The notes beneath the pieces were generated by a model. That model was given only the letters and a program-made list of their open reading frames with translations, did not search any database and had not been told where the DNA came from. Of a stretch of 64,000 bases of DNA, positions 1 through 64,000 are shown in pieces. Positions within the stretch are counted from its first letter, which is position 1, and every line of letters starts with the position of its first letter. The stretch is from assembly GCA_965240325.2 (NCBI GenBank), contig OZ251226.1, positions 1,240,001-1,304,000 on the forward strand, given 5' to 3'. This stretch comes from Rebecca billardiae RCC1528. Taxonomy: Eukaryota; Protista; Haptophyta. The position numbers and the translations under genes were made by a program.

Positions 1-219
1 GACCTCTTCATCTCTGGGAACGACGCCGACGCGAAGGCGACCGTGGTGAAGCTGCTCAAGGCGTTTGGCCACAGCGATCCGATCGATCTCGGAGATATCT
101 CCCAGGCGCGCGGGCAGGAGGCGTGGCTGCTGCTGTGGACGCGGCTGTACGGGGTGCTTGGCACGGGCGAGTTCAACCTCAAGCTCGTGCGCACGGCGAA
201 TGCAAAGGCCTCGACATGA
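1..219 (+). CDS. 3' end of NADP oxidoreductase, coenzyme F420-dependent (FNO-like) family protein, 5'-partial
   Basis: Frame 1 (not in the ORF track) reads DLFISGNDADAKATVVKLLKAFGHSDPIDLGDISQARGQEAWLLLWTRLYGVLGTGEFNLKLVR...*, matching the C-terminus typical of bacterial FNO-like dinucleotide-binding proteins; TGA at 217-219. Confidence 0.75.
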   Translation, partial: DLFISGNDADAKATVVKLLKAFGHSDPIDLGDISQARGQEAWLLLWTRLYGVLGTGEFNLKLVRTANAKAST

Positions 220-515
220 GACGCTCGCGCTGGCGATAGGACACTCAGCGGAGACTGAAACGCAGTCGCCGGAGGCCAGTGGCGCTGTAAGGCGAGGCAA
301 ACTGTCAGACGCGAGAAGTCACCGCCGAGCGGCTCCGCATCGCCCTGCTCTATACTCGTAATAGTGTGGCGGTGCTCTCTGAGTGAGGCTGAGCCGCCCT
401 GTCAAGATCAATTGGTTCCTTTGCTGGCAATCGGCGGGCCGGGCGGGCGGATGCACCGGCCGACCTCGCAACCCAGGCGAAGGACGTGCCCCTCACGCTC
501 CCGATTAGCCCCACG

Positions 516-1160
516 ATGACGCCCGTGCAGTTCCACAGGGCCCTCTACGAGCAGATCGTGCCCGACATCAACAAGTACGTGACCAACGGTGAGCACGTCG
601 AGACCAACATCTACGCCGGCGGTGTGAACCTGATCTTCCTCCGCCTGCGTTTCATGCCCATCGACCCCGAGCGCCCCATCTTCTTCGCGCCGCTCAAGCC
701 GAGCCGCCGCATCGCCGGCGCCGCCCGCGTCCCGCACAACCGTTGGGGCGTGCCGCCCGCGCCGCCCGCGCCGCCCGCCGCTGCGCGCCGCCCTGCTCCT
801 CAGCCGGCCGACCAACAGGCGGCGGACCCCGCCGGCCCGGAGGCGGAGGAGTCCGAGGGGGGGGTTTCCGACGGTGCCATCCCGCCACCCCAGCCGCCAA
901 CCGCGGCCGCGCCGTCGGACGGGCCCGAGGTGCAACAGGCCAGGCCGGTGCTCGGGGAGTCCAACAACCGCTTGGTGCTGCTCCCCGGCGCCGCGGCGGC
1001 TGGCAAGCGCGCGGTGGCCGAGCCGTCCACGCCGGCGGTGGAGGGTGGGCCTCCCTCCGCCGGCGGGGGCGACGCCAAGCTGCCCAAGCAGGCCCGCACC
1101 GACCCCCCCGGCGCCGCCCCCCGTGCTCTGGCTGCTGCCGCGCCGTTGTCGCTGGCCTAG
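516..1160 (+). CDS. hypothetical protein or relic ORF (globular N-half, Pro/Ala-rich C-half)
   Basis: ORF 486..1160 (first ATG 516) with coding-like GC3 bias; no family recognised. Confidence 0.3.
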   Translation: MTPVQFHRALYEQIVPDINKYVTNGEHVETNIYAGGVNLIFLRLRFMPIDPERPIFFAPLKPSRRIAGAARVPHNRWGVPPAPPAPPAAARRPAPQPADQQAADPAGPEAEESEGGVSDGAIPPPQPPTAAAPSDGPEVQQARPVLGESNNRLVLLPGAAAAGKRAVAEPSTPAVEGGPPSAGGGDAKLPKQARTDPPGAAPRALAAAAPLSLA

Positions 1161-1226
1161 AGCCGCGCGCGGCGCTGGCGCGCCAGGTGCGCCCAGCCGG
1201 GCAGGGCAGGCATCCTGATCGTCAGC

Positions 1227-1346
1227 GGCCAGGGCGACGACATCCTCAACGGCAAGGGCGACGACTTCCTCTGCGGCCAGGGCGACGACTTCCTCAACGG
1301 CAAGGACGACGACTTCCTCAACGGCAAGGGCGACTACTCCCTCAAC
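1227..1346 (+). repeat. 5 x 24-bp tandem repeat (GGCAAGGGCGACGACTTCCTCAAC-like) encoding G[QK]GDDFLN
   Basis: Read directly; same frame as ORF 486..1160 but after its TAG. Confidence 0.85.
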
Positions 1347-1832
1347 TCGGCAAGGCCACTAGGCCGCGCACACCGGCCCGGGCGACCACACCCACTACCT
1401 GCACTACGGCATCAGTGACTTGAACAGCCTCGGTCGACGACGCGGGCAACTACATGATGACCAAGGCCGACGACGACTGCAAAACAGCGGCATCCCCGGG
1501 CGCCTACTACCTCAGTGACCATGTGCTCAGCATCGGATACGACGACTCCCTCACTCCCGCGGCCAACGCGCTCCGACATCCTCCATTGAACTCCATTCAG
1601 TACTTCGACAGACGAATCAGGAGAGCTGCGCCCTCGTGCCTGTGTCTTTAAATCATAGAATTAGTCTCCGAGTGCTTCCGGCCTTGATCTGCATGCCGAG
1701 TTGATATCACAGTCAAAAAAGTGCTCGACTTTGGCCAAAAGTTTGATAGTCAGATACTGGAGCGCGGTTCGAATTTGGGCCGCCGCGCGATGCACGCGCA
1801 GTCCAAATCACGCGCGATCAGCAGGGCGGCCA

Positions 1833-4800
1833 ATGTTCGCCCAGCAGGCGGCAACGGCCTCGCTGCGCGCCGGACATGACGACGAGGACGCGGCGCACGC
1901 CAACGGCGCGCGGTACGTTGCGCTTTCACACGGCCGAGAGGGCGCGCGCGTGCTCCTCACCGCGCGGCAGAACTACCACGGCGAGCAGGGCACGCGTGGG
2001 CACCGCGCGCTGCGATTTCGTCGCGGCGAGCAGATCGAGCTGCTGCCGCCGTTCGTGTTCGGCGACGGCAAGCTGCTCGAGCAGCACGAGGCCCGGCCCG
2101 TGGGGATGTGGAAGGGTCGGATCGGCACGCGCGAGGGCTGGTTCCCGGACACCGCCGTCTACCCGCCCATCGCGCTCGCGTGCCAGCCGTACGACGCGAA
2201 GAGCTCGGACGAGCTCTCGTTCGGCAAGGGCGCGCGGCTGCTCGTGGAGACGACGCTCACGGCGGACCACGATTGGTGGCTCGCGTCGCTCGAGGGGCGG
2301 CCTGGAGCGCCGCGCGGGCTCGTGCCGTCCAACTTCCTCGAGATCGTCGGCGGGCACAAGCCAGAGCTCCGCGCCCGGCTGAGCCGGCGGCCGACTCGCG
2401 AGGCGTCCGCTGCGGCCGCCGCTGCGGCCGCCGACCCCGCGGCCGCCGAGGGGGCGCAGGGCGCCGCGCACGGCGGGTACTCGCAGCTGGCCAACCTCGC
2501 GGGCCTGATCGTGCACTCCGCGCCCTTCCAGGCCCTCCTCGTCACCGTCGTGCTCGCGTGCACGCTGCTGATGGGGCTGGGCACGTACTCGGCCACGCAG
2601 GGCTCCGCGGCCGTGCGCGCGCTCGCGCACGTCTTCGACGTGCTCACGCTGCTGACGTTCCTCGTCGAGCTCGGGCTGAAGCTGCTCGCGAACGGGCGCA
2701 CGCCGCACCACCTCTTCCTCGAGCCGAGCGACGGGCACGCGTGCGCCGTGCGCGTGCACTGGTGGGAGATCTTCAATCTCGCGATCGTGATTCAGGCGGT
2801 GGTCGGCCTCACGCGCGGCGCGCCGGGCGGCTGGGTGCGCTCGCTGCGCGTCGTGCAGCTGGGCGCGCGCGCGGTCGGGCTGAAGCGCGCGCAGGGGCTG
2901 TACGCGCCGTTCATCGCGCTGCTGTACGGCATGGGCCGGGGCATCGCCTCCTCGCTCTACATCATCCTGCTGATGACCATCCTCTTCTACCTGTGGGCAG
3001 TCGTGGGCGTTTCCTTCCTGGGCGAAAATGACCCGAAGCATTTTCACGACCTGCGCTCGGCGTTCCTCACGCTGTACCAGCTGACGACGATGGACGGGTG
3101 GGGCGAGGTGATGGACACCTCGGCGCAGGGCTGCGACCGCGTCGCGTACGAGCAGTGGGCCGGCGCGGGGTACGCGTGCGACGCGCCGCGCGCGCGCCCC
3201 GTTTTCGGCCCGCTGTATTTTGTGAGCTTCACGCTCGTGTCCGGGCTGATCGTCGTCTCGTTGTTCGTCGGCGTGAGCACGGTGGCGATGCAGTCGGCGC
3301 TGGACGCGCAGCACGCGGAGCAGCTGCGCAAGCGGCCCCCCGAGCGCAACCGCAAGACGCGCGAGGACGTCGCCTTCCTCGAGGGCCAGCTCGCGCGCGC
3401 GTGGCAGCCGGCGCGCGACGTGCTGCCTTGGAGCGAGCGAGATTGGCGCGAGCTGGCCGGCTGGGAGGAGGGCTGGCGCAAGCGGCTGGCGGGGGCGTAC
3501 GTCGGGCTCGCCGCGCCGCTGGAGCGCGCGTTCCGCACCGACAGCTACGAGCAGGCCATGGTCCTCCCCATCCTCGCCTCCGCCATCCTCATCGGCATCG
3601 AGACAGAGGCCCCCCAGGCACTTCCGCGCGAGTCCGCGATCGCGCTCGACGGTCTCGTCGTTTTCATCTTCACCGCGGAGGCGGCGCTCAAGCTCGCGTC
3701 GACGGGGCTGCGGCCGGGGCGGTTCTTCCGGAGCGCGTGGAACGTGCTCGACCTCGTGATCGTCGTGCTCAACTGGCTGCCCGACGCCGCCATCGAGGAC
3801 ATGCGCCAGCGGCTCGCGCAGCACGGGGGCCCGCCCGTCAATCAGTCGAATGTTCTGAGGATGGTGCGGCTGCTCAGAGTCGTGAAGCTCTTCTCGGCGG
3901 TGGGCCCGCTGCAGCTGATCGTGGAGGGGCTGGTGAACGGCGTGCTCTCGATCGGGCTCATCTTCGCCATGCTCGTCCTCCTCATGTACTCCTTCGCCGT
4001 GCTCGGCGTCAACCTCTTTGGCGAGAACGACCCCGCTTACTTTGGCTCGTTGGAGCGCGCGCTCACGACCCTGTACCAGTGCGCGACGCTCGACAACTGG
4101 ACGGAGCGGCTGCACGTGAACATGTACGGGTGCGACGCGTACGGGTACGAGGAGGCGCCCGCGCTGTGCACCAGGCCGCGCGCGCAGGTGCTCGTCGCCG
4201 CCGCCTACTTCACCGTGTACACGATCACAGCCTCCTTTGTGCGCGCGCGCGCGCGCGCGCGCCGCCCGCTCGGCGCAGCGCCGCGCTTCGGGCAGCCATG
4301 GGCCCTGGGTGGTGGCTGCGCGCGCCACGCGTCGTCGCGCGCGCGCACGCTCTGCGCGGCGCGGCGCGCGCGGGGTGTCCCCCACGGCGCGCGCGGGGTG
4401 TCCCCCCGCGCTCGCGCCGCCCGTGCGCCGCTGAGCACGCCGACGAGCCCGCGCCGCCCGCGCGCGCACACCACCCGCCCGCCCCTTGGCCCTACCGGTG
4501 CGGCCACCGCCGCCATCAGGTGTTGCTCAACTTCTTCGTCGGCGTCGTCACGTCGTCGATGGAGCGCGCGACGCAGGAGCACGCGCGCCTGGCGAACCTG
4601 GGCCCGCAGCAGCGGAAGCGGCTGCAGCTCATCTTCGAGGTGGTGGACGAGGGCGGCTCAGGGGCGATCTCGAAGCACGACTTCGAGCGCGTCGTCGCCG
4701 TCGGCCGCGCGCAGCTGCTGCACTCGCGCACGCTCGCGCGCAGCGACTCGGTGCTCCGCGCATTTTCGCACTCGTCGTCGATGCGCGGGCAGTTGGATTT

Positions 4801-6806
4801 CCCCGAGTTCATCTCCGCGCTGCAGAAAGTGGACGCGCGGCTGATGGCGCGCTTCCTGCGCGGCGTGGCGGAGGCGCGCGGCAACGAGCTCGAGCGCCGC
4901 GCGTCGGCGCTACCCGACGCGCTGCCACGCCCGCTCGCCACCACGCTCGGCACGGTCGGTCTGCTGGCCGCGTGGCGCAGGGCGGCGGAGCGCGCGGCCG
5001 CCGACGCGCGGGCGAGCGCCGATGTGCTCACCGCCGAGCTGGACGGCGAGGACGAGGGCGTGGGGCCGCTGCCGACGCGGAGCGGGTGCGTGTCGAGCGA
5101 CGTGCGGAGTGGCGACACGGCGTACCGGAAGCGCGGCGGCGCGGGCGCGCTCTCTCGCGAGGAGTCTCTCCGGGCGCTCGTGCTGCTCGAGCACGCCGCG
5201 CCGCGAGCGTTTCAGAGCGTCGACGAGGGAGCGGGTGACGACGACGGCGCCGGCGGTGGTGGCGGTGGTGGCGTGCCCGGTGGTGGCGTGACGGCCGAGC
5301 GCGGCGCGTTGGGCGGCGCGAAGGGCGCGCGCGCGCTCAGTCGCGCAGGGACGGCGACCTCGTGCGCTGCGCCCCCGGGCGCAGCAGCACTGAACGGCGC
5401 AGCGGCGGCTGCGGGCGAGGGCGCGGCTGAGACGCGCGCGGCGCTCCCGCCTGCTGCCGCGGGCGGCGCGGGCGGCGCGGAGGCGGAGGCGGAGGCGGGC
5501 TGGACGTGCAGTCTGCCCGAGGGTACTCTCCCCTCGCCCGACGGGCTGGGCGAGGGCGAGCGCGCACAGCCGCTGCAGATGGCCGCGTGGCGCCACGGGC
5601 TCGCAGAGCTGATGCGCACCGCCATTGGCGAGGTGGGCTCAGAGCACGAGGCCGCGCTGTGGCGGTGCGCGCCGCGCCGTGCGCGCCGCTCGTGCGCGCC
5701 TGTGGTGCGTTCGCCCGGGTGCCGTTGGCGGCGGGCGCGGGCGCGGTGGGAGCGAGCCTTCACGCGCGGCTCTCGGCGTGTCTGCCCGCGCGCTCGGCCC
5801 CGCCCTGTGCGCCGCCACGTGAGCGGGCCTGCGCGCACGCGGCCTGAGTGAGCGCTCTCCTCCAACTCCGCGCCCTCGGGCTGACGCCGCGCTGCCCCGC
5901 CCCCTATCCCCACCCGCAACCCTGCCTTCAACTGTACGTACCCCGCGCGTGCGCGCGTGAGCGTGGCGCAGGCATGAGCTTTTCCTGCTGCTGCAGCACC
6001 CTCGGCTTAAGCGGCAGCCGGCAGGCAGCACGCCCAGCTATCTGAAGCCGCATGACGCCGGCAGCGCGGCGGGCGGAGGCGGTGGGGGCGGCCGCGCGAG
6101 TGCGGCGGCTGAGGGCAAGGCGGGGGCAGGCGGCGCGCCGTCACCAAGCGCTCGCGGCCCAGTGGCAAGGCACGCCGCTGCGGCTGCGCCGCGCTCCCCT
6201 TCGCCGACACGCCGGACGTCGCCCCCGCGCAGCGCCGCGGCGGGAAGCTGCGCCCAGTGCACAGACCGGCTCGACTCGACGCGCCGAGCCACTTCGGCCG
6301 AGCGCTTGCCGCGGGTGGCGCGCCTGTCGGCAGCGCACGTGGGCACGGCGGCGGACCGCAGCGCGCGCGCGCTGTCTCCATACCGCGCGCGCTCTGCGGC
6401 ACGCGGCGTGGCGGGCGGTGGCAGTGGCGCGTCGCCGGCACGGTGCGCACGCTCGGCTGTCGTGTTGACCGAGCAGACGACTGCGGCAAGTGGCGCAGGT
6501 GCTGCTGTCACGAGCGGCGGAGCTGGCACGTGCGCTGCCGCCGCGTCGGCGAAGCCGCCGGGCGCCGCCGAGCCCGTCCACCCGGCGCTGCGCAACAGCC
6601 GGCCGCGGCAGCTCACCGTGAACACGCGGCAGCACGAGCTGTGGCAGCAGCAGCAGGTTGCGGCCGCGCAGCACTCGGGCACGCACCAGTCGACGTCGCC
6701 GCTCGGTGGCTCGGCCATCGGGCCGCGCCCCGACAGCCCAGACGCTCCCGCCCGCCCGACCTCGCCCGAGCGGCCGCGCCAGCGCCAGTACGTGACGCTG
6801 CTGTAG
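1833..6806 (+). CDS. SH3-SH3 + two 6TM voltage-gated cation channel repeats + EF-hand-like region; join(1833..4238,4520..5664,5972..6806), ~1461 aa
   Basis: SH3 motifs (LRFRRGEQIE...WKGRIGTREGWFP; YDAKSSDELSFGKG...WWLAS...GLVPSNF); S4 segments (RSLRVVQL, LRMVRLLRVVKL); pore loops LYQLTTMDGW and LYQCATLDNW. Intron 4239-4519 restores S6 (TITASF|VLLNFFVGVV). EF-hand-like VDEGGSGAISKHDF. Intron 5665-5971 joins in frame to ORF 6162..6806. Confidence 0.8.
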
Positions 6807-7209
6807 GCAGTTGTAGCCTTCGACACTGCAGCCGGCGGAGCTCTTCTGGAGTGGCATCACCCAGCAGCTGCCGCAGGTGGATCGGTGTGCATTGGCGGGC
6901 AGGGCGGCGCGGAATTTCATTCACATCGCGGCAAGAGCGCGCCGCTGACAAAGTGAGACTGGCTTTGCGCTGTGACACATCTGAGTCTTCAACCTGCGCT
7001 GTACAAGTGTGATACGACAGTAAAAGAGCAGCGCAGGTACGGTTTCACCGTCACACAACAGCTGACGCCTGACGAACAAATAAAAAAATGCTGCAGACGA
7101 TGATCGTTTGTATCCGGTCGTCCATCGTCATTATTTTCTGCCGCCCAAAGGCCCAAGCGGGCCAAGCCGCTCGCCGTCCAACGGCGGCCCATGACGCACG
7201 CAGGTCGCG

Positions 7210-8616
7210 ATGTGGCCCGAGGCGCTCAAGGCATGGTGGTCGCGGCGACCGACGACGACCGTGTTCGCCACGCCCTCGCCCAATGAGCTCGGCTTCCACA
7301 CGGTGCAGATCGACTGCATGCCGAACGCCGGCTGCACAGTCTTTGCCCTGTTCCTGTGCGGACAGATGCTCGCGCGCGGGCACCAGGTCGCTTGCTTCCC
7401 GGACGTGTTCGACGGGCAGGTGGCGCTACCCGAGCGCATGCGCGCCGAGCGCAGCTCGCCGCGCCCGCACCATTACGTCGCGAAGCTCAAGCTGCCGCAC
7501 TTCTGGGCGCTGGCTGACGCCTCTGATGCGCCGGCGCCGCCGTGCGAATTCGACGGCGAGAAGCTGACGTGGCGTGCGTGGGAACGCGTGCGGCCGACCG
7601 TGCGCATCCTGTTCCTGCGCGACCCGCTGCGCAACTACCTCTCGCTGCGCTCGCGCGCATTCTGCGTGCACGGTGGCGGCATGCGCGCTAAGCTCGCCCT
7701 GGCAGATGCCCTTTTCGGCCGAGAGTATCAGCAGCGCTCGGCCGAGCCGCGCGGCGTGCGCGGCGTGCGGCGCAGGCGGTACGCTTACGACGCGGTGGTG
7801 TTCGCCGAGGACATTCAGTCCGACGCGGACGCGGCCGCGCTCGCCGAGCGGCTTCTCGGCGCGGCGGCCGTGGGCACGGCGCCCGCGGCCGCGCGCGCAC
7901 TCGGCCTCAAGCCACACAAGCGGCTGCGGCGCTCGAATGTTGCGCTCGGGTATGCATTCGGTGGGGACGGGCGGGCTGGGCAGGGCGTGGACAGGCGAGT
8001 GGGGACGGGGCAGGCGATGGTCTTCCCCGGGCCGCTGTACAGGCGGCGTGCGCAGCCGGCGCACACGGCGGCCGACATGGCGCTTGTCCACGCCATGGCA
8101 CCCCGCCTCTCCGCAGCCTACCGGGGCAGCTGGGCGGCGGCGGCGCCCAAGCCCAGCAGCTCCGCGCGGCGCGGGCGCGCGCAGCTTCGCTCGCGCGCGT
8201 GCGACGGCTGCCTGATGCCCGAGAGCGCACCGTGCCCGAACAACTCCGCGCCGCTGGCGCCGCGCTTCGAGGGCCGCGTGCTGCCGGCCGCGTGCGGCTG
8301 CGCGCCGGGCGCGGAGTGGGCTGCGGCCGCACTGGGCTTCAACCGCTCAGTCCTGGGCACGGACACGCACCCATTCGCGATCGAGCCGTGCTCCGGCTCG
8401 GCCGGGGCGCGGGCCGCGAGCGTGCGCAGGCGAGTGTATCCCAGCCTGCGCTGCGCCGACGCCTCGCCGCCACCTGGCCAGGGTGGCCCGTCGTGGGCTG
8501 GAACGCTGTCCGCTCACGATGTGTCGCGCTGCCATCGCACGTTTGTGCGCCTGTGTGAAGCCGTGAGCGCAGAGCATGGCGATCTCAGGGACGACCATGT
8601 AGCCTTTGCAAAATAA
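7210..8616 (+). CDS. putative P-loop sulfotransferase-family protein
   Basis: 5'-PSB-like DCMPNAGCT and 3'-PB-like ILFLRDPLRNYLS, followed by VVFAED. Confidence 0.5.
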   Translation: MWPEALKAWWSRRPTTTVFATPSPNELGFHTVQIDCMPNAGCTVFALFLCGQMLARGHQVACFPDVFDGQVALPERMRAERSSPRPHHYVAKLKLPHFWALADASDAPAPPCEFDGEKLTWRAWERVRPTVRILFLRDPLRNYLSLRSRAFCVHGGGMRAKLALADALFGREYQQRSAEPRGVRGVRRRRYAYDAVVFAEDIQSDADAAALAERLLGAAAVGTAPAAARALGLKPHKRLRRSNVALGYAFGGDGRAGQGVDRRVGTGQAMVFPGPLYRRRAQPAHTAADMALVHAMAPRLSAAYRGSWAAAAPKPSSSARRGRAQLRSRACDGCLMPESAPCPNNSAPLAPRFEGRVLPAACGCAPGAEWAAAALGFNRSVLGTDTHPFAIEPCSGSAGARAASVRRRVYPSLRCADASPPPGQGGPSWAGTLSAHDVSRCHRTFVRLCEAVSAEHGDLRDDHVAFAK

Positions 8617-9695
8617 GTGCGTGCGCATCTGCTGATTCTATCTGCGGCTGCGCATGCGCCGCCGCGGATCCGCCGACGACCAACAACTTCATCAGACTCG
8701 GAGCCGTGCCCGGACCGGCGCTGAGCGGGCGCAGGGGCGGCCACCGTCACTGCTCGTCAGGCGTCAGCCGGCGTTACCAGGCCGTGACCGTGCCCGGCCC
8801 CGTGGCCAGCCCGTCGCATGCAGTGACTGCCAGACGCATTATTCTGAGTCACGGTCGACATGGAGTGATGCTGACTGATGGGTCATGCCTCATGACGACG
8901 GTCAAGTTATGCCTGCTTATGGGCAGTCTGCACAGAACACAGAGACTGAGAGAGAGCACCGTCAGTCGTCCGCACTCGTCGACTCAGCCGAGTCAGCGGC
9001 ACTCGTCAGTGAGCCGCGCCACGGTCAAGTGGCGCGGGCCAGCCGGCTGCCGGGCCACCGCGGCTACTAGTACCGTAACCGCGTAACTACTAAATTTATA
9101 CCGTTCGTCGTCCTTATTGGCAGCATCATAGTATCACTGCTGCTATATATATCATTTGGCATCAATTAATGAATTACTAATCACGTCCCGTGACGTACGT
9201 AATATACGCGGGGCCCGCACGCCGCAGGGTACGACGGGACTCAGCCCCGTACGGGCATCATCGTCAGCTGCTACATACATAGCTTACTATGTCCCTGCTT
9301 GCTGGCAGCCGCTGCATCACAGGTCTCCGATCATGGCAGGCGAGTGAGTAACAGTGTGCCAGCGCGATGCCCATCCGATTCCGACCCGTGATCCGAGCCG
9401 GTCGTCACGGACACAGTCACAGTCCAGACCGGTCATCGGACCAGATGCCGCGGCTCAGATGCGCAACAGCGAGCGGACAGGCGGGGCGCCTCAGGCGCAG
9501 AATGCCCAGGAGGCGACGCGCTGCCTCCACGCTGCCGCCACCCGACCGTCACAGCACCGTCCCTCGGCGCCCTGGACGGCCGGGCAGCTCGCTGCTGCGC
9601 TCCATGGCTGCGGCAGCACCGGGGAGAGCATCTGACAGAACCTGCGCGCGCGGACCGCGCAGCGTGTGCGCGAGGCGCGCGCAACCGACGGGCCC

Positions 9696-10697
9696 TCAGG
9701 CGCCAGGCTCGGCCTTCTGCGTGCACGACTTGGCGTACTTGAGCACCTTGTTGAACGTGTCCATGTCGAGGTTGTCCACGTCCAGCTCGACCTCCTTGTC
9801 GCCGTTGTGCTGCAGCGCGGTCGAGCACTGCTTGTTCACCATCTTGACAATGTGGTTGAGCTCGACGAGGCTGAGCTTGGTGCATGTGTCGTAGAAGCGC
9901 TTCTTCTGCTGGAAGGTGGGCCATCCGTCCCTGTCCGGCACGGGCTGCCCCGTGCGCTGCGGGTGCTGCATCCCGTTGAACAGGTAGAGCCCGCACTTGC
10001 GGTCGAAGACGATGTTGACGAGCGCGGCGACGATGCCAAACATGGAGCCCGCGCCGTTGTACTTGATGCAGTTGTCGAAGCAGAGCTTGACGTCTCGCGC
10101 GAACGCCTCGATCGTCGTATACCGGTCCGCCTTGAGCTGGCGCTGCACCGTGGCGAGGTCCATCGGCGTCTCGATCACCCTGTGGTAGTCGTGGAGCTTG
10201 AGCCCTTCAACGTCCACGGGCTCGAGGAACCATTCGGACATCGGGTGGTTCATGATCTCCGAGAGCACGAGCTCGCAGCGGACGGGCATCTCGAGATGGG
10301 GCAGCGTGTGGTAACCCTCCGCCTCCAGCTCGCCCAGCTTCTTCTCCGCCTCCTCGCACAGCTTCTTTGCGTTCTTGAAGTAGAGTGAGTCGGGCGCGTT
10401 GAAGAGGAGCGCGTTCTTCCACACGAGGCGGATGTCGTTGGCGAACTCCTCGAGGGTCTGATACTTTCGCTCGAGCAGGTTGCTCTGGATCGTGCCCAGG
10501 TCCATCGGCTGCTTGATGAGCTTTGGGTAATCTGGCAGGTTGAGCGTCTTCCAGTCGACGGGCGTGAGGAACACCTGCGCCTGCTGCCGCTTCGAGATGT
10601 TCTTGAGGACGGCGTCGGCCTTTTTGTGCATGGTGTCGTCGAGCAGGATGCCCGAGTGCAGCTTTTGCCGCTTGTCGCGGTGCATCAACTCCGCCAT
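9696..10697 (-). CDS. BET-family protein: two bromodomains + extra-terminal (ET/NET) domain
   Basis: FLTPVDW..LPDYPKLIKQPMDLGTI...NALLFN; FLEPVD..LHDYHRVIETPMDL...NCIKYN; C-terminal TFQQKK...EVELDVDNLD. Start taken at MAELMHRD (10697). Confidence 0.9.
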   Translation of the reverse strand: MAELMHRDKRQKLHSGILLDDTMHKKADAVLKNISKRQQAQVFLTPVDWKTLNLPDYPKLIKQPMDLGTIQSNLLERKYQTLEEFANDIRLVWKNALLFNAPDSLYFKNAKKLCEEAEKKLGELEAEGYHTLPHLEMPVRCELVLSEIMNHPMSEWFLEPVDVEGLKLHDYHRVIETPMDLATVQRQLKADRYTTIEAFARDVKLCFDNCIKYNGAGSMFGIVAALVNIVFDRKCGLYLFNGMQHPQRTGQPVPDRDGWPTFQQKKRFYDTCTKLSLVELNHIVKMVNKQCSTALQHNGDKEVELDVDNLDMDTFNKVLKYAKSCTQKAEPGA

Positions 10698-11009
10698 GAC
10701 ACCCCACCGCGCCCGGGCCGCGGCGGCCGTCTCGCGGCGTGTGCCTCCCTTCTGCTTAGGGCGAGCGGTGGCCAGTGGCGCTCGGACCGCGGGCTGCTTG
10801 CCACTGCTGACCAGCGCCAGGCGGGCGGCCTGCTCAGTGCGGGCTTCCAAGGCACCGGACGCGGTTACCCGTCGCGTCACCGATCCTGCTGTGGGCGCGA
10901 AAAAAACCACGCCCGTCTGCGGAGCCCCGGACGACCTGGATTTCATCCATGGCGGCGACGAGCGTGCAGCCCACGGGCAGGTAGCAAAGAGTGAGGAGGC
11001 AAGGCGCCG

Positions 11010-12050
11010 ATGCTACTCCTGACGTCGCTGGCCGGCGCGTTCTACGCCGCGTCGTCGCCGCCCTGCGTGCACGCCATGTGGCCCTCGCTGCTGCCCGAGC
11101 GCGACAAGCACATGCGCGCGCTCATGGCCGACATCCACGCGTGCGAGCCGGCAGGCGTCGTGCGCGCAACGCGGCTGACCGAGCTGCACCGCGAGAGCGA
11201 CGGGCGCATCACCTCGTCCCATCGCAACATGAGCGGGCCCGGCTTTCCCCTCGCGCGCGACGAGAAGCTCGGCGGCTCCGTCGCCAACGCCATCACGCAG
11301 ATCCGGATGATTCGACTGATCGCGCGGCGCGCCGACCTCGCGGACGACGACTACGTGCTCATCTTCGAGAACGACGCGGTGCTGCACCCGCGCGCGCGGC
11401 GGCTGTCGGCGGGGCAGCGCGCGCGGCTGATCACCTGGGCCATCGGCGCGGCGCGCGCGCGCGGCATCCACCAGGTCCACTTCGCCGTGTGCGTGCTCCG
11501 GCCGCACGAGTACGCGTGCAAGGCTGTCCGCCCCGAGCGGAGCGCCAAGCCGGACTGGCCGCCGCTGCACGCGTGCGTGGGCGACGCGCGCTGCGCGACG
11601 GCGTACGCGATCAGCAAGGCGCGCGCGCGCGTCGTCGCCGCCGCGTGGGACGCGCGCGCGCGCGGGAGCACCGAGTGCCCCGCGCGCGTGTGGGGGGGCC
11701 GCTCGTGCGGCCGCGACCCGTTCAAGCTGAACCGTTATCTGGAGCCTTGCAGCGCGCCGCCGGTCGGCGGGGCGGGCACGGCGGCGGCGCCGTGCCGCGC
11801 GCTGGTCGTCGGGCTAGACTGGGAGGCGCCGGCCCACCGCTTCACCGTGGGCGCCACCTCGCAGCGCGGCCTCTTCCTGCAGGACCGCGTCGGGTTTGGC
11901 TCGACGCTCAGCACGCAGCGCTCGGCGGGCGGCAAGCTCGTGCGCGTGCCGGCGCGCGCGCGCGCGCTCGGCTCGGCGTCAAGGCGCGGCGGCGGAGGCG
12001 CTGCAGGCGTGGCGAACTGCACGGCCGCTCGTGCGGCGTCGTGCGCGTGA
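11010..12050 (+). CDS. putative glycosyltransferase, GT25-like, with N-terminal signal
   Basis: YVLIFENDA (cf. GT25 LILEDD), CATAYAISKARAR (cf. TxAYxIS), hydrophobic N-terminus. Confidence 0.5.
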   Translation: MLLLTSLAGAFYAASSPPCVHAMWPSLLPERDKHMRALMADIHACEPAGVVRATRLTELHRESDGRITSSHRNMSGPGFPLARDEKLGGSVANAITQIRMIRLIARRADLADDDYVLIFENDAVLHPRARRLSAGQRARLITWAIGAARARGIHQVHFAVCVLRPHEYACKAVRPERSAKPDWPPLHACVGDARCATAYAISKARARVVAAAWDARARGSTECPARVWGGRSCGRDPFKLNRYLEPCSAPPVGGAGTAAAPCRALVVGLDWEAPAHRFTVGATSQRGLFLQDRVGFGSTLSTQRSAGGKLVRVPARARALGSASRRGGGGAAGVANCTAARAASCA

Positions 12051-12358
12051 GACGGCCGCCCGTTCGGCGCCACGCGGCCCGGCGGCGCACGAGCGATGCT
12101 CTCGTACGCGCCGCCGACGCCGCCGGTCGCCGCACCGGCAGGTAGCGGCACAGTGCGTCCGCCAGAAAAATGAGCAGGAAAAAGCGCGCGATGATGAAAA
12201 GTCAAAAGAGGTTAAAAAAGCCATCATCACGTCAACTCCCGGAGTGCCTTGGTCAGGTAGGGGGGCGCCTCCCGAGCGGCACCCTCGAAGGCCGGGGCGG
12301 CGGGCAACTCGGCGGCCGCGCCGCGCACACGCCGCCCCCAGGGGGCGGCGGGGAGGCG

Positions 12359-13448
12359 ATGAGTGATCTCAAGCGCATCCGAAAGGTGCGCGTGCCCCTC
12401 CTTGGCGCGCACCGGCCCCTGCGCCGCACCGCACGCGCCGCGGCGGGCGCGCGCGCAAATGACGCCACTCAACTCCCGCCGGCCCGCTGTGCGAACAGGA
12501 GTATGCGGAGTGCAAGAAGGACCCGCAGACGTCGGGGCTGGACGTGTCCATGCCCGACGATTCCAACCTGCTGCACTGGAAGGCCACCATCAAGGGCCCC
12601 ATCGGCACGCCGTACGAGGGCGGCCTCTTTCGCATCGACATCCAGCTGCCCTCAGACTATCCGTTCGTGCCGCCAAAGATGAAGTACGAGACGCGGATCT
12701 GGCACCCGAACATCTCGAGCGAGTCCGGGGCGATCTGCCTCGACATCCTCAAGAACGAGTGGTCGCCCGCGCTCACCGTGCGCACGGCGCTCATCTCGCT
12801 GCAGGCGCTCATGTCCGCGCCCGAGCCGGACGACCCGCAGGACGCGGTCGTCGCCTCGCAGTACAAGAAGAGCTACGAGGAGTATAAGAGCACGGCGAAG
12901 TACTGGACAGAGACGTACGCGACGGGGAACAAGGAGGACGAGTCCCTGCGCAAGCTCGTCGAGATGGGCTTCGAGGTCGAGCAGTGCAAGCAGGCGCTCG
13001 AGAAGTTTGGCGGCGACGAGAACAAGGCGCTCGACTCGCTACTGGCCGGACTCTCGTGAGTGGTGAGCGACCCCCGGACGTGCGTGGGGCTGTGCATGGG
13101 GCGGGTTGAGCCCGCGTGGCGGCGGCGCCGCGCGCGCTGCTGCCCGCCTGGCGCCGCCGCCTCGCACACGAGCGCGCGGCGCGGCATGCTCACGCGTGCT
13201 CGCGCACGCGCTGCGCCGCGCGCGCGCGCAGGGGCGGCGCGGCACCGGGCCAGTCAGCCGGCGGCGGCAGCTCAGCGCAGGCGGGTGAGACCTCGGCACG
13301 AGCAGGCGATGCGTCGAGCTCCGCGCAGCCAGCGGCAGGCACGTCGTCCGCAGCTCCGGCCGAGCCACAAAGCTCGACCACGCCTGCGCCGACGCAGCCC
13401 GCGGCTGAACCCGCAAAGCCGACGAGCTGCCAGTGCAACGTGCAGTGA
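12359..13448 (+). CDS. UBE2K: ubiquitin-conjugating enzyme E2, UBE2K/Ubc1 type, with UBA; join(12359..12385,12499..13055,13232..13448). The unspliced form ends at TGA 13059
   Basis: MSDLKRIRK|EYAECKK after intron 12386-12498; WHPNISSESGAICLDILKNEWSPAL; EPDDPQDA; UBA LVEMGF...ALDSLL. A GTGAGT donor at 13056 and CAG acceptor at 13231 add an exon ending SCQCNVQ*. Confidence 0.85.
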
Positions 13449-13924
13449 GCTGGCAGCGGCCATCATCAGGCTGCGGCATTGGCAGCTGGGGCTGATGCTG
13501 ACCACTCGCTAGTTGACGGCACCGACCCAGGCCGTCCCCATCAAACAGATCCGGACGATAAACGTAGGGCCATCGAGTCGGACCTGGCACTGAGTCCGAC
13601 GGTCCGCGCCCGAGGCCGAGTGACTCGAGAGGCAGGCCATGGGCCTCGCACAGCCCGAACGACTGGCTGCCAGCTGAGGAACAGAGGAAATCTGAACAGT
13701 GATGCTGATCGATGCTGAACTTTCTACATCGTCGCGTGCGACCGACCGCAAGCTTCTCTCGATCGGTGCTCGCGAGAAGGATTTGAGATTGTTCATGAGC
13801 AGGAGCCGGCCAAACAACGACGAATCCCGGCAGGCGACAACCCGTCGTGTCGATTCCGGCCAGAGGCGTCAAACGAGTTCAAAGATTCTCCGCTCCGCTT
13901 CGCGCATCGCAGGCGGAAGGAAGG

Positions 13925-16226
13925 ATGAAGCTCGTGCTGGCGGCCGTCGCCGTCCTCGCCACCGGGGCGCGTGCGGCAAAAGAGGACGAGTGCTGCTGGT
14001 GCGACAAGGCGACGCCGTCGGAGTTCCGCCGCACGCTCGACAGCACCGGCCAGGAGCACGAGCTCGTCTTCTCCGACGAGTTCAACGAGCTCGGCCGCGA
14101 CCTTGCGAACGGCAACGACGCGCGATGGACGGCAATTGACCACTCGGACTACACGAATGGCTCGCCGATGCGGTACACGCCGGCGGCGGTGACCACCGTC
14201 GCCGATCGTGGCGCCATGATCCGCACTTCCACCAACCTCTCCAAGCACGACATGATCTGGAAGGAGTACGACGAGCCGTATCACTCGCTGCGCCTCACGA
14301 CGACCAACATCTCTGGAACCGAGTACGCGAAGAAGGTGAATAAGACGTTCGCCGGGGGGATGGTGCAGTCGTGGAACAAGTTCTGCTTCACCGGCGGCGT
14401 CGTCGAGATCAACGCAAAGTTCCCGCTCGGCGCGGGCTTCTGGCCGGCGCTGTGGCTCTTTGGGAACCTCGGCCGCGCGGCGTTTGTCTCGTCGAACGAC
14501 GGCCTCTGGCCCTTCTCGTTCGAGGACTGCGACCCGGCGTGGGAGGAGCAGCCCGTGCCGGAGGACGGGTACGCGCAGCGCATCTCGGGGTGCAACGCCA
14601 CGCCCGGACCCGGCCTCCACCCGTACCAGGGCCGCGGCGCGACGGAGGTCGACATCGTCGAGGTCGGGAACATGCCGGTACGCGCGCGCGCGGGCTCGCG
14701 GCTGCGCGCGCGCGTGGCGCCGCCGGCGCTGTGCTGCCTGTGCGCGGGTGCGGCCGCCAGGCAGGCCGGCCGGGGATGACGCTGACGACACCGCCACCGC
14801 GCCGGCCGCGCGCGCTCGCAGTGGGGCGGCGACGGCTACCTCGTCTACTCCCTCCAGGTGGCGCCAAGCGTGCCCAGCCTGTTCGCGCCGGATCGGTTCA
14901 CCGAGCCGACCAGCTACAAGAAGGACGACGTGAGCGGGCGGTACGCATACAAGAAGCCAAAGTCGAGCGTGAAGGCGTCGTGGTACCCGGGCCTCAAGTT
15001 CGGCGGCAACCAGTCCGGGTACTCGTCCGTCATCCCCAACCCCAGCTGGTACGGTCCGGACTACGCAGATTGCATCTCGGTGCGCGCACGCGTGCGCCGA
15101 GCGCGCCGAGCGGCGCGGGGCGCCCGCCCGCGCGTGCGGCGCGCGAGCGCACGCGCTCTGACACGCGCGCCGCCCCACCCCCGCAGGGCGCGCTGAGCCC
15201 GGTGAAGGACCTCTCCGAGCGCTACTTCAAGTTCCGCCTCGAGTGGCAGGACGGCGACGGCGGCTACCTGCGCTGGTTCGTCGACGACGTCTTCATGTTT
15301 GAGATCCCGGACGAGGCGCTCGGACGGTGCGCGGCCGGGCTGGGCGCGCCGGGCTGGGCGCGGGGCGCGGCCGGATTGGGCGCGCCGGGCGGGGCGCGGG
15401 GCGCGGCCGGGCTGGGCGCGCCGGGCGGGGCGCGGTGGTGCGTGGCTGGGTTGTGCCCGCGGGGCGCGGCTTGGGGCGTGGGGCGGAGGCGCGAGGCAGG
15501 CGAGCGGGCTGTGCGCCCTTCTCGTGCGGCCGCGCTCTCACCGCCGTGCGCTCGTGCACGCGCGGCGGCTGTGTCCGTGTGCGCTTCCTCGCCCACCGCA
15601 GGTACACCGCCTGCGGCCAGTCGCCCGGCGAGTCGGACTTCACGTGCGAGCACTCGCCCAAGCGCAAGATGCCGAGCGAGCCCGCGTCGATCGTGATCAA
15701 CACCGCGCTCGGCACGTGGGACGGCGGCGGCGACTCGACGAAGGGGCACCTGCCCGGGTACATGTACATTGACTATGTGCGCGTGTGGCAGAAGGCCGAC
15801 GAGAAGAACGTCGGCTGCGACCCGCCCGACTACCCGACCAAGGAGTACATCGAGGCGAACGCGCGCAAGTACGGCGACCCCGCGATGCCGCCGGGCGACG
15901 AGACCTGCCCGGGCGTCTACCCAGCGGGCACCATCCGCACCGGACCGTCCGGTGGCGGCGGCGGCGGCAGCGGTGCGCATGTGCCCACGCCGCCCGGCCG
16001 CGGCGGCGCGCACAAGGGGCAGCGCTCGCCCGTCTCGGCACTTCTCATCGCAGCCCTCGTCCTCGGCCTGCTCACAGCGGGCGTGCTCCTCTTCGGCCGC
16101 GAGCGCGCGTCCGCCCTCGTCGGCCGCCTCATCCCGGGCGCGCGCAAGCCGACGCAGTACGGCGAGGTCTCCTCGTACAACGCACCGATCCTGCGCACAG
16201 AGCGATCGGAGGACTCGCACCTGTGA
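13925..16226 (+). CDS. KRE6/SKN1-type GH16 beta-glucan transglycosylase, type I membrane protein; join(13925..14677,14822..15079,15187..15326,15602..16226)
   Basis: Signal peptide; LVFSDEF; GMVQSWNKFCFTGG; GFWPALWLFGNLGRA; GRGATEVDIVE (ExDxxE); YMYIDYVRVWQ; VGCDPPDYPTKEYI; C-terminal TM. Three GT-AG introns restore frame. Confidence 0.9.
15331..15434. repeat. 3 x ~30-bp GC-rich minisatellite inside GH16 intron 3
   Basis: GCGGCCGGGCTGGGCGCGCCGGGC(T/G)GGGCGCGGGGC repeated. Confidence 0.7.
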
Positions 16227-16463
16227 AACTGCCTGTGTGTGAGGTGCCACTCACGTGGCGCTTCGGCTGATGAGTGATGGGCTGCCCACTGCGGGAGCCA
16301 CTGCCAGCCACCGATGTGACAATCACTGGCGAACCACTTACCGTCTTAGTAATGATACGCATCGGTAAGACTTAATAGCTTACGTGAATACGTCGTAGCT
16401 CTGAGCTACAGCCTGGTACTGTACAAGCAGTACAAAGTACATGACGATGTACAATGGATACGT

Positions 16464-17555
16464 ATGGACACAGTACAACCAAGCTACCCCGAGATCTCAA
16501 GTCCATGCATGATCATGACAATGGCGGCCGGCCGTCTCAGCGCGATGGCCGGCCTGCTTGCGATGCTTGTCAAATCCGTGGAATCGTCAAACCACGGCTT
16601 GGCTGACATTCGCGGGGCACGCGGGCAATTCGACATGCTGAAGGTTCTGCAGTTCCAGGATGCTCGCACCGGCGACGAGACGGTCCTCGCAGTGCGCGAC
16701 CGGTCGCGTCACAGGGAGCTTGTCGCCAAGCCCGTCGGGCGCAGGTCGAACCCGTGGACCCTGGCTGCCCTCTACGAGGCCAATCAGTTACTCATCGGCG
16801 ACACGCGTGGCATCATGCACTTCCCTGAGCCCTTCGAGCCGATTCGGCTCGATGGTGAGGGCTACTACAGCGTCCAGGAGTACTTGCGCGGTGTGCGGCT
16901 GCCACTTCTGTCCCCGACCGATGTACGCAGCGTCGTCATTCCAGACGAGCTCTCACGCGTGCCACGCTTCTCGTGCAGGGCGATCGGCGGTCTCGTTGAC
17001 GACATCACTTCGATCGCGCGCGTGATGGTCCTCGCCGGCCCCCTGCTCGTGTGTGACTTCCACGAGCGCAACCTCCTCTTTGTGGCTGGCCACCTGCGGC
17101 GCGTGGATGTGGACGACACGGCCTTCTTGTATGAGTGCCGCGACCACGCCTTCGCGACGAATTGCACATCTGCGATGCTCGTCCGCTGGGCTGATCACGT
17201 GCACGATTATGCGACACGCATGGTGAGCGGCCTGCGACTGACAGGCCGCGTGCGCACGTCTAGTTTGGCTTGTGGGCGGCGTGCCCTGGAGCAACTGAGG
17301 CAGGCACTCGATGAGATGGTTGGTGTGCACAGCATGGCCGGCATCGGTGGCGTCCCTTCGGGCTTCTCGCACTGCACGCGACATGGGCGGACGAGTGCAT
17401 GCGCCCAGCGGTTGGATCGCTCCCTCGGGCGTGTTTCACGGGCCCCATCTGCGCTGCGCATGCGCGGATCGATTGTGCTAATGATGGTCGCTGTGGGGCT
17501 GGGAGTCAGAGTGCTCATATGCGCTATGCCTGTAGCAGTGGGTCGTGGGACGTAG
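16464..17555 (+). CDS. putative atypical protein-kinase-like (PKL-fold) protein with N- and C-terminal hydrophobic segments
   Basis: LVAK (beta3 Lys), YEAN (alphaC Glu), VQEYL hinge, CDFHERNLL catalytic loop, RVDVDD in the DFG position. The true start may be a downstream Met. Confidence 0.45.
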   Translation: MDTVQPSYPEISSPCMIMTMAAGRLSAMAGLLAMLVKSVESSNHGLADIRGARGQFDMLKVLQFQDARTGDETVLAVRDRSRHRELVAKPVGRRSNPWTLAALYEANQLLIGDTRGIMHFPEPFEPIRLDGEGYYSVQEYLRGVRLPLLSPTDVRSVVIPDELSRVPRFSCRAIGGLVDDITSIARVMVLAGPLLVCDFHERNLLFVAGHLRRVDVDDTAFLYECRDHAFATNCTSAMLVRWADHVHDYATRMVSGLRLTGRVRTSSLACGRRALEQLRQALDEMVGVHSMAGIGGVPSGFSHCTRHGRTSACAQRLDRSLGRVSRAPSALRMRGSIVLMMVAVGLGVRVLICAMPVAVGRGT

Positions 17556-17699
17556 CATATAGCTAGCAGTATTGTCGTCGTGTGCCACAACCGCGTAGTA
17601 GTCACAGTACTGAACTGTAAATAGTAGTAGATGAATGCTGGCGCACGGCTGCGCACGCGCACGCGGCGGCATGATAATGGCGCGCTGTGGATTTTGTAC

Positions 17700-18188
17700 G
17701 GGAAAACCCCGGAAGTCCGACGAGGACCGACCGAGCAACCAGAACTCCGACAAACCTCCGCATCTCAGCACGGCGATTTCCGGACTGGCACCCCCGCCAG
17801 TTTTCCGACGGCCAGAAGCTTCGGGAGCGAGCAAATGGCGCCGCTCGCCCGCAACGCGGAAGATACCGCTCGCGGCGAACCGGCGCGAACGCCCGCCTTG
17901 TATTCGGGCGGAGTACCCTAATGAGCGGGGGTGGGTACTTTCGTATTGCGCGCAGCCTGACGCCCACCCGCGACGAAACGACGCCGTCGACTCCTCCCGC
18001 CCGGACCGCCGCCGGAACGTTGCTCGTCAATTAGTTAGAGAAATGCGACGCCGGGGGGCGCGCCGCAAAACTTGCTCCCGAGCTCGCCACGAGGGACGAT
18101 CGATGCCTCGCACGACGTTAAGGGGGTACGCCTGCCACGCGCGCGGGCGTCGTGCGCGCGCCGCGTGGTCGCGCGCGGCGCATCGCGC
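17700..18188 (+). repeat. left terminal inverted repeat (~489 bp)
   Basis: Reverse complement of 34969-35463, apart from a few substitutions, a 6-bp indel and a ~14-bp divergent patch near 18097-18110. Confidence 0.95.
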
Positions 18189-21100
18189 GCGCGTGTGTCT
18201 TCGTTCGCGCGCGCGGCGTGCGCTCGCGCATGTCGTCACGCCGTGCGTTCTGCGTCGTTGCGCGGCGTCGTGCCCGCGTGCCGCGCGCAGGCCGCCGCCG
18301 CCTGCGGGGACGACTCCGACTGCGACGAGCTTCGCGAACGGGGCTGCTGTGGACGTGGTGTACGAGCAGGGTGCACCGGCAGTCCGTGCTGTGGTCGCGG
18401 CGCTTGGGGTCGGCGCACACGGGCGAGTGCAGACGTACGTCCTCCGGGCTGCCGAGGGAGTGTCTGCTCATGCGTGGGCTGCGGTCCCTGGCGACACCGT
18501 CGGTGCGTCCGCGGATGGAACAGTCGAGGGCGCAGGCTCGTTGAAGAGGGTGCCAGCGGCGCACGTGCGTGCGCCGCCCGCCGGCGAGCAGTGCGCCGAG
18601 CAGGGGCAGGGCGCCGAGCAGGGCGCCGAGCAGGGCGCCCTGCTCGGCGCCCTGCTCGGCGCCGAGCCGGGCGCCGAGCAGGGCAAGCAGGCCGCCGAGC
18701 AGGGCGCCGAGCCGGGCGCCGAGCCGGGCGCCGAGCAGGGCGCCGAGCAGGGCGCCCAGCCGGGCGCCGGGCAGGGCGCCGGGCAGGGCAAGCAGGCCGC
18801 CGAGCAGGGCGCCGAGCCGGGCGCCGAGCAGGGCGCCGAGCAGGGCAAGCAGGGCGCCCAGCCGGGCGCCGGGCCGGGCGCCGAGCCGGGCGCCGAGCAG
18901 GGCAAGCAGGCCGCCGAGCAGGGCGCCGAGCCGGGCGCCGAGCAGGGCGCCGAGCAGGGCGCCCAGCCGGGCGCCGGGCAGGGCGCCGGGCCGGGCGCCG
19001 GGCCGGGCGCCGAGCAGGGCAAGCAGGGCGCCGAGCAGGGCGCCGAGCAGGGCGCCGAGCAGGGCGCCCAGCCGGGCGCCGGGCATGGCAAGCAGGCCGC
19101 CGAGCAGGGCACCGAGCCGGGCGCCGAGCAGGGCGCCGAGCAGGGCGCCCAGCCGGGCGCCGAGCAGGGCGCCGAGCAGGGCGCCGACGGCCGGCCGGCC
19201 CGCCACGGCAGCACGCGCGTGGGCGGCGGCAGCTACGCCGCCCAGGGCATCCAGCAGGAGGCTGCGGGGCAGCGCGGCGCGCAGGGGGCGGCTCACCACA
19301 ACGGGCGCGGCGGCGTGCGGACGCGGGCCATGCGCCGCCAGCCGCCACGTGCGCCACCCGCCGAAGCGCTGCCCGGCGTCACCTCGGCGCCGCCGGCGCC
19401 GCCGTCGGCGCCGACGGCGGTCGCAGGCGTCACGGCGGCGCCGGCGGCGCCGCCTGCGGCCGCCGGCGGCCCCGCGACAAGCGACGAACGCGCCGAGCCG
19501 CCACGCGCACCCGTCGCAACGCTGGCGCCGGCGCCGGCGCCGCCGCCGGCGCCGACGGCGGTCGCCGGCGTCACGGCGGCGCCGGCGGCGCCGCCTTCGG
19601 CCGCCGGCGGCCCCGCGACAAGCGACGAACGCGCCGAGCCGCCACGCGCACCCGTCGAAACGCTGGCGGGTGCCACCGGCGTCACCGCGGCGGCGCCGGC
19701 GCCGCCGCCTGCGGCCGCCGGCGGCCCCGCGACGCGCGCCGAACGCGCCGAGCCGCCACGCGCACCCGCCGAGGCGCCGGCGGCTGCCACCGGCGTCACC
19801 GCGGCGGCGCCGGCGCCGCCGGCGCCGGCTGCGGCCGCCGACGGCCCCGCGGGCGTCAACTCAGATGACTCCGGTGGTGCTGCCTCGGGCGAGGTGGCAC
19901 GGGCGGCGACGGCGTCGACCGCGACGCGCGCCGAACGCGCCGAGCCGCCACGCGCACCCGCCGAGGCGCCGGCGGCTGCCACCGGCGTCACCGCGGCGGC
20001 GCCGGCGCCGCCGGCGCCGGCTGCGGCCGCCGACGGCCCAGCGGGCGTCAACTCAGATGACTCCGGTGGTGCTGCCTCGGGCGAGGTGGCACGGGCGGCG
20101 ACGGCGTCGATGGGTGGAGCGGCGGCTGGCGCAGCGGGGTCGCACTCCCATGCACCACAGCAGGCGCCCGCCGCCGCGCAACCCGGCGGTGGCGGCCACG
20201 CGGACGACGGCGGCGGCGTCTACGGCAGCGGCGACGGCGGCTCACGCGAGCTGTTCGCGATGAGCGATGTCTTGCAGCACGTGGATCATTTCTTCAGCGG
20301 CATCTTCGGGAAACGCCGGAGGTTCGGCGGAGACACGCCCGCCGCGCCGGCGCAGGCGCACGCGCACGTGCTGGTGCGCCCCAGCGCGGTGGCGGATGCG
20401 GACGCGCGGACGACGAAGCACGGGCCGCAACCGAACAACGGCCGATTGGTGCCGGCCATCCTCAGGTTCAACCGCGCGTTCGCGTCACGGCATCTCGGCG
20501 GCGGCGGCGGCACGGTCCGCGTGGTGAACGTGGTGTGCGATGCCACGAACAACAAGCACTTCGGCGTGCTCACGGATGCCGACGCTGTGCGCGAGCTGTG
20601 CGCCTCGGGCGCCTTGTACACGCGCAGCGAGGTGGACGATGCGGTGCGCGAGTTCTACGCCGGCGCCGCCGCGAGCGTCGGCGGCTCTGTCTCTGAGCTC
20701 GCCCTGCGCGCAGCAGGCGAGCACTTCGGTGTGCACGGCCCGTTGCCCTACGTCCTCGACGCGGACGTGCGAGTCGCCTTAGCGGACGCTGAGGCCGACG
20801 ACGATGGCGTCGCAGGCGGCGACGCGCCCTGGGTTCACCGGGCGCTTGCGTTGCCCTCGATGCGGCGCTCGGGACAGGCGGTGTTCGGCCTCCCCGCCGT
20901 GGTTGCACAGGCGCCCTCCTGGTGCGCGCTTGTGCCCACGCCGCTGCGGGCGCCCGCTGAGCAGGGGACGTCGCCTTTGCTGCACGCCGCCGTGGCCGTG
21001 GTGGACTACCGGTCCGTGGACACCGACGACACCGACGAGTCGGAGCCCGTCGTCGGCGCGCACGCGTACGCCATCCGCTTCGAGAAGGGCTGGCGCCTCC

Positions 21101-23808
21101 TCACCTTCGCCACGCGGCCGCCCAGTGGTGCGGCGGGCGCGATGACGGCTGCGACGTGCACGAACCTCACGGTCGGAGCCTTCGCCGCCGCCGTCAGCCG
21201 GCGTGAGGTTGCTGCGTGCGAGCTGCAGTCGCTGCAGTCAGCGCCGCGGGCCATTGCGCCCCCCGTCCAGCACGCCGCCCCCGCGCTCCACGACCCGCCG
21301 CCCAGCCCGGACGAGACGGACGCGTTGCCGCCCCGCCCGCGCCGGGACGTGGTCCCGACGTCCACGGACGTGCTCATGGGCGCCTCCGCGGTGTGCAGCG
21401 CGCTCGGCATCGGGCCATGCCATTGGGCGCCCGATGGCGACCCGCCCGGGCTCATGACGAACGCCGCGGCCATCGCGGAGGCGGCGCTCACGTACGTGCA
21501 GTCGAACTACGACGTGATTGGGGGCACGGCGGCGTCGGCGGACCTGCTGCACACGCTCCACCAGATCATGGTCGCCGGCCGCCCGCAGCGCTCGTTTGAC
21601 AGGCCTCTCCCCCGGCCGGGCGGTGGGACGCGCGTGCGCGTCGCAGGCGTCGTCGGCGAGCTGCCCGTCCATGAACAAGAGCTGATGCTCGCCTCGAAGC
21701 ACACGTGCGTCGCGGCGGCCATCGCGTGCGCCTCGGCGCTCGTGCTGCGCGTCAAGGCGGCACACCTGCGATACGACGCCCTCGCCGACGTCAGCGTGGG
21801 CGATGGTGCGTCCTTCGAGGCGGCGGACTACCTCACCAAGGTGCGCATCGTCAGCGCACGGCTCGTCGCGCCCGAGCGGAAGAAGCGGCTCACCTTCGAG
21901 CTCCTCGCCGTCTCCGAGGATAACGCCGGTGCTTACGACCGCGTGCTTAACGCCGACACGAGCTCGCGGGCACTCCACCGGGACGAGGTGCTCGAGTTCA
22001 CCTACGTGCCTTCGAAGACGCGCTCGTGGAAGTCGACGGAGGCGCTGTCAACGCACAGCCGCGCGGCGGCCGGCGACGACGCCGACGCCGGCAACTTCGG
22101 CACGCTGTTCTTCGTCCCGCACATGCGCGACCCCGTGAAGGCAGCCGCCCTGGCGCGCCCGCCGCCTGCCGGGACGCCACCTGCCGCGCCGCCCGTGGGT
22201 GCGATTGTGGACTTTCGCCCCTTGTGCATCAGCGTGTGGGCTGACATCGTCCCGTTCTGCCAGGATCGGCTCTGGACGCACCCGGCGGACCCAGTCACCG
22301 GCAAAAGCAGCGGCGTGGACGCGCCGAAGATGTACGCCGCCGCGCTCCACAGGCGCGCGCCCTCGCTGGCGCGGCACGTACAGGCGGCGCCAGCGCGCAA
22401 GCGTCGCCTGAACGAACGCGGCGCCGACGCGGGCGGCGCGGGCGGCGGCGCCGGTGGGCGTGTGGTGGCGCGCCGGCCGGTCGGCGACCCGGGCCGCGTC
22501 GCCGTCACACGGCCATCCGCCGTCGCGCGCGCACCCGGGCCACCCGAACAGGCGACGCGCATGTGCACCGAGCTCGCTGCGGCCCACGCCCAGCTCGCTG
22601 AGATGGTGCACGGCATCCCCAACGCAATGGCACACGCGATCGGACAACTCGCTGCGAACGACGCCAAGCGCCAGAAGGACTACGAGGCCTGGCGCGCGGC
22701 GGACGAGGATCGGCGCCGGCAGGAGCGCGCGGCGGACGAGGCCTGGCGCCAGCAGGAGCGCGCGGAGGCGGCGCGCCGACGCGACGAGGATCGCGCGGCC
22801 GCAATGAAACGTGACGAGATCGCGAGCGCGATGGTGGCGTCTATGCAGGCGTTGACGCAGTTCATGATGGACCGCAGCGCAGGTGGCGCACAGCCCGGCC
22901 CGCACGCGTCGGCGCACGCGGCGTGCGTCCAGCTGCCAACAGGCGAAGCACCGCACGGCGCGCACGCCCCGGCTGCGGGCCCGTCGGTGAGCGCTGCGTC
23001 CGCTGCGCCCACGTCGCGCGCACCCACGGCACGGCGTGGCGCGCCGCCGCCGGTCGCATTCGGCCAGCGCGCGCGGCGCCGAGTGCCGCCCCCTGACTCG
23101 CGTGTGCCCGCCAGGCCGCTGCACTGTCGCTCCGTGCGCCGGCCGCGCAGGCCGACGAAGCCCCCGCGGGCCAGCCCCCGCCGGCCGCGCAGTAGACGCC
23201 GACCCACAAGGGCGCGTCCTGACGTGCCCACGCGCCGCCCACAGGTGCGCGCACACACCACATCGGGCGGCGCCAGCCGTGCGCACGCCGAGCGGCGTGT
23301 ACGCGCAGCCCTGGCTCAGTCGCGCCCGACCGCCCCCGTGCGCGCGCGCGCGTCGCGGTGGCGTGCACAGGCTGCGCGCCACCCGGGGCGGCCACGCGGG
23401 TGGCCGCCACCGCTGGCAGCATCTGGCCACGAGCTCGGCACCCGGGGTGCCGGCGGAGTGGCTCGTCGGAATCGCCGTGGCCTGAGCCCGATTCTCCGAG
23501 CACACGGCCACAGGCACCCCCCCGGCCAGCGCCTCTGCGCCACTCGCAGTGACGGCGCCACAAGGGCCTACGGCGGGGCCCGCCGAGAAGGTCTTAGCGA
23601 AGGTCTTAGCGGGATGCAAGCAGCGCCACGCGCGACAACACTGATACACGCCGCCGGGGGCCCACACTGTGCCGGCCCGTGCTATGTCGTCGTCAGCTCG
23701 GACGCAGGCCGGCCGGCCGGTGCCGAGTCGGCGCCTGTCGTTCTGTTAGCTGGCACCTGGCGTGCTCAGGCGGCGTGGTGCGCACTCAACGTACTCCTGC
23801 AAGGGTGA
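18103..23808 (+). CDS. transposon accessory gene (mudrB-position): possible Tudor/Agenet-like N-terminus, GAEQ and Pro/Ala repeats, unknown globular regions, coiled coil
   Basis: >6-kb open frame. Proposed ATG 18103 with in-frame intron 18126-18290 (GTACGC...CAG). NLS-like GKRRRF and RKRR; coiled coil ~22660-22860. The 3' end after ~23030 is uncertain (may be spliced). Confidence 0.65.
18594..19186 (+). repeat. coding minisatellite, 12-bp unit GGCGCCGAGCAG ([12 protein letters not shown] variants), ~50 units
   Basis: Read directly from sequence. Confidence 0.9.
19410..20109 (+). repeat. coding internal duplications (2 x ~120 bp and 2 x ~190 bp with 192-bp period)
   Basis: [15 protein letters not shown]...[12 protein letters not shown] occurs twice; [10 protein letters not shown]...[10 protein letters not shown] occurs at 19729 and 19921. 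Confidence 0.85.
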
Positions 23809-26800
23809 TGTAGCTCGCATGAAGTGCGCCAGACGCCCCTCGTTGTTGTCGCGCGCCGAACGCGCCTCCAGGGGCGCCGTCGCCGACACCACCGCGCCGA
23901 AGTGGCAACGGCCGTCGTACACCACGGCCATCCACGTCGTGCCCAACTGCGTGACGTCCAGACGCTGCAAGGCGCGCCGCGTGCGCTCGTCACGCAGGCG
24001 CAGGTGCGCATGCGTGCTCACTGCGACGCTGCCCTTGCGCCCGCCGTCGTCAGTCCGCCGCCAGCGAAGGCCCGGCCGCGTCTGCACGGGGTAGAACCAG
24101 ACGTTGTCGGTGAACGCGCGCCACGCCGCCTCCTCCGGCGTAGCCCCGCCGCGCAGCTCAAGGACCACCAGCGGCAGGCCCGTGGCGCGCGCCGTCGCGA
24201 CGTGCGAGCCCCACGCCGACCACGCACCAGCGCGCGCCGCATGCGCGCCAGCGCCGTCGCCCGTGTACCGGGCGCCGCGCGCGTACGCGCGCGCCGCTGC
24301 TCCCAGCGTCCGCACGCCTCCAGTATGTCGCAGTGGCAGTGGCAGCACCTCCTGCCAGTCCTCGTCCTGCACTTCGAGTCCTTGGCCGGTGCGGGCCCGG
24401 GGGATGGATGCTGGCTTGACGCCAAGCATGCCGAGCGCGCTTGCCGCCGACGCAGTGGCCGACGCCGTGCCGAGCGTCTCGCCCGGTCCGTGCTCGTCCT
24501 CCCACGACGCGATGTACGAGCACACGCCGTCGCGCAGCGTCTGCGCGCGCGCGTTGGCGGCGGGCAGGTCGGCCCGCACGCCACGCGTGTCGTGCGCGAG
24601 CCACGCGTGAAAGTAGCAGTCGCCATCGCCGGGAACGTCCTGCACGCTCGTGCCGCCGCCGAAGAGCTCGCGGATGGCCGCGGCGACGTTGCCGTCGCCA
24701 TCCACGCCGCCGGGTGCTCCGGTCTGTGCACCAGCCCGCGCCTCGGGCGGCAACGCCGGCGGCAGGGGCAGCACGGGGAAGCCCAGGCGCTCGAGCAGGA
24801 CCGCGGCGTCGTCCACCGGCGCGTGCACGTGTGCGGCGGCCGCCGGAGCCACCGCAGCCGGCGCAGCCCCGTGCCCGGCGGGCGCCGGCGCCGCCGCACC
24901 CGCGTCCACGGTGGCGTCCGTCGCCGCCGCGGCGCGCGGCGCGGCTGCGCCGCGTGGCGCGGCATCACCCGCCCGCTCCGCCGTCACGTCAGCGGCGGTC
25001 TCGCCCAAGGCCAGGCGCAGCCCCAAGCCCACGTCGCACCGCCATGCCCCGTCGGAGCCGTCGAGAGGGACCACCTCGGTGCCGAACGCGCTCGGGTCCA
25101 GCGCATCCACCTCGCACCCGCGCCGCCTGGACGCCAGCCTCACGTGCGCGTCCGCAGCCGGCTGGAACGCACTCCAGCGCGACGCCGGCAACACCCCGTG
25201 CGCGCGCGGGGTGGCCTGCGGCGCAACCACTGCGTAGAACTGCCGGCGAGGACACACGTTGCGCACGATGGCCACCCAGCCGGTGCCCATCGCCCCGACG
25301 TCGAGCGTGCGCAGGACGCGTGCGTGCGTCTCGCGTCCCAGGCTCAGGCGCGCTTCGCACAGCGGACGTGCGTCCGCGTGCGCGGCGCCTGCGTCGGGCG
25401 TGTCGGCGCGCCGGCGCTTCGCGCCGGCGCCCCCGCGAACGCGTGCCGCCGCCGGCGCCGGCGGCACGCGCACTGCCGCCGGAGGATACCACCGCACGTG
25501 CTCACGCATGGCGACGCCGTGCACGTCGCGACTTCGGCGTGCGCCGGCCATGTCGAAGACGAGGAGGTGCACGCCGGCGGCGCGAGCGACTGCCGCGTAC
25601 CACTCAGGGCCATCGCACGTGTTGCCCCGGCTGCTGACGTACCCGTCGCACGTGTACTCCGCCGCTCGCACTGCCAGCGTCACTGCGTCGTCCAGATCGC
25701 GCACGCGCTGGCCGGGGGTGTGCCACCACGACGACGAGTCGTCGGGGGCCACCATGCGCAGAGCCCGCAAACGCGCCTGCCCAGCTTCGTCGCCACCTGC
25801 GCTCTCCGGGGGAAGTGCGCGCACGTCAGCGTCGCACAAGCCGATGAAGCGCGCCTGCGCTCGCAGGTCCTCTGCCGACTCGGCCGGGCCCAGCGCGCCA
25901 CCCCAGCCGACGGAGTGCTCGGTGGGCGTGGCATGCGCGTGCGCGGCCAGCCACGACGCGGCCGCCGCGCGCAGGCGCCGCGCGCAGCACGTCCACCACA
26001 GGGCCTCAAGCGTGCTGGGCGGACGCGCCCGCGCGTGCGCGTGCGCGAGCACCGCGTGCAGCACGTCGTCACCGTCGGCTGGCACGGGCAACGGCTGTGC
26101 GGCGCCCGCGCCCCAGAGGTCGTCGAGCACTGCCTGGGCGCAGCAGAGCCGTAATCGGGCGAATTCGGCGTCGTGGTCGTCTGCGCCGGCGGCGGCGTCG
26201 GCGGCGTGGAACAGGCGCACCGGCGCGTGGCGGTCATCGCCCGCGGCGCGCGCTCCAGCGTCGCGCACCGGCAGACCAGTGCGCGCCAAGTGGGCGACCG
26301 CGTCGTCCGCGGTGGCGACGGCTGTGTCGTCCGCGGCACCAGACGTGCCACGCGCCGTCCCCAGCAGGTCGGCGCCTGCGCGCGTTGGGCCCGGCGTCGG
26401 CACCGCCCGCGCCGCCGACGATGGCCCCGCCGTGGACGCGCGGGCGCCCGCCGCCTGGCGCGAAGCCGGCGGCAGGCGCCCATCCGCGGCCGCACCGCCC
26501 GCGTCGTCGGCGGCGGCCGCAGTCCGAGGGCGCTTGGGCGCGCACGGCGCAGACGCGGCCCCCGCGCCCGCGCGGGAGGTGCCAGCCGCGGCGCCCGCCT
26601 GGACTGCGGCGCCTGCGCCCGCGCCGCCGCCGCCAGCCAGGACGTCCGCCAGGCCCGCCGCCGCCGCCGCGACGTCGTGTGCGCCTGCGTGCGCCCACAC
26701 GTGGGAGGCCGCGTTCGGAGCGGCGCCGCCCGAGCCCCTCGCGCCGCCACTGCCCTCGGCGGGCACGGCGGGCGACGCGTGCGCGCGCGCCAGCTCGGCG

Positions 26801-29800
26801 GGGGCGGCGGCGGCGCGCGCAAACTGTGCCAGCACCTTGCCCGTCGTCGCGCTGGACGCGCCGAATGCGTCACCGGCCGTCTCGCTGAGCGTGCGCCACG
26901 GTGCTGACAGGCCGCGACTGCACATGAACATGGCTGCCCTGCCCCGACCGATGCCAGGTATGCGCTGCAACGCCGCGAGCACTGCGGCGCTGTCGTCAGC
27001 GAGGCGCGCGTACGCCGACTCGGACTCCGCCGCCTCCGCCGGTGGCTCTGCCGCGCCCGCGCGCGCCCGAGGGACTCGCGCACCCGGTGGCGGTGGCGCG
27101 TGGGCGCCGGGCCACGGGGGGCGGAAGGGATGCTCTGTCGCCGCCAGCGGTACTGTGTCGCCCGTGGCCGGCAGCGGCTCCGCGGCGTGCGCGCGCGCGC
27201 GCGCGGCGGGCGTCGTGCCGGCGTCCGCGCCACTGCGCGGGCCCGTCGTGCCCTCAGGCGGTGCGGCCGGCCGCTGCGTGGCGGCGTTTGGCATCGGTGC
27301 CGTCGCGAAGCCCATGCGTACGCCGGTGCCGCCAAGTGCCTGCGAGGCGATCGCGCGCGCGCAGTGCCGGCGCGGGCCGCCGCGCGCGCCCGCGCCCGCC
27401 GCGGCGGCGCCGTCGCGCGTCTGGGCGGCCGCCGGCTGCGTGCGCCCGGGCGCGGGCGCCGCCGCGCCGCGGCCCCCGCGGCCGCCTGCGCGGCCCCCGC
27501 GCGCGCCTGCGGTGCGCGCGGGGTCGCCGCGCGCGGCCCCACCGCCGTGCTGTCCGCGCATACGGTGGTATGGCACGTCCTCCGGCCTCGCGCCGCGCGG
27601 CCCGTCGGGCGCCGCCGCCTCGCCCGCCGCGGCTGCGCGCGCTTCGCGCAGGCGCTTCCACGCCCCCGCGACGAGCAGGAAGTAGCAGCACGTGCACATG
27701 TACAGCCCGCTGTCCAGCGCGCCGAGGTGCCACACATACTTGCACTGCGCGGGCGAGTGGATGAAGCAGGCGCAGCCCTGGCACGCCAGTCGGGGGTCGA
27801 TCGGCGGCGAGTCCGCCGGCCACGCCGCGCTGAGGTCCGCGGCCTCGGGGTCGAAACACGCGCAGCAGCGCAGTTGCGCGGCGGCGGTCGTGCCGGCCGT
27901 GTACGTGGCAAAGTGGCGACGTCGCTGGTTCGCAACCACACCCTCGCGGAGCGGGCCGGCCACGCGCACGAGCACGTTAGTGTCGTCGAGCACGTGCGTG
28001 TGCGCGATGCCGTACAGGTGCTCCGGCAGCCCCTCGAGCACACGCGCGAGCTCGTCGCGGTGCGCTTCGCGCACGCGCCGGGCGAAGTCGCCGTCCGGGG
28101 CTTGCTCCCTCAAGGGGCGCACGTACGACGCCGCGGATTTGCCCAACTGCACGCGCGGCGCGCGCGCGCGCGGTGCGCGCGGGTGGCGCGCCCCGGCGCG
28201 GCCCTCCCAGAACGCCAGCCGTCGCGCCGAGGACGCGGGCCTGCCCACGCGCGCGGGCACCGCTGGCATGGCCACGTACTTTTCGAGCAGGGCGCGCTTG
28301 GCGAGAGCGGGCAGCAGCAGAGCCGCAATGGCGTCCTCCAGGCGCTGGGGCGGTGTGATGACGTCGAGCTTGGTGATGGCCACGACGCGCCCGAGCGTGT
28401 CCACCCGCGTGTCGTTGGCGTCGCGCTCGACCCGAAGGCCCACCTGCGCGAACCACGTCTCGCAGCGCAGGTCCTGGGGCAAGCACGTGCCCATGGCACG
28501 GCCGACGGAGGTCGCCACGCGGCAGAAGTGCATGCACGGCAGGCGCTTGCGGCGCAGCAACGCGCAGCACCGGAACTCGTCGAGGTACACGTGGCGCGGC
28601 GCCGAGCCGTCCGTGGTGTTGAGCATGCGCAGGGCACCTGCGTGCGGCCCGTCGAGGACACGGTGCACTTCCACCTGAGAGAGCGTGCGCGCCGTGCTCA
28701 CCTGCTGGCGCACGTATTCCAGGTGCCGTGGCGGCAACCCGTGCACCTCATCATCGGCGTCGGGCTTCAGGGCGTGGCGCACGGCGACGCTGCGGTGCGT
28801 CGCGTAGAGGCGAAAGAGGTTGTCGTGCAGGTCGAGCAGCATCCACACCGGGCCCTGCGCCTTGCGCACCGGCAGCAGCCAGTGCATGAAGGACTCCGCC
28901 GGCGCGGACGTCACGTAGCCGCGCAGGGACACCGGCGCGAAGCACGGGAAGAGCTCCTCGCGGGGGATGACGTCGAGGATGCGCTTGGCCGACTCTGGCA
29001 TCTCCACCCAGGCGGCCTCCCACACCTCCTCGGTCAACGCGTCCACGCACGCGTCGAACACGCGCAGGATGGTGGGCACCTCGTTCGCCGAGTGTGCGTA
29101 GCCCGTGATGAAGGTCTGGCGCTTGTGGAACGTGCACAGGAAGAGGTGCCTGCGCGGGCACAGCAGCTTCCACGCGCCGCGCAGGCCCTTCTGGCCGTCC
29201 GAGATGGTGACGCCGTTGGGGTCGTCCCACACAGCCGCCCCGCCGAGGTGCTGCATGAGGTATCCGACGTGCGCGCACCACGAGTCCAGGCACTCCACGT
29301 CGACGATGTACGACACGCACAAGACGAACAGCTGCCGGTTGGCGTTCACGGCCAGCGTGACGAAGAGCATGCCTGCGTCGCGCGCGTGCGTGCGCGCGGG
29401 CAGGTCAGACGGGCGGGCGCTGAGGCGGCACGGACGCACGCGGCGTCGCGAGGGCGTGCCCGGGTGCGGCGGGCGCGCGCACCCGCGCGCTTCGCGCCAC
29501 CGCTGGCGGGGCGGTGCAGGAAGCACGCGTCGCTGAACGCGGCCGTGTTGCCCTTCGCGTGAAAGTGCTCGCGGTAAAGCGCCTTGGCCTGCTTGGGCAC
29601 GTAGTGGAAGCCACCCACTGCCTTCTTGCCGCGCACGTCAGCCAGCGCCTTCTGCACCTCCGCCGCGTCGGGGTTGAAGGCCGCGCGCTGCGCGCCCGCC
29701 GGCAGCCCCTGCTGCACCTCGTCGTGCACGCGGCCGAACATGGCCAGCAGCGCGTCCTCGACCGAGTTCTCGTGGAAGATGATGGGCGCGACCTCGTTGC

Positions 29801-32800
29801 CCTCCTGCGACAGCGACGCGCACACGGCCACGAGGTCGCGCGACATGGCCGTGTCGTCCCCGTAGATCTCGGCGCGCGCTTCTTTGTGCGCTCGCGCGAT
29901 GAGCGATTCACCCATGGGGAGCTCTGCGTCCAGCTGGCGCGCGACCTCTCGTGCTTGCTGCGGGCCGTAGCACAGCTGCGCGTGCGTGGTCCCGCGCCGG
30001 GCCAAGCGCGCCTTCCAGTCCTCGACGATCGCCCGCCCGAGCTCGTGTTGGGAGTACGGCGTCGTGCGCACGCCCGGCTGGTTGGTCGGGCGCGGCAGCG
30101 AGCCGATGGGGTGTTCCTCGGACCCCTTGCCCATGCGCAGGTTGCGGCACATGGAGCCGTGCGCGACCGAGCGTTGCACGGCCCACGGCGGCGCGCCAAA
30201 CGTGTCCACGTACTTCGACGGGCCCACCACCACCACGGACGGGCACCCGGGCGTGGGGCATCCGATCGTCAGCTTGGCGCGGTCGACGCGCCGCGTCGGC
30301 GGCATGGCCCCCCGGTGCAGCGCGCACTCCGAGGCGTGCGTGAGCGCGTCGGCGAGGCGCGGGTACACCTGGCGCACCATCGGGGGCTCGAGCAGGGTGG
30401 CGTCCGCCTTCACCTGGGAGTACGGGCGCGGCGCCCGCAAGCCCATTTTCCTCCACAGTGCCAGGGGCCGGAGCTCGAGGCGGTGCGCTGCCGCCGACGT
30501 GCTCGCCGAGGTGCTCGACGGCGCGGAGTAGCGGAAGTACCCGGCGTCACCGCCGTGGTGCAGCGACTCCGGCGCAACAAGCCGGGCGCCGGCCTGGCCG
30601 GCGCGGGGCTCGGCGGGACCGGTGGAGGGCGGCTGCGCGCGAGCGACGATGGGTGGACACGGCATGAGGGCAGCCAGCGGGTCGCGCGCGCGAGCGGCGT
30701 CGCTGTCGGCGGACTCGTCCGCCTGCAGTGCCGCCTGCGCCGCGCGCGCGCGGGCGTCCGCGCAGTCGTCGTCCGCGATGCCCTCCTCCCAGTCGCGCAC
30801 GTCGATGGCGGCACTGGCGGGATCGGCGTCCGTGACGAGCGGCTCGCCGCGGGCGTCGGACTCGCCGACGCGCATCGTCGGCCAGTCCGCGCTCAGGGCG
30901 AACAGCGGCGCGTTGCCGCGGGCGGCCGCCGTCGTGTGCGTCCTATGGCCCACGGACGCGTCGACGAGGGGCACTCCACCGCGCGCCCATGCGGGCGCCG
31001 ACTTCTCCGTCGCCAACGCGTCGGCAAGGTGGCCACCGAGGTGGGCACGCTGGCCGGCGTGCAGGGCCAGGGCGAGGTCCCCGCCGGACAAGAGGCCACC
31101 TGCGTGCGGCAGCGCAGGGAGGGCCCTCAGCCGCGCGTCGTCGTCGTCATTGCCGCCGTCGCCACCGGAGGCGCCGCGCGGCTGCGGCGGCGCGCGCGAG
31201 GCGCAGCCGGGCGGCTGCGCGATCACCGCGCGCGCGCTGCTGCTGTCGAGGGGCGGCCCCGCCGGGTGGAGTGGCGGGCGCGCCGTCGCGGCGCACACAG
31301 CAGCGCCGGGCACCGTCACCGCGACGCAGGGCACGGCGTCGCCCGCAGCGCAGGGTGCGCCCGGCGCTGGCGTTGCCACGCGAGCGGGCGAAGAGTGCCC
31401 ATCGCCAGGCCGCGGCGACGCGGGCTCGTGCGCGCCCGGCGCGTCCGAGCTCGAGCTTTGGCGGGCGCCGGTGTGCCGCAGCGGGGCGGACGCTGCGTCG
31501 GGGCGACGCACGGCCGTGGGCGCGCGCGGCCTGACAGCCGGGTCGTCAACGCCATCGGCGCGTGGGGGCCGCGCGCCCTCGTCAAAGGGGGCGCCCACGT
31601 GCGCGCCCGTGCCGTGCGCGGCCGCGGCGGTGGGCGCGCGCCCACCGCCGTCGGCGTGAGGCGCGGGGTGGCCGCCCGCAAGCCCCACGACGTGGGGCAC
31701 GGCAGGCGCCGCTGCGCGCTCATGTGCGAGCTGCGCGCCGTCGGCAGCGCACACGGGCAGCGCCAGCTGCAGCGCCGACTGCGCCCAGGCCCGCTGCTCG
31801 TGGTCCGACGGCGCCTGCTGGCCGTGCGCCGCGGTCGGCAGGTCGACCACCAGGCGGGAGACGTACTCGTGGTGCGCAGGCGAGCCGAGCCGGAAGCGGG
31901 CGTCAGCGCCAGCGCGCGTGGGCTCAGCCCCCCAGCGCAGCCTGGTCTCAAACGAGTGCTGGAGCCCGCGCTCGAGGGCGGGCACGAGCCGATACGGCGT
32001 GGGAGGCGGGTCGGAGCGCGCCGCGCACGGCGTGGCGGCGGGGCGAGGCGCGCTCGGCGGCGGCGTGAACGAAGCGCGGAATGTGTCCGCGAGGCCCCGC
32101 CCCCCGAATGAGAACACAGCCTTCAGGACGAGCGCGTCCGCCGCACCCTGACGCGTAGGCCTCTTGCGCGAGGACGACGGCACGGACCCAGAGGACGCGG
32201 CGCGCGCACTGGGGGCCGAGCGGTGATGCCACATGGCGGGGAAGATGTGCACTGCACCTGCGCTTTCCTGCAGGGCAACGTCGCCGTGCAGCGGCACGGC
32301 GTCGGCGCGCGCACCGGGGGGGCGCGCGCCGACCGTCTGCAGCGGGAAGGGATTGGTGGGCACACTTTGCGGCAAGTGCAAGAGGACCACTGCCGTCCAC
32401 AGATGGTCCTCGTCGGTCGTGCCGTCGACGTGCCACCCGTACGTCGTGACGTCGCCGTCGTCGCACGTGCCGCGGCCCCCGTCGGGCGGACGCATCGGCC
32501 GCCCGAAGACATGCCAGGCCGTGAGGTCGAGCGCGTCGAGGCCGCGGACACCGTCAGAGGCGTCGCCGCGGAACAACGAGCTCACGACGCCCTTCAGCGC
32601 CGCCACCACGCGCTCAAAGGCGCGGCACCCCAGCACCGAGCGCGCAGAGGAGCCGTGGTCGCCCACCCCCCAGCGCCGCTGCGCGGCCGCCTCGCCGCCC
32701 GCGTCCGCGGACTGGTACGCGTGCACCGTGCGCAGGAGGCCGCCACCCTCATCCAGCAAGGGCATGGACGCATCGCCGTCCCCGCCGAGGCCTGCGTGCT

Positions 32801-34637
32801 GCAGCACGTACTCGCGCAACGGGCCAACCAGCACGCCCATGTCCATGTCCAAACGCTGCGGTGCCGCAGCGGCGGCACCAAACGCGGCCTGCAGCGCGCG
32901 CCCAACCGCGGCGTTATGCGCGAGCATGTCGTCGAGGCTGGGCGCGGGCGCCGCCGCAGGCGTCGGCGCCAGCGCGTCGCCCAGCGGCGGCTCGCCTGCA
33001 GGCGGCAGCGCGCGCGGCACCACCACGGCGGAGGCAGGGCGCATCGCGCCCGACGCCGCGCTCGTCACCTCGTCGCGCCACGGCGCAGCGGCGCCCACGA
33101 CAGCGTGCGCACCGCACAGCGTCAGCACCAGCGTCACTGGCGGCTGCGAGACGGCCGCGCCGGCCACGAGGGCCTGCGCGAAGGTGGCGTCGAGCAAGGG
33201 GTGCAGACGCGCGCCCTCGCCGACGTGCACCAGCGCGGGCGCGAGCGGGATGACCACTGCCCACACGGTGCGCTCGGCGATGGTGGAGGCGGCCCGCAGC
33301 AACGGCCGCGCCAGCCACCCTTCGCGCAGCGAGCCGTCCTCGCACGCGGCCACAAAGGCCGCAAGACCGGCGTGGCCGTCGGCGACCACGGCAGCACGCA
33401 GCCTGACGGCGGCTGCGCGCACGGCGGCGTCACGTCCAGCGGCGGCGCCGGACGTGGCAGCGCGCGGCGCTCCATCTGCCGCCACCCCTTCGCCGGCCCC
33501 CACGACGGCCTGCGAGACGGCGCCGAGCCACGCCAAGCGGGCGCTCTCGAGTTCCGCACGCAGCTGCTGGTCGCGCCAGCGTGCCTGCTCAGCCGACGCG
33601 GGAACGAACGCGCGCGGCTGCGCCGGCACGGGCGCGCAGAGCGCGCGTACGGCAGCGTACGCCTGCGTGCGCAGCTCCGCCGCTCGCGCACGCAGCGCGT
33701 CCGCGCAGAGGCTGCTGCGGCCTGCTGGCCACGACGCCACGCGCTCGAAGGCGACGAACAGAGGCTCGGACTGGCCAGCGTCCGCGCCGAAGACGGCGCG
33801 CGCGTAGTACATCACCGCCTCGGACGGGCATGACAGCGGCGGGCACGGGGGGGGCGCGCCCGTCCAAGCGCCCGACGGCGCCGCCGCCGCCGCCGTCGTC
33901 GCCGGGAGCACGTCGTCGACGCCTCCGCCAGTCCCAGCACCTGGGCGGGCATCCGGACGGGGGGCGCACAACGCCGCCAGAGCCAGCTTCGTCCGGAACG
34001 GAGCGGCGGCCCAGGCCGCACGCACTGCCCACGCGCATGCGCCCTGCGCGTGCTCAGCGGCGCGTGCGTGCTGCCCTGGGGTCGGCGCCGAGGACGACGG
34101 CGACAGCGACTCCGCGCCACCCGAGCGGCGCGCGTGGGACGTGCCTGCGGGCGGCGGCGCCGGTTTCCCTCCGAGCGCCGCTGCGGACGCCGTCAGTCGC
34201 GCCGTCTCCGCGAAACTGCCCTCCTCCGCCAGAGCCCCGTCGGCGGAAGCACCACAGGCAGCGCGCACGGCGATCTGCGCGACGGCCCTGAACCAAAGGG
34301 CCGCCGCGCACACGCGCGCCACCGAGTCCGCGCGCTCACGCAGCGCGTCCGGGTGCGAAGCCAACAACTCCGCACACTCCACCACAGTGAGCAGCGCGTC
34401 GGCGCCGCTGCCACCCCATACGCGCGGCACTGTGACCTGCGCGGCGGCGGCGCCAAGGCCCACGTCGGTGCTGTGGACCACGCCGAGGGTGCACAGCACC
34501 AGACCAAAGGTGAACGTCCACGGGGCTGCTGCCGAGGAGAACTGCAGCGTGCACAACGCGTCGTCAGCCGCTGCGATCACCGCGTCCACGAGCAGCAGGT
34601 CGTCCTGACTGCTGGGGCCGGCGGACACATGCCGCAT
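23746..34637 (-). CDS. giant MULE transposase fusion (~3,593 aa): 2OG-Fe(II) oxygenase, Zn-binding DBD, DDE, SWIM, PHD, pseudo-OTU, OTU; join(complement(29483..34637),complement(23746..29372))
   Basis: Intron 29373-29482 joins AFSDACFL...AG|MLFVTLAVNANRQLF...VECLDSW. Also ISDGQKG, CTFH, TSAPAESF; SWIM-like FRCC...LPCMH; PHD-like CCAC...CQGCACFIH..QC...CTCC; VPGDGDCYFHA...CHFGAV; GWHVD...WHHRS; CPTPGCP...HGSMC. Confidence 0.85.
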
Positions 34638-34968
34638 GCCCGCCTGCGCGGTACGTGCCAGCACGTGCGGCGGAGAGGCAAACGCAGGCGCGCGCGAGCA
34701 CACACACGGGGCACATCGTCAGACAGGGGACGGGGGCGCATGGGAGTGGTGCGGTGTGCGCGCGCGCGGCGGCGCACGCCACCAACATCGCTGCCGACCA
34801 CACACACCCGCCCCGGCCCACCGCGACCTCGCACCATTCACGAATCACGAGTGCGACTTGCCTGCTCGTCGCGGCCGGCGACCGTCGACGCCTCAGACCG
34901 ACTCGGATGCGAGAAGGGGGAACTCCTGCGAGGGGAGGCCGCAGGGAACAAGAACGGTCGGTGCGTGT

Positions 34969-35463
34969 GCGCGATGCGCCGCGCGCGACCGCGCGGCGCG
35001 CGCACGACGCCCGCGCGCGTGGAAGGCGTACCCCCTTAACGTCGTGCTCACGCCCAGCCCTCCCTCGTGGCGAGCTCGGGAGCAAGTTTTGCGGCGCGCC
35101 CCCCGGCGTCGCATTTCTCTAACTAATTGACGAGCAACGTTCCGGCGGCGGTCCGGGCGGGAGGAGTCGACGGCGTCGTTTCGTCGCGGGTGGGCGTCAG
35201 GCTGCGCGCAATACGAAAGTACCCACCCCCGCTCATTAGGGTACTCCGCCCGGACCGCAATACAAGGCGGGCGTTCGCGCCGGTTCGCCGCGAGCGGTAT
35301 CTTCCGCGTTGCGGGCGAGCGGCGCCATTTGCTCGCTCCCGAAGCTTCTGGCCGTCGGAAAACTGGCGGGGGTGCCAGTCCGGAAATCGCCGTGCTGAGA
35401 TGCGGAGGTTTGTCGGAGTTCTGGTTGCTCGGTCGGTCCTCGTCGGACTTCCGGAGGATTCCC
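34969..35463 (-). repeat. right terminal inverted repeat (~495 bp)
   Basis: Inverted copy of 17700-18188. Confidence 0.95.
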
Positions 35464-35641
35464 ATTTTGTACTGACGATGGAATTAGGATCGAGGCAACG
35501 CCAAATAAAACAATAATAAGGGTCATCATCAAAAATGAAAAGGCCAAGAGCCGTCCGACCTGCCCGGCTCCGCCGCCGCCGCCCGGGCCGGAGCAGAGGG
35601 CCGTGCGCCCGCCCGTGCCGTGCCGGTGGGTGGACGACGCA

Positions 35642-38218
35642 ATGGACAGCGCCGCCCCGAAATCCTTCCTCTGCCCGATCGGCATGGAGATCATGCGCGA
35701 TCCCGTCGTTTGCGCCGACGGCTATAGCTACGAGCGCGTCCAGATCGAGCGGCGGCTCGCCACGCAGAACACAAGTCCGTACACTGGGGCTGAACTTTCC
35801 AGTACGATGCTCACTCCGAACCATGCGCTGCGCAACTCGATTGAGGAGTGGCTCACGGCGAACTTCAAGCTCGTGCCGCGCTCTGCGGTTGCCTTCGAAG
35901 AGGCTGCTTTGTCGCGCGTCTTCTTCAAGTCAGTCCACCGCGGCACCCTGCGGGGGCGCGCTGAGCCGATCGCGGTGCTGCGCATGCGCGCTGGCGGCTT
36001 CTGTGAGGAGGCGGCGGCAAAGCTCGTGCGACTCCGATACCATCCGAGCCTTGTGCGCTACCTCGGCCTGTGCACCGAAGGCCCCGAGCATCTGCTCCTC
36101 ACCGAGCTTGCGCCGCTCGGCTCTCTCAGCGCCTTCCTCGAGGCGCACGAGGCAGAGGTGACACTCGCGCACAAGCTGACGATGCTCGAGCAGATCTGCG
36201 CGGGCATGATCGCGCTCAGCTGCGCGGGGATAGTGCACTGCGACCTGGCGGCCCGCAACGTGCTCGTCTTTGCCTTCGATGCCGCCCACCCAGGGGCCAC
36301 CGTGGTGAAGATCGGCGACTTTGGCCTCGCTGTGGACCGCATGTACCAGACGCACGCGAAAGTGGCGGGGGAAGAGGTGCCTTTCCGGTGGATGCCACCC
36401 GAGGCGCTCCGCCGCCGCCGCTTCTCCGAGAAGTCGGATGTGTGGGCGTTTGGCGTGACGGCGTGGGAGCTGCTCACAGGCGGCGACGTGCCCTACGCGT
36501 TCATCGGCTCCAACGAGGCCGTCGCAGAGCGCGTCTGCAGTGGCGAGCGGCTCGCCCGCCCTGACAAGGTCCCGGACTCGCTGTGGGCGCTGCTCAAACG
36601 CTCGTGGGCGGCGATGCCGGCCGACCGGCCCATGTTTACGCAAGTTGCAGTCGCGCTGGCGGACATGCAGTGGCTGGCGACGCTTCCGCCCTGCAGCTCC
36701 AGCCACGAGTACTACATCCGCGTGAAGGATCTGTTAGGAAAAAGCTGGCCCGTGCAGGTCGCGTCCGAATGGCTCGTCGAAGACCTGAAGGCTGCGTTGC
36801 AAGAGAAGATGGGCGTCCCAGCTGACGAACAGAGACTGATCTTCGCGGGCAGGCAACTCCAAGACTTTCGCACGCTCGGCGAGTACGAGATCGCGAACGG
36901 CGCGGAGCTCCACCTATACCTGAGGCTGCGAGGCGGCTGCATCGCCTCGCCGCTTCCCGCGCTCTTTGGCGCACACACCGGTTCGCCCGGCCTCGAGTTC
37001 CTGACTGGCGCGCCCGGCTCGGCGGACGAAGCGCGCGCGCTGATCGCAGCCCTCGGCGGCTCCCTCGACGAGACTCCGCGCGTCCACCCCGCGGAGCTGC
37101 TGGACGCCGACGCGTGCGCGGCGCTCGTGCGGACTCTCGACGAGCACGCGGCCTCGGCCGCCCCGTCCGAGGCGGCAGACGTGCGTCTCTCGCTCACCGA
37201 CGCGGCGCTGGAGCGCCTCATTGGCGGCGCGGCGCTGGCGCGGCTCCGCGAGGTGTTTGGCGGGCCGTGGGACGCCGTCAAGCTCCGGCGCGCTGCCGCG
37301 GAGGGCCAGTGCGTCGCCTTTCACTGCGACTACTCCAAGCGCACGATGCAGGTGGCACTCAACGCAGAGGACGATTTCGGCGGTGGGAAGCTCACCTTTG
37401 CGACGGCCGACGGCTTTGTGCAGCCCGCGCGGCCGCGGGGCTCGGCCACGGCGCACGCCAACTCGCTGGTGCACGGTGTGAGCACGCTGACGCGCGGCGT
37501 GCGCTACGGTCTCTTCCTCTGCGACACCAAGGGGCCCGGCGTGGAGCTGGGCTACCTCAACGTCGCGGCGCGCGCGCAGCTGGGCTTCTTCGAGAGAGCG
37601 CTGGCGCTGCTCGACGCCGCCACCGACGCCGACCTGCTTCGGGCGGTGCGCGAGTATGCCGCTGTGCTCGCCGAGGGCGGCGCAGGTGGCGCGCCCACCA
37701 GCCTGGCTGTGGAGCTCGCATGGCGCACCCACCTGCTCAGCCCACTCCGGTACGCGGACGCGTGCGCAGTGCACCACGGTCGGCCTGTGGAGCACCAGCC
37801 GGCGCACGCGTACGCTGAGGACGCGCCGGTCGCTGCCGCCGGCTCTCCTGCCGCCGTGGCATTCAACGGATCGCTCGAGTGGCTCGGGCTCGACCTGGTC
37901 GCGGCGATGCGGCGGCAGCAGCGCTTCATGCGCGACGCTCTCGCGTGCCGCACAGCCTACGACTCGGAGGAGGCGATGGCCGCCGCCGTGGACGAGTACC
38001 GCGCCTTCCTCGACCACTTCCACCACTCTGCGCGCGAGCTCGTGCCCACGACGGTCGTCGACCTCGTGTGGCACACGCACATGCTCGACCCCCTCCGGTA
38101 CAGCCGCGAGACGCGCGCGCTCGCCGGCCGCTTCGTCAACCACGAGGATGATGTCGCGCCAGAGCGCCTGGCCAATACGGCGCGGCTCTGTTGGCCCCTC
38201 GAGCGCGCTGGGTCTTGA
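35642..38218 (+). CDS. multidomain protein: U-box, Tyr-kinase-like domain, ubiquitin-like (LRLRGG), 2OG-Fe(II) oxygenase, GRDP/DUF1399-like repeats
   Basis: [38 protein letters not shown]; [32 protein letters not shown]; [18 protein letters not shown]....[10 protein letters not shown]; FHCD...GGKL...HGVS...RY; [11 protein letters not shown] and [18 protein letters not shown]...HED. Confidence 0.85.
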
Positions 38219-38599
38219 TGTCCCGGGCCGGCTACGCGATAGCGCAGTTCCGGTAGGAGCCGCGCTGCGATGCCTGCGATTGGCCCGCCCGCCGAGGGCC
38301 ACGCGACGGTACAGTTTACTATGTTTTAACGTGCACACTTGGTTAAGGCGTGATTGACGCCATCCAACACTGCACAAAGACACTACCGCCACAAAACAGA
38401 CCGGCGCAGGACGCGCGCGCGCGGCGCCTAGGTACCCGCCTCATCGATCGATCGCGCGCCGGTGGCACGAGGTCTGTCGAGGATGCAGATGCTGATGACG
38501 CGACGATATCTCATATATTATTATTATTAGCTCGGATCGATCAATGATCATCATCAGCAGTGATTCGTATTGCTATTGTATAGAATACATACACATATC

Positions 38600-38641
38600 T
38601 ATATATATATATATAGATATGTGTGTGTGTGTGTGTGTGTT
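38600..38641. repeat. compound (TA)n/(TG)n microsatellite
   Basis: Read directly. Confidence 0.9.
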
Positions 38642-38672
38642 TAGTGATGGCGACCTGATGAGTGATGGCGGC

Positions 38673-41099
38673 TCACTGAGACTCCGCAGCGCTGGGGCTG
38701 GGCCCGCTCGCGGTGAGCCGTCGCCAGGCGCCAACCACGCGCTCGCCCCACTGCCGCAGCAGCTGCCGATCCCGACGCGCGCGCTTGTCGATCGCGACCG
38801 TCACCTCGGCGACCCAGACCTGCGCGGCCTCGTGCGCGGCGTTCACGTGCGCACGCACCTCGGCGTCCATGCCGCTCAGCGCCTCGCTCGCGTTGCGCAG
38901 GCCGGCGTCCAGCTGCGCGCGCACCGCGTCGAGCGCCGCGGCCGCATCGCGCTCGCCCAGCTCGAGCCGCTCGCGGAGCTTGGCCGCGGCCTCGGCCCAC
39001 GAGCGCTCGAGCGCGTCCGCCGTCGGCGCCCAGAGCGTGCCGTTCAGGAAGCGGTCGGCGCGGCGCTCGCCCCGCCGCGACGTCTCGTCCGCCGGCCGCT
39101 TGCCATACCGCCAGTCGCGCTTCGAGAAGGCACGCGTGCCCGGCGCGTCGCGCGAGCCCTTGCCGTCGTCCGCGCGACAGAACGGGCGGCGGCGGCGGCG
39201 GCGTGACTTGGCGTGCGCGGCAGCCTGCACATCGGCCCACGCCGCCCGCCGGTGGCCGGCCGTCACCGCCGCGCCACCCGGCGAGCTCGCGATCTCGGTG
39301 AAGAGACGGTACGACGGCCGAGGCGTGCGCTCGAGCTCGGCAGACGAGCGGTTCACCTCGACCAGCCCAAAGCGGGGGCAGTATCCGTCCGCCCACTCCC
39401 TGCGGCGGGCGGGTGGGCGGGCGGGCGGCGGGCGGGCGGGCGTGCGCGCGCAGCGGGTGAGCCGTCACGCACTGCGCCGCGTGGCGCGCGCCAGCAGCCA
39501 AGCCAACGAGGGCTGAGCTGAGGGCGGAAGGGGCGCTCTAAGACCTGTCGCGCGCGGCTGGCGCCAGCCCGAGGGCCTCCCGGCAGTCTCCCCCGCCCTC
39601 GCCGCGCCTCGCCGCGCGCACCAGTTGTCCGAGATCGTCCAGAACACGTAGCCCCGGACCTCGACCCCGGACTCGATCGCCGCGCGCACAGCAAGGAGGT
39701 GCTCGACGAGGTACGCGCGGCGCAGCACGTCTGAGCCGTCGGCGATCCCGTTTTCCGTTACGTACAGCGGCATGGCGGTGCCGTCGGCGCGCGCGTACCG
39801 CTTGTGGAACGCGCGCAGCACGCGGTACAGCCCGTCCGGAAACACCGAGCGGCCCGCCTCCGAGTACTCCTCCGACGGGAGCAGCGCCACGCCCAGGCCG
39901 CTCAGCAGCTCGCGCCCGTAGTAGTTGATGCCGATGTAGTCGCAGTGCTCGTGGATCAAGTCCTGCGGCGCGCGGCGCGCGGAGCGGGCGCTCGGCGCGA
40001 TGAGACGCAGGGCGTGCGCAGCGCACCTCGCGCGCGGCCGGCGCGGCGGAGCACGGCAGCCCCGTGCAGCTCTCCGGGGCGGCGCGCGGGGAAGAGGATC
40101 GTGCGCACGCAATCGAATTCTTCTACTACGGGCGCACCGCACCTGGAACCAGAAGGTGGTCATGGCCTCCGAGATGCGCTGGGCGGGCTTGTCGGCGAGA
40201 GAAACGGCGTCGTACACGGGCACGTGGTGCGCGACGCCGACGGGCAGCGCGCCCAGCCCCGCCGCGCGCGCGGCCGCGTGCGCCGCGACGTGCGCGTCCG
40301 CCATCGCGCCCATCGCGACGCCGTACCCTCCCCACGGGCTGAAGCAGTTGAGCGATTTGAACGCGGACGGCTGCGCGCCGCCCGGCGGCCACATGCCGGC
40401 GCAGTACGTGAGCAGCGCGAAGACGTGGGGCTCGTTGAACGGTATCACCGAGTGCATCACGCCCGCCAGCTCCTCGTCCGCGCCGATGCGCGAGAGGACG
40501 GATGCGGCGAAGTGGCGGAAGTGCTCGACCGCGACCGTGGCGTTCGTCCAGCCGCCCTGATCGCCCAGCCACGGCGGCAGGCTGTGGTGGAAGAGGGTGA
40601 GCATCACGCGCATGCCCGCGCGGCCCACGCGCTTGAGGATCGTCGCGTACCGCGCCCACGCCGCCTCGTCCACCTCCTTGCGCGACGACATCGCCTCCGA
40701 GGGCACCAGCCGACCCCAGTCGATGCCCATGCGGAACACGCGCGCGCCGGTCGCGCTCGCGAGGTCGATCTCGACCTCCGGCTGGGTCCAGAAGCGGGTG
40801 CGCTCGGCGGGCTGTCCCACGTTCTTCCACGCGGCGACGTGCCCCTGCTCCGCGAACGCCAGCCACGCGTCCTCCAGCTGGTCCTCGACGTGCGCCGGCG
40901 CGGTTGCGAGCCCAATCTCAAAGTCTCGGCCAAACGGCGCGATGACGTCGGTGTCCGCCAGGCTGTCGTCGTCGAAGGTCGGCGGCACGTGGAGGTCCTC
41001 ATTCCAGCGCCCGAGGTAGTCGGCGCCGCCGTAGTCCGTCGTCGCAGACACGGCCGCGACGAACGCCAGCGCGAGGCAAGAGCGCGTCCAGGCTGCCAT
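38673..41099 (-). CDS. SFR2: SFR2-like GH1 protein (galactolipid:galactolipid galactosyltransferase family); exons 41099-40143, 39962-39622, 39399-38673
   Basis: GLATAPAHVED..DAW; VAAW..ERTRFW; FRMGIDWGR; FNEPHVF.LLTYCAG.WP; INYYG..EEYSEAGRSVFPDGLY; TENG; FWTISDNW|EWADGY..FGLV; RDWRYG. These are motifs characteristic of plant SFR2. Confidence 0.85.
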
Positions 41100-41371
41100 T
41101 CCGATTGGCGCGATGCCGACGTCGGTCGTCAGCAGTGAATCGCGATCGGGCAAGTTGGATCGGGCGCGGTCGGGCGTGGAGCCGCGGCGGCGGCGGCGGC
41201 GGCAACCGCAGCCGGGAGAGGAGGACGGGCGCGAGTTCGCAGCGGCCAGCGACTAGCGAGCGACCTCGAACTGCTGCCTGCTGGGACTGTAATACTGCTG
41301 CTGTATGTCCAGGAGGTGATGACGCGACGCTGAGTCACGTACGCCTTCGCCAAGTGTGCGCACGTTAAAAC

Positions 41372-41394
41372 ATATATATATATATATATATATA
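41372..41394. repeat. (AT)n microsatellite
   Basis: Read directly. Confidence 0.9.
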
Positions 41395-41660
41395 GTACGA
41401 CTAATAACTGCTGTATAGCTATTGCGCTACTAGCAGTACTCAGTATATTGTTTGTCTATCAGTCTGCAAGCTAGCTAAGCAGTCACCACGGTCTTGTTCA
41501 ATGCGCGAAGAATTTAGAATACCGCACGGCGCACGATGTCGATCACTCGATGATGCTGTCGCCACAATCATCAACAGTCTGCTCCCTGTCTATGACTGAC
41601 CAGGTGGTACAGTAGCTAGTAGACATGGTAGCTAGCAGTTGTAGAGCTCGGCCTGACTCG

Positions 41661-41677
41661 TCACTGCACGCGCTGGC
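41661..41677 (-). CDS. 3' end (…QRVQ*) of an additional ARM-BTB paralog running into the gap
   Basis: TCACTGCACGCGCTGGC is identical to the 3' ends at 42748, 45097, 48184 and 50457; 41470-41660 resembles the inter-gene spacers. Confidence 0.7.
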
Positions 41678-41777
41678 NNNNNNNNNNNNNNNNNNNNNNN
41701 NNNNNNNNNNNNNNNNNNNNNNNNNNNNNNNNNNNNNNNNNNNNNNNNNNNNNNNNNNNNNNNNNNNNNNNNNNNNN
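41678..41777. other. assembly gap (100 N)
   Basis: Run of N. Confidence 1.
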
Positions 41778-42747
41778 GCGGGGTGCGGCCAAGCTCGGCC
41801 TGACGGCGGTGTGGTTGCCAGCGGTCGGGCGTCGTGTGAGTTTCACCGCAGGCCGCCCACCCTGCGCATTGACGACCATGCAAACGTCGCCGTACGCGCC
41901 CGATCCCGCACGAGTTGCCTTGCACAGTAAGCCGTATGGCCCATCGTGGACGCCCTTCGCAAGCTGTCGCCACTTCGCCGCGGTCTCCTAGTTTTCCGCT
42001 CCCGCAAGCCTTCAACTTTGCTTGAGACCCCTTCGACCGCTGAGAAACCCGCACAAATCCAGCGAACAGTGGCCGAGATGCTAACAAGATTGCAGCTAGG
42101 CCGAATCGGCATCATCGTGCCTTTCGGGATGACGATTGGCTCTTTCAACTTTGATTCCAAAGATTCATAAAGATGCTATTGAGATAATATGTCTCACTTT
42201 GTCCCGGGAGAAGTTGAGATGATCCATCGACCGACCAATGGGAAGGCAGAACCGCGGGCATCGCGAAAAAAAGCGTGAATTGTTCGCGGGTTGCGGCCCA
42301 GGCCCGACAAAAAACGCAGCGATTTGCCTGGCGGGGTGGGCAGTGCCGTTTGGGCGGGGGGCTGTCTTGCTGAGCTTGACTAGAAGGAGGCGGCCTGCGC
42401 CTGGGGGCTGCCAGTGGCCTGGCAGAGCCAGCAGGCGGCTGTGTGGCCTGCTGTCCAGTGTCTGGCTGTGTAAGGCTGCTTTGAGCTCCGTTACCAGTGT
42501 GACTGCCAGCAGCGGGGTCTGCCGCCATCTCAGGCCCCCCATGTCATACCATGTTTTCTATCGTCTACTAAGTGACTATGAATACGAACGCGGACGACGA
42601 TGTCGAGGCGGTACGACGACGCTGCCAGTAGTTGCTCAGTCAGCAAGCTGAGCAGTCACCACTGTCTTTGATGATGCACGAATAGTGAATACCGGTTACC
42701 GCACAAGGAGTGAGTCAACGAGAAACTGGTAGGAGTCACTCGGTGAC

Positions 42748-44670
42748 TCACTGCACGCGCTGGCGCTTGGCCGACGAGAGCTGCGTGGCCATGTCCACGG
42801 CCAGTGCCTCCATCAGCTCGAACGCCTCCGCCGGGTCGTCGCGCTTGAACGCCGACCACTGCTCCTGCTTCACGATCAGGACGATCTGCTCCTTCGCCAG
42901 CTTGCGCACGCCCTCCACCACACGCGCGCACCCGCCCGCCGCCTTGGCGTGCCGCAGCAGGTCGAGGCAGTTGTCCACGTCCAGCCCGGCGAGCAGCACG
43001 TCCTCGCACCGCTGCACGACGCCGAGCAGCACGTCGCCCTCCGCACGAGCGCGCGTGCCCTCCGAGCCTGCACCGGGCGGCGGCTGCAGCTTGCTCGCCA
43101 GCCGCAGCAGCTCGAGCACCACCGACGGCTCGGCCGGCAGCGGCGCCACGCCCGCCGAGTGCAGCTGGCGCAGCAGCGCCTCGTGCGCCGCCGAGCTGAA
43201 GTCCGGGTCGGCGTCCACCTCGCGCTGGCTGCCCTCAGACAGACTGCCGCACAGCTGGCGCGCGTAGTACTGCGAGTGCTGCGCCAGCAGCAGCCGGCTC
43301 GCGCCCAGCTCGGTGCCGTCAGCGCACCGCAGCACCACGTCGTGCTGCCGCGAGGGCGCGCCCACCGCGTCGCCCTGCGAGCACAGCCGCGCGTGCGCGC
43401 CGCGCAGCTCCGCCTCGCAGTCGGACAGTCTCACGTGCGTCTCACCGGCCGACGCCAGCGCACGCTCACGCACCTCCTCGCTGCCGCACAGCAGAATCTG
43501 GAGGGCCCGCAGCGCGTGCGGCCGAGCCTCGCGAGCGCGAGCGCCGCCGTCGGCATCGCCCTCCACAGCAGCGCAGCTGTGCACCAGGCCTTGCAGCGCG
43601 CTGACCAGCCCAGGCGTGCCGGCAATGGCAGCGCGCTGCGCGGTGCAGTGGTCGACGAGAGCGCGCACGATGGCCGCGACATCCGCTGCGATCTCGCGAA
43701 ATGCAGCCGAGCCGTCACGCACGCGCAGCAGCGGCACGAGGGCGTCGCACCCGCCGTCACCAATGAGCGCGGCGCAGCACGGCGTACCACCCTCTTCCGT
43801 GCAGCGGCGGATGACTTTGGCTGCGGTGCGGACCACGTCGACGTTGGCCGAGCGCAGCTGCGACACGAGCGCAGGCATGGCGCCCGCCTCCGCAATCCGT
43901 GCGCACAGTGCGGGGCCAGAGGCAAGCCAGCTGAGCGCAGCTGCCGCCTGGCGCTGCACATCCTCACTGGCCGACCGCAGCAGCGGCACGAGCGCAGGGA
44001 TGGCGCCAGCCTCGGCGATCGGCGCGCGCAGCGCGTCGGTACGGCCGAGCCAGCCGAGCACAGCTGCCGCCTGGCCCTGCACGCCCTCATTGGCCGATCG
44101 CAGCAGCGGCACGAGCGCAGGAATGGCGCCAGCCTCCGCAATCCGTGCGCACCGTGCGGAGCCAGAGGCGAGCCAGCTGAGCGCAACTGCCGCCTGGCGC
44201 TGCACGTTCTCATTGGCCGAGCGCAGCAGCGGCACGAGCGCAGGAATGGCGCCAGCCTCGGCGATCGGCGGACACAGCGCGTCGCTTACGCCGAGAGCGC
44301 CCAGAGCATCTGCAGCCCCACTCTGCACGTGCTCATGTTTGGACCTCAGCAGTAGCACGAGCGGTGGAATGGCCCCAGCGTCCGCGAGCGCACTGCGCAC
44401 GTCCGGATGCACAGCGATGCCCCTCACGGCACGCGCCGCGGCGGACTGCACGCCGGCAGTACGATCGGGCGCGAGGAGCTGCACCAGCTCCGGCAGAGCC
44501 TGCGAGCCAATGATCACTCCCGCGTCAACATCCTTCTCGCCATGCTCGGCGCCAAACGGCTCGAGCGCGACGATCAGAGCCAGGGATTTCGGCTTCTTGG
44601 GGCGCATGGCCTTGATCAGGTTGGTGATCGCCTCCTGCCCGACCGACGCGCAGGCCCGCTCGATGGCCAT
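42748..44670 (-). CDS. ARM-repeat + BTB/POZ protein, copy 1 (640 aa)
   Basis: 41-aa ARM units (AGAIPALVPLLRS...); BTB HDVVLRCADGTELGASRLLLAQHSQYY...SEG; C-terminal KRQR. Start MAIERAC is shared by the paralogs. Confidence 0.88.
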   Translation of the reverse strand: MAIERACASVGQEAITNLIKAMRPKKPKSLALIVALEPFGAEHGEKDVDAGVIIGSQALPELVQLLAPDRTAGVQSAAARAVRGIAVHPDVRSALADAGAIPPLVLLLRSKHEHVQSGAADALGALGVSDALCPPIAEAGAIPALVPLLRSANENVQRQAAVALSWLASGSARCARIAEAGAIPALVPLLRSANEGVQGQAAAVLGWLGRTDALRAPIAEAGAIPALVPLLRSASEDVQRQAAAALSWLASGPALCARIAEAGAMPALVSQLRSANVDVVRTAAKVIRRCTEEGGTPCCAALIGDGGCDALVPLLRVRDGSAAFREIAADVAAIVRALVDHCTAQRAAIAGTPGLVSALQGLVHSCAAVEGDADGGARAREARPHALRALQILLCGSEEVRERALASAGETHVRLSDCEAELRGAHARLCSQGDAVGAPSRQHDVVLRCADGTELGASRLLLAQHSQYYARQLCGSLSEGSQREVDADPDFSSAAHEALLRQLHSAGVAPLPAEPSVVLELLRLASKLQPPPGAGSEGTRARAEGDVLLGVVQRCEDVLLAGLDVDNCLDLLRHAKAAGGCARVVEGVRKLAKEQIVLIVKQEQWSAFKRDDPAEAFELMEALAVDMATQLSSAKRQRVQ

Positions 44671-45096
44671 CGCCTGCCGCGGTAGCGCGAAGTGGGTTCT
44701 CGGCCGCCGCGTAAGCCTCCGTCGTTGGGTCGTGTCGCCGGTGCGCTTAGCTAGCGCCGACCGCGCGGGCCCGGGCGGGCGGCAGCGGCGGGTGCAGAAG
44801 TACTCCGGAGTCCGGAGCATCCGCCGGACGGGTGCCTGCGCCGGCCTGCCGGCACTGCACTGACTAATACTAGTTACTTGACCCCCATACTGAATACCAA
44901 GGGCGGTACCCATACCATGTTTTCTATCGTCTACTAAGTGACTATGAATACGAACGCGGACGACGATGTCGAGGCGGTACGACGCTGCCAGTAGTTGCTC
45001 AGTCAGCAAGCTGAGCAGTCACCACTGTCTTTGATGATGCACGAATACCGCACAAGGAGTGAGTCAACGAGAAACTGGTAGGAGTCACTCGGTGAC

Positions 45097-47748
45097 TCAC
45101 TGCACGCGCTGGCGCTTGGCCGACGAGAGCTGCGTGGCCATGTCCACGGCCAGTGCCTCCATCAGCTCGAACGCCTCCGCCGGGTCGTCGCGCTTGAACA
45201 CCGACCACTGCTCCTGCTTCACGATCCGGACGATCTGCTCCTTCGCCAGCTTGCGCACGCCCTCCACCACACGCGCGCACCCGCCCGCCGCCTTGGCGTG
45301 CCGCAGCAGGTCGAGGCAGTTGTCCACGTCCAGCCCGGCGAGCAGCACGTCCTCGCACCGCTGCACGACGCCGAGCAGCACGTCGCCCTCCGCACGAGCG
45401 CGCGTGCCCTCCGAGCCTGCACCGGGCGGCGGCTGCAGCTTGCTCGCCAGCCGCAGCAGCTCGAGCACCACCGACGGCTCGGCCGGCAGCGGCGCCACGC
45501 CCGCCGAGTGCAGCTGGCGCAGCAGCGCCTCGTGCGCCGCCGAGCTGAAGTCCGGGTCGGCGTCCACCTCGCGCTGGCTGCCCTCAGACAGACTGCCGCA
45601 CAGCTGGCGCGCGTAGTACTGCGAGTGCTGCGCCAGCAGCAGCCGGCTCGCGCCCAGCTCGGTGCCGTCAGCGCACCGCAGCACCACGTCGTGCTGCCGC
45701 GAGGGCGCGCCCACCGAGTCGCCCAGCGAGCACAGCCGCGCGTGCGCGCTGCGCAGCTCCGCATCGCTGTCGGACAGTCGCACGTGCGTCACGCCCGCCG
45801 ACGCGAGCGCACGCTCACGCACCTCCTCGCTGCCGCACAGCAGAATCTTAAGGGCCCCCAGCGCAGCCGCTTGAGCGCGAGCGCTGTCGTCGGCATCGCC
45901 CTCCACAGCAGCGCAGCTGTGCACCAGGCCTTGCAGCGCGCTGACCAGCCCAGGCGTGCCGGCAATGGCAGCGCGCTGCGCGGTGCAGTGGTCGACGAGA
46001 GCGCGCACACTGGCCGCGACGTCCGCTGCGATCTCGCAAAATGCAGCCGAGCCATCACGCACGCGCAGCAGCGGCACGAGGGCGTCGCACCCGCCGTCAG
46101 CAATGAGTGCGTCGCAGCACAGCTTTCCACCCGCTTCCGTGCAGTGGCGGATGACGTCGGCTGCGGTGCGGATCACGTCGACGTTGGCCGAGCGCAGCAG
46201 CGACCCGAGCGCAGGCATGGCGCCCGCCTCCGCAATCCGTGCGCACAGTGCGGAGCCAGAGGCGAGCCAGCTGAGCGTAGCTGCCGCCTGGCACTGCACG
46301 CCCTCATTGGCCGACCGCAGCAGCGGCACGAGCGCAGGGATGGCGCCAGCCTCGGCGATCGGCGCGCACAGCGTGTCCGTATGGCCGAGCAAGGTGAGCG
46401 CAGCTGCCGCCTGGCACTGCACGCCCTCATTTGCCGACCGCAGCAGCGGCACGAGCGCAGGGATGGCGCCAGCCTCGGCGATCGGCGCGCACAGCGTGTC
46501 CGTATGGCCGAGCAAGGTGAGCGCAATTGCCGCCTGGCACTGCACGCCCTCATTTGCCGACCGCAGCAGCGGCACGAGCGCAGGGATGGCGCCAGCCTCG
46601 GCGATCGGCGCGCGCAGCGTGTCCGTCTGGCCGAGCAAGGTGAGCGCAGCTGCCGCCTGGCACTGCACGCCCTCATTTGCCGACCGCAGCAGCGGCACGA
46701 GCGCAGGGATGGCGCCAGCCTCGGCGATCGGCGCGCGCAGCGTGTCCGTCTGGCCGAGCAAGGTGAGCGCAATTGCCGCCTGGCCCTGCACGCCCTCATT
46801 GGCCGACCGCAGCAGCGGCACGAGCGCAGGGATGGCGCCAGCCTCGGCGATCGGCGCGCGCAGCGTGTCCGTCTGGCCGAGCAAGGTGAGCGCAATTGCC
46901 GCCTGGCCCTGCACGCCCTCATTGGCCGACCGCAGCAGCGGCACGAGCGCAGGGATGGCGCCAGCCTCGGCGATCGGCACGCGCAGCGTGTCCGTCTGGC
47001 CGAGCAAGGCGAGCACAGCTGCCGCCTGGCACTGCATGTTCTCATTGGCCGATCGCAGCAGCGTCACGAGCGCAGGGATGGCGCCAGCCTCGGCGATCGG
47101 CGCGCACAGCGTGTCCGTATGGCCGAGCAAGGTGAGCGCAGCTGCCGCCTGGCACTGCATGTTCTCATTGGCCGATCGCAGCAGCGTCACGAGCGCAGGG
47201 ATGGCGCCAGCCTCGGCGATCGGCGCGCACAGCGTGTCCGTATGGCCGAGCAAGGTGAGCGCAACTGCCGCCTGGCCCTGCACGCCCTCATTAGCCGACC
47301 GCAGCAGCGGCACCAGCGCAGGGATGGCACCGGCCTCGGCGATCGGCAGGCGCAGCGCGTCACTTCGGCCGAGAGCGCCCAGAGCAGTTGTAGCCCAAAA
47401 CTGAATATCCTCGTGGTTGGACCCCAGCAGCAGCACAAGCGGTGGAATGGCCCCAGCGTCTGCGAGCGCACTGCGCACGTCCGGATGCACACCGATGCCC
47501 ATCACGGCACGCGCCGCGGCGGCCTGCACGCCGGCAGTACGATCGGGCGCGAGGAGCTGCACAAGCTCCGGCAGAGCCTGCGAGCCAAGGATCACTCCCG
47601 CGTCAACATCCTTCTCGTCATACTCGGCGCCAAACGGCTCGAGCGCGACGATCAGAGCCTGGGATTTCGGCTTCTTGGGGCGCATGGCCTTGATCAGGTT
47701 GGCGATCGCCTCCTGCCCGACCGACGCGCAGGCCCGCTCGATGGCCAT
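45097..47748 (-). CDS. ARM-repeat + BTB/POZ protein, copy 2 (883 aa; 6 extra ARM units)
   Basis: As copy 1, with nine near-identical 123-bp internal units. Confidence 0.88.
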   Translation of the reverse strand: MAIERACASVGQEAIANLIKAMRPKKPKSQALIVALEPFGAEYDEKDVDAGVILGSQALPELVQLLAPDRTAGVQAAAARAVMGIGVHPDVRSALADAGAIPPLVLLLGSNHEDIQFWATTALGALGRSDALRLPIAEAGAIPALVPLLRSANEGVQGQAAVALTLLGHTDTLCAPIAEAGAIPALVTLLRSANENMQCQAAAALTLLGHTDTLCAPIAEAGAIPALVTLLRSANENMQCQAAAVLALLGQTDTLRVPIAEAGAIPALVPLLRSANEGVQGQAAIALTLLGQTDTLRAPIAEAGAIPALVPLLRSANEGVQGQAAIALTLLGQTDTLRAPIAEAGAIPALVPLLRSANEGVQCQAAAALTLLGQTDTLRAPIAEAGAIPALVPLLRSANEGVQCQAAIALTLLGHTDTLCAPIAEAGAIPALVPLLRSANEGVQCQAAAALTLLGHTDTLCAPIAEAGAIPALVPLLRSANEGVQCQAAATLSWLASGSALCARIAEAGAMPALGSLLRSANVDVIRTAADVIRHCTEAGGKLCCDALIADGGCDALVPLLRVRDGSAAFCEIAADVAASVRALVDHCTAQRAAIAGTPGLVSALQGLVHSCAAVEGDADDSARAQAAALGALKILLCGSEEVRERALASAGVTHVRLSDSDAELRSAHARLCSLGDSVGAPSRQHDVVLRCADGTELGASRLLLAQHSQYYARQLCGSLSEGSQREVDADPDFSSAAHEALLRQLHSAGVAPLPAEPSVVLELLRLASKLQPPPGAGSEGTRARAEGDVLLGVVQRCEDVLLAGLDVDNCLDLLRHAKAAGGCARVVEGVRKLAKEQIVRIVKQEQWSVFKRDDPAEAFELMEALAVDMATQLSSAKRQRVQ

Positions 47749-48183
47749 CGCCTGCCGCGGTAGCGCGAAGTGGGTTCTCGGCCGCCGCGCAGCCTCCGTC
47801 GTTGGCCGCACGGGCAGGCCAGGTTGCGCTTGGCTGGCGCCGACTCGGCGGGCGGCAGCGGCGGGTGTAGACTCCGGAGCATCGCCATCCGCCGGACGGG
47901 TGCTGCGCACTGCACTGACTAATACTACTAGTTACTTTACCCCCATACAATGTTTTCTATCGTCTACTAAGTGACTATGAATACGAACGCGGACGACGAT
48001 GTCTACGCGGTACGACGCTGCCAGTGGTTGCTCAAGTCAGCAAGCTGAGCAGTCCCCACGACTGTCTTCGATGATGCACGAATACCGCACGAGGATGCGC
48101 CACGATCAACACTCCGCTTGCTCTCTGACTCTGACCTGCCACCTGGTAGTCACTCGACTCACTCGTAGGAGTCACTCGGTGAC

Positions 48184-50106
48184 TCACTGCACGCGCTGGC
48201 GCTTGGCCGACGAGAGCTGCGTGGCCATGTCCACGGCCAGTGCCTCCATCAGCTCGAACGCCTCAGCCGGGTCGTCGCGCTTGAACGCCGACCACTGCTC
48301 CTGCTTCACGATCCGGACGATCTGCTCCTTCGCCAGCTTGCGCACGCCCTCCACCACACGCGCGCACCCGCCCGCCGCCTTGGCGTGCCGCAGCAGGTCG
48401 AGGCAGTTGTCCACGTCCAGCCCGGCGAGCAGCACATCCTCGCACCGCTGCACGACGCCGAGCAGCACGTCGCCCTCCGCACGAGCGCGCGTGCCCTCCG
48501 AGCCTGCACCGGGCGGCGGCTGCAGCTTGCTCGCCAGCCGCAGCAGCTCGAGCACCACCGACGGCTCGGCCGGCAGCGGCGCCACGCCCGCCGAGTGCAG
48601 CTGGCGCAGCAGCGCCTCGTGCGCCGCCGAGCTGAAGTCCGGGTCGGCGTCCACCTCGCGCTGGCTGCCCTCAGACAGACTGCCGCACAGCTGGCGCGCG
48701 TAGTACTGCGAGTGCTGCGCCAGCAGCAGCCGGCTCGCGCCCAGCTCGGTGCCGTCAGCGCACCGCAGCACCACGTCGTGCTGCCGCGAGGGCGCGCCCA
48801 CCGCGTCGCCCTGCGAGCACAGCCGCGCGTGCGCGCCGCGCAGCTCCGCCTCGCAGTCGGACAGTCTCACTTGCGTCTCACCGGCCGACGCCAGCGCACG
48901 CTCACGCACCTCCTCGCTGCCGCACAGCAGAATCTGGAGGGCCCGCAGCGCGTGCGGCCGAGCCTCGCGAGCGCGAGCGCCGCCGTCGGCATCGCCCTCC
49001 ACAGCAGCGCAGCTGTGCACCAGGCCTTGCAGCGCGCTGACCAGCCCAGGCGTGCCGGCAATGGCAGCGCGCTGCGCGGTGCAGTGGTCGACGAGAGCGC
49101 GCACAATGGCCGCGACATCCGCTGCGATCTCACGAAATGCAGCCGAGCCGTCACGCACGCGCAGCAGCGGGACGAGGGCGTCGCACCCGCCGTCAGCAAT
49201 GAGCGCGGCGCAGCACGGCGTACTACCCGCTTCCGTGCAGCGGCGGATGACTTTGGCTGCGGTGCGGACCACATCGACGTTGGCCGAGCGCAGCTGCGAC
49301 GCGAGCGCAGGCATGGCGCCCGCCTCCGCAATCCGTGCGCACAGTGCGGAGCCAGAGGCGAGCCAGGTGAGCGCAACTGCCGCCAGGCACTGCACGTCCT
49401 CATTGGCCGACCGCAGCAGCGGCACGAGCGCAGGGATGGCGCCAGCCTCGGCGATCGGCGCGCACAGCGTGTCCGTATGGCCGAGCCAGCCGATCGCAAC
49501 TGCCGCCACGCACTGCACGTCCTCATTGGCCGAGCGCAGCAGCGACACGAGCGCAGGGATGGCGCCAGCCTCGGCGATCGGCGCGCGCAGCGCGTCGGTA
49601 CGGCCGAGCCAGCTGAGCGCAGCTGCCGCCTGGCCCTGCACGCCCTCATTGGCCGATCGCAGCAGCGGCACGAGCGCAGGAATGGCGCCAGCCTTGGCGA
49701 TCGGCGGGCGCAGTGCGTCGCTTACGCCGAGAGCGCCGAGAGCATCTGCAGCCCCACTCTGCACGTGCTCATGTTTGGACCTCAGCAGTAGCACGAGCGG
49801 TGGAATGGCCCCAGCGTCCGCGAGCGCACTGCGCACGTCCGGATGCACAGCGATGCCCATCACGGCACGCGCCGCGGCGGACTGCACGCCTGCAGTATGA
49901 TCGGGCGCGAGGAGCTGCACCAGCTCCGGCAGAGCCTGCGAACCAGTGATCACTCCCGCGTCAACATCCTCCTCGCCATACTCGGCGCCAAACGGCTCGA
50001 GCGCGACGATCAGAGCCTGGGATTTCGGCTTCTTGGGGCGCATGGCCTTGATCAGGTTGGCGATCGCCTTCTGCCCGACCGACGCGCAGGCCCGCTCGAC
50101 GGCCAT
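48184..50106 (-). CDS. ARM-repeat + BTB/POZ protein, copy 3 (640 aa)
   Basis: As copy 1. Confidence 0.88.
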   Translation of the reverse strand: MAVERACASVGQKAIANLIKAMRPKKPKSQALIVALEPFGAEYGEEDVDAGVITGSQALPELVQLLAPDHTAGVQSAAARAVMGIAVHPDVRSALADAGAIPPLVLLLRSKHEHVQSGAADALGALGVSDALRPPIAKAGAIPALVPLLRSANEGVQGQAAAALSWLGRTDALRAPIAEAGAIPALVSLLRSANEDVQCVAAVAIGWLGHTDTLCAPIAEAGAIPALVPLLRSANEDVQCLAAVALTWLASGSALCARIAEAGAMPALASQLRSANVDVVRTAAKVIRRCTEAGSTPCCAALIADGGCDALVPLLRVRDGSAAFREIAADVAAIVRALVDHCTAQRAAIAGTPGLVSALQGLVHSCAAVEGDADGGARAREARPHALRALQILLCGSEEVRERALASAGETQVRLSDCEAELRGAHARLCSQGDAVGAPSRQHDVVLRCADGTELGASRLLLAQHSQYYARQLCGSLSEGSQREVDADPDFSSAAHEALLRQLHSAGVAPLPAEPSVVLELLRLASKLQPPPGAGSEGTRARAEGDVLLGVVQRCEDVLLAGLDVDNCLDLLRHAKAAGGCARVVEGVRKLAKEQIVRIVKQEQWSAFKRDDPAEAFELMEALAVDMATQLSSAKRQRVQ

Positions 50107-50456
50107 CGCCTCCCGCGCGCCGTGCAAGCTCCCGGGTGGGTCGTGTCCGGTCGCGCTTGGCGAGCACCGGAAGCGGGCGGGAGCGCGCGGCGTGCACACT
50201 CCGGAGCATCCGCCCGGGCCGGAGTCCGGACGGGTGCGCACCGTGCACTGACTATGTAGTATGTATCATCATAGTTACTTTGTAACTCCCCCAGGGCCAG
50301 GTATGGGGGTGCGATGTTTACTGTCGTCTACTACTAAGTGACTAGATGAATGCGAACACGAACGACGATGATGTCGAGGCGGTATGATGTTGCCAGTGGT
50401 TGCTCAGTCACACGATGATGCGCCACGATCAACACTCCGCTCCCTGACCAGTAGTG

Positions 50457-52379
50457 TCACTGCACGCGCTGGCGCTTGGCCGACGAGAGCTGCGCGGCCA
50501 TGTCCACGGCCAGTGCCTCCATCAGCTCGAGCGCCTCCGCCGGGTCGTCGCGTTTGAACGCCGACCACTGCTCCTGCTTCACGATCATGTCGATCTGCTC
50601 CTTCGCCAGCTTGCGCACGCCCTCCACCACACGCGCGCACCCGCCCGCCGCCTTGGCGTGCCGCAGCAGGTCGAGGCAGTTGTCCACGTCCAGCCCGGCG
50701 AGCAGCACGTCCTCGCACCGCTGCACGACGCCGAGCAGCACGTCGCCCTCCGCACGAGCGCGCGTGCCCTCCGAGCCTGCACCGGGCGGCGGCTGCAGCT
50801 TGCTCGCCAGCCGCAGCAGCTCGAGCACCACCGACGGCTCGGCCGGCAGCGGCGCCACGCCCGCCGAGTGCAGCTGGCGCAGCAGCGCCTCGTGCGCCGC
50901 CGAGCTGAAGTCCGGGTCGGCGTCCACCTCGCACTGGCTGCCCTCAGACAGACTGCCGCACAGCTGGCGCGCGTAGTACTGCGAGTGCTGCGCCAGCAGC
51001 AGCCGGCTCGCGCCCAGCTCGGTGCCGTCAGCGCACCGCAGCACCACGTCGTGCTGCCGCGAGGGCGCGCCCACCGCGTCGCCCTGCGAGCACAGCCGCG
51101 CGTGCGCGCCGCGCAGCTCCGCCTCGCAGTCGGACAGTCTCACGTGCGTCTCACCGGCCGACGCCAGCGCACGCTCACGCACCTCCTCGCTGCCGCACAG
51201 CAGAATCTGGAGGGCCCGCAGCGCGTGCGGCCGAGCCTCGCGAGCGCGAGCGCCGCCGTCGGCATCGCCCTCCACAGCAGCGCAGCTGTGCACCAGGCCT
51301 TGCAGCGCGCTGACCAGCCCAGGCGTGCCGGCAATGGCAGCGCGCTGCGCGGTGCAGTGGTCGACGAGAGCGCGCACGATGGCCGCGACATCCGCTGCGA
51401 TCTCGCGAAATGCAGCCGAGCCGTCACGCACGCGCAGCAGCGGCACGAGGGCGTCGCACCCGCCGTCAGCAATGAGCGCGGCGCAGCACGGCGTACCACC
51501 CTCTTCCGTGCAGCGGCGGATGACTTTGGCTGCAGTGCTGACCACGTCGACGTTGGCCAAGCGCAGCTGCGACACGAGCGCAGGCATGGCGCCCGCCTCC
51601 GCAATCCGTGCGCACAGTGCGGGGCCAGAGGCGAGCCAGCTGAGCGCAACTGCCGCCTGGCGCTGCACGTTCTCATTGGCCGACCGCAGCAGCGGCACGA
51701 GCGCAGGGATGGCGCCAGCCTCGGCGATCGGCGCGCGCAGCGCGTCCGTACGGCCGAGCCAGCTGAGCACAGCTGCCGCCTCGCACTGCACGCTCTCATT
51801 GGTCGACCGCAGCATCGGCACGAGCGCAGGGATGGCGCCAGCCTCGGCGATCAGCACGCGCAGCGTGTCCGTATCGCAGAGCCAGCCGATCGCAATTGCC
51901 GCCTTGCGCTGCACATCCTCATTGGCCGAGCGCAGCAGCGGCACGAGCTCAGGAATGGCGCCAGCCTCGGCGATCGGCGCGCGCAGCGCGTCGCTTACCC
52001 CGAGAGCGCCCAGAGCATCTGCAGCCCCACTCTGCACGTGCTCATGTTTGGACCTCAGCAGCAGCACAAGCGCTGGAATGGCCCCAGCGTCCGCGAGCGC
52101 ACTGCGCACGTCCGGATGCACAGCGATGCCCATCACGGCACGCGCCGCGGCGGCCTGCACGCCGGCAGTACGATCGGGCGCGAGGAGCTGCACCAGCTCC
52201 GGCAGAGCCTGCGAGCCAATGATCACTCCCGCGTCAACATCCTTCTCGCCATACTCTGCGCCAAACGGCTCGAGCGCGACGATCAGAGCCTGGGATTTCG
52301 GCTTCTTGGGGCGCATGGCCTTGACCAGGTTCGCAATCGCCTCCTGCCCGACCGACGCGCAGGCCTGCTCGATGGCCAT
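50457..52379 (-). CDS. ARM-repeat + BTB/POZ protein, copy 4 (640 aa)
   Basis: As copy 1. Confidence 0.88.
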   Translation of the reverse strand: MAIEQACASVGQEAIANLVKAMRPKKPKSQALIVALEPFGAEYGEKDVDAGVIIGSQALPELVQLLAPDRTAGVQAAAARAVMGIAVHPDVRSALADAGAIPALVLLLRSKHEHVQSGAADALGALGVSDALRAPIAEAGAIPELVPLLRSANEDVQRKAAIAIGWLCDTDTLRVLIAEAGAIPALVPMLRSTNESVQCEAAAVLSWLGRTDALRAPIAEAGAIPALVPLLRSANENVQRQAAVALSWLASGPALCARIAEAGAMPALVSQLRLANVDVVSTAAKVIRRCTEEGGTPCCAALIADGGCDALVPLLRVRDGSAAFREIAADVAAIVRALVDHCTAQRAAIAGTPGLVSALQGLVHSCAAVEGDADGGARAREARPHALRALQILLCGSEEVRERALASAGETHVRLSDCEAELRGAHARLCSQGDAVGAPSRQHDVVLRCADGTELGASRLLLAQHSQYYARQLCGSLSEGSQCEVDADPDFSSAAHEALLRQLHSAGVAPLPAEPSVVLELLRLASKLQPPPGAGSEGTRARAEGDVLLGVVQRCEDVLLAGLDVDNCLDLLRHAKAAGGCARVVEGVRKLAKEQIDMIVKQEQWSAFKRDDPAEALELMEALAVDMAAQLSSAKRQRVQ

Positions 52380-52801
52380 CGCCTGCTGCTGGGTAGCCTC
52401 CGTCGTCATTGGGTCGTGTTGATCCGCCGTGCGCGAGCGGGTGCACTACCAAGCGTGCACGTTGAGTGTATCGCTGGGCGCACTGACTTTCATCGCGCGT
52501 CGTCAACTTGCGATTACTACCGAGTCGTACTAACTGGTACAAAAGAGTGTATAGTAGTTCCTGTACAGTACAGCTTACTAAGAATAAGAGACGCACAAAG
52601 AGCTCTCAACGAGCAGTCAGCAGTCGTCTGATCTCAGTCCAGAGCGGCTGGAGGTCGCCTGACCAGGACGGTGAGGCTGAGCTGTGTCACTATACTGCCT
52701 GTGTGCGTTCAGACCGTCCGAAGACGTCTAGTTCGACTGAGTCCACTGCTAACTAGGTACGCCCGGCTCACAGCAAATCACAGCATGCAATGCGGCAACA
52801 C

Positions 52802-55800
52802 TCAATTCGGCGACGACATGCGTGGGCTCCGCCTGGGGCTGGGCGCCCGGCCCGCGCCGGCGGTGGGGCTCAGCCCACGCGTGGAGAGGCTCGAGCGTCG
52901 CGGCTCCGTGGCAGAGCCATCCGCTCTGCTCGGCGCCGGGGCGTGCCCCCGGGGGCCTGCGCCGCCGGCCGCGCCCGCCGGCGACGGCGCGAGCGGCCGG
53001 AGCCGTGGCGTGCGCGACGGCCGGCACGGGAGCCCGGCAGGAGACGGCCTCGGCACCTCCGCCAGCCGAGGCGCATGCGGCCCTCCAGCCCCTCCCAGAC
53101 TCGTCCGGCCGTCCGCGGCGCCGGTGCGCGCGCTCTCCTCGTGAGCCAGCTCGTCCGCCGAGGCCGAGGCGCCGCCGGTGCCGAACAGGGCGAGCACTGC
53201 GCCGCCCTCGTCGCCCTCCGCGCTCTCCGCGCCGCTGCTGCGCCGGCGGTGCGCCGAGCGGGGCGAGGCGTCGCGGAACGAGGGAGCCCCGGAGCTCGCT
53301 GCGCTGCTGAGGGTGCTGCTGTCCGCCGATCGCGACGATGGAGTCCCGCTCGGCCGGCGCTGAGACAGCGGCGGAGTGTCCGAGCGAGGCGCACGGCTGG
53401 GCAGCGCACCCCCGCGCGGCGAGGCCGCGCCAAGCTCCGACTCCGCAGCCGCGCCGCGCGCAAGCTGGTGCCCATACGTCCACCTGCTGAGAGCGCCGCC
53501 CGGACCGGCGGGGGCGAGCGTGGCAGTGGGGCTGGTGGCCTCGGCGTGCGTCGCGCCTCGCTCGCGCCGGCCGTCGGCACTGCCACCGGTGGAACGGCGG
53601 CTGCCCACGGCGAGCGGCGGCGCGCTCGTGGACGCCACGCTCGCAGCCACACCCGCGGCCGCAGCACGGCCGCACGCGGGCGCGGCGGCGCCACTCGCCC
53701 CGGCAGCCGCGCTGCCGCGCGCGTCGCCCTCGGCGCTCCAGCCAGCCGCGGCCGCGCCTGCCAGCACGTTGCGCCGCGCGCCGAGCGGGCTGCTCGGCGC
53801 GCTGCGTGAGATCGCGCTGCCGCGCGTGTGCCTGCGCGACTCGCCGACGTCGAGTGACGGCAGCTGGTGCTGTGCGCGCGCGGCTCGCCCGCCCAAGGGG
53901 CGTTGCCCAGTCGGCGAGGCCGCACCGTCGTGCGCAGCAGGGCGCGCGCCATCGCTCAGAGTTGTAGTAGTACCGAGGAGGCTGCTCGCGCACGCGCGCC
54001 TCGGATGAGCGTCGCTGTCTGAGCGCTGCTCTGCGTGCGCGCCAGCCCCAGGCGGCGCGTCCGCGTCGTCGTCATCTCCCGCGTCACTGCCGGACTCACT
54101 GCTGCCGTCGCCAGCTCGCACCAGCTGGAAGGCGAGCTGCGGCGCCTCGGGCCTTTGACTCAACACCGCCGGGAGCGGCCTGAGAGGCGTGGCCGTCGGC
54201 GGCGGCGGCGGCGGTGCCGTGCTGCTCGTGCCCATGGTTGCACTCGCTGTGACAGGCCGAGTCCACGTCTGCGCGCGGCGCTGCGCGGTGCCCACGTGCG
54301 TCGCTGGCGACGGCGGCGGCGGCGTGCGCCCGGCCGTGGGCTGGGCCAGAGGCGATGGCGGTGCCGGCGGCAGCCGAGCACTTCCATCCACGTCGTCGTC
54401 CGCGCCGCCCTTCCCAAGGAAAAGCGCCAGCTGGCGGTTGGCCGCTGCCTGTGCAGCTTGCTGAGTGGTTGGCAGCGCGGTGGTGGGGTCACGCGGCGCA
54501 GCGGGCTGCGCTGCGTCGTGCCGTGCGCAGACCTGCGCCGCAAGCTGGCTGCGCAGCGCCGCCGCATCGCCGCCGCCGAGGGTGGAGCGCTCGGCTGCCC
54601 CGCACGCCGCCTCGCGAGCGCTGCGCTCCGATGCCACCGCAATCGCCTCGCAAGCGCCCGCAGTCGTCTGCAGCGAGCGCAGCTGCTGCCTCAGCAGGCG
54701 CAGGGCGCCGTCGATCCCCGCGCTGGGCGCGGCGCCCGACCCGCCTGCAGCGTCGCCCACCGCGCCCGCACACGGCGCCGCGGCCGAAGGGCTCGGCGCG
54801 ACACCAGCGCCGGCGGTGCGCGGGCGCTGGGGCCGAGCCATCGTCGAGGGCGCCTCCGTCACGCGCTGTGCCGTCGTCGGCCGTGCAGCGCCTACGCCCG
54901 GCGTCGGCGTGGGCGGAGGCGCCTCGGGGGGTGCGTGCGACGAGGGCGTCGAGCCCGGCGTCGAAGCTGTCCGCAGGCCCCGCGGCGCGCGCGGACTGGC
55001 AGCCGCCGTCCCGGACACCGTCCCAGACAGCCGGTTCGGCTGAGGCGGCGAGCGCACAGGGCTAAGCGCCGGCCGCGAGGGGCCACTTTTCGCCGGCTGG
55101 CGACCGTGGCCGGCGACACTCACGGGGCTCGCGGTGTGGCCGGCGCTCGCGACGCCCAGCGTGCCGCTGCGCTGCAGCCGCGCGCGCAGCGCCGCCGTCT
55201 CAGACAGCGCGAGTGTGATCTCCCGGCGCACCGAGATCGCTCGTTGCAGACGACTCGAAGGTGGCTGGCCGCCAGGCGAGCGGGGCGGGTCAGGGGTAGC
55301 TGGCTGCGCCGCCAGTCGGGCCGCCGGCGAGAGCAGCGCCGAGAGCGTCGAGGAGCGAGACATGCGCGCCCGGGCGTCGAAGCCGAGCGGCACGCCCACG
55401 CCAACGGAAAGCTCGAGCGCGTGGACAAGTGCGGCGCGCGGCGCGGCGTGCGCGCGCGCCGGGCTTGGCGACGACGACTCGGCATCGTCGAGCGCGTCCG
55501 CGACAGCCGCGTGCGCCCAGCAGTCGACGAGCGCGTCGGCGCTGTCCGAGAGGAGCGCGCTGGCCTCCGACGAAGGCACCGGGCTCGGCTCGAGCGCGTG
55601 CGCCCGCAGATGGCGCGGCGTGTCCACGGGTACATTCACAACCAGCGCTTTGAGAGTGCGTACGAGGTTGGTGGCTGCCGCGTGCGTCGACGGCGGCGCG
55701 GCGGCGGGCGCGGCGGCGGCGGGCGGCGGCAGCGCGGCCGCCGTGTACACGGCCTGTGCGTCCTCCGTCGCCCTCGCCACGGGCACGAGGCCAGGCGGCA

Positions 55801-56794
55801 GCTCGACCGGCGGCGTGCGCGCACCCTCCTCCTCCTCCTCCTCCTCGTCCCCGCTGCGCGCGGCGGCGTCGTCCTCCGCCGCCGAGTCGGACGCCGTCCA
55901 TCCGGACTGCGACGAGCCGGACTCGGACGAGCCCGAGTTGCGACGTAGGACCGGGTCAGCGCGCACCTGCGCCGCGGGTCGCAGCACGCGCTCCGCGCCC
56001 GCCAACGCGCGCGTCGCCTCCACGCGGCGCAGCAGGTCGGCGAGCTCGTCGGCTGTCTCCTCGAACAGACCACGCCCGCTCGGCCGTCCGAGCGCGCTCT
56101 CGAGCGCGGCGCGCGGGTCGCGCATCACGGTGATCCGCCGGAACAGCCGGGTGAGGAAGAGCTCGTACGCGTTTGCGTCCGCTCCTTCGACCCACGTGTC
56201 CGCGAGCTCGAACAGCGACGCACAGAACGTCTCGATGGTCATGCCGCCGTGTGGCGAGGCTTCGCTCAGCCGGTCCGCGCGGTCCGCGAGCTGCCGGGAG
56301 AGATCGAGCTGCCAGTCGGCGAGAGCGAGCCGGCGGGCTTTGGCCGAGATGGCCTGGCCCGGGCCGGTACATACGCCCAGAGCGCGCGCGACGCGCTCGA
56401 AGAAGTCGACGTACACCTCTCGCGAGAGCACCTCGTCGTCTGCGCTTCGGCCGAGAAGCACCCAGAAGCGCGAGATCGCGAGGATGATCTTGGGCGAGTG
56501 CAGCAGCGCGCGGCGCTCGTTCAGCGCGGCGAGCGCCTCGGCCTCCGAGCCGCGCGCGTGGTAGCTCATCGAGCGCGCTCGCCCGTCGTACGCGAGCCGC
56601 TCAAAGTGGAATTTGTCCGCTGGCGTCACGCGCTTTTGGAGGATGTCCGCGTGCCGCGCAAGCGCGCGCTCACCGCGCTCAGCAGCGACCGCGGCCACCG
56701 CGGAGGCGGTGGGGAGGGGTGCATCCGCTTTCGTATTCCACGAGCGCCGGCGAGCGCGCGTGTCCACGACGAATTGGCTGAGTACCTCCTCCAT
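52802..56794 (-). CDS. uncharacterised 1330-aa protein: helical/EF-hand-like N-terminal domain, long Ser/Ala/Pro low-complexity tail
   Basis: ATG-started long ORF; globular N-terminus LSREVYVDFFERVARAL...DWQLD...FCASLFELADTW...FLTRLF. Confidence 0.6.
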   Translation of the reverse strand: MEEVLSQFVVDTRARRRSWNTKADAPLPTASAVAAVAAERGERALARHADILQKRVTPADKFHFERLAYDGRARSMSYHARGSEAEALAALNERRALLHSPKIILAISRFWVLLGRSADDEVLSREVYVDFFERVARALGVCTGPGQAISAKARRLALADWQLDLSRQLADRADRLSEASPHGGMTIETFCASLFELADTWVEGADANAYELFLTRLFRRITVMRDPRAALESALGRPSGRGLFEETADELADLLRRVEATRALAGAERVLRPAAQVRADPVLRRNSGSSESGSSQSGWTASDSAAEDDAAARSGDEEEEEEEGARTPPVELPPGLVPVARATEDAQAVYTAAALPPPAAAAPAAAPPSTHAAATNLVRTLKALVVNVPVDTPRHLRAHALEPSPVPSSEASALLSDSADALVDCWAHAAVADALDDAESSSPSPARAHAAPRAALVHALELSVGVGVPLGFDARARMSRSSTLSALLSPAARLAAQPATPDPPRSPGGQPPSSRLQRAISVRREITLALSETAALRARLQRSGTLGVASAGHTASPVSVAGHGRQPAKSGPSRPALSPVRSPPQPNRLSGTVSGTAAASPRAPRGLRTASTPGSTPSSHAPPEAPPPTPTPGVGAARPTTAQRVTEAPSTMARPQRPRTAGAGVAPSPSAAAPCAGAVGDAAGGSGAAPSAGIDGALRLLRQQLRSLQTTAGACEAIAVASERSAREAACGAAERSTLGGGDAAALRSQLAAQVCARHDAAQPAAPRDPTTALPTTQQAAQAAANRQLALFLGKGGADDDVDGSARLPPAPPSPLAQPTAGRTPPPPSPATHVGTAQRRAQTWTRPVTASATMGTSSTAPPPPPPTATPLRPLPAVLSQRPEAPQLAFQLVRAGDGSSESGSDAGDDDDADAPPGAGAHAEQRSDSDAHPRRACASSLLGTTTTLSDGARPAAHDGAASPTGQRPLGGRAARAQHQLPSLDVGESRRHTRGSAISRSAPSSPLGARRNVLAGAAAAGWSAEGDARGSAAAGASGAAAPACGRAAAAGVAASVASTSAPPLAVGSRRSTGGSADGRRERGATHAEATSPTATLAPAGPGGALSRWTYGHQLARGAAAESELGAASPRGGALPSRAPRSDTPPLSQRRPSGTPSSRSADSSTLSSAASSGAPSFRDASPRSAHRRRSSGAESAEGDEGGAVLALFGTGGASASADELAHEESARTGAADGRTSLGGAGGPHAPRLAEVPRPSPAGLPCRPSRTPRLRPLAPSPAGAAGGAGPRGHAPAPSRADGSATEPRRSSLSTRGLSPTAGAGRAPSPRRSPRMSSPN

Positions 56795-57427
56795 CGACGC
56801 CCCACCTCGCGGGCCGGCGACGCCGAGCCTGGGAGGGTGGTGCAGTGCGAGCCTGCGTGGTCCTCAAAGGGTGCCAGAATCCGATTCGCGCTCTCCATGA
56901 CACGATCGGAGATCGATATTGATTCCTTTCTGGGATATGATGATGATGGTCACTCCTGCCCAACGATGATTGAAATGTAGTGGTGGGGGTTGACGATGTA
57001 AACCTTCTGACCCAGGATTCGAGAAGTTTGTATTGTGCGCAATCACGGAAGCGTCGACCGTGGCGAGCGGCCTTATTATTTTCTTAGTATACTAGAGAGT
57101 GAGTTGCAGCCGCCGCTGCACGCCGGCAGCAGCTTAATTCACGAATCACGACCATCCGCCTTATTCAGACGTTGATAGCCGGGTGCGGACAGCGCGCTGC
57201 AGACTCGGCACTCGCTGATGCAGAGCCAGACGACGCCGCCGTGCGCACGTGCCAGCCCTGAGGACTTCTTAAATGAACTGGCTCAGATTGATGGTTTGCT
57301 GGCAGCCAGCCAGCAGCGTCATACTAAGACAGCTGGCGGTCGTCATTATATTCGTCAAGGTAGCTTCTGCCGCCACGGTCCCGAGTGCTGGCGGACGCTG
57401 GGGCGGGTGCCGGGTGCAGCCTGCGTT

Positions 57428-58170
57428 GACAACTGCGCAGGGCACGCATCAAGCGCGCGCCCCTACTGTCTACTGAGCCTCGCACCGTGTATGATAATGA
57501 GTAGGGCTGGTGGACGGCCGTACTGAACACTTGCAGGCGACGCCCGGTGCGCAGTACGATCCAGTCGAGCAACACTGATTCGGCGCACCGCCGTCGAGAG
57601 TTCGGCAGCAGCAGGGCCAGGCAGCCAGGTGCCAACCGCGCAGGGCACGGCACGCATCAAGCGCGCGCGCCGACTGAGCCTCGGACCGTAGGGCTGGTGG
57701 ACGGCCGTAAACACTTGCAGGCGAGGCCCGGTGCGCACATCCAGTCGAGCAACACTGATCGGCGCGCCGCCGTCGAGAGTTGCAGCAGCAGAGGCAGGCA
57801 GCCAGGTGCCAACCGCGCAGGGCATGGCACGCATCAAAACAGTTGCAGGCGAGGCCCGGTGCGCAGATCCAGTCGAGCAACGCGGACGGCGGCGCGCCAC
57901 TCCGTCGAGAGATGTAGAGAGTTGCAACCGCCGGGGCAGGTCGTTAGGTGACAACCGCGCAGGACACGCATCAAGCGTGCGCCTCCTGAGCGCCGGGCAG
58001 GAGAGCGGCCGTGATCAGTTGCAAGCGACGCCCGTCGTGCGGATCACTCGATCACTCGTCGAGCCGTCGGGATCACTCGTCGAGCGTTACAGATCGGTCA
58101 TCCGGGCACCCGGTCGTGAGGTGCAGGCGAGGTGCAGGTGGAGGACGGCCGTCGACAGTTGCAGGTGACA
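57428..58170. repeat. degenerate tandem repeat, ~4 units of ~140-200 bp
   Basis: Recurrent blocks CAACCGCGCAGGGCAC(GGCAC)GCATCAAG and TTGCAGGCGA(G/C)GCCCGGTGCGCA...ATCCAGTCGAGCAAC. Confidence 0.75.
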
Positions 58171-58582
58171 GGGCGTGAACATCTTGCTCACACATCACCC
58201 CGACGGTCCACACCCTCGGTCGCAGCCCCGCGGCGCCCGCGGTGGCATCTCGACCTCCCGTCACGGCGGTCAGCCTGGCCCGAGCGCCCCCTCTATTTCT
58301 TTGGAGCGGGCCCCTCTTGACGAGCGAGTATCATCGCGGTTGCTGTCAAATAATGAGCCGCCAATTAAATTGAGTCGCGTCGGCTGTAATCGATCGACGA
58401 ATACGACCCCTGCGTTGAATACTTGTACCTCGCAGCTGTATATTGAACAATACTCATGGCCGCGCGGGGCCCAAATAGCGGCAACTCAAGCAGGAAAGGA
58501 CAAACGCGTGCCTCACACGTGGATTGGCACTATCTACTGTCGCAGCAAATATGTGCGAAGACTGTCCCAACCACGGGTACGC

Positions 58583-58672
58583 GGGGTAAAAGCCGGTGAT
58601 CCGCTGACTTTCGGAGTAAAACCCCTCGATCCGCTGACTTTCGGAGTAAAAAGCGTCGATCCGCTGACTTTT
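58583..58672. repeat. 3 x 30-bp tandem repeat GG(A/G)GTAAAA-N6-GATCCGCTGACTTT(C/T)
   Basis: Read directly; the N6 segments are GCCGGT, CCCCTC and AGCGTC. Confidence 0.85.
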
Positions 58673-59460
58673 CATAGAGAAAACTTCGAATTGTGGGCAT
58701 TTTCGTAACTAACCGTACAGCGCCGAGATTACGCGGGCTCTGCGATCCATGGCGAGCTTGTGACTTGGGGCGGCGACTCGCGCAGCAGTTTGGCCGCTCG
58801 ATGTACGAGTTCGCGTCCGGACGAGTACGCGCGGCATGCAGGCTGCCGCCAGTGGGTACTGGCTACGAGTCCAAGCCCGCATGACCCTCACATCTCGAGT
58901 CTGCACCCTGCCGTTCGCTGTGTCAAAGCAGTCGCAACGCACAAGCGTCGTTGAGTGTCGATCGGCTGCGCGAGCGCGGTCTCGCCCCGCCCAACCCAAG
59001 TGTGTGCGAGTGAGCATGTGTCTTGAGCATGTGGCGTGCGTTGACGCCATCCGCGACGGCCGACATGGCCATGGAGCGCCCGCATCACTCGCCTGCACCG
59101 TGCCCTTCATAGCCTACGGGAAGCTCCGCAAATCTGTTGATTTTGCTCTTTTTTGCCCGTTGGAGTCATGTTCTTCGCTTGGTTCTTCGTGCACTGAAAA
59201 CCCTATTTTAAAGAATGAATTTTAGCGCGCGCGGGCGGCAGCGGAGCGCAACCAACCCGCGGAGTGTCCGAAGGAGATCTCCGAGACGCTAAATGTGAGC
59301 CAATTTTTGTCGCCTGCGCACCAACCTTGCGCCCGGGACCGACCATTAAAGTTGAGTGAGTCTCCCGTGAGTCTCCCGGCGCTGTACGGCTAACCCGACA
59401 TCTGCCGCGCGGATCCACTTTACACGATTAAGTAGAGTAGAAACTGTACAGCTTGAATTA

Positions 59461-59849
59461 CTCAGAATAAGAGCGCACACAGCTCAGGCAGGCGAGATCG
59501 ACGCCCGCCAACTGTCACCGCCCATGAAGCCGTCGCCGATTGTAGCGCCGTCGGAAGATTCGTTCAGCCGTCCGCCTGCGAGGCCTGGATGAGGGTTGCT
59601 GCCGCCTCGGGGCAGCATCAGCACTACTATGACGTCGACAGGTATTTCAATGCTGCGATCGGTGACGTCGACAGGTATTTCAATGCTGCGATCGGTGACC
59701 ACTGAGCCTCAGCCTGTGACTGTGAGGCAGTTGATGTCTGATGAGTGTGACTGGCGGTGGCCTAGCTATTATAAAATGTGAATCAAAATTAAATATAGTT
59801 AATACTGTCAATCTCGCCTGCCTGAGCTGTGTGCGTCTCTTATTCTTAG
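59461..59849. mobile_element. MITE-like element with ~42-bp TIRs flanked by TA
   Basis: CTCAGAATAAGAGCGCACACAGCTCAGGCAGGCGAGAT... pairs with ...ATCTCGCCTGCCTGAGCTGTGTGCGTCTCTTATTCTTAG; TA on both sides; internal 33-bp tandem duplication at 59630-59699. Confidence 0.75.
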
Positions 59850-60069
59850 TATAGTTAGTAAACTGTACTTCATGGCCATTTACCGCATGCCGGATCGGGA
59901 AGACGGAAGTCCATCACAACGTGTCAGCTGCCGCTGGTGAGTCGGCGGATACTCGATGCCGCTGCTGCCCGGCCGTCCCGAAGGCTACCGTCTCCTATGA
60001 GACCTGTGTCCGAGATGAGTCGATCACCGTAGCCTGCCACCTGAGTCTGAGTGACCTGACGAGTACCTG

Positions 60070-60648
60070 TCAGAAACTAGTCGGCGGCAAGGAGTCGTCC
60101 GAGAATGATACACTTCCACTCGAGCGGTCTTGCTGGAGTGGCTTGTAGTAGGCCACGTGCCGATAGCCCTGGAGACCGTCGATACGCACGCGCGCCGACG
60201 CCGCATTCCGCAAAGCCTTGGGGCGCCCAATCTCGCAGCACAGGCCCGGCGTCACTTTTGCTCCCTGCGGGCATAGCGTTGCCCGGTGCAGCTCGGCCAC
60301 GTTCGACCGAAGGTAGGCCAGGTCGTCACGTGCCGTGATACAGAATTGGCGGCACATAGAGCGATCGTTATTCCAGTTGCCACACGAGTAGTAGAACGTG
60401 CCGGTGCAGTTGTCCATGACGAACGAATGGTCCTGTGAACAGAAGGAACTACTACTGAAGGATGCATAAGGGGTGTACGATGCGCCACCTGCGGGCGTGG
60501 GGGTCAAAGAATAGCGAGCTGCTCGCCGGTCTGCGCGATAGTCAGAGGCGCGCAGTGGGCCCCAGAGCGAAATACCCACGAACAGTGCCAGCGCCAGCAG
60601 CGAGGCCAGCACTGTGACACGCGTCAGGCGGCCATCGTGCTCGGCCAT
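60070..60648 (-). CDS. small single-pass membrane protein with Cys-rich extracellular part
   Basis: MAEHDGRLTRVTVLASLLALALFVGISLWG TM segment; eight Cys downstream. Confidence 0.45.
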   Translation of the reverse strand: MAEHDGRLTRVTVLASLLALALFVGISLWGPLRASDYRADRRAARYSLTPTPAGGASYTPYASFSSSSFCSQDHSFVMDNCTGTFYYSCGNWNNDRSMCRQFCITARDDLAYLRSNVAELHRATLCPQGAKVTPGLCCEIGRPKALRNAASARVRIDGLQGYRHVAYYKPLQQDRSSGSVSFSDDSLPPTSF

Positions 60649-60720
60649 TGCGGTTCGTGCTGATGCTGATTGCTGAGTGCTGACTGCTGAGCAACCGTGA
60701 TTGGCCGAGAAATGCACCCG

Positions 60721-61971
60721 ATGGCGTCGTGGAGGAGCGATGGCGTCGTCAACTCGCGTGCTGGTGGTGGTAGTCGATGTCCGCGCACACGATCAGCCGA
60801 TCGTGCTGTCCTGGCTGTGTGCTGCCTGCTTTCGATGGCATGGGCTGGAGACGACGCCGCACGGCTGCATCACGCCGGCGCCAGTGCCCCGACTCGCGTG
60901 GTCGCCACGCTCGGCACCATTCCGGGTCGGGACCCGTCAGACGCCATCGCGAGCCTCCTGGGGCAACAGCCGGCCCTCGACGCTATCCACGTCACCCTGG
61001 GCGGGAGCTCGAAGTTCAATCTGACCACACCGCCGGAGCCGTCCGCCGCTTTGCTCGCCGCCGTCCGCGCTGGTCGCGGGCGCGTGCATCTCCACCGCCT
61101 CAAGCTCAGCGAGGACACCGGACCGGCAGACAAGTACCTGCGCACACTGCGCGTGGAGCGCGAGCCCACGACAGTTGTGCTGGTCGTGGATGACGACAAC
61201 ACATATCCGCCGTCGTTTGCGAACGTGCTGGTGGACGAGCTCACGACGCGTGGACGTGGACATGCTGTGGGCGGCTCGGGCGTCGTCTTTGCAGACGACA
61301 TTGCACGGCACCTCTTCTGCTCGGGGAGCGCGAATCGGTCGTGCGCCGAGCAGATGACAGGGGATTGTGTGGACCCTGACAGCGGGACTACTGTGTATAC
61401 ACGCAGTCTGCGCGAGGGCTGTGCGCGCGGCGCAGAAATGCTGCACGGCTTCTGTGGCATTGCATTCTGGCGCGGAGACATCAACGCGAGCCGGCTGGAC
61501 GCGTTGGTGCGCGCGGTGCCTGGTGGGCCGCACAACTGGGACGACGACCTGCTCCTCGCGACCGAGATGCTTCGCGCGGGTGTGCAACGGTGGACGGTGG
61601 GCGTGCCGGTCCCGGTCTTCACACCTGCTGCATTCGTGCATCCACTCAGCAGCTTCGCTACGCTGCGGTGTGCTGGGTTTGGGCGCACTTTTGGCTACGC
61701 GCTCAAAAACCAGTTCGGGGTGCGATGGCTGCAGCAGCACTGGCAGGCATGGACGCACGTGAATATGTCCACACTGGCGGTGGGAGATGCCCTGGAGGAG
61801 CTCTTCACCACGTGCTTGTCTGACCTCGCTCAGCATGGGCAGAAGATTGCGCAACGGCGGCAAGCCAGGCGGCAACGCGCTGTAGAGATTGAGCAACGGC
61901 GGCAAGCCCGGCGGCAACGCACTGCAGAAAGGCGCGAACGCAAGCGCTCGGCGCGGCCACTTCTCATCTAG
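60721..61971 (+). CDS. GT-A fold glycosyltransferase
   Basis: TLGTIPGR, DTGPADKYL, VLVVDDDNTYP (DxD), LHGFCGIAF, DDDLLLA; N-terminal hydrophobic anchor; 42-bp duplication in the basic C-tail. Confidence 0.7.
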   Translation: MASWRSDGVVNSRAGGGSRCPRTRSADRAVLAVCCLLSMAWAGDDAARLHHAGASAPTRVVATLGTIPGRDPSDAIASLLGQQPALDAIHVTLGGSSKFNLTTPPEPSAALLAAVRAGRGRVHLHRLKLSEDTGPADKYLRTLRVEREPTTVVLVVDDDNTYPPSFANVLVDELTTRGRGHAVGGSGVVFADDIARHLFCSGSANRSCAEQMTGDCVDPDSGTTVYTRSLREGCARGAEMLHGFCGIAFWRGDINASRLDALVRAVPGGPHNWDDDLLLATEMLRAGVQRWTVGVPVPVFTPAAFVHPLSSFATLRCAGFGRTFGYALKNQFGVRWLQQHWQAWTHVNMSTLAVGDALEELFTTCLSDLAQHGQKIAQRRQARRQRAVEIEQRRQARRQRTAERRERKRSARPLLI

Positions 61972-63146
61972 CGAATGTTCCTGTGACCAACTGTGTGCGG
62001 GCTTACAAAGATTCAGTCGTGAGTTCCTGTTTGAGTTCACTCAGTTCACAGTGTAAGTTCACTGATCATCCGGTATAATAGTTGTAACTTGTATACCCAT
62101 TACCCGTGCCACCCGCGTCCCATCCAGGAAGCCGGAACCCGCTGAGCCCGATTAGTCCCCGCTCGGACCCGGGGGCGGGGGCTGAGCGACTTTATTGTGC
62201 TTGACCTGCGCTGGTTGAGACCTGTATATATGGCGAGATTGCTCGGGTCGAGATCATTGACGCAGGCGTTAATCTCGCTTGAGGCCTGCTCATGCTGGTC
62301 GAGAACCAACCCGTCTCCGCAACCGTGAGTGCCAACCGTCGCCGATGGCGATGGTGATGCTAGCGCCGTCTGTAGGGGGTCCATGACAGCAGCCCACTGA
62401 TTTGTGATTTTCGACAACCATGCGATTTAGGTGTCTGACGAGCGAGGCGCTTGCGAAGGCACCCACAAATATGTCCCGGAACCCAGCCCAGCCGTCAGAA
62501 GCACGCAAAACCGACTCACCGCGTGCCGTCGCGCGGTCGTGCGCACGCGCCAGCTGCGCCACTGTGTCACATACAGATTCAGCCAAACGTCAACGACTTG
62601 TTATGGCGGCTAAATGACGGTATATCGCCGAACTTACTTATTCATAACCGTTGCAACCCGCCCAAATAAAATTACGGCGGAATTGCTGATGTTTAGAAGG
62701 CACGATGAGTGCGCGTAGAGGGCGAGGAAAAACTACTCCAAGATCGAGCATGTTACCCATTTAATTAGAGACACGTACCCGTATATATGCACATATCTAC
62801 CCGCTTATTATATATAATGCGGGTGTGTTTTAAATATATATTCAGGGTGCTGTCAATATGAGGGTACCTTGTTCACTATTCGTGCTGGGTCATCCGAATA
62901 GGCCGCGCCGCCGCGCGGAGACGGCGGGCTCATGCCACTCGAACCGTGCCGCAGCAGGCCCGGACGGACCTGATGCGGGCGGCGGGCTGCGTGCCGAAGC
63001 ACACTACCAAGCCCACCTCTGAGCATGCCACCATCCCCATAGTCGTGAGAGAGTCCTCCGCCATCGAGGCTTGCGTGCGCAGACTAGCAGTCGCCGCCGC
63101 CGAGCTTGCCGCGGTCCGTTCGGCGACTTCCGTGCCCGTGCTCTGT

Positions 63147-64000
63147 GTCACCGGCGTCGTCGCCGTTCGTCGTACCCTAGCCCACGCGAGGGCGTCACCG
63201 GTCCACCAGTACTGCGGCGGACTGCGCGCGCTTCGCCGCGCGCTCGCCCTCGAGCTCCGCCGCTCTCCTCTCGCGCTCGAACTCGGCGCAGTCGGCAGCC
63301 ATGGCAGCCCGCTCGGCCGCAGCTCGATCTGTGCCCCCGCTCGGTTGCGTTGGCGCGCAAGCTGGCGCGCGCAGCGTCGGCGACGGCGCGCGCGATCGCC
63401 TTGCGCGACGAGTTCAGCTCCACCTGCTACTCCGTCAGGCGCACCTGCTGCTCCAAGATGATCGCGTGCTCAGCAGGAGTCACGCGCTGCTCGTGCAGCT
63501 GCACCTGCACGCGGCCTGCTGCGGACGCGCGCGGCGCGCTGGCGTCGGGGGGCGAGTAGAGGTCGCGGAAGGGGCAGCTGTCGTCGCCGGCGCCCAGCGA
63601 CATGTCGTCGACATCCAGCTCCGCCTTCCTCTCCGCCGCCGACGCGCCCTGCTTCCGGCTCAGGATGCGCTCCATGTCCTCGTGCTTGCCCTTCCACCAC
63701 CTGTGCACGGTCATCAGCCAGATGCCGATCACCTCGAGCCGCGGCGAGTCGTGGCGCAACGAGATGCCGAGCGCATCCACGCAGACGAGCGTGAGCGCCT
63801 TGGGCTTCTTCGTCCGACCGTCGCGCGCGGTCTGGGCGCACGCAGGGGTGAACACTCTGACCAACGGCTTGTGCTTCTTCGAGTTCTCAAGCATGAGCTC
63901 CACGAGACCACGAGCGTGCGGAGGAGGTCGAGGAGCATGAAGTCGAGCACCGATGCGTACCGCGGGCGAGTGCCGGCCACGCGCCAGCTGGTCGAGGGCT
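63147..64000 (-). pseudogene. 5'-partial disrupted ORF with coiled-coil C-terminus
   Basis: Open from the window edge to an in-frame TAG at 63427-63429. The same frame continues QVELNSSRKAIARAVADAARAS, then coiled-coil text (ERAAMAADCAEFERERRAAELEGER) appears in another frame. Confidence 0.4.

Follow-up and report, generated by a model that had tools for sequence, protein, structure and literature searches.

The maize element MuDR, which carries mudrA and mudrB, is about 4.9 kb long. Its TIRs hold promoters, its convergent genes are spliced, and it inserts near genes and transcription units (PMC3440606). Other Mutator-like elements (MULEs) carry further functions: VANDAL and Kaonashi elements carry Ulp1 and VANC (PMC13317346), the latter being an anti-silencing factor (PMC13317346; PMC5735166), and a MULE survey, which makes no mention of haptophytes, lists in its Table 1 groups with OTU (MuDR-6_HM, Cnidaria), PHD (Rehavkus), SET (Phytophthora MuDR) or an antisense second ORF (PMC6446971). 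In grapevine, Mutavine-1/Mudravi1 measures 17.7 kb and Mutavine-18 16.2 kb, according to Table 4 of PMC2528002. Fungal TET/JBP-encoding DNA transposons carry a 2OG dioxygenase (PMC12730594); the same paper mentions MuDR only for VANDAL and SET.

The window (the whole 64,000-nt stretch of DNA that was analysed) contains an element that we interpret, with a probability of roughly 80%, as a DNA transposon of the Mutator superfamily, autonomous and recently mobile, from a Pavlovophyceae-like haptophyte and endowed with accessory modules of its own. As the first-pass annotation had claimed, the element is abutted by a perfect 9-bp TSD: an identical 9-mer at 17691-17699 and 35464-35472 directly flanks positions 17700-35463 (17,764 bp). 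The claim of near-identical TIRs of ~490 bp was likewise borne out, the alignment of the left TIR (17700-18188, 489 bp) with the right one (35463-34969, 495 bp) comprising 477 matches, 10 mismatches and four small indels, that is, 98% identity. The ends of the element are as follows.

17691-17699, plus strand: left 9-bp TSD
17700-18188, plus strand: left TIR, containing the predicted gene A start codon (18103) and first splice donor (18126)
34969-35463, minus strand: right TIR, with the same splice donor as the left TIR and no start codon; predicted 5' UTR exon
35464-35472, plus strand: right 9-bp TSD

These lengths lie within the ranges for MULEs, namely 8-11 bp for the TSD and, according to PMC6446971, up to ~500 bp for the TIR. 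The two TIRs differ in a patch, 18097-18109, where the predicted start codon of gene A sits. The divergence between the TIRs was judged unsuitable for dating, since the whole family shares the same left/right differences. The sequence flanking the window element on the left occurs only once in the assembly. In a search for the empty site, the proteins encoded beside the element were absent from the public records, and the sole public contig available for the organism ends at 16529.

When the 72-Mb, 41-contig assembly was searched with the TIR, 20 strong matches emerged, corresponding to nine full copies of 17,741-17,788 bp plus fragments; a tenth, split copy and a fragment on contig C7 that holds gene A only are counted apart from the nine. 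The full copies were 99.4-99.5% identical to the window copy, which is the most divergent of them and has variants in common with the split copy. They differed from one another at 4-51 sites, some pairs at only 4-7 sites in 17.8 kb. This genome-wide search for copies with different TSDs found perfect 9-bp TSDs at seven of the nine full copies, with five different sequences; recent spread, in line with the claim of a young family, is thus supported by the nine near-identical copies and by the distinct perfect TSDs. Both transposase frames are open in all nine full copies. Moreover, pN/pS among copies was 0.22 over the N-terminal half and core of the transposase (p=0.003, 16 sites), which shows purifying selection on this part of the protein; such selection was not detected among the copies in the C-terminal tail (1.2) or in gene A (1.7), two values that rest on small counts and are not significant. 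From the near-identity of the copies and their intact frames, we infer that the family may be mobile at present.

Present mobility is precisely the point on which another reading differs, according to which the element is real but now silent, the product of a recent burst or of recombination, with a copy pattern due in part to assembly mis-joining through a read-length repeat. Indeed, the C10 and C12 copies have flanks that do not match on the two sides, the tenth copy is divided between C17 and C22, broken at the same base by scaffold gaps, and the four-gamete test fails for 54 of 351 site pairs among copies, three observations that point to recombination among copies or to mis-joins through the repeat. 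One copy also has a stop codon in gene A. Seven copies nevertheless combine perfect TSDs with unrelated flanks, and the closest pairs differ at just 4-7 positions, so that we hold this reading to be rather unlikely, though one to be reckoned with; apart from present activity, it is compatible with our interpretation of a recently mobile transposon.

The flanking 9-mers each contain at least seven A/T, against 1.7-2.0% of background 9-mers. One TSD sequence is common to three loci (on C5, on C35 and one on C22) and corresponds to the final 9 bp of a high-copy repeat of ~102 bp, found a great many times over in identical form (1,184 first-look candidates, 40 of them scored). At these loci the repeat is present as 102-, 65- and 49-bp pieces, and the outer flanks differ. 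The same head-to-head 102/49 arrangement as at the C22 locus was found at C1:4189433-4189584, where no TIR was found, which fits an independent insertion at the C22 locus. Altogether, three of ten insertions lie at the last 9 bp of the repeat, an outcome whose chance on rough assumptions is ~1e-8 to 5e-7 even for A+T-rich sites. This suggests that the end of the repeat is an insertion hot spot, which, if real, would be uncommon among MULEs; instead of targeting, the pattern may reflect common descent of the three insertions, among which the copy tree does not discriminate. The window copy itself lies 62 bp before the ATG that opens onto a U-box/kinase/ubiquitin gene, a position just upstream of a gene that accords with the preference of Mu for transcription units (PMC3440606). 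Among the host surroundings, a neighbouring bromodomain gene has as its best relatives sequences from an MMETSP haptophyte labelled Chrysoculter (81%) and from Pavlovales sp. CCMP2436 (71%), which marks the host as a haptophyte, probably of the Pavlovophyceae.

The positions of the ORFs agree with the inward orientation claimed for both genes of the element, and the MuDR-like convergent layout holds as well, a sister family being arranged likewise. The genes are not uninterrupted, however, as the first-pass annotation had it: the frame changes within the minus-strand gene, whose two ORFs, 34703-29346 (1785 codons) and 29526-23746 (1926 codons), are linked in phase by a predicted GT-AG intron at 29500-29373 (alternatively 29482-29373). 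The transposase is accordingly modelled as spanning both ORFs across this frame-shifting intron; it begins with the ATG at 34637, ends with the stop at 23746 and counts ~3,590 codons. For the spliced models, lengths and phases were computed, and homology searches were made exon by exon.

32904-34637, minus strand: N-terminal 578 aa of the transposase polyprotein, start codon at 34637; 50% in the sister family
29501-30503, minus strand: upstream part of the transposase, with a zinc-finger-like motif (30272-30144) and the first catalytic Asp (29531); 52-53% in the sister family
29373-29500, minus strand: predicted phase-1 intron splitting the DDE domain, 128 nt (110 nt with the alternative donor 29482)
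28519-29372, minus strand: downstream exon of the transposase core, with the second Asp (29199), CxxH (29136-29127), Glu (28896) and SWIM (28581-28519); 67% in the sister family

The D-D-CxxH-E catalytic motifs occur in order. The first Asp closes the upstream ORF and joins the rest only via the predicted intron, the second Asp, CxxH, Glu and SWIM motifs being in the downstream ORF. A CxxH after the second Asp is said to have been proposed by Yuan and Wessler in 2011 as a criterion for MULE transposases. Zinc fingers were recognized beside the catalytic domain by motif spacing (SWIM, and an upstream C-x4-C...H...C) and had no Pfam match. The Pfam MULE profile matched over positions 13-95 with 21.5 bits in the window family and 22.4 in the sister family; these scores fall below the curated cut-off of 27.6. 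The comparison covered the part downstream of the predicted intron, the first Asp and the first 12 profile positions lying on its other side. No outside homolog of the core was found among 5.8 billion proteins and metagenome contigs, and the N-terminal 578 aa had no match in Pfam/NCBIfam. The Mutator-like identity proposed at the outset is thus supported by D-D-CxxH-E, SWIM, the 9-bp TSD, the long TIRs and the weak Pfam MULE match.

Independent support for the intron comes from the sister family, which is known from coordinates and identities alone. Its copies, on C13, C24 and C27, have a transposase core 67% identical to that of the window family and the same layout, collinear at 33-67%. The gap equivalent to the intron measures 188, 182 and 180 nt in the three copies, and therefore varies by non-multiples of 3 among near-identical copies; the copy with the 180-nt gap has one open frame of 3,254 aa in which the accessories are in frame with the core. 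It might still be argued that the minus strand comprises several separate genes or shorter spliced products and that ORFs reading through introns overstate the 3,590-aa polyprotein: long ORFs in this region, whose GC content is 75%, can span hidden introns (intron 1 of gene A is predicted in frame), long stretches are rich in Ala, Gly and Pro, and no selection was detected on the transposase tail. We judge this decidedly improbable in view of the collinear conservation in the sister family, of the indels in the minus ORFs, which among the copies are all multiples of 3, and of the finding of no second promoter-bearing TIR-like sequence within the element.

Facing this single large transposase gene, the plus strand has an ORF, 17635-23808, that starts outside the element and contains gene A.

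18103-23195, plus strand: gene A, predicted ~1,599 aa, exons 18103-18125, 18291-22986 and 23115-23195; mudrB-like by position only
18126-18290, plus strand: predicted in-frame intron 1 of gene A, 165 nt, phase 2, low third-position GC
18585-20110, plus strand: coding tandem repeats of gene A, a 12-nt unit x52 and duplications of 114, 141 and 192 nt
22987-23114, plus strand: predicted intron 2 of gene A, 128 nt, phase 0, with a branch-point-like motif
23196-23745, no strand: predicted shared 3' untranslated/termination region of the convergent genes, with a 2-nt indel at 23724

Indels among copies in the gene A repeats are multiples of 3. By contrast, a 2-nt insertion at 23724, present in seven of the nine copies, is the sole frame-breaking indel within any ORF. 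Together with the splice-site pair that predicts a stop at 23195, it argues that the tail of the plus ORF up to 23808, i.e. its last ~600 nt, is probably non-coding. With a stop at 23195, the convergent genes would end ~550 bp apart and not overlap, instead of meeting at 23750-23810 as had been claimed. At the other end of the gene, a splice donor shared by the TIRs and a start codon confined to the left one imply a leader that would be translated at the left end but would belong to the 5' UTR at the right.

A convergent counterpart of gene A, 36-41% identical, exists in the sister family, but no outside relative was found in 1.84 billion representatives, Pfam, NCBIfam or the ESM Atlas, and an N-terminal segment had no match in the PDB. 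As regards a second gene homologous to mudrB, convergence was found and homology was not. An NCBIfam thiovarsolin match was dismissed as compositional noise, and Tudor-, BAH- or YqaJ-like stretches in gene A were an impression without support. Single-sequence AlphaFold models of gene A and of the OTU-like module described below reached a pLDDT of 33-35 (33 for the latter), too poor for a structure search.

Around its core, the transposase polyprotein carries accessory modules.

32004-32903, minus strand: probable 2OG-Fe(II) oxygenase domain, prolyl-hydroxylase-like, with HxD (32432-32424), a distal His and a terminal Lys strand
27679-27873, minus strand: PHD/RING-like Cys-His finger, recognized by motif; region 67% conserved in the sister family
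25177-26226, minus strand: degenerate OTU-like duplicate without Cys and His, 31% identical to the OTU-like module (E=4e-9)
23857-24699, minus strand: OTU-like cysteine protease module, with Asp 24627, Cys 24618 and His 23904

The first of these is probably a 2OG-Fe(II) oxygenase and may be enzymatically active. A motif test found the HxD...H triad and the terminal basic residue, the ESM Atlas gave 0.93 to 2OG-FeII_Oxy_3 clusters of the prolyl-hydroxylase type, and the segment is 48-49% identical in the sister family; it shared 154 of 256 ESM features (recognition 2737), fewer than the 170 usual within one family, and had no match by HMM/HMMER, in the PDB, in genome-wide Pfam or against the neighbouring host gene. 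The PHD-like segment had no library match and a PDB search was blank. In the OTU-like module, an Asp-x-x-Cys box, a Trp-Gly motif and a His box occur in order, the Cys box weakly matches the N-termini of viral L proteins (E=0.08), and the module is 33% identical in the sister family; genome-wide, the Pfam OTU profile found 14 host loci above the cut-off, the element not being among them. Its duplicate, which was not detected in the sister family, is, judging from sequence, catalytically dead.

The claim that the element carries large cargo did not hold: all internal protein segments that were searched matched only the window family, the sister family and the C7 gene A fragment, never a host gene. 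Nearly the whole interior consists of the element's own two genes, and the 17.8 kb are explained by a multi-module transposase of ~3,590 aa and a partner gene of ~1,600 aa, not by host cargo. Pack-MULE-style capture of host gene fragments beside a normal-sized transposase, which the size and the presence of domains typical of host proteins could evoke, is very improbable and largely refuted, given that no segment has a host donor, that the accessories are in frame with the core (in a single 3,254-aa frame in the sister copy), that the segments are 33-50% conserved between the two families and that the transposase frames are intact in nine of nine copies, so that the element is not non-autonomous; it leaves an ancient capture followed by retention as the origin story of the autonomous transposon that we favour.

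How this transposon would operate, in terms of splicing, promoter use, enzyme activities and their purpose, we infer as follows. Each long TIR would act as an inward-facing promoter, as in MuDR, the right one driving the spliced ~3,590-aa polyprotein and the left one the ~1,600-aa partner. The central DDE/SWIM core would bind the TIRs, excise the element and reinsert it at A+T-rich sites cut with a 9-nt stagger. The probable 2OG oxygenase, the PHD-like finger and the OTU-like protease would be long-kept accessories of the element, most likely modifying proteins or chromatin near the transposition complex; for example, ubiquitin removal might protect the transposase or loosen silencing. A bolder version, in which an active hydroxylase and a deubiquitinase fused to the transposase form a self-contained counter-silencing or targeting machine, with a partner that is VANC-like or steers insertion to the 3' end of the 102-bp repeat, appears doubtful.

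Compared with known systems, the element works like MuDR but is not placed in the MuDR clade proper. It shares with maize MuDR long TIRs, two convergent genes (spliced in MuDR, predicted to be so here), a 9-bp TSD and insertion near a gene; it differs in being ~3.5 times longer, in its TIRs (~490 versus ~215 bp) and in gene A, which is mudrB-like in position only and has no detectable similarity to any known protein. The giant size stressed by the first-pass annotation is thus unusual relative to maize MuDR but not among MULEs generally, as Mutavine-1 reaches 17.7 kb (PMC2528002). Mutavine-1 and Mutavine-18 belong to the same size class, with shorter TIRs (70 and 230-263 bp) and, as far as Table 4 of that paper allows a comparison, no sign of a single giant polyprotein. 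With VANDAL, Kaonashi and other Ulp1-carrying plant MULEs the element has in common extra genes and a putative cysteine protease acting on ubiquitin-like modifiers, but the protease is here OTU-like instead of Ulp1 and fused to the transposase, the TIRs are long, and an anti-silencing role is only conjectural. MuDR-6_HM, Rehavkus, the SET-carrying Phytophthora MuDR and yeast Mutyl each have one such feature, whereas none of the groups listed combines OTU, PHD, chromatin enzyme and second ORF or has a 2OG oxygenase (PMC6446971). In the fungal TET/JBP transposons the dioxygenase is of another type, the domain here being prolyl-hydroxylase-like and transposase-fused. A convergent second gene, OTU, PHD and a 17.7-kb size are therefore already published for MULEs, each singly; a literature search, covering a minority of subscription papers and neither Repbase nor Dfam, found neither a 2OG oxygenase nor the full combination of modules described for any MULE, nor a MULE described from the haptophyte lineage of this host. 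The locus thus extends MULEs to that lineage and presents giant size reached via one huge multi-enzyme transposase, not cargo; with some ten near-identical intact copies and a conserved sister family, in an alga of a kind that can be cultured, it provides a setting in which the roles of the second gene and appended protease of MULEs can be tested.

One element copy is interrupted by scaffold gaps on two contigs, C17 (near 2022873, locus L040) and C22 (near 474385, locus L042). Both gaps cut this copy at the identical base, 3210/3211, and the C22 half duplicates at least 1.5 kb of the flank of the next element copy: the split copy is probably an assembly mis-join. At C7:3187333-3189510, we observed a segment of gene A (the predicted orphan partner of the transposase polyprotein) at 99% identity, near which our assembly searches detected neither a TIR nor a transposase match; this segment is either a deletion derivative or a stray fragment.

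A related, sister family of giant MULEs is represented by three copies:

C13:2394078-2407011, sister copy
C24:1206416-1219340, sister copy
C27:990588-1003495, sister copy

Their layout is that of the window element, with only one OTU-like module, and the C24 copy contains a stop within its oxygenase segment. Elsewhere in the genome, two MULE domains that did exceed the Pfam cut-off were found (C23:328244-328534 and C10:1918801-1919085); both are more conventional than that of the giant element.

Genes of the window outside the element include:

35603-38218, single multidomain ORF, directly downstream of the element
42543-52631, four ARM-repeat + BTB genes in tandem

The ORF combines a U-box, a Tyr-kinase-like domain, ubiquitin, a putative 2OG oxygenase and a GRDP-like domain, and the ubiquitin has the usual terminal di-Gly motif. 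As judged by BLAST, its oxygenase-like part is unrelated to the oxygenase segment of the element. The four tandem genes differ in their number of 123-bp repeats.

In the right flank of the C1 element copy (L013), the copy's own TSD is followed by a 9-mer identical to the hot-spot TSD (common to three element insertions), beyond which lies a sequence that opens with three G and may represent another element's end.

The ~102-bp repeat, whose last 9 bp constitute the hot-spot TSD, was found at:

59458-59550, window
59807-59851, window
52569-52600, window
1399-1500, locus L007

Identical copies are very numerous, 5' truncation is common, the 3' tail is A+T-rich and variable, and head-to-head pairs also occur. 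The repeat looks like a candidate short retroposed family, SINE- or Penelope-like.

Follow-up and report, generated by a model that had tools for sequence, protein, structure and literature searches.

A giant Mutator-like element of Rebecca billardiae predicted to encode a multidomain transposase with paired OTU modules and a probable oxygenase

Does one long minus-strand gene of Rebecca billardiae encode a transposase fused to several accessory enzymes, and if so, on what would these act? Transposon-borne enzymes that act on host regulatory systems show mobile DNA escaping or exploiting host control. An earlier note on the window (the whole 64,000-nt stretch analysed here) read the locus as a transposase fused to a 2OG-Fe(II) oxygenase, a PHD finger and OTU domains, and proposed that it edits chromatin. 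The reading that we favour on balance, judging from sequence, is a giant Mutator-like element (MULE) with a ~3,590-residue multidomain transposase, which carries a probable oxygenase and a pair of OTU modules, one dead and one with intact motifs.

The gene lies in an intact element of 17.8 kb (17700-35463). The same 9-mer, ATTTTGTAC, is found on either flank (17691-17699 on the left, 35464-35472 on the right), as a perfect 9-bp target-site duplication; duplications of 8-11 bp, typically 9, are a trait of the Mutator/MULE superfamily. Long terminal inverted repeats, a second such trait, are also present. The left repeat (~494 bp, 17700-18193, plus strand) consists of the inverted-repeat pairs I1, I2 and I8, which are 95-100% complementary to the right repeat (~500 bp, 34964-35463, minus strand), and both termini start GGGAA...CCGGAAGTCCGACGAGGACCG. 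Maize MuDR has two convergent genes, mudrA and mudrB, between long terminal inverted repeats, with a 9-bp target-site duplication. The element described here is alike in all of these features, but is 17.8 kb long compared to 4.9 kb for MuDR. Its other gene, a 2,057-codon open reading frame (ORF) that is the longest stop-free frame in the window, has no recognisable domains. Comparing the three long ORFs of the element revealed no internal similarity except for a stretch encoded by the inverted repeats. From these ends, together with a weak Pfam MULE match and the D/D/E motifs described below, we conclude that the element is a MULE. It would be an autonomous giant DNA transposon that inserted recently and moves by DDE cut-and-paste.

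The transposase is encoded by two minus-strand ORFs, 29346-34703 (1785 aa, ORF1) and 23746-29526 (1926 aa, ORF2), which rank second and third in length among the stop-free frames of the window. The prediction that removal of one intron would join them into a single frame was borne out. A candidate GT-AG intron, read from the sequence, uses the acceptor AG at 29374-29373 and a donor at 29500 (29373-29500, 128 nt) or, alternatively, at 29482 (110 nt). Either donor restores the frame, as a frame-restoring intron must have a length of 2 modulo 3 and both lengths qualify. With the intron removed, the beginning of the MULE domain (FSDACFLH...MLFVTLAV) is also restored. Exon 1 would then span 29501-34637 (or extend to 29483 with the 110-nt intron) and exon 2 23746-29372, both on the minus strand and both assigned from the ORF list, the translation and an excess of GC3 over GC2. 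The predicted spliced coding sequence runs from the ATG at 34637 to the stop codon at 23746-23748 (~3,587-3,593 codons), and every motif that the earlier note had named was found where it had been placed.

A frame of this length could instead represent separate co-linear genes, two or three in number (for the oxygenase part, the transposase and OTU), whose spacers are open by chance in DNA of 76% GC. Off-frame ORFs of 800-900 codons exist in the window, which makes the openness of the linkers weak evidence by itself. However, all of the parts lie in one frame (1785 and 1926 codons, each roughly double the length of any off-frame ORF), and GC3 remains higher than GC2 throughout both transposase ORFs, linkers included. 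The long frame exceeds what chance would be expected to produce in this sequence, and we consider separate genes distinctly improbable.

The earlier note placed a Mutator-type transposase with a DDE core in this frame, and our analysis agrees. The core (28894-29531, minus strand) spans the intron, with D1725 in ORF1 (29531-29529) and D110 (29199-29197) and E211 (28896-28894) in ORF2. Pfam MULE (PF10551) matched at 29376-29125 with an E-value of 0.0025 (18.7 bits, compared to a cut-off of 27.6) over profile positions 14-95 of 99; the first 13 positions fall across the intron. The core signatures SDGQKGL...CTFHKRQ and APAESF are present, with the D, D, E and C..H residues recognised by eye. In the MULE family, a WRKY-GCM1/FAR1-type finger, the DDE core and a SWIM motif make up the typical architecture (PMC1702500). 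Here, the place of the finger is occupied by a candidate Cys/His DNA-binding finger of the form Cx4C...Hx3C (C1482, C1487 ... H1515, C1519; 30147-30263, minus strand), assigned by motif position, and a SWIM-like CC-x9-C-x-H motif (28522-28569, minus strand) is found at the position expected after a MULE core. Neither had a Pfam match. Further towards the C-terminus, a single helix-hairpin-helix motif (LQRIPGIGRGRAAMF; 26920-26979, minus strand) matched Pfam HHH with an E-value of 0.066, under the cut-off.

The OTU domains claimed for the frame were also supported, as a tandem pair. Module 1 (25192-26154, minus strand) is OTU-like and catalytically dead, having Asp1154 in place of the Cys and Gln1429 in place of the His. 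Module 2 (23857-24705, minus strand) keeps the catalytic motifs, with C1637 (24618-24616), H1875 (23904-23902) and D1634, which lies three residues before C1637. The two modules are homologous (31% identity over their full length, BLASTP E-value 7e-7). The Cys loop of module 2, VPGDGDCYFHA (24633-24604), aligns with that of Pfam OTU, of OTUs in the PDB and of a custom OTU profile, and masking the inserts with X brings its His loop, VVYDGRCHF, into alignment with the profile's YDG.HY. Using hhalign, module 2 matched a giant-virus OTU profile with P = 4.8e-5, and with P = 1.8e-5 when the inserts were X-masked, over 116 collinear columns that include the Cys, WG and His loops; the profile seeds were chosen by the DNA motif of the Cys loop, which biases towards a match there, and the remaining domain aligns too. 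Against 246 natural decoy windows the OTU scores were the top two (36.5 and 35.9, compared to at most 21.4), and 38 of the 60 nearest listed neighbours of the OTU piece in a language-model search (Atlas) were OTU. Pfam OTU (PF02338) matched a 102-residue piece with an E-value of 0.31 (12 bits), which does not reach the gathering cut-off of 23.3, and in the PDB module 2 matched a nairovirus OTU (E-value 0.17) and EschOTU (E-value 0.63). The resemblance of the pair to OTU exceeds chance by these sequence comparisons, and module 2 may be an active cysteine isopeptidase, similar to a deubiquitinase.

Would such an enzyme cut host proteins or its own precursor? Viral OTU and papain-like proteases cut precursor polyproteins, and an OTU in this position could release oxygenase, transposase and protease products rather than act as a deubiquitinase on host proteins. 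Polyprotein processing has been proposed by Babu et al. for MULE-OTU fusions (PMC1702500), and is consistent both with the long low-complexity linkers between the domains and with the closest PDB matches being viral OTUs of nairovirus L proteins. However, no cleavage sites were found in the protein, in which the sole LRGG sits within the OTU module itself. Moreover, most characterised OTUs, including those of nairoviruses, are deubiquitinases or deISGylases, and we regard self-processing as rather unlikely.

The 2OG-Fe(II) oxygenase fared less simply: its HxD...H residues could be placed in register with a known family, but no curated profile recognised it. The probable core (ORF1 residues 753-832; 32208-32447, minus strand) has H758 (32432-32430), D760 (32426-32424) and H827 (32225-32223) as candidate ligands, in the motifs WHVDG (32435-32421) and HIFPAMWHH (32249-32223). 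Searches of Pfam, PHROGs and NCBIfam at E-values up to 10 gave no match to this stretch, nor did a search of the PDB, and an exhaustive phmmer search of 1.84 billion representative proteins returned 0 matches. An unfiltered HMMER run with a small custom PF13640 HMM gave an E-value of 13, and single-sequence AlphaFold2 a pLDDT of 35. The stretch contains large inserts, and the 2OG-binding basic residue, which in this family is expected as an Arg or Lys ~10 residues past the distal His, where it binds the 2OG C5 carboxylate, is ambiguous: it could be R834, at +7, or K861, past a 30-residue Ser/Ala insert. These results, and the known capture of host fragments by MULEs (PMC6431247), would fit a stretch that is not an enzyme: the resemblance could be due to chance, or the stretch could be a host fragment that was captured, has decayed and is retained as a linker in a family that is young and copies rapidly.

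Several results argue against a non-enzyme. With hhalign, the stretch scored 29.1 (P = 0.0017) against a 14-sequence PF13640-type (prolyl-hydroxylase/PiuC-like) profile, although hhalign's own probability for the match was 15%, and all three candidate ligands lined up with the family's invariant H, D and H columns. The score climbed from 24.2 to 29.1 as the profile was enriched, and none of 250 shuffled sequences reached it. Among 246 natural local decoy windows it was the top non-host match (29.3, compared to at most 18.1 for 243 others), being outscored by the 2OG domain of a neighbouring host gene alone. It also exceeded the score of the AlkB profile against the PF13640 profile (22.3). The language-model search, which is independent of these scores, points to the same family: 47 of the 60 nearest listed Atlas clusters were PF13640. 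Thus, the stretch resembles PF13640 beyond chance at the sequence level, and this N-terminal region is probably an Fe(II)/2OG oxygenase-like domain of the PF13640 type. That it is not an enzyme we consider a minority possibility, if one to be reckoned with.

The type of oxygenase bears on what it might modify. TET/JBP and JmjC were absent from the 60 Atlas neighbours listed, and the sole match to an AlkB profile covered 17 residues and was out of order (score 20.6). Oxidation of DNA or histones, the role suggested previously, has no basis here because the resemblance is to PF13640 (P4H/PiuC-like) protein hydroxylases and AlkB gave no ordered match; the oxygenase would rather be a protein hydroxylase. 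Recent capture from the neighbouring host gene was rejected because the stretch has no BLAST similarity to the 2OG domain of that gene. Should the oxygenase prove genuine and active, protein hydroxylation would join a short list of transposase-borne activities, and the element would provide the first case of a PF13640-type oxygenase joined to a transposase. Should it not, the gene would still rank among the largest single-gene Mutator transposases recorded, and would serve as a caution on motif-based domain reading in GC-rich sequence.

C-terminal to the transposase core lies a Cys/His-rich cluster (27679-27870, minus strand; Cx2C-x24-Cx2C-x4-H-x4-C-x15-Cx2C), in which 64 residues contain 10 Cys and 2 His, compared to 2% Cys overall. 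While the cluster itself is real, its identification as a PHD finger was not upheld: Pfam gave no match, the Atlas neighbours (best score 0.84) included no PHD family, and the pLDDT from single-sequence AlphaFold2 was 42. The spacing fits the C4HC3 pattern of PHD except for H-x4-C, where PHD has H-x2-C. MULE/Rehavkus PHD transposases (PMC1702500, PMC6446971) also have a cross-brace-like Cys/His cluster C-terminal to the core, but with the H-x2-C spacing, and neither the profile nor the language-model tests recognised a PHD here.

Taken together, the protein would begin with ~600 residues without recognised similarity, followed by the probable PF13640-type oxygenase, a long low-complexity linker, the Cys/His DNA-binding finger and the MULE DDE core with its SWIM-like motif; the Cys/His cluster, one helix-hairpin-helix, a further linker, the dead OTU and the motif-intact OTU would complete its C-terminal part. 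We suggest that the OTU and the oxygenase would act on proteins around transposition, these being either the transposase or factors from repair or the ubiquitin pathway. A bolder version, in which a single Mutator transposase holds two working enzymes, namely an Fe/2OG oxygenase of the prolyl-hydroxylase type and a deubiquitinase partnered by a pseudo-enzyme, and rewires host signalling, is speculative and on present evidence unlikely. If true, the element could rewire host ubiquitin or hydroxylation signalling in transposition, for example through self-stabilisation, repair steering or mobility tied to oxygen, iron or 2OG status.

The chromatin-editing model would instead combine a PHD reader, an OTU eraser of histone ubiquitin and a demethylase that oxidises DNA or histones, to counter silencing or guide insertion. 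The element is young, and transposon-borne epigenetic modifiers and anti-silencing factors do exist, such as VANDAL, SET in Phytophthora MuDR and TET/JBP in fungal DNA transposons (PMC12730594). However, neither Pfam nor Atlas confirmed the PHD, and the oxygenase resembles protein hydroxylases, with no ordered match to AlkB. We find this model very improbable, and the purpose that it ascribes to the element is purely conjectural.

Protein and contig searches found no relatives outside the Rebecca billardiae genome. Word-indexed homologue searches, which used the full ORF1, the OTU piece and, under an 860-aa length frame, the MULE core, gave 0 matches, probably as low-complexity words swamped the prefilter. 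No relatives appeared when metagenomes were scanned with the MULE core or viral sequences with the OTU and oxygenase pieces, and the oxygenase piece likewise had no tblastn match in phages. PHROGs and NCBIfam gave irrelevant weak matches only for the protein, and the matches from HMMER libraries were all under curated cut-offs.

The novelty of the fusion set had been overstated, as Babu et al. described MULE transposases that carry an OTU protease, with an expansion in Medicago truncatula, and others with a C-terminal PHD finger, in Ciona and C. elegans, in 2006 (PMC1702500). In the Medicago proteins, a single polypeptide combines a WRKY/FAR1-type finger, a MULE DDE core, SWIM and, at the C-terminus, an OTU-like protease of papain fold, an arrangement that matches the one predicted here. 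In contrast, the OTU here is doubled (dead and motif-intact), the protein is several times longer, with a ~1,400-residue N-terminal extension that contains the probable oxygenase, the host is a GC-rich alga, and the protein has no detectable similarity to any database protein. OTU is also carried by Ginger1 and Helitron proteins, and ubiquitin-pathway enzymes have been proposed to help transposition (PMC2836005). Ginger1 and Helitron/Helentron proteins with OTU or Ulp1 (PMC2836005, PMC6431247) are similar in fusing a ubiquitin/SUMO-type cysteine protease to a transposition enzyme, but belong to other superfamilies (integrase-like DDE and Rep/helicase, respectively) and are without an oxygenase. 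TET/JBP transposons of fungi, KDZ and others (PMC12730594), also bring a 2OG/Fe(II)-superfamily oxygenase to a cut-and-paste element; however, their enzymes act on 5mC and are usually separate genes, whereas the oxygenase here is PF13640-like and lies inside the transposase frame. Literature searches turned up no MULE that carries a 2OG oxygenase, and the oxygenase and the dead/motif-intact OTU pair look new. To our knowledge, none of the MULE-OTU fusions known since 2006 has been tested biochemically; the element family described here is intact and young, and is therefore a concrete test case for them.

The Mutator-like (MULE) transposon at 17700–35463 (17,764 bp) is a real, intact and young giant Mutator element. 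Its terminal inverted repeats are about 494–500 bp long and 95–100% complementary, and the 9-bp sequence ATTTTGTAC is repeated on either side as a perfect direct duplication (17691–17699 and 35464–35472). It contains the three longest stop-free frames in the window, where GC content ranges from 62 to 81%. The insertion site is an AT-rich 9-mer, ~140 bp upstream of the first ATG of the adjoining host gene (35603–38215, plus strand), in which Pfam identified U-box, kinase, ubiquitin and GRDP domains. The element also has a second gene, convergent with the transposase gene (17635–23808, plus strand; a 2,057-codon ORF), for which a Pfam search returned no domain. It overlaps the 3′ end of the transposase gene by ~60 bp and includes a long array, periodic at 12 nt and with repeats of 114–192 nt (18512–19200 and 19385–20110).

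The transposase is encoded on the minus strand, in two stop-free frames. Its Pfam MULE match was weak (E = 0.0025; 18.7 bits, cut-off 27.6) and covered profile positions 14–95 of 99; the unmatched start of the profile falls across the intron described below. Although this score is below the curated level, we regard assignment to the Mutator superfamily as secure, given the MULE family signatures, the 9-bp duplication and the long inverted repeats. The predicted DDE residues are D1725 (within FSDACF) of the first frame, ORF1, and D110 (within TISDGQKGL...CTFHKRQ) and E211 (within APAESF) of the second, ORF2. A Cx4C...Hx3C finger lies upstream of this core and a SWIM-like CC-x9-CxH motif downstream, both on the minus strand and both recognized as motifs only. 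The DDE, Cys/His-finger and SWIM-like motifs listed in an earlier note are present.

ORF1 (29346–34703, 1785 aa) and ORF2 (23746–29526, 1926 aa) overlap at 29346–29526. A candidate GT-AG intron with its acceptor AG at 29374–29373 places them in one frame. The 110-nt intron proposed earlier fits (donor at 29482), and a donor at 29500 (128 nt) fits equally well, as both restore the first strand of the MULE core (...FSDACFLH / MLFVTLAVNAN...). The predicted coding sequence runs from an ATG at 34637 to a stop at 23746–23748 and comprises 3,587 or 3,593 codons. GC3 exceeded GC2 throughout both frames, with a smaller contrast within the Ala/Gly/Pro-rich linkers. A single coding sequence is favoured because of this codon-position signal and the continuity of the frame. 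Off-frame ORFs of 800–900 codons also occur in the window, and thus openness through the linkers is no proof of one protein. The sole sequencing run holding window DNA consists of low-depth fragments and contained no spliced joints. Contigs from that public run diverge into unlike sequence at 27185–27245 and at 28147, and differ from the window by six single bases over 28408–31888; they may derive from other copies of the element's family, or from another strain.

The transposase probably carries an oxygenase of the protein-hydroxylase type. Searches of Pfam, PHROGs, NCBIfam and PDB sequences with this stretch found nothing, an exhaustive phmmer search of 1.84 billion representatives gave 0 matches, and a small HMM of PF13640 (P4H/PiuC-type 2OG-Fe(II) oxygenases) with filters off reached only E = 13. 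A single-sequence AlphaFold model also failed (pLDDT 35). In Atlas, a language-model neighbour search, PF13640 accounted for 47 of the 60 nearest clusters (best score 0.94), and neither TET/JBP nor JmjC was among the neighbours listed.

We aligned the stretch by hhalign to a PF13640-type profile drawn from E. coli YbiX, cyanophage and pelagiphage oxygenases and IMG/VR relatives. TTYGWHVDG fell on the HxD strand, WTAVVLLHL on the next strand and AGAVHIFPAMWHHRSAP on the distal-His strand, with H758, D760 and H827 on invariant columns. Enlarging the profile from six sequences to fourteen raised the score from 24.2 (P = 0.01) to 29.1 (P = 0.0017), a value that 250 composition-matched shuffles never attained (mean 13.1, sd 2.3, maximum 22.4). 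Against 246 natural decoys (281-residue windows from every long ORF in the window), the element stretch scored 29.3 and was outscored only by the host gene's own 2OG domain (54.4 and 36.5); all others scored ≤18.1. That host domain (~37319–37516), missed by Pfam, was found with the PF13640-type profile (HMMER E = 3.7e-6, hhalign P = 1.2e-7). AlkB and PF13640 are known members of one superfamily and, as a yardstick, their profiles score 22.3 against each other; the AlkB profile gave only a short, out-of-order match to the element stretch.

The 2OG oxygenase of the earlier note is probable, as an in-register HxD...H match of P4H/PiuC-like rather than AlkB-like character, albeit one that sequence libraries and fold modelling did not recover. 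On balance we favour a double-stranded beta-helix fold of P4H/PiuC type. An active enzyme is less likely than the fold itself. Assignment of the 2OG-binding basic residue is ambiguous, and a non-enzymatic relic is a live alternative.

The last 800 residues contain two homologous modules (31% identical from end to end; BLASTP E = 7e-7). In module 1 the catalytic Cys is replaced by Asp (PADGDDVLHA) and the catalytic His by Gln (RRQFYAVV), while the corresponding motifs of module 2 are VPGDGDCYFHA and VVYDGRCHF. Library matches to module 2 were weak but concordant, each falling on the Cys loop, with E = 0.31 for Pfam OTU, 0.17 for nairovirus OTU structures and 0.63 for EschOTU. OTU was carried by 38 of the 60 nearest Atlas clusters. 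A profile of five giant-virus proteins matched module 2 by hhalign with P = 4.8e-5; these were chosen through a Cys-loop DNA motif, which biases the match to that loop, but the remaining domain aligns too. With a relaxed alignment threshold the match reached the WG...IVVL block, and with two long inserts X-masked it spanned 116 columns, with H1875 on the OTU catalytic His (P = 1.8e-5). The two windows containing module 2 scored 36.5 and 35.9 in the decoy test, where the next best of the 246 scored 21.4. The OTU domains claimed earlier are therefore supported, and module 2 very probably has an OTU fold. By its motifs, this is a transposase with a dead/live OTU pair, live meaning that the catalytic motifs of module 2 are intact. 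LRGG, the C-terminal motif of ubiquitin, occurs once in the 3,590-residue protein, within module 2 (LVVLELRGG; 24145–24156, minus strand; ORF2 1791–1794), and may be a self-cleavage site or a coincidence.

The proposed PHD finger, in contrast, was not confirmed, because Pfam, Atlas and fold prediction gave no PHD match, no PHD neighbour and no usable fold, respectively. ORF2 residues 553–616 contain 10 Cys and 2 His (overall Cys content 2%) with cross-brace-like spacing, but with H-x4-C. One weak helix-hairpin-helix motif was also detected (E = 0.066).

How new is this architecture? C-terminal fusions of MULE transposases to an OTU-superfamily protease (Medicago) or a PHD finger (Ciona, C. elegans) have been on record since 2006 (PMC1702500), so that part of the claimed novelty is overstated; literature searches turned up no PF13640-type oxygenase within a transposase frame. 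Ginger1 and Helitron proteins bear OTU or Ulp1 domains (PMC2836005; PMC6431247), Rehavkus has a PHD finger (PMC6446971), and transposons are known to carry TET/JBP and SET enzymes (PMC12730594). Protein and contig searches found no relatives beyond the Rebecca billardiae genome. A chromatin-editing function for the element is speculation. Polyprotein processing, proposed in 2006 for the MULE-borne protease (PMC1702500), is a live alternative role for the OTU. Outside the element, in the downstream repeat-rich gene region, two 74-nt direct repeats (42545–42618 and 44911–44984) are 100% identical and lie 2.4 kb apart.
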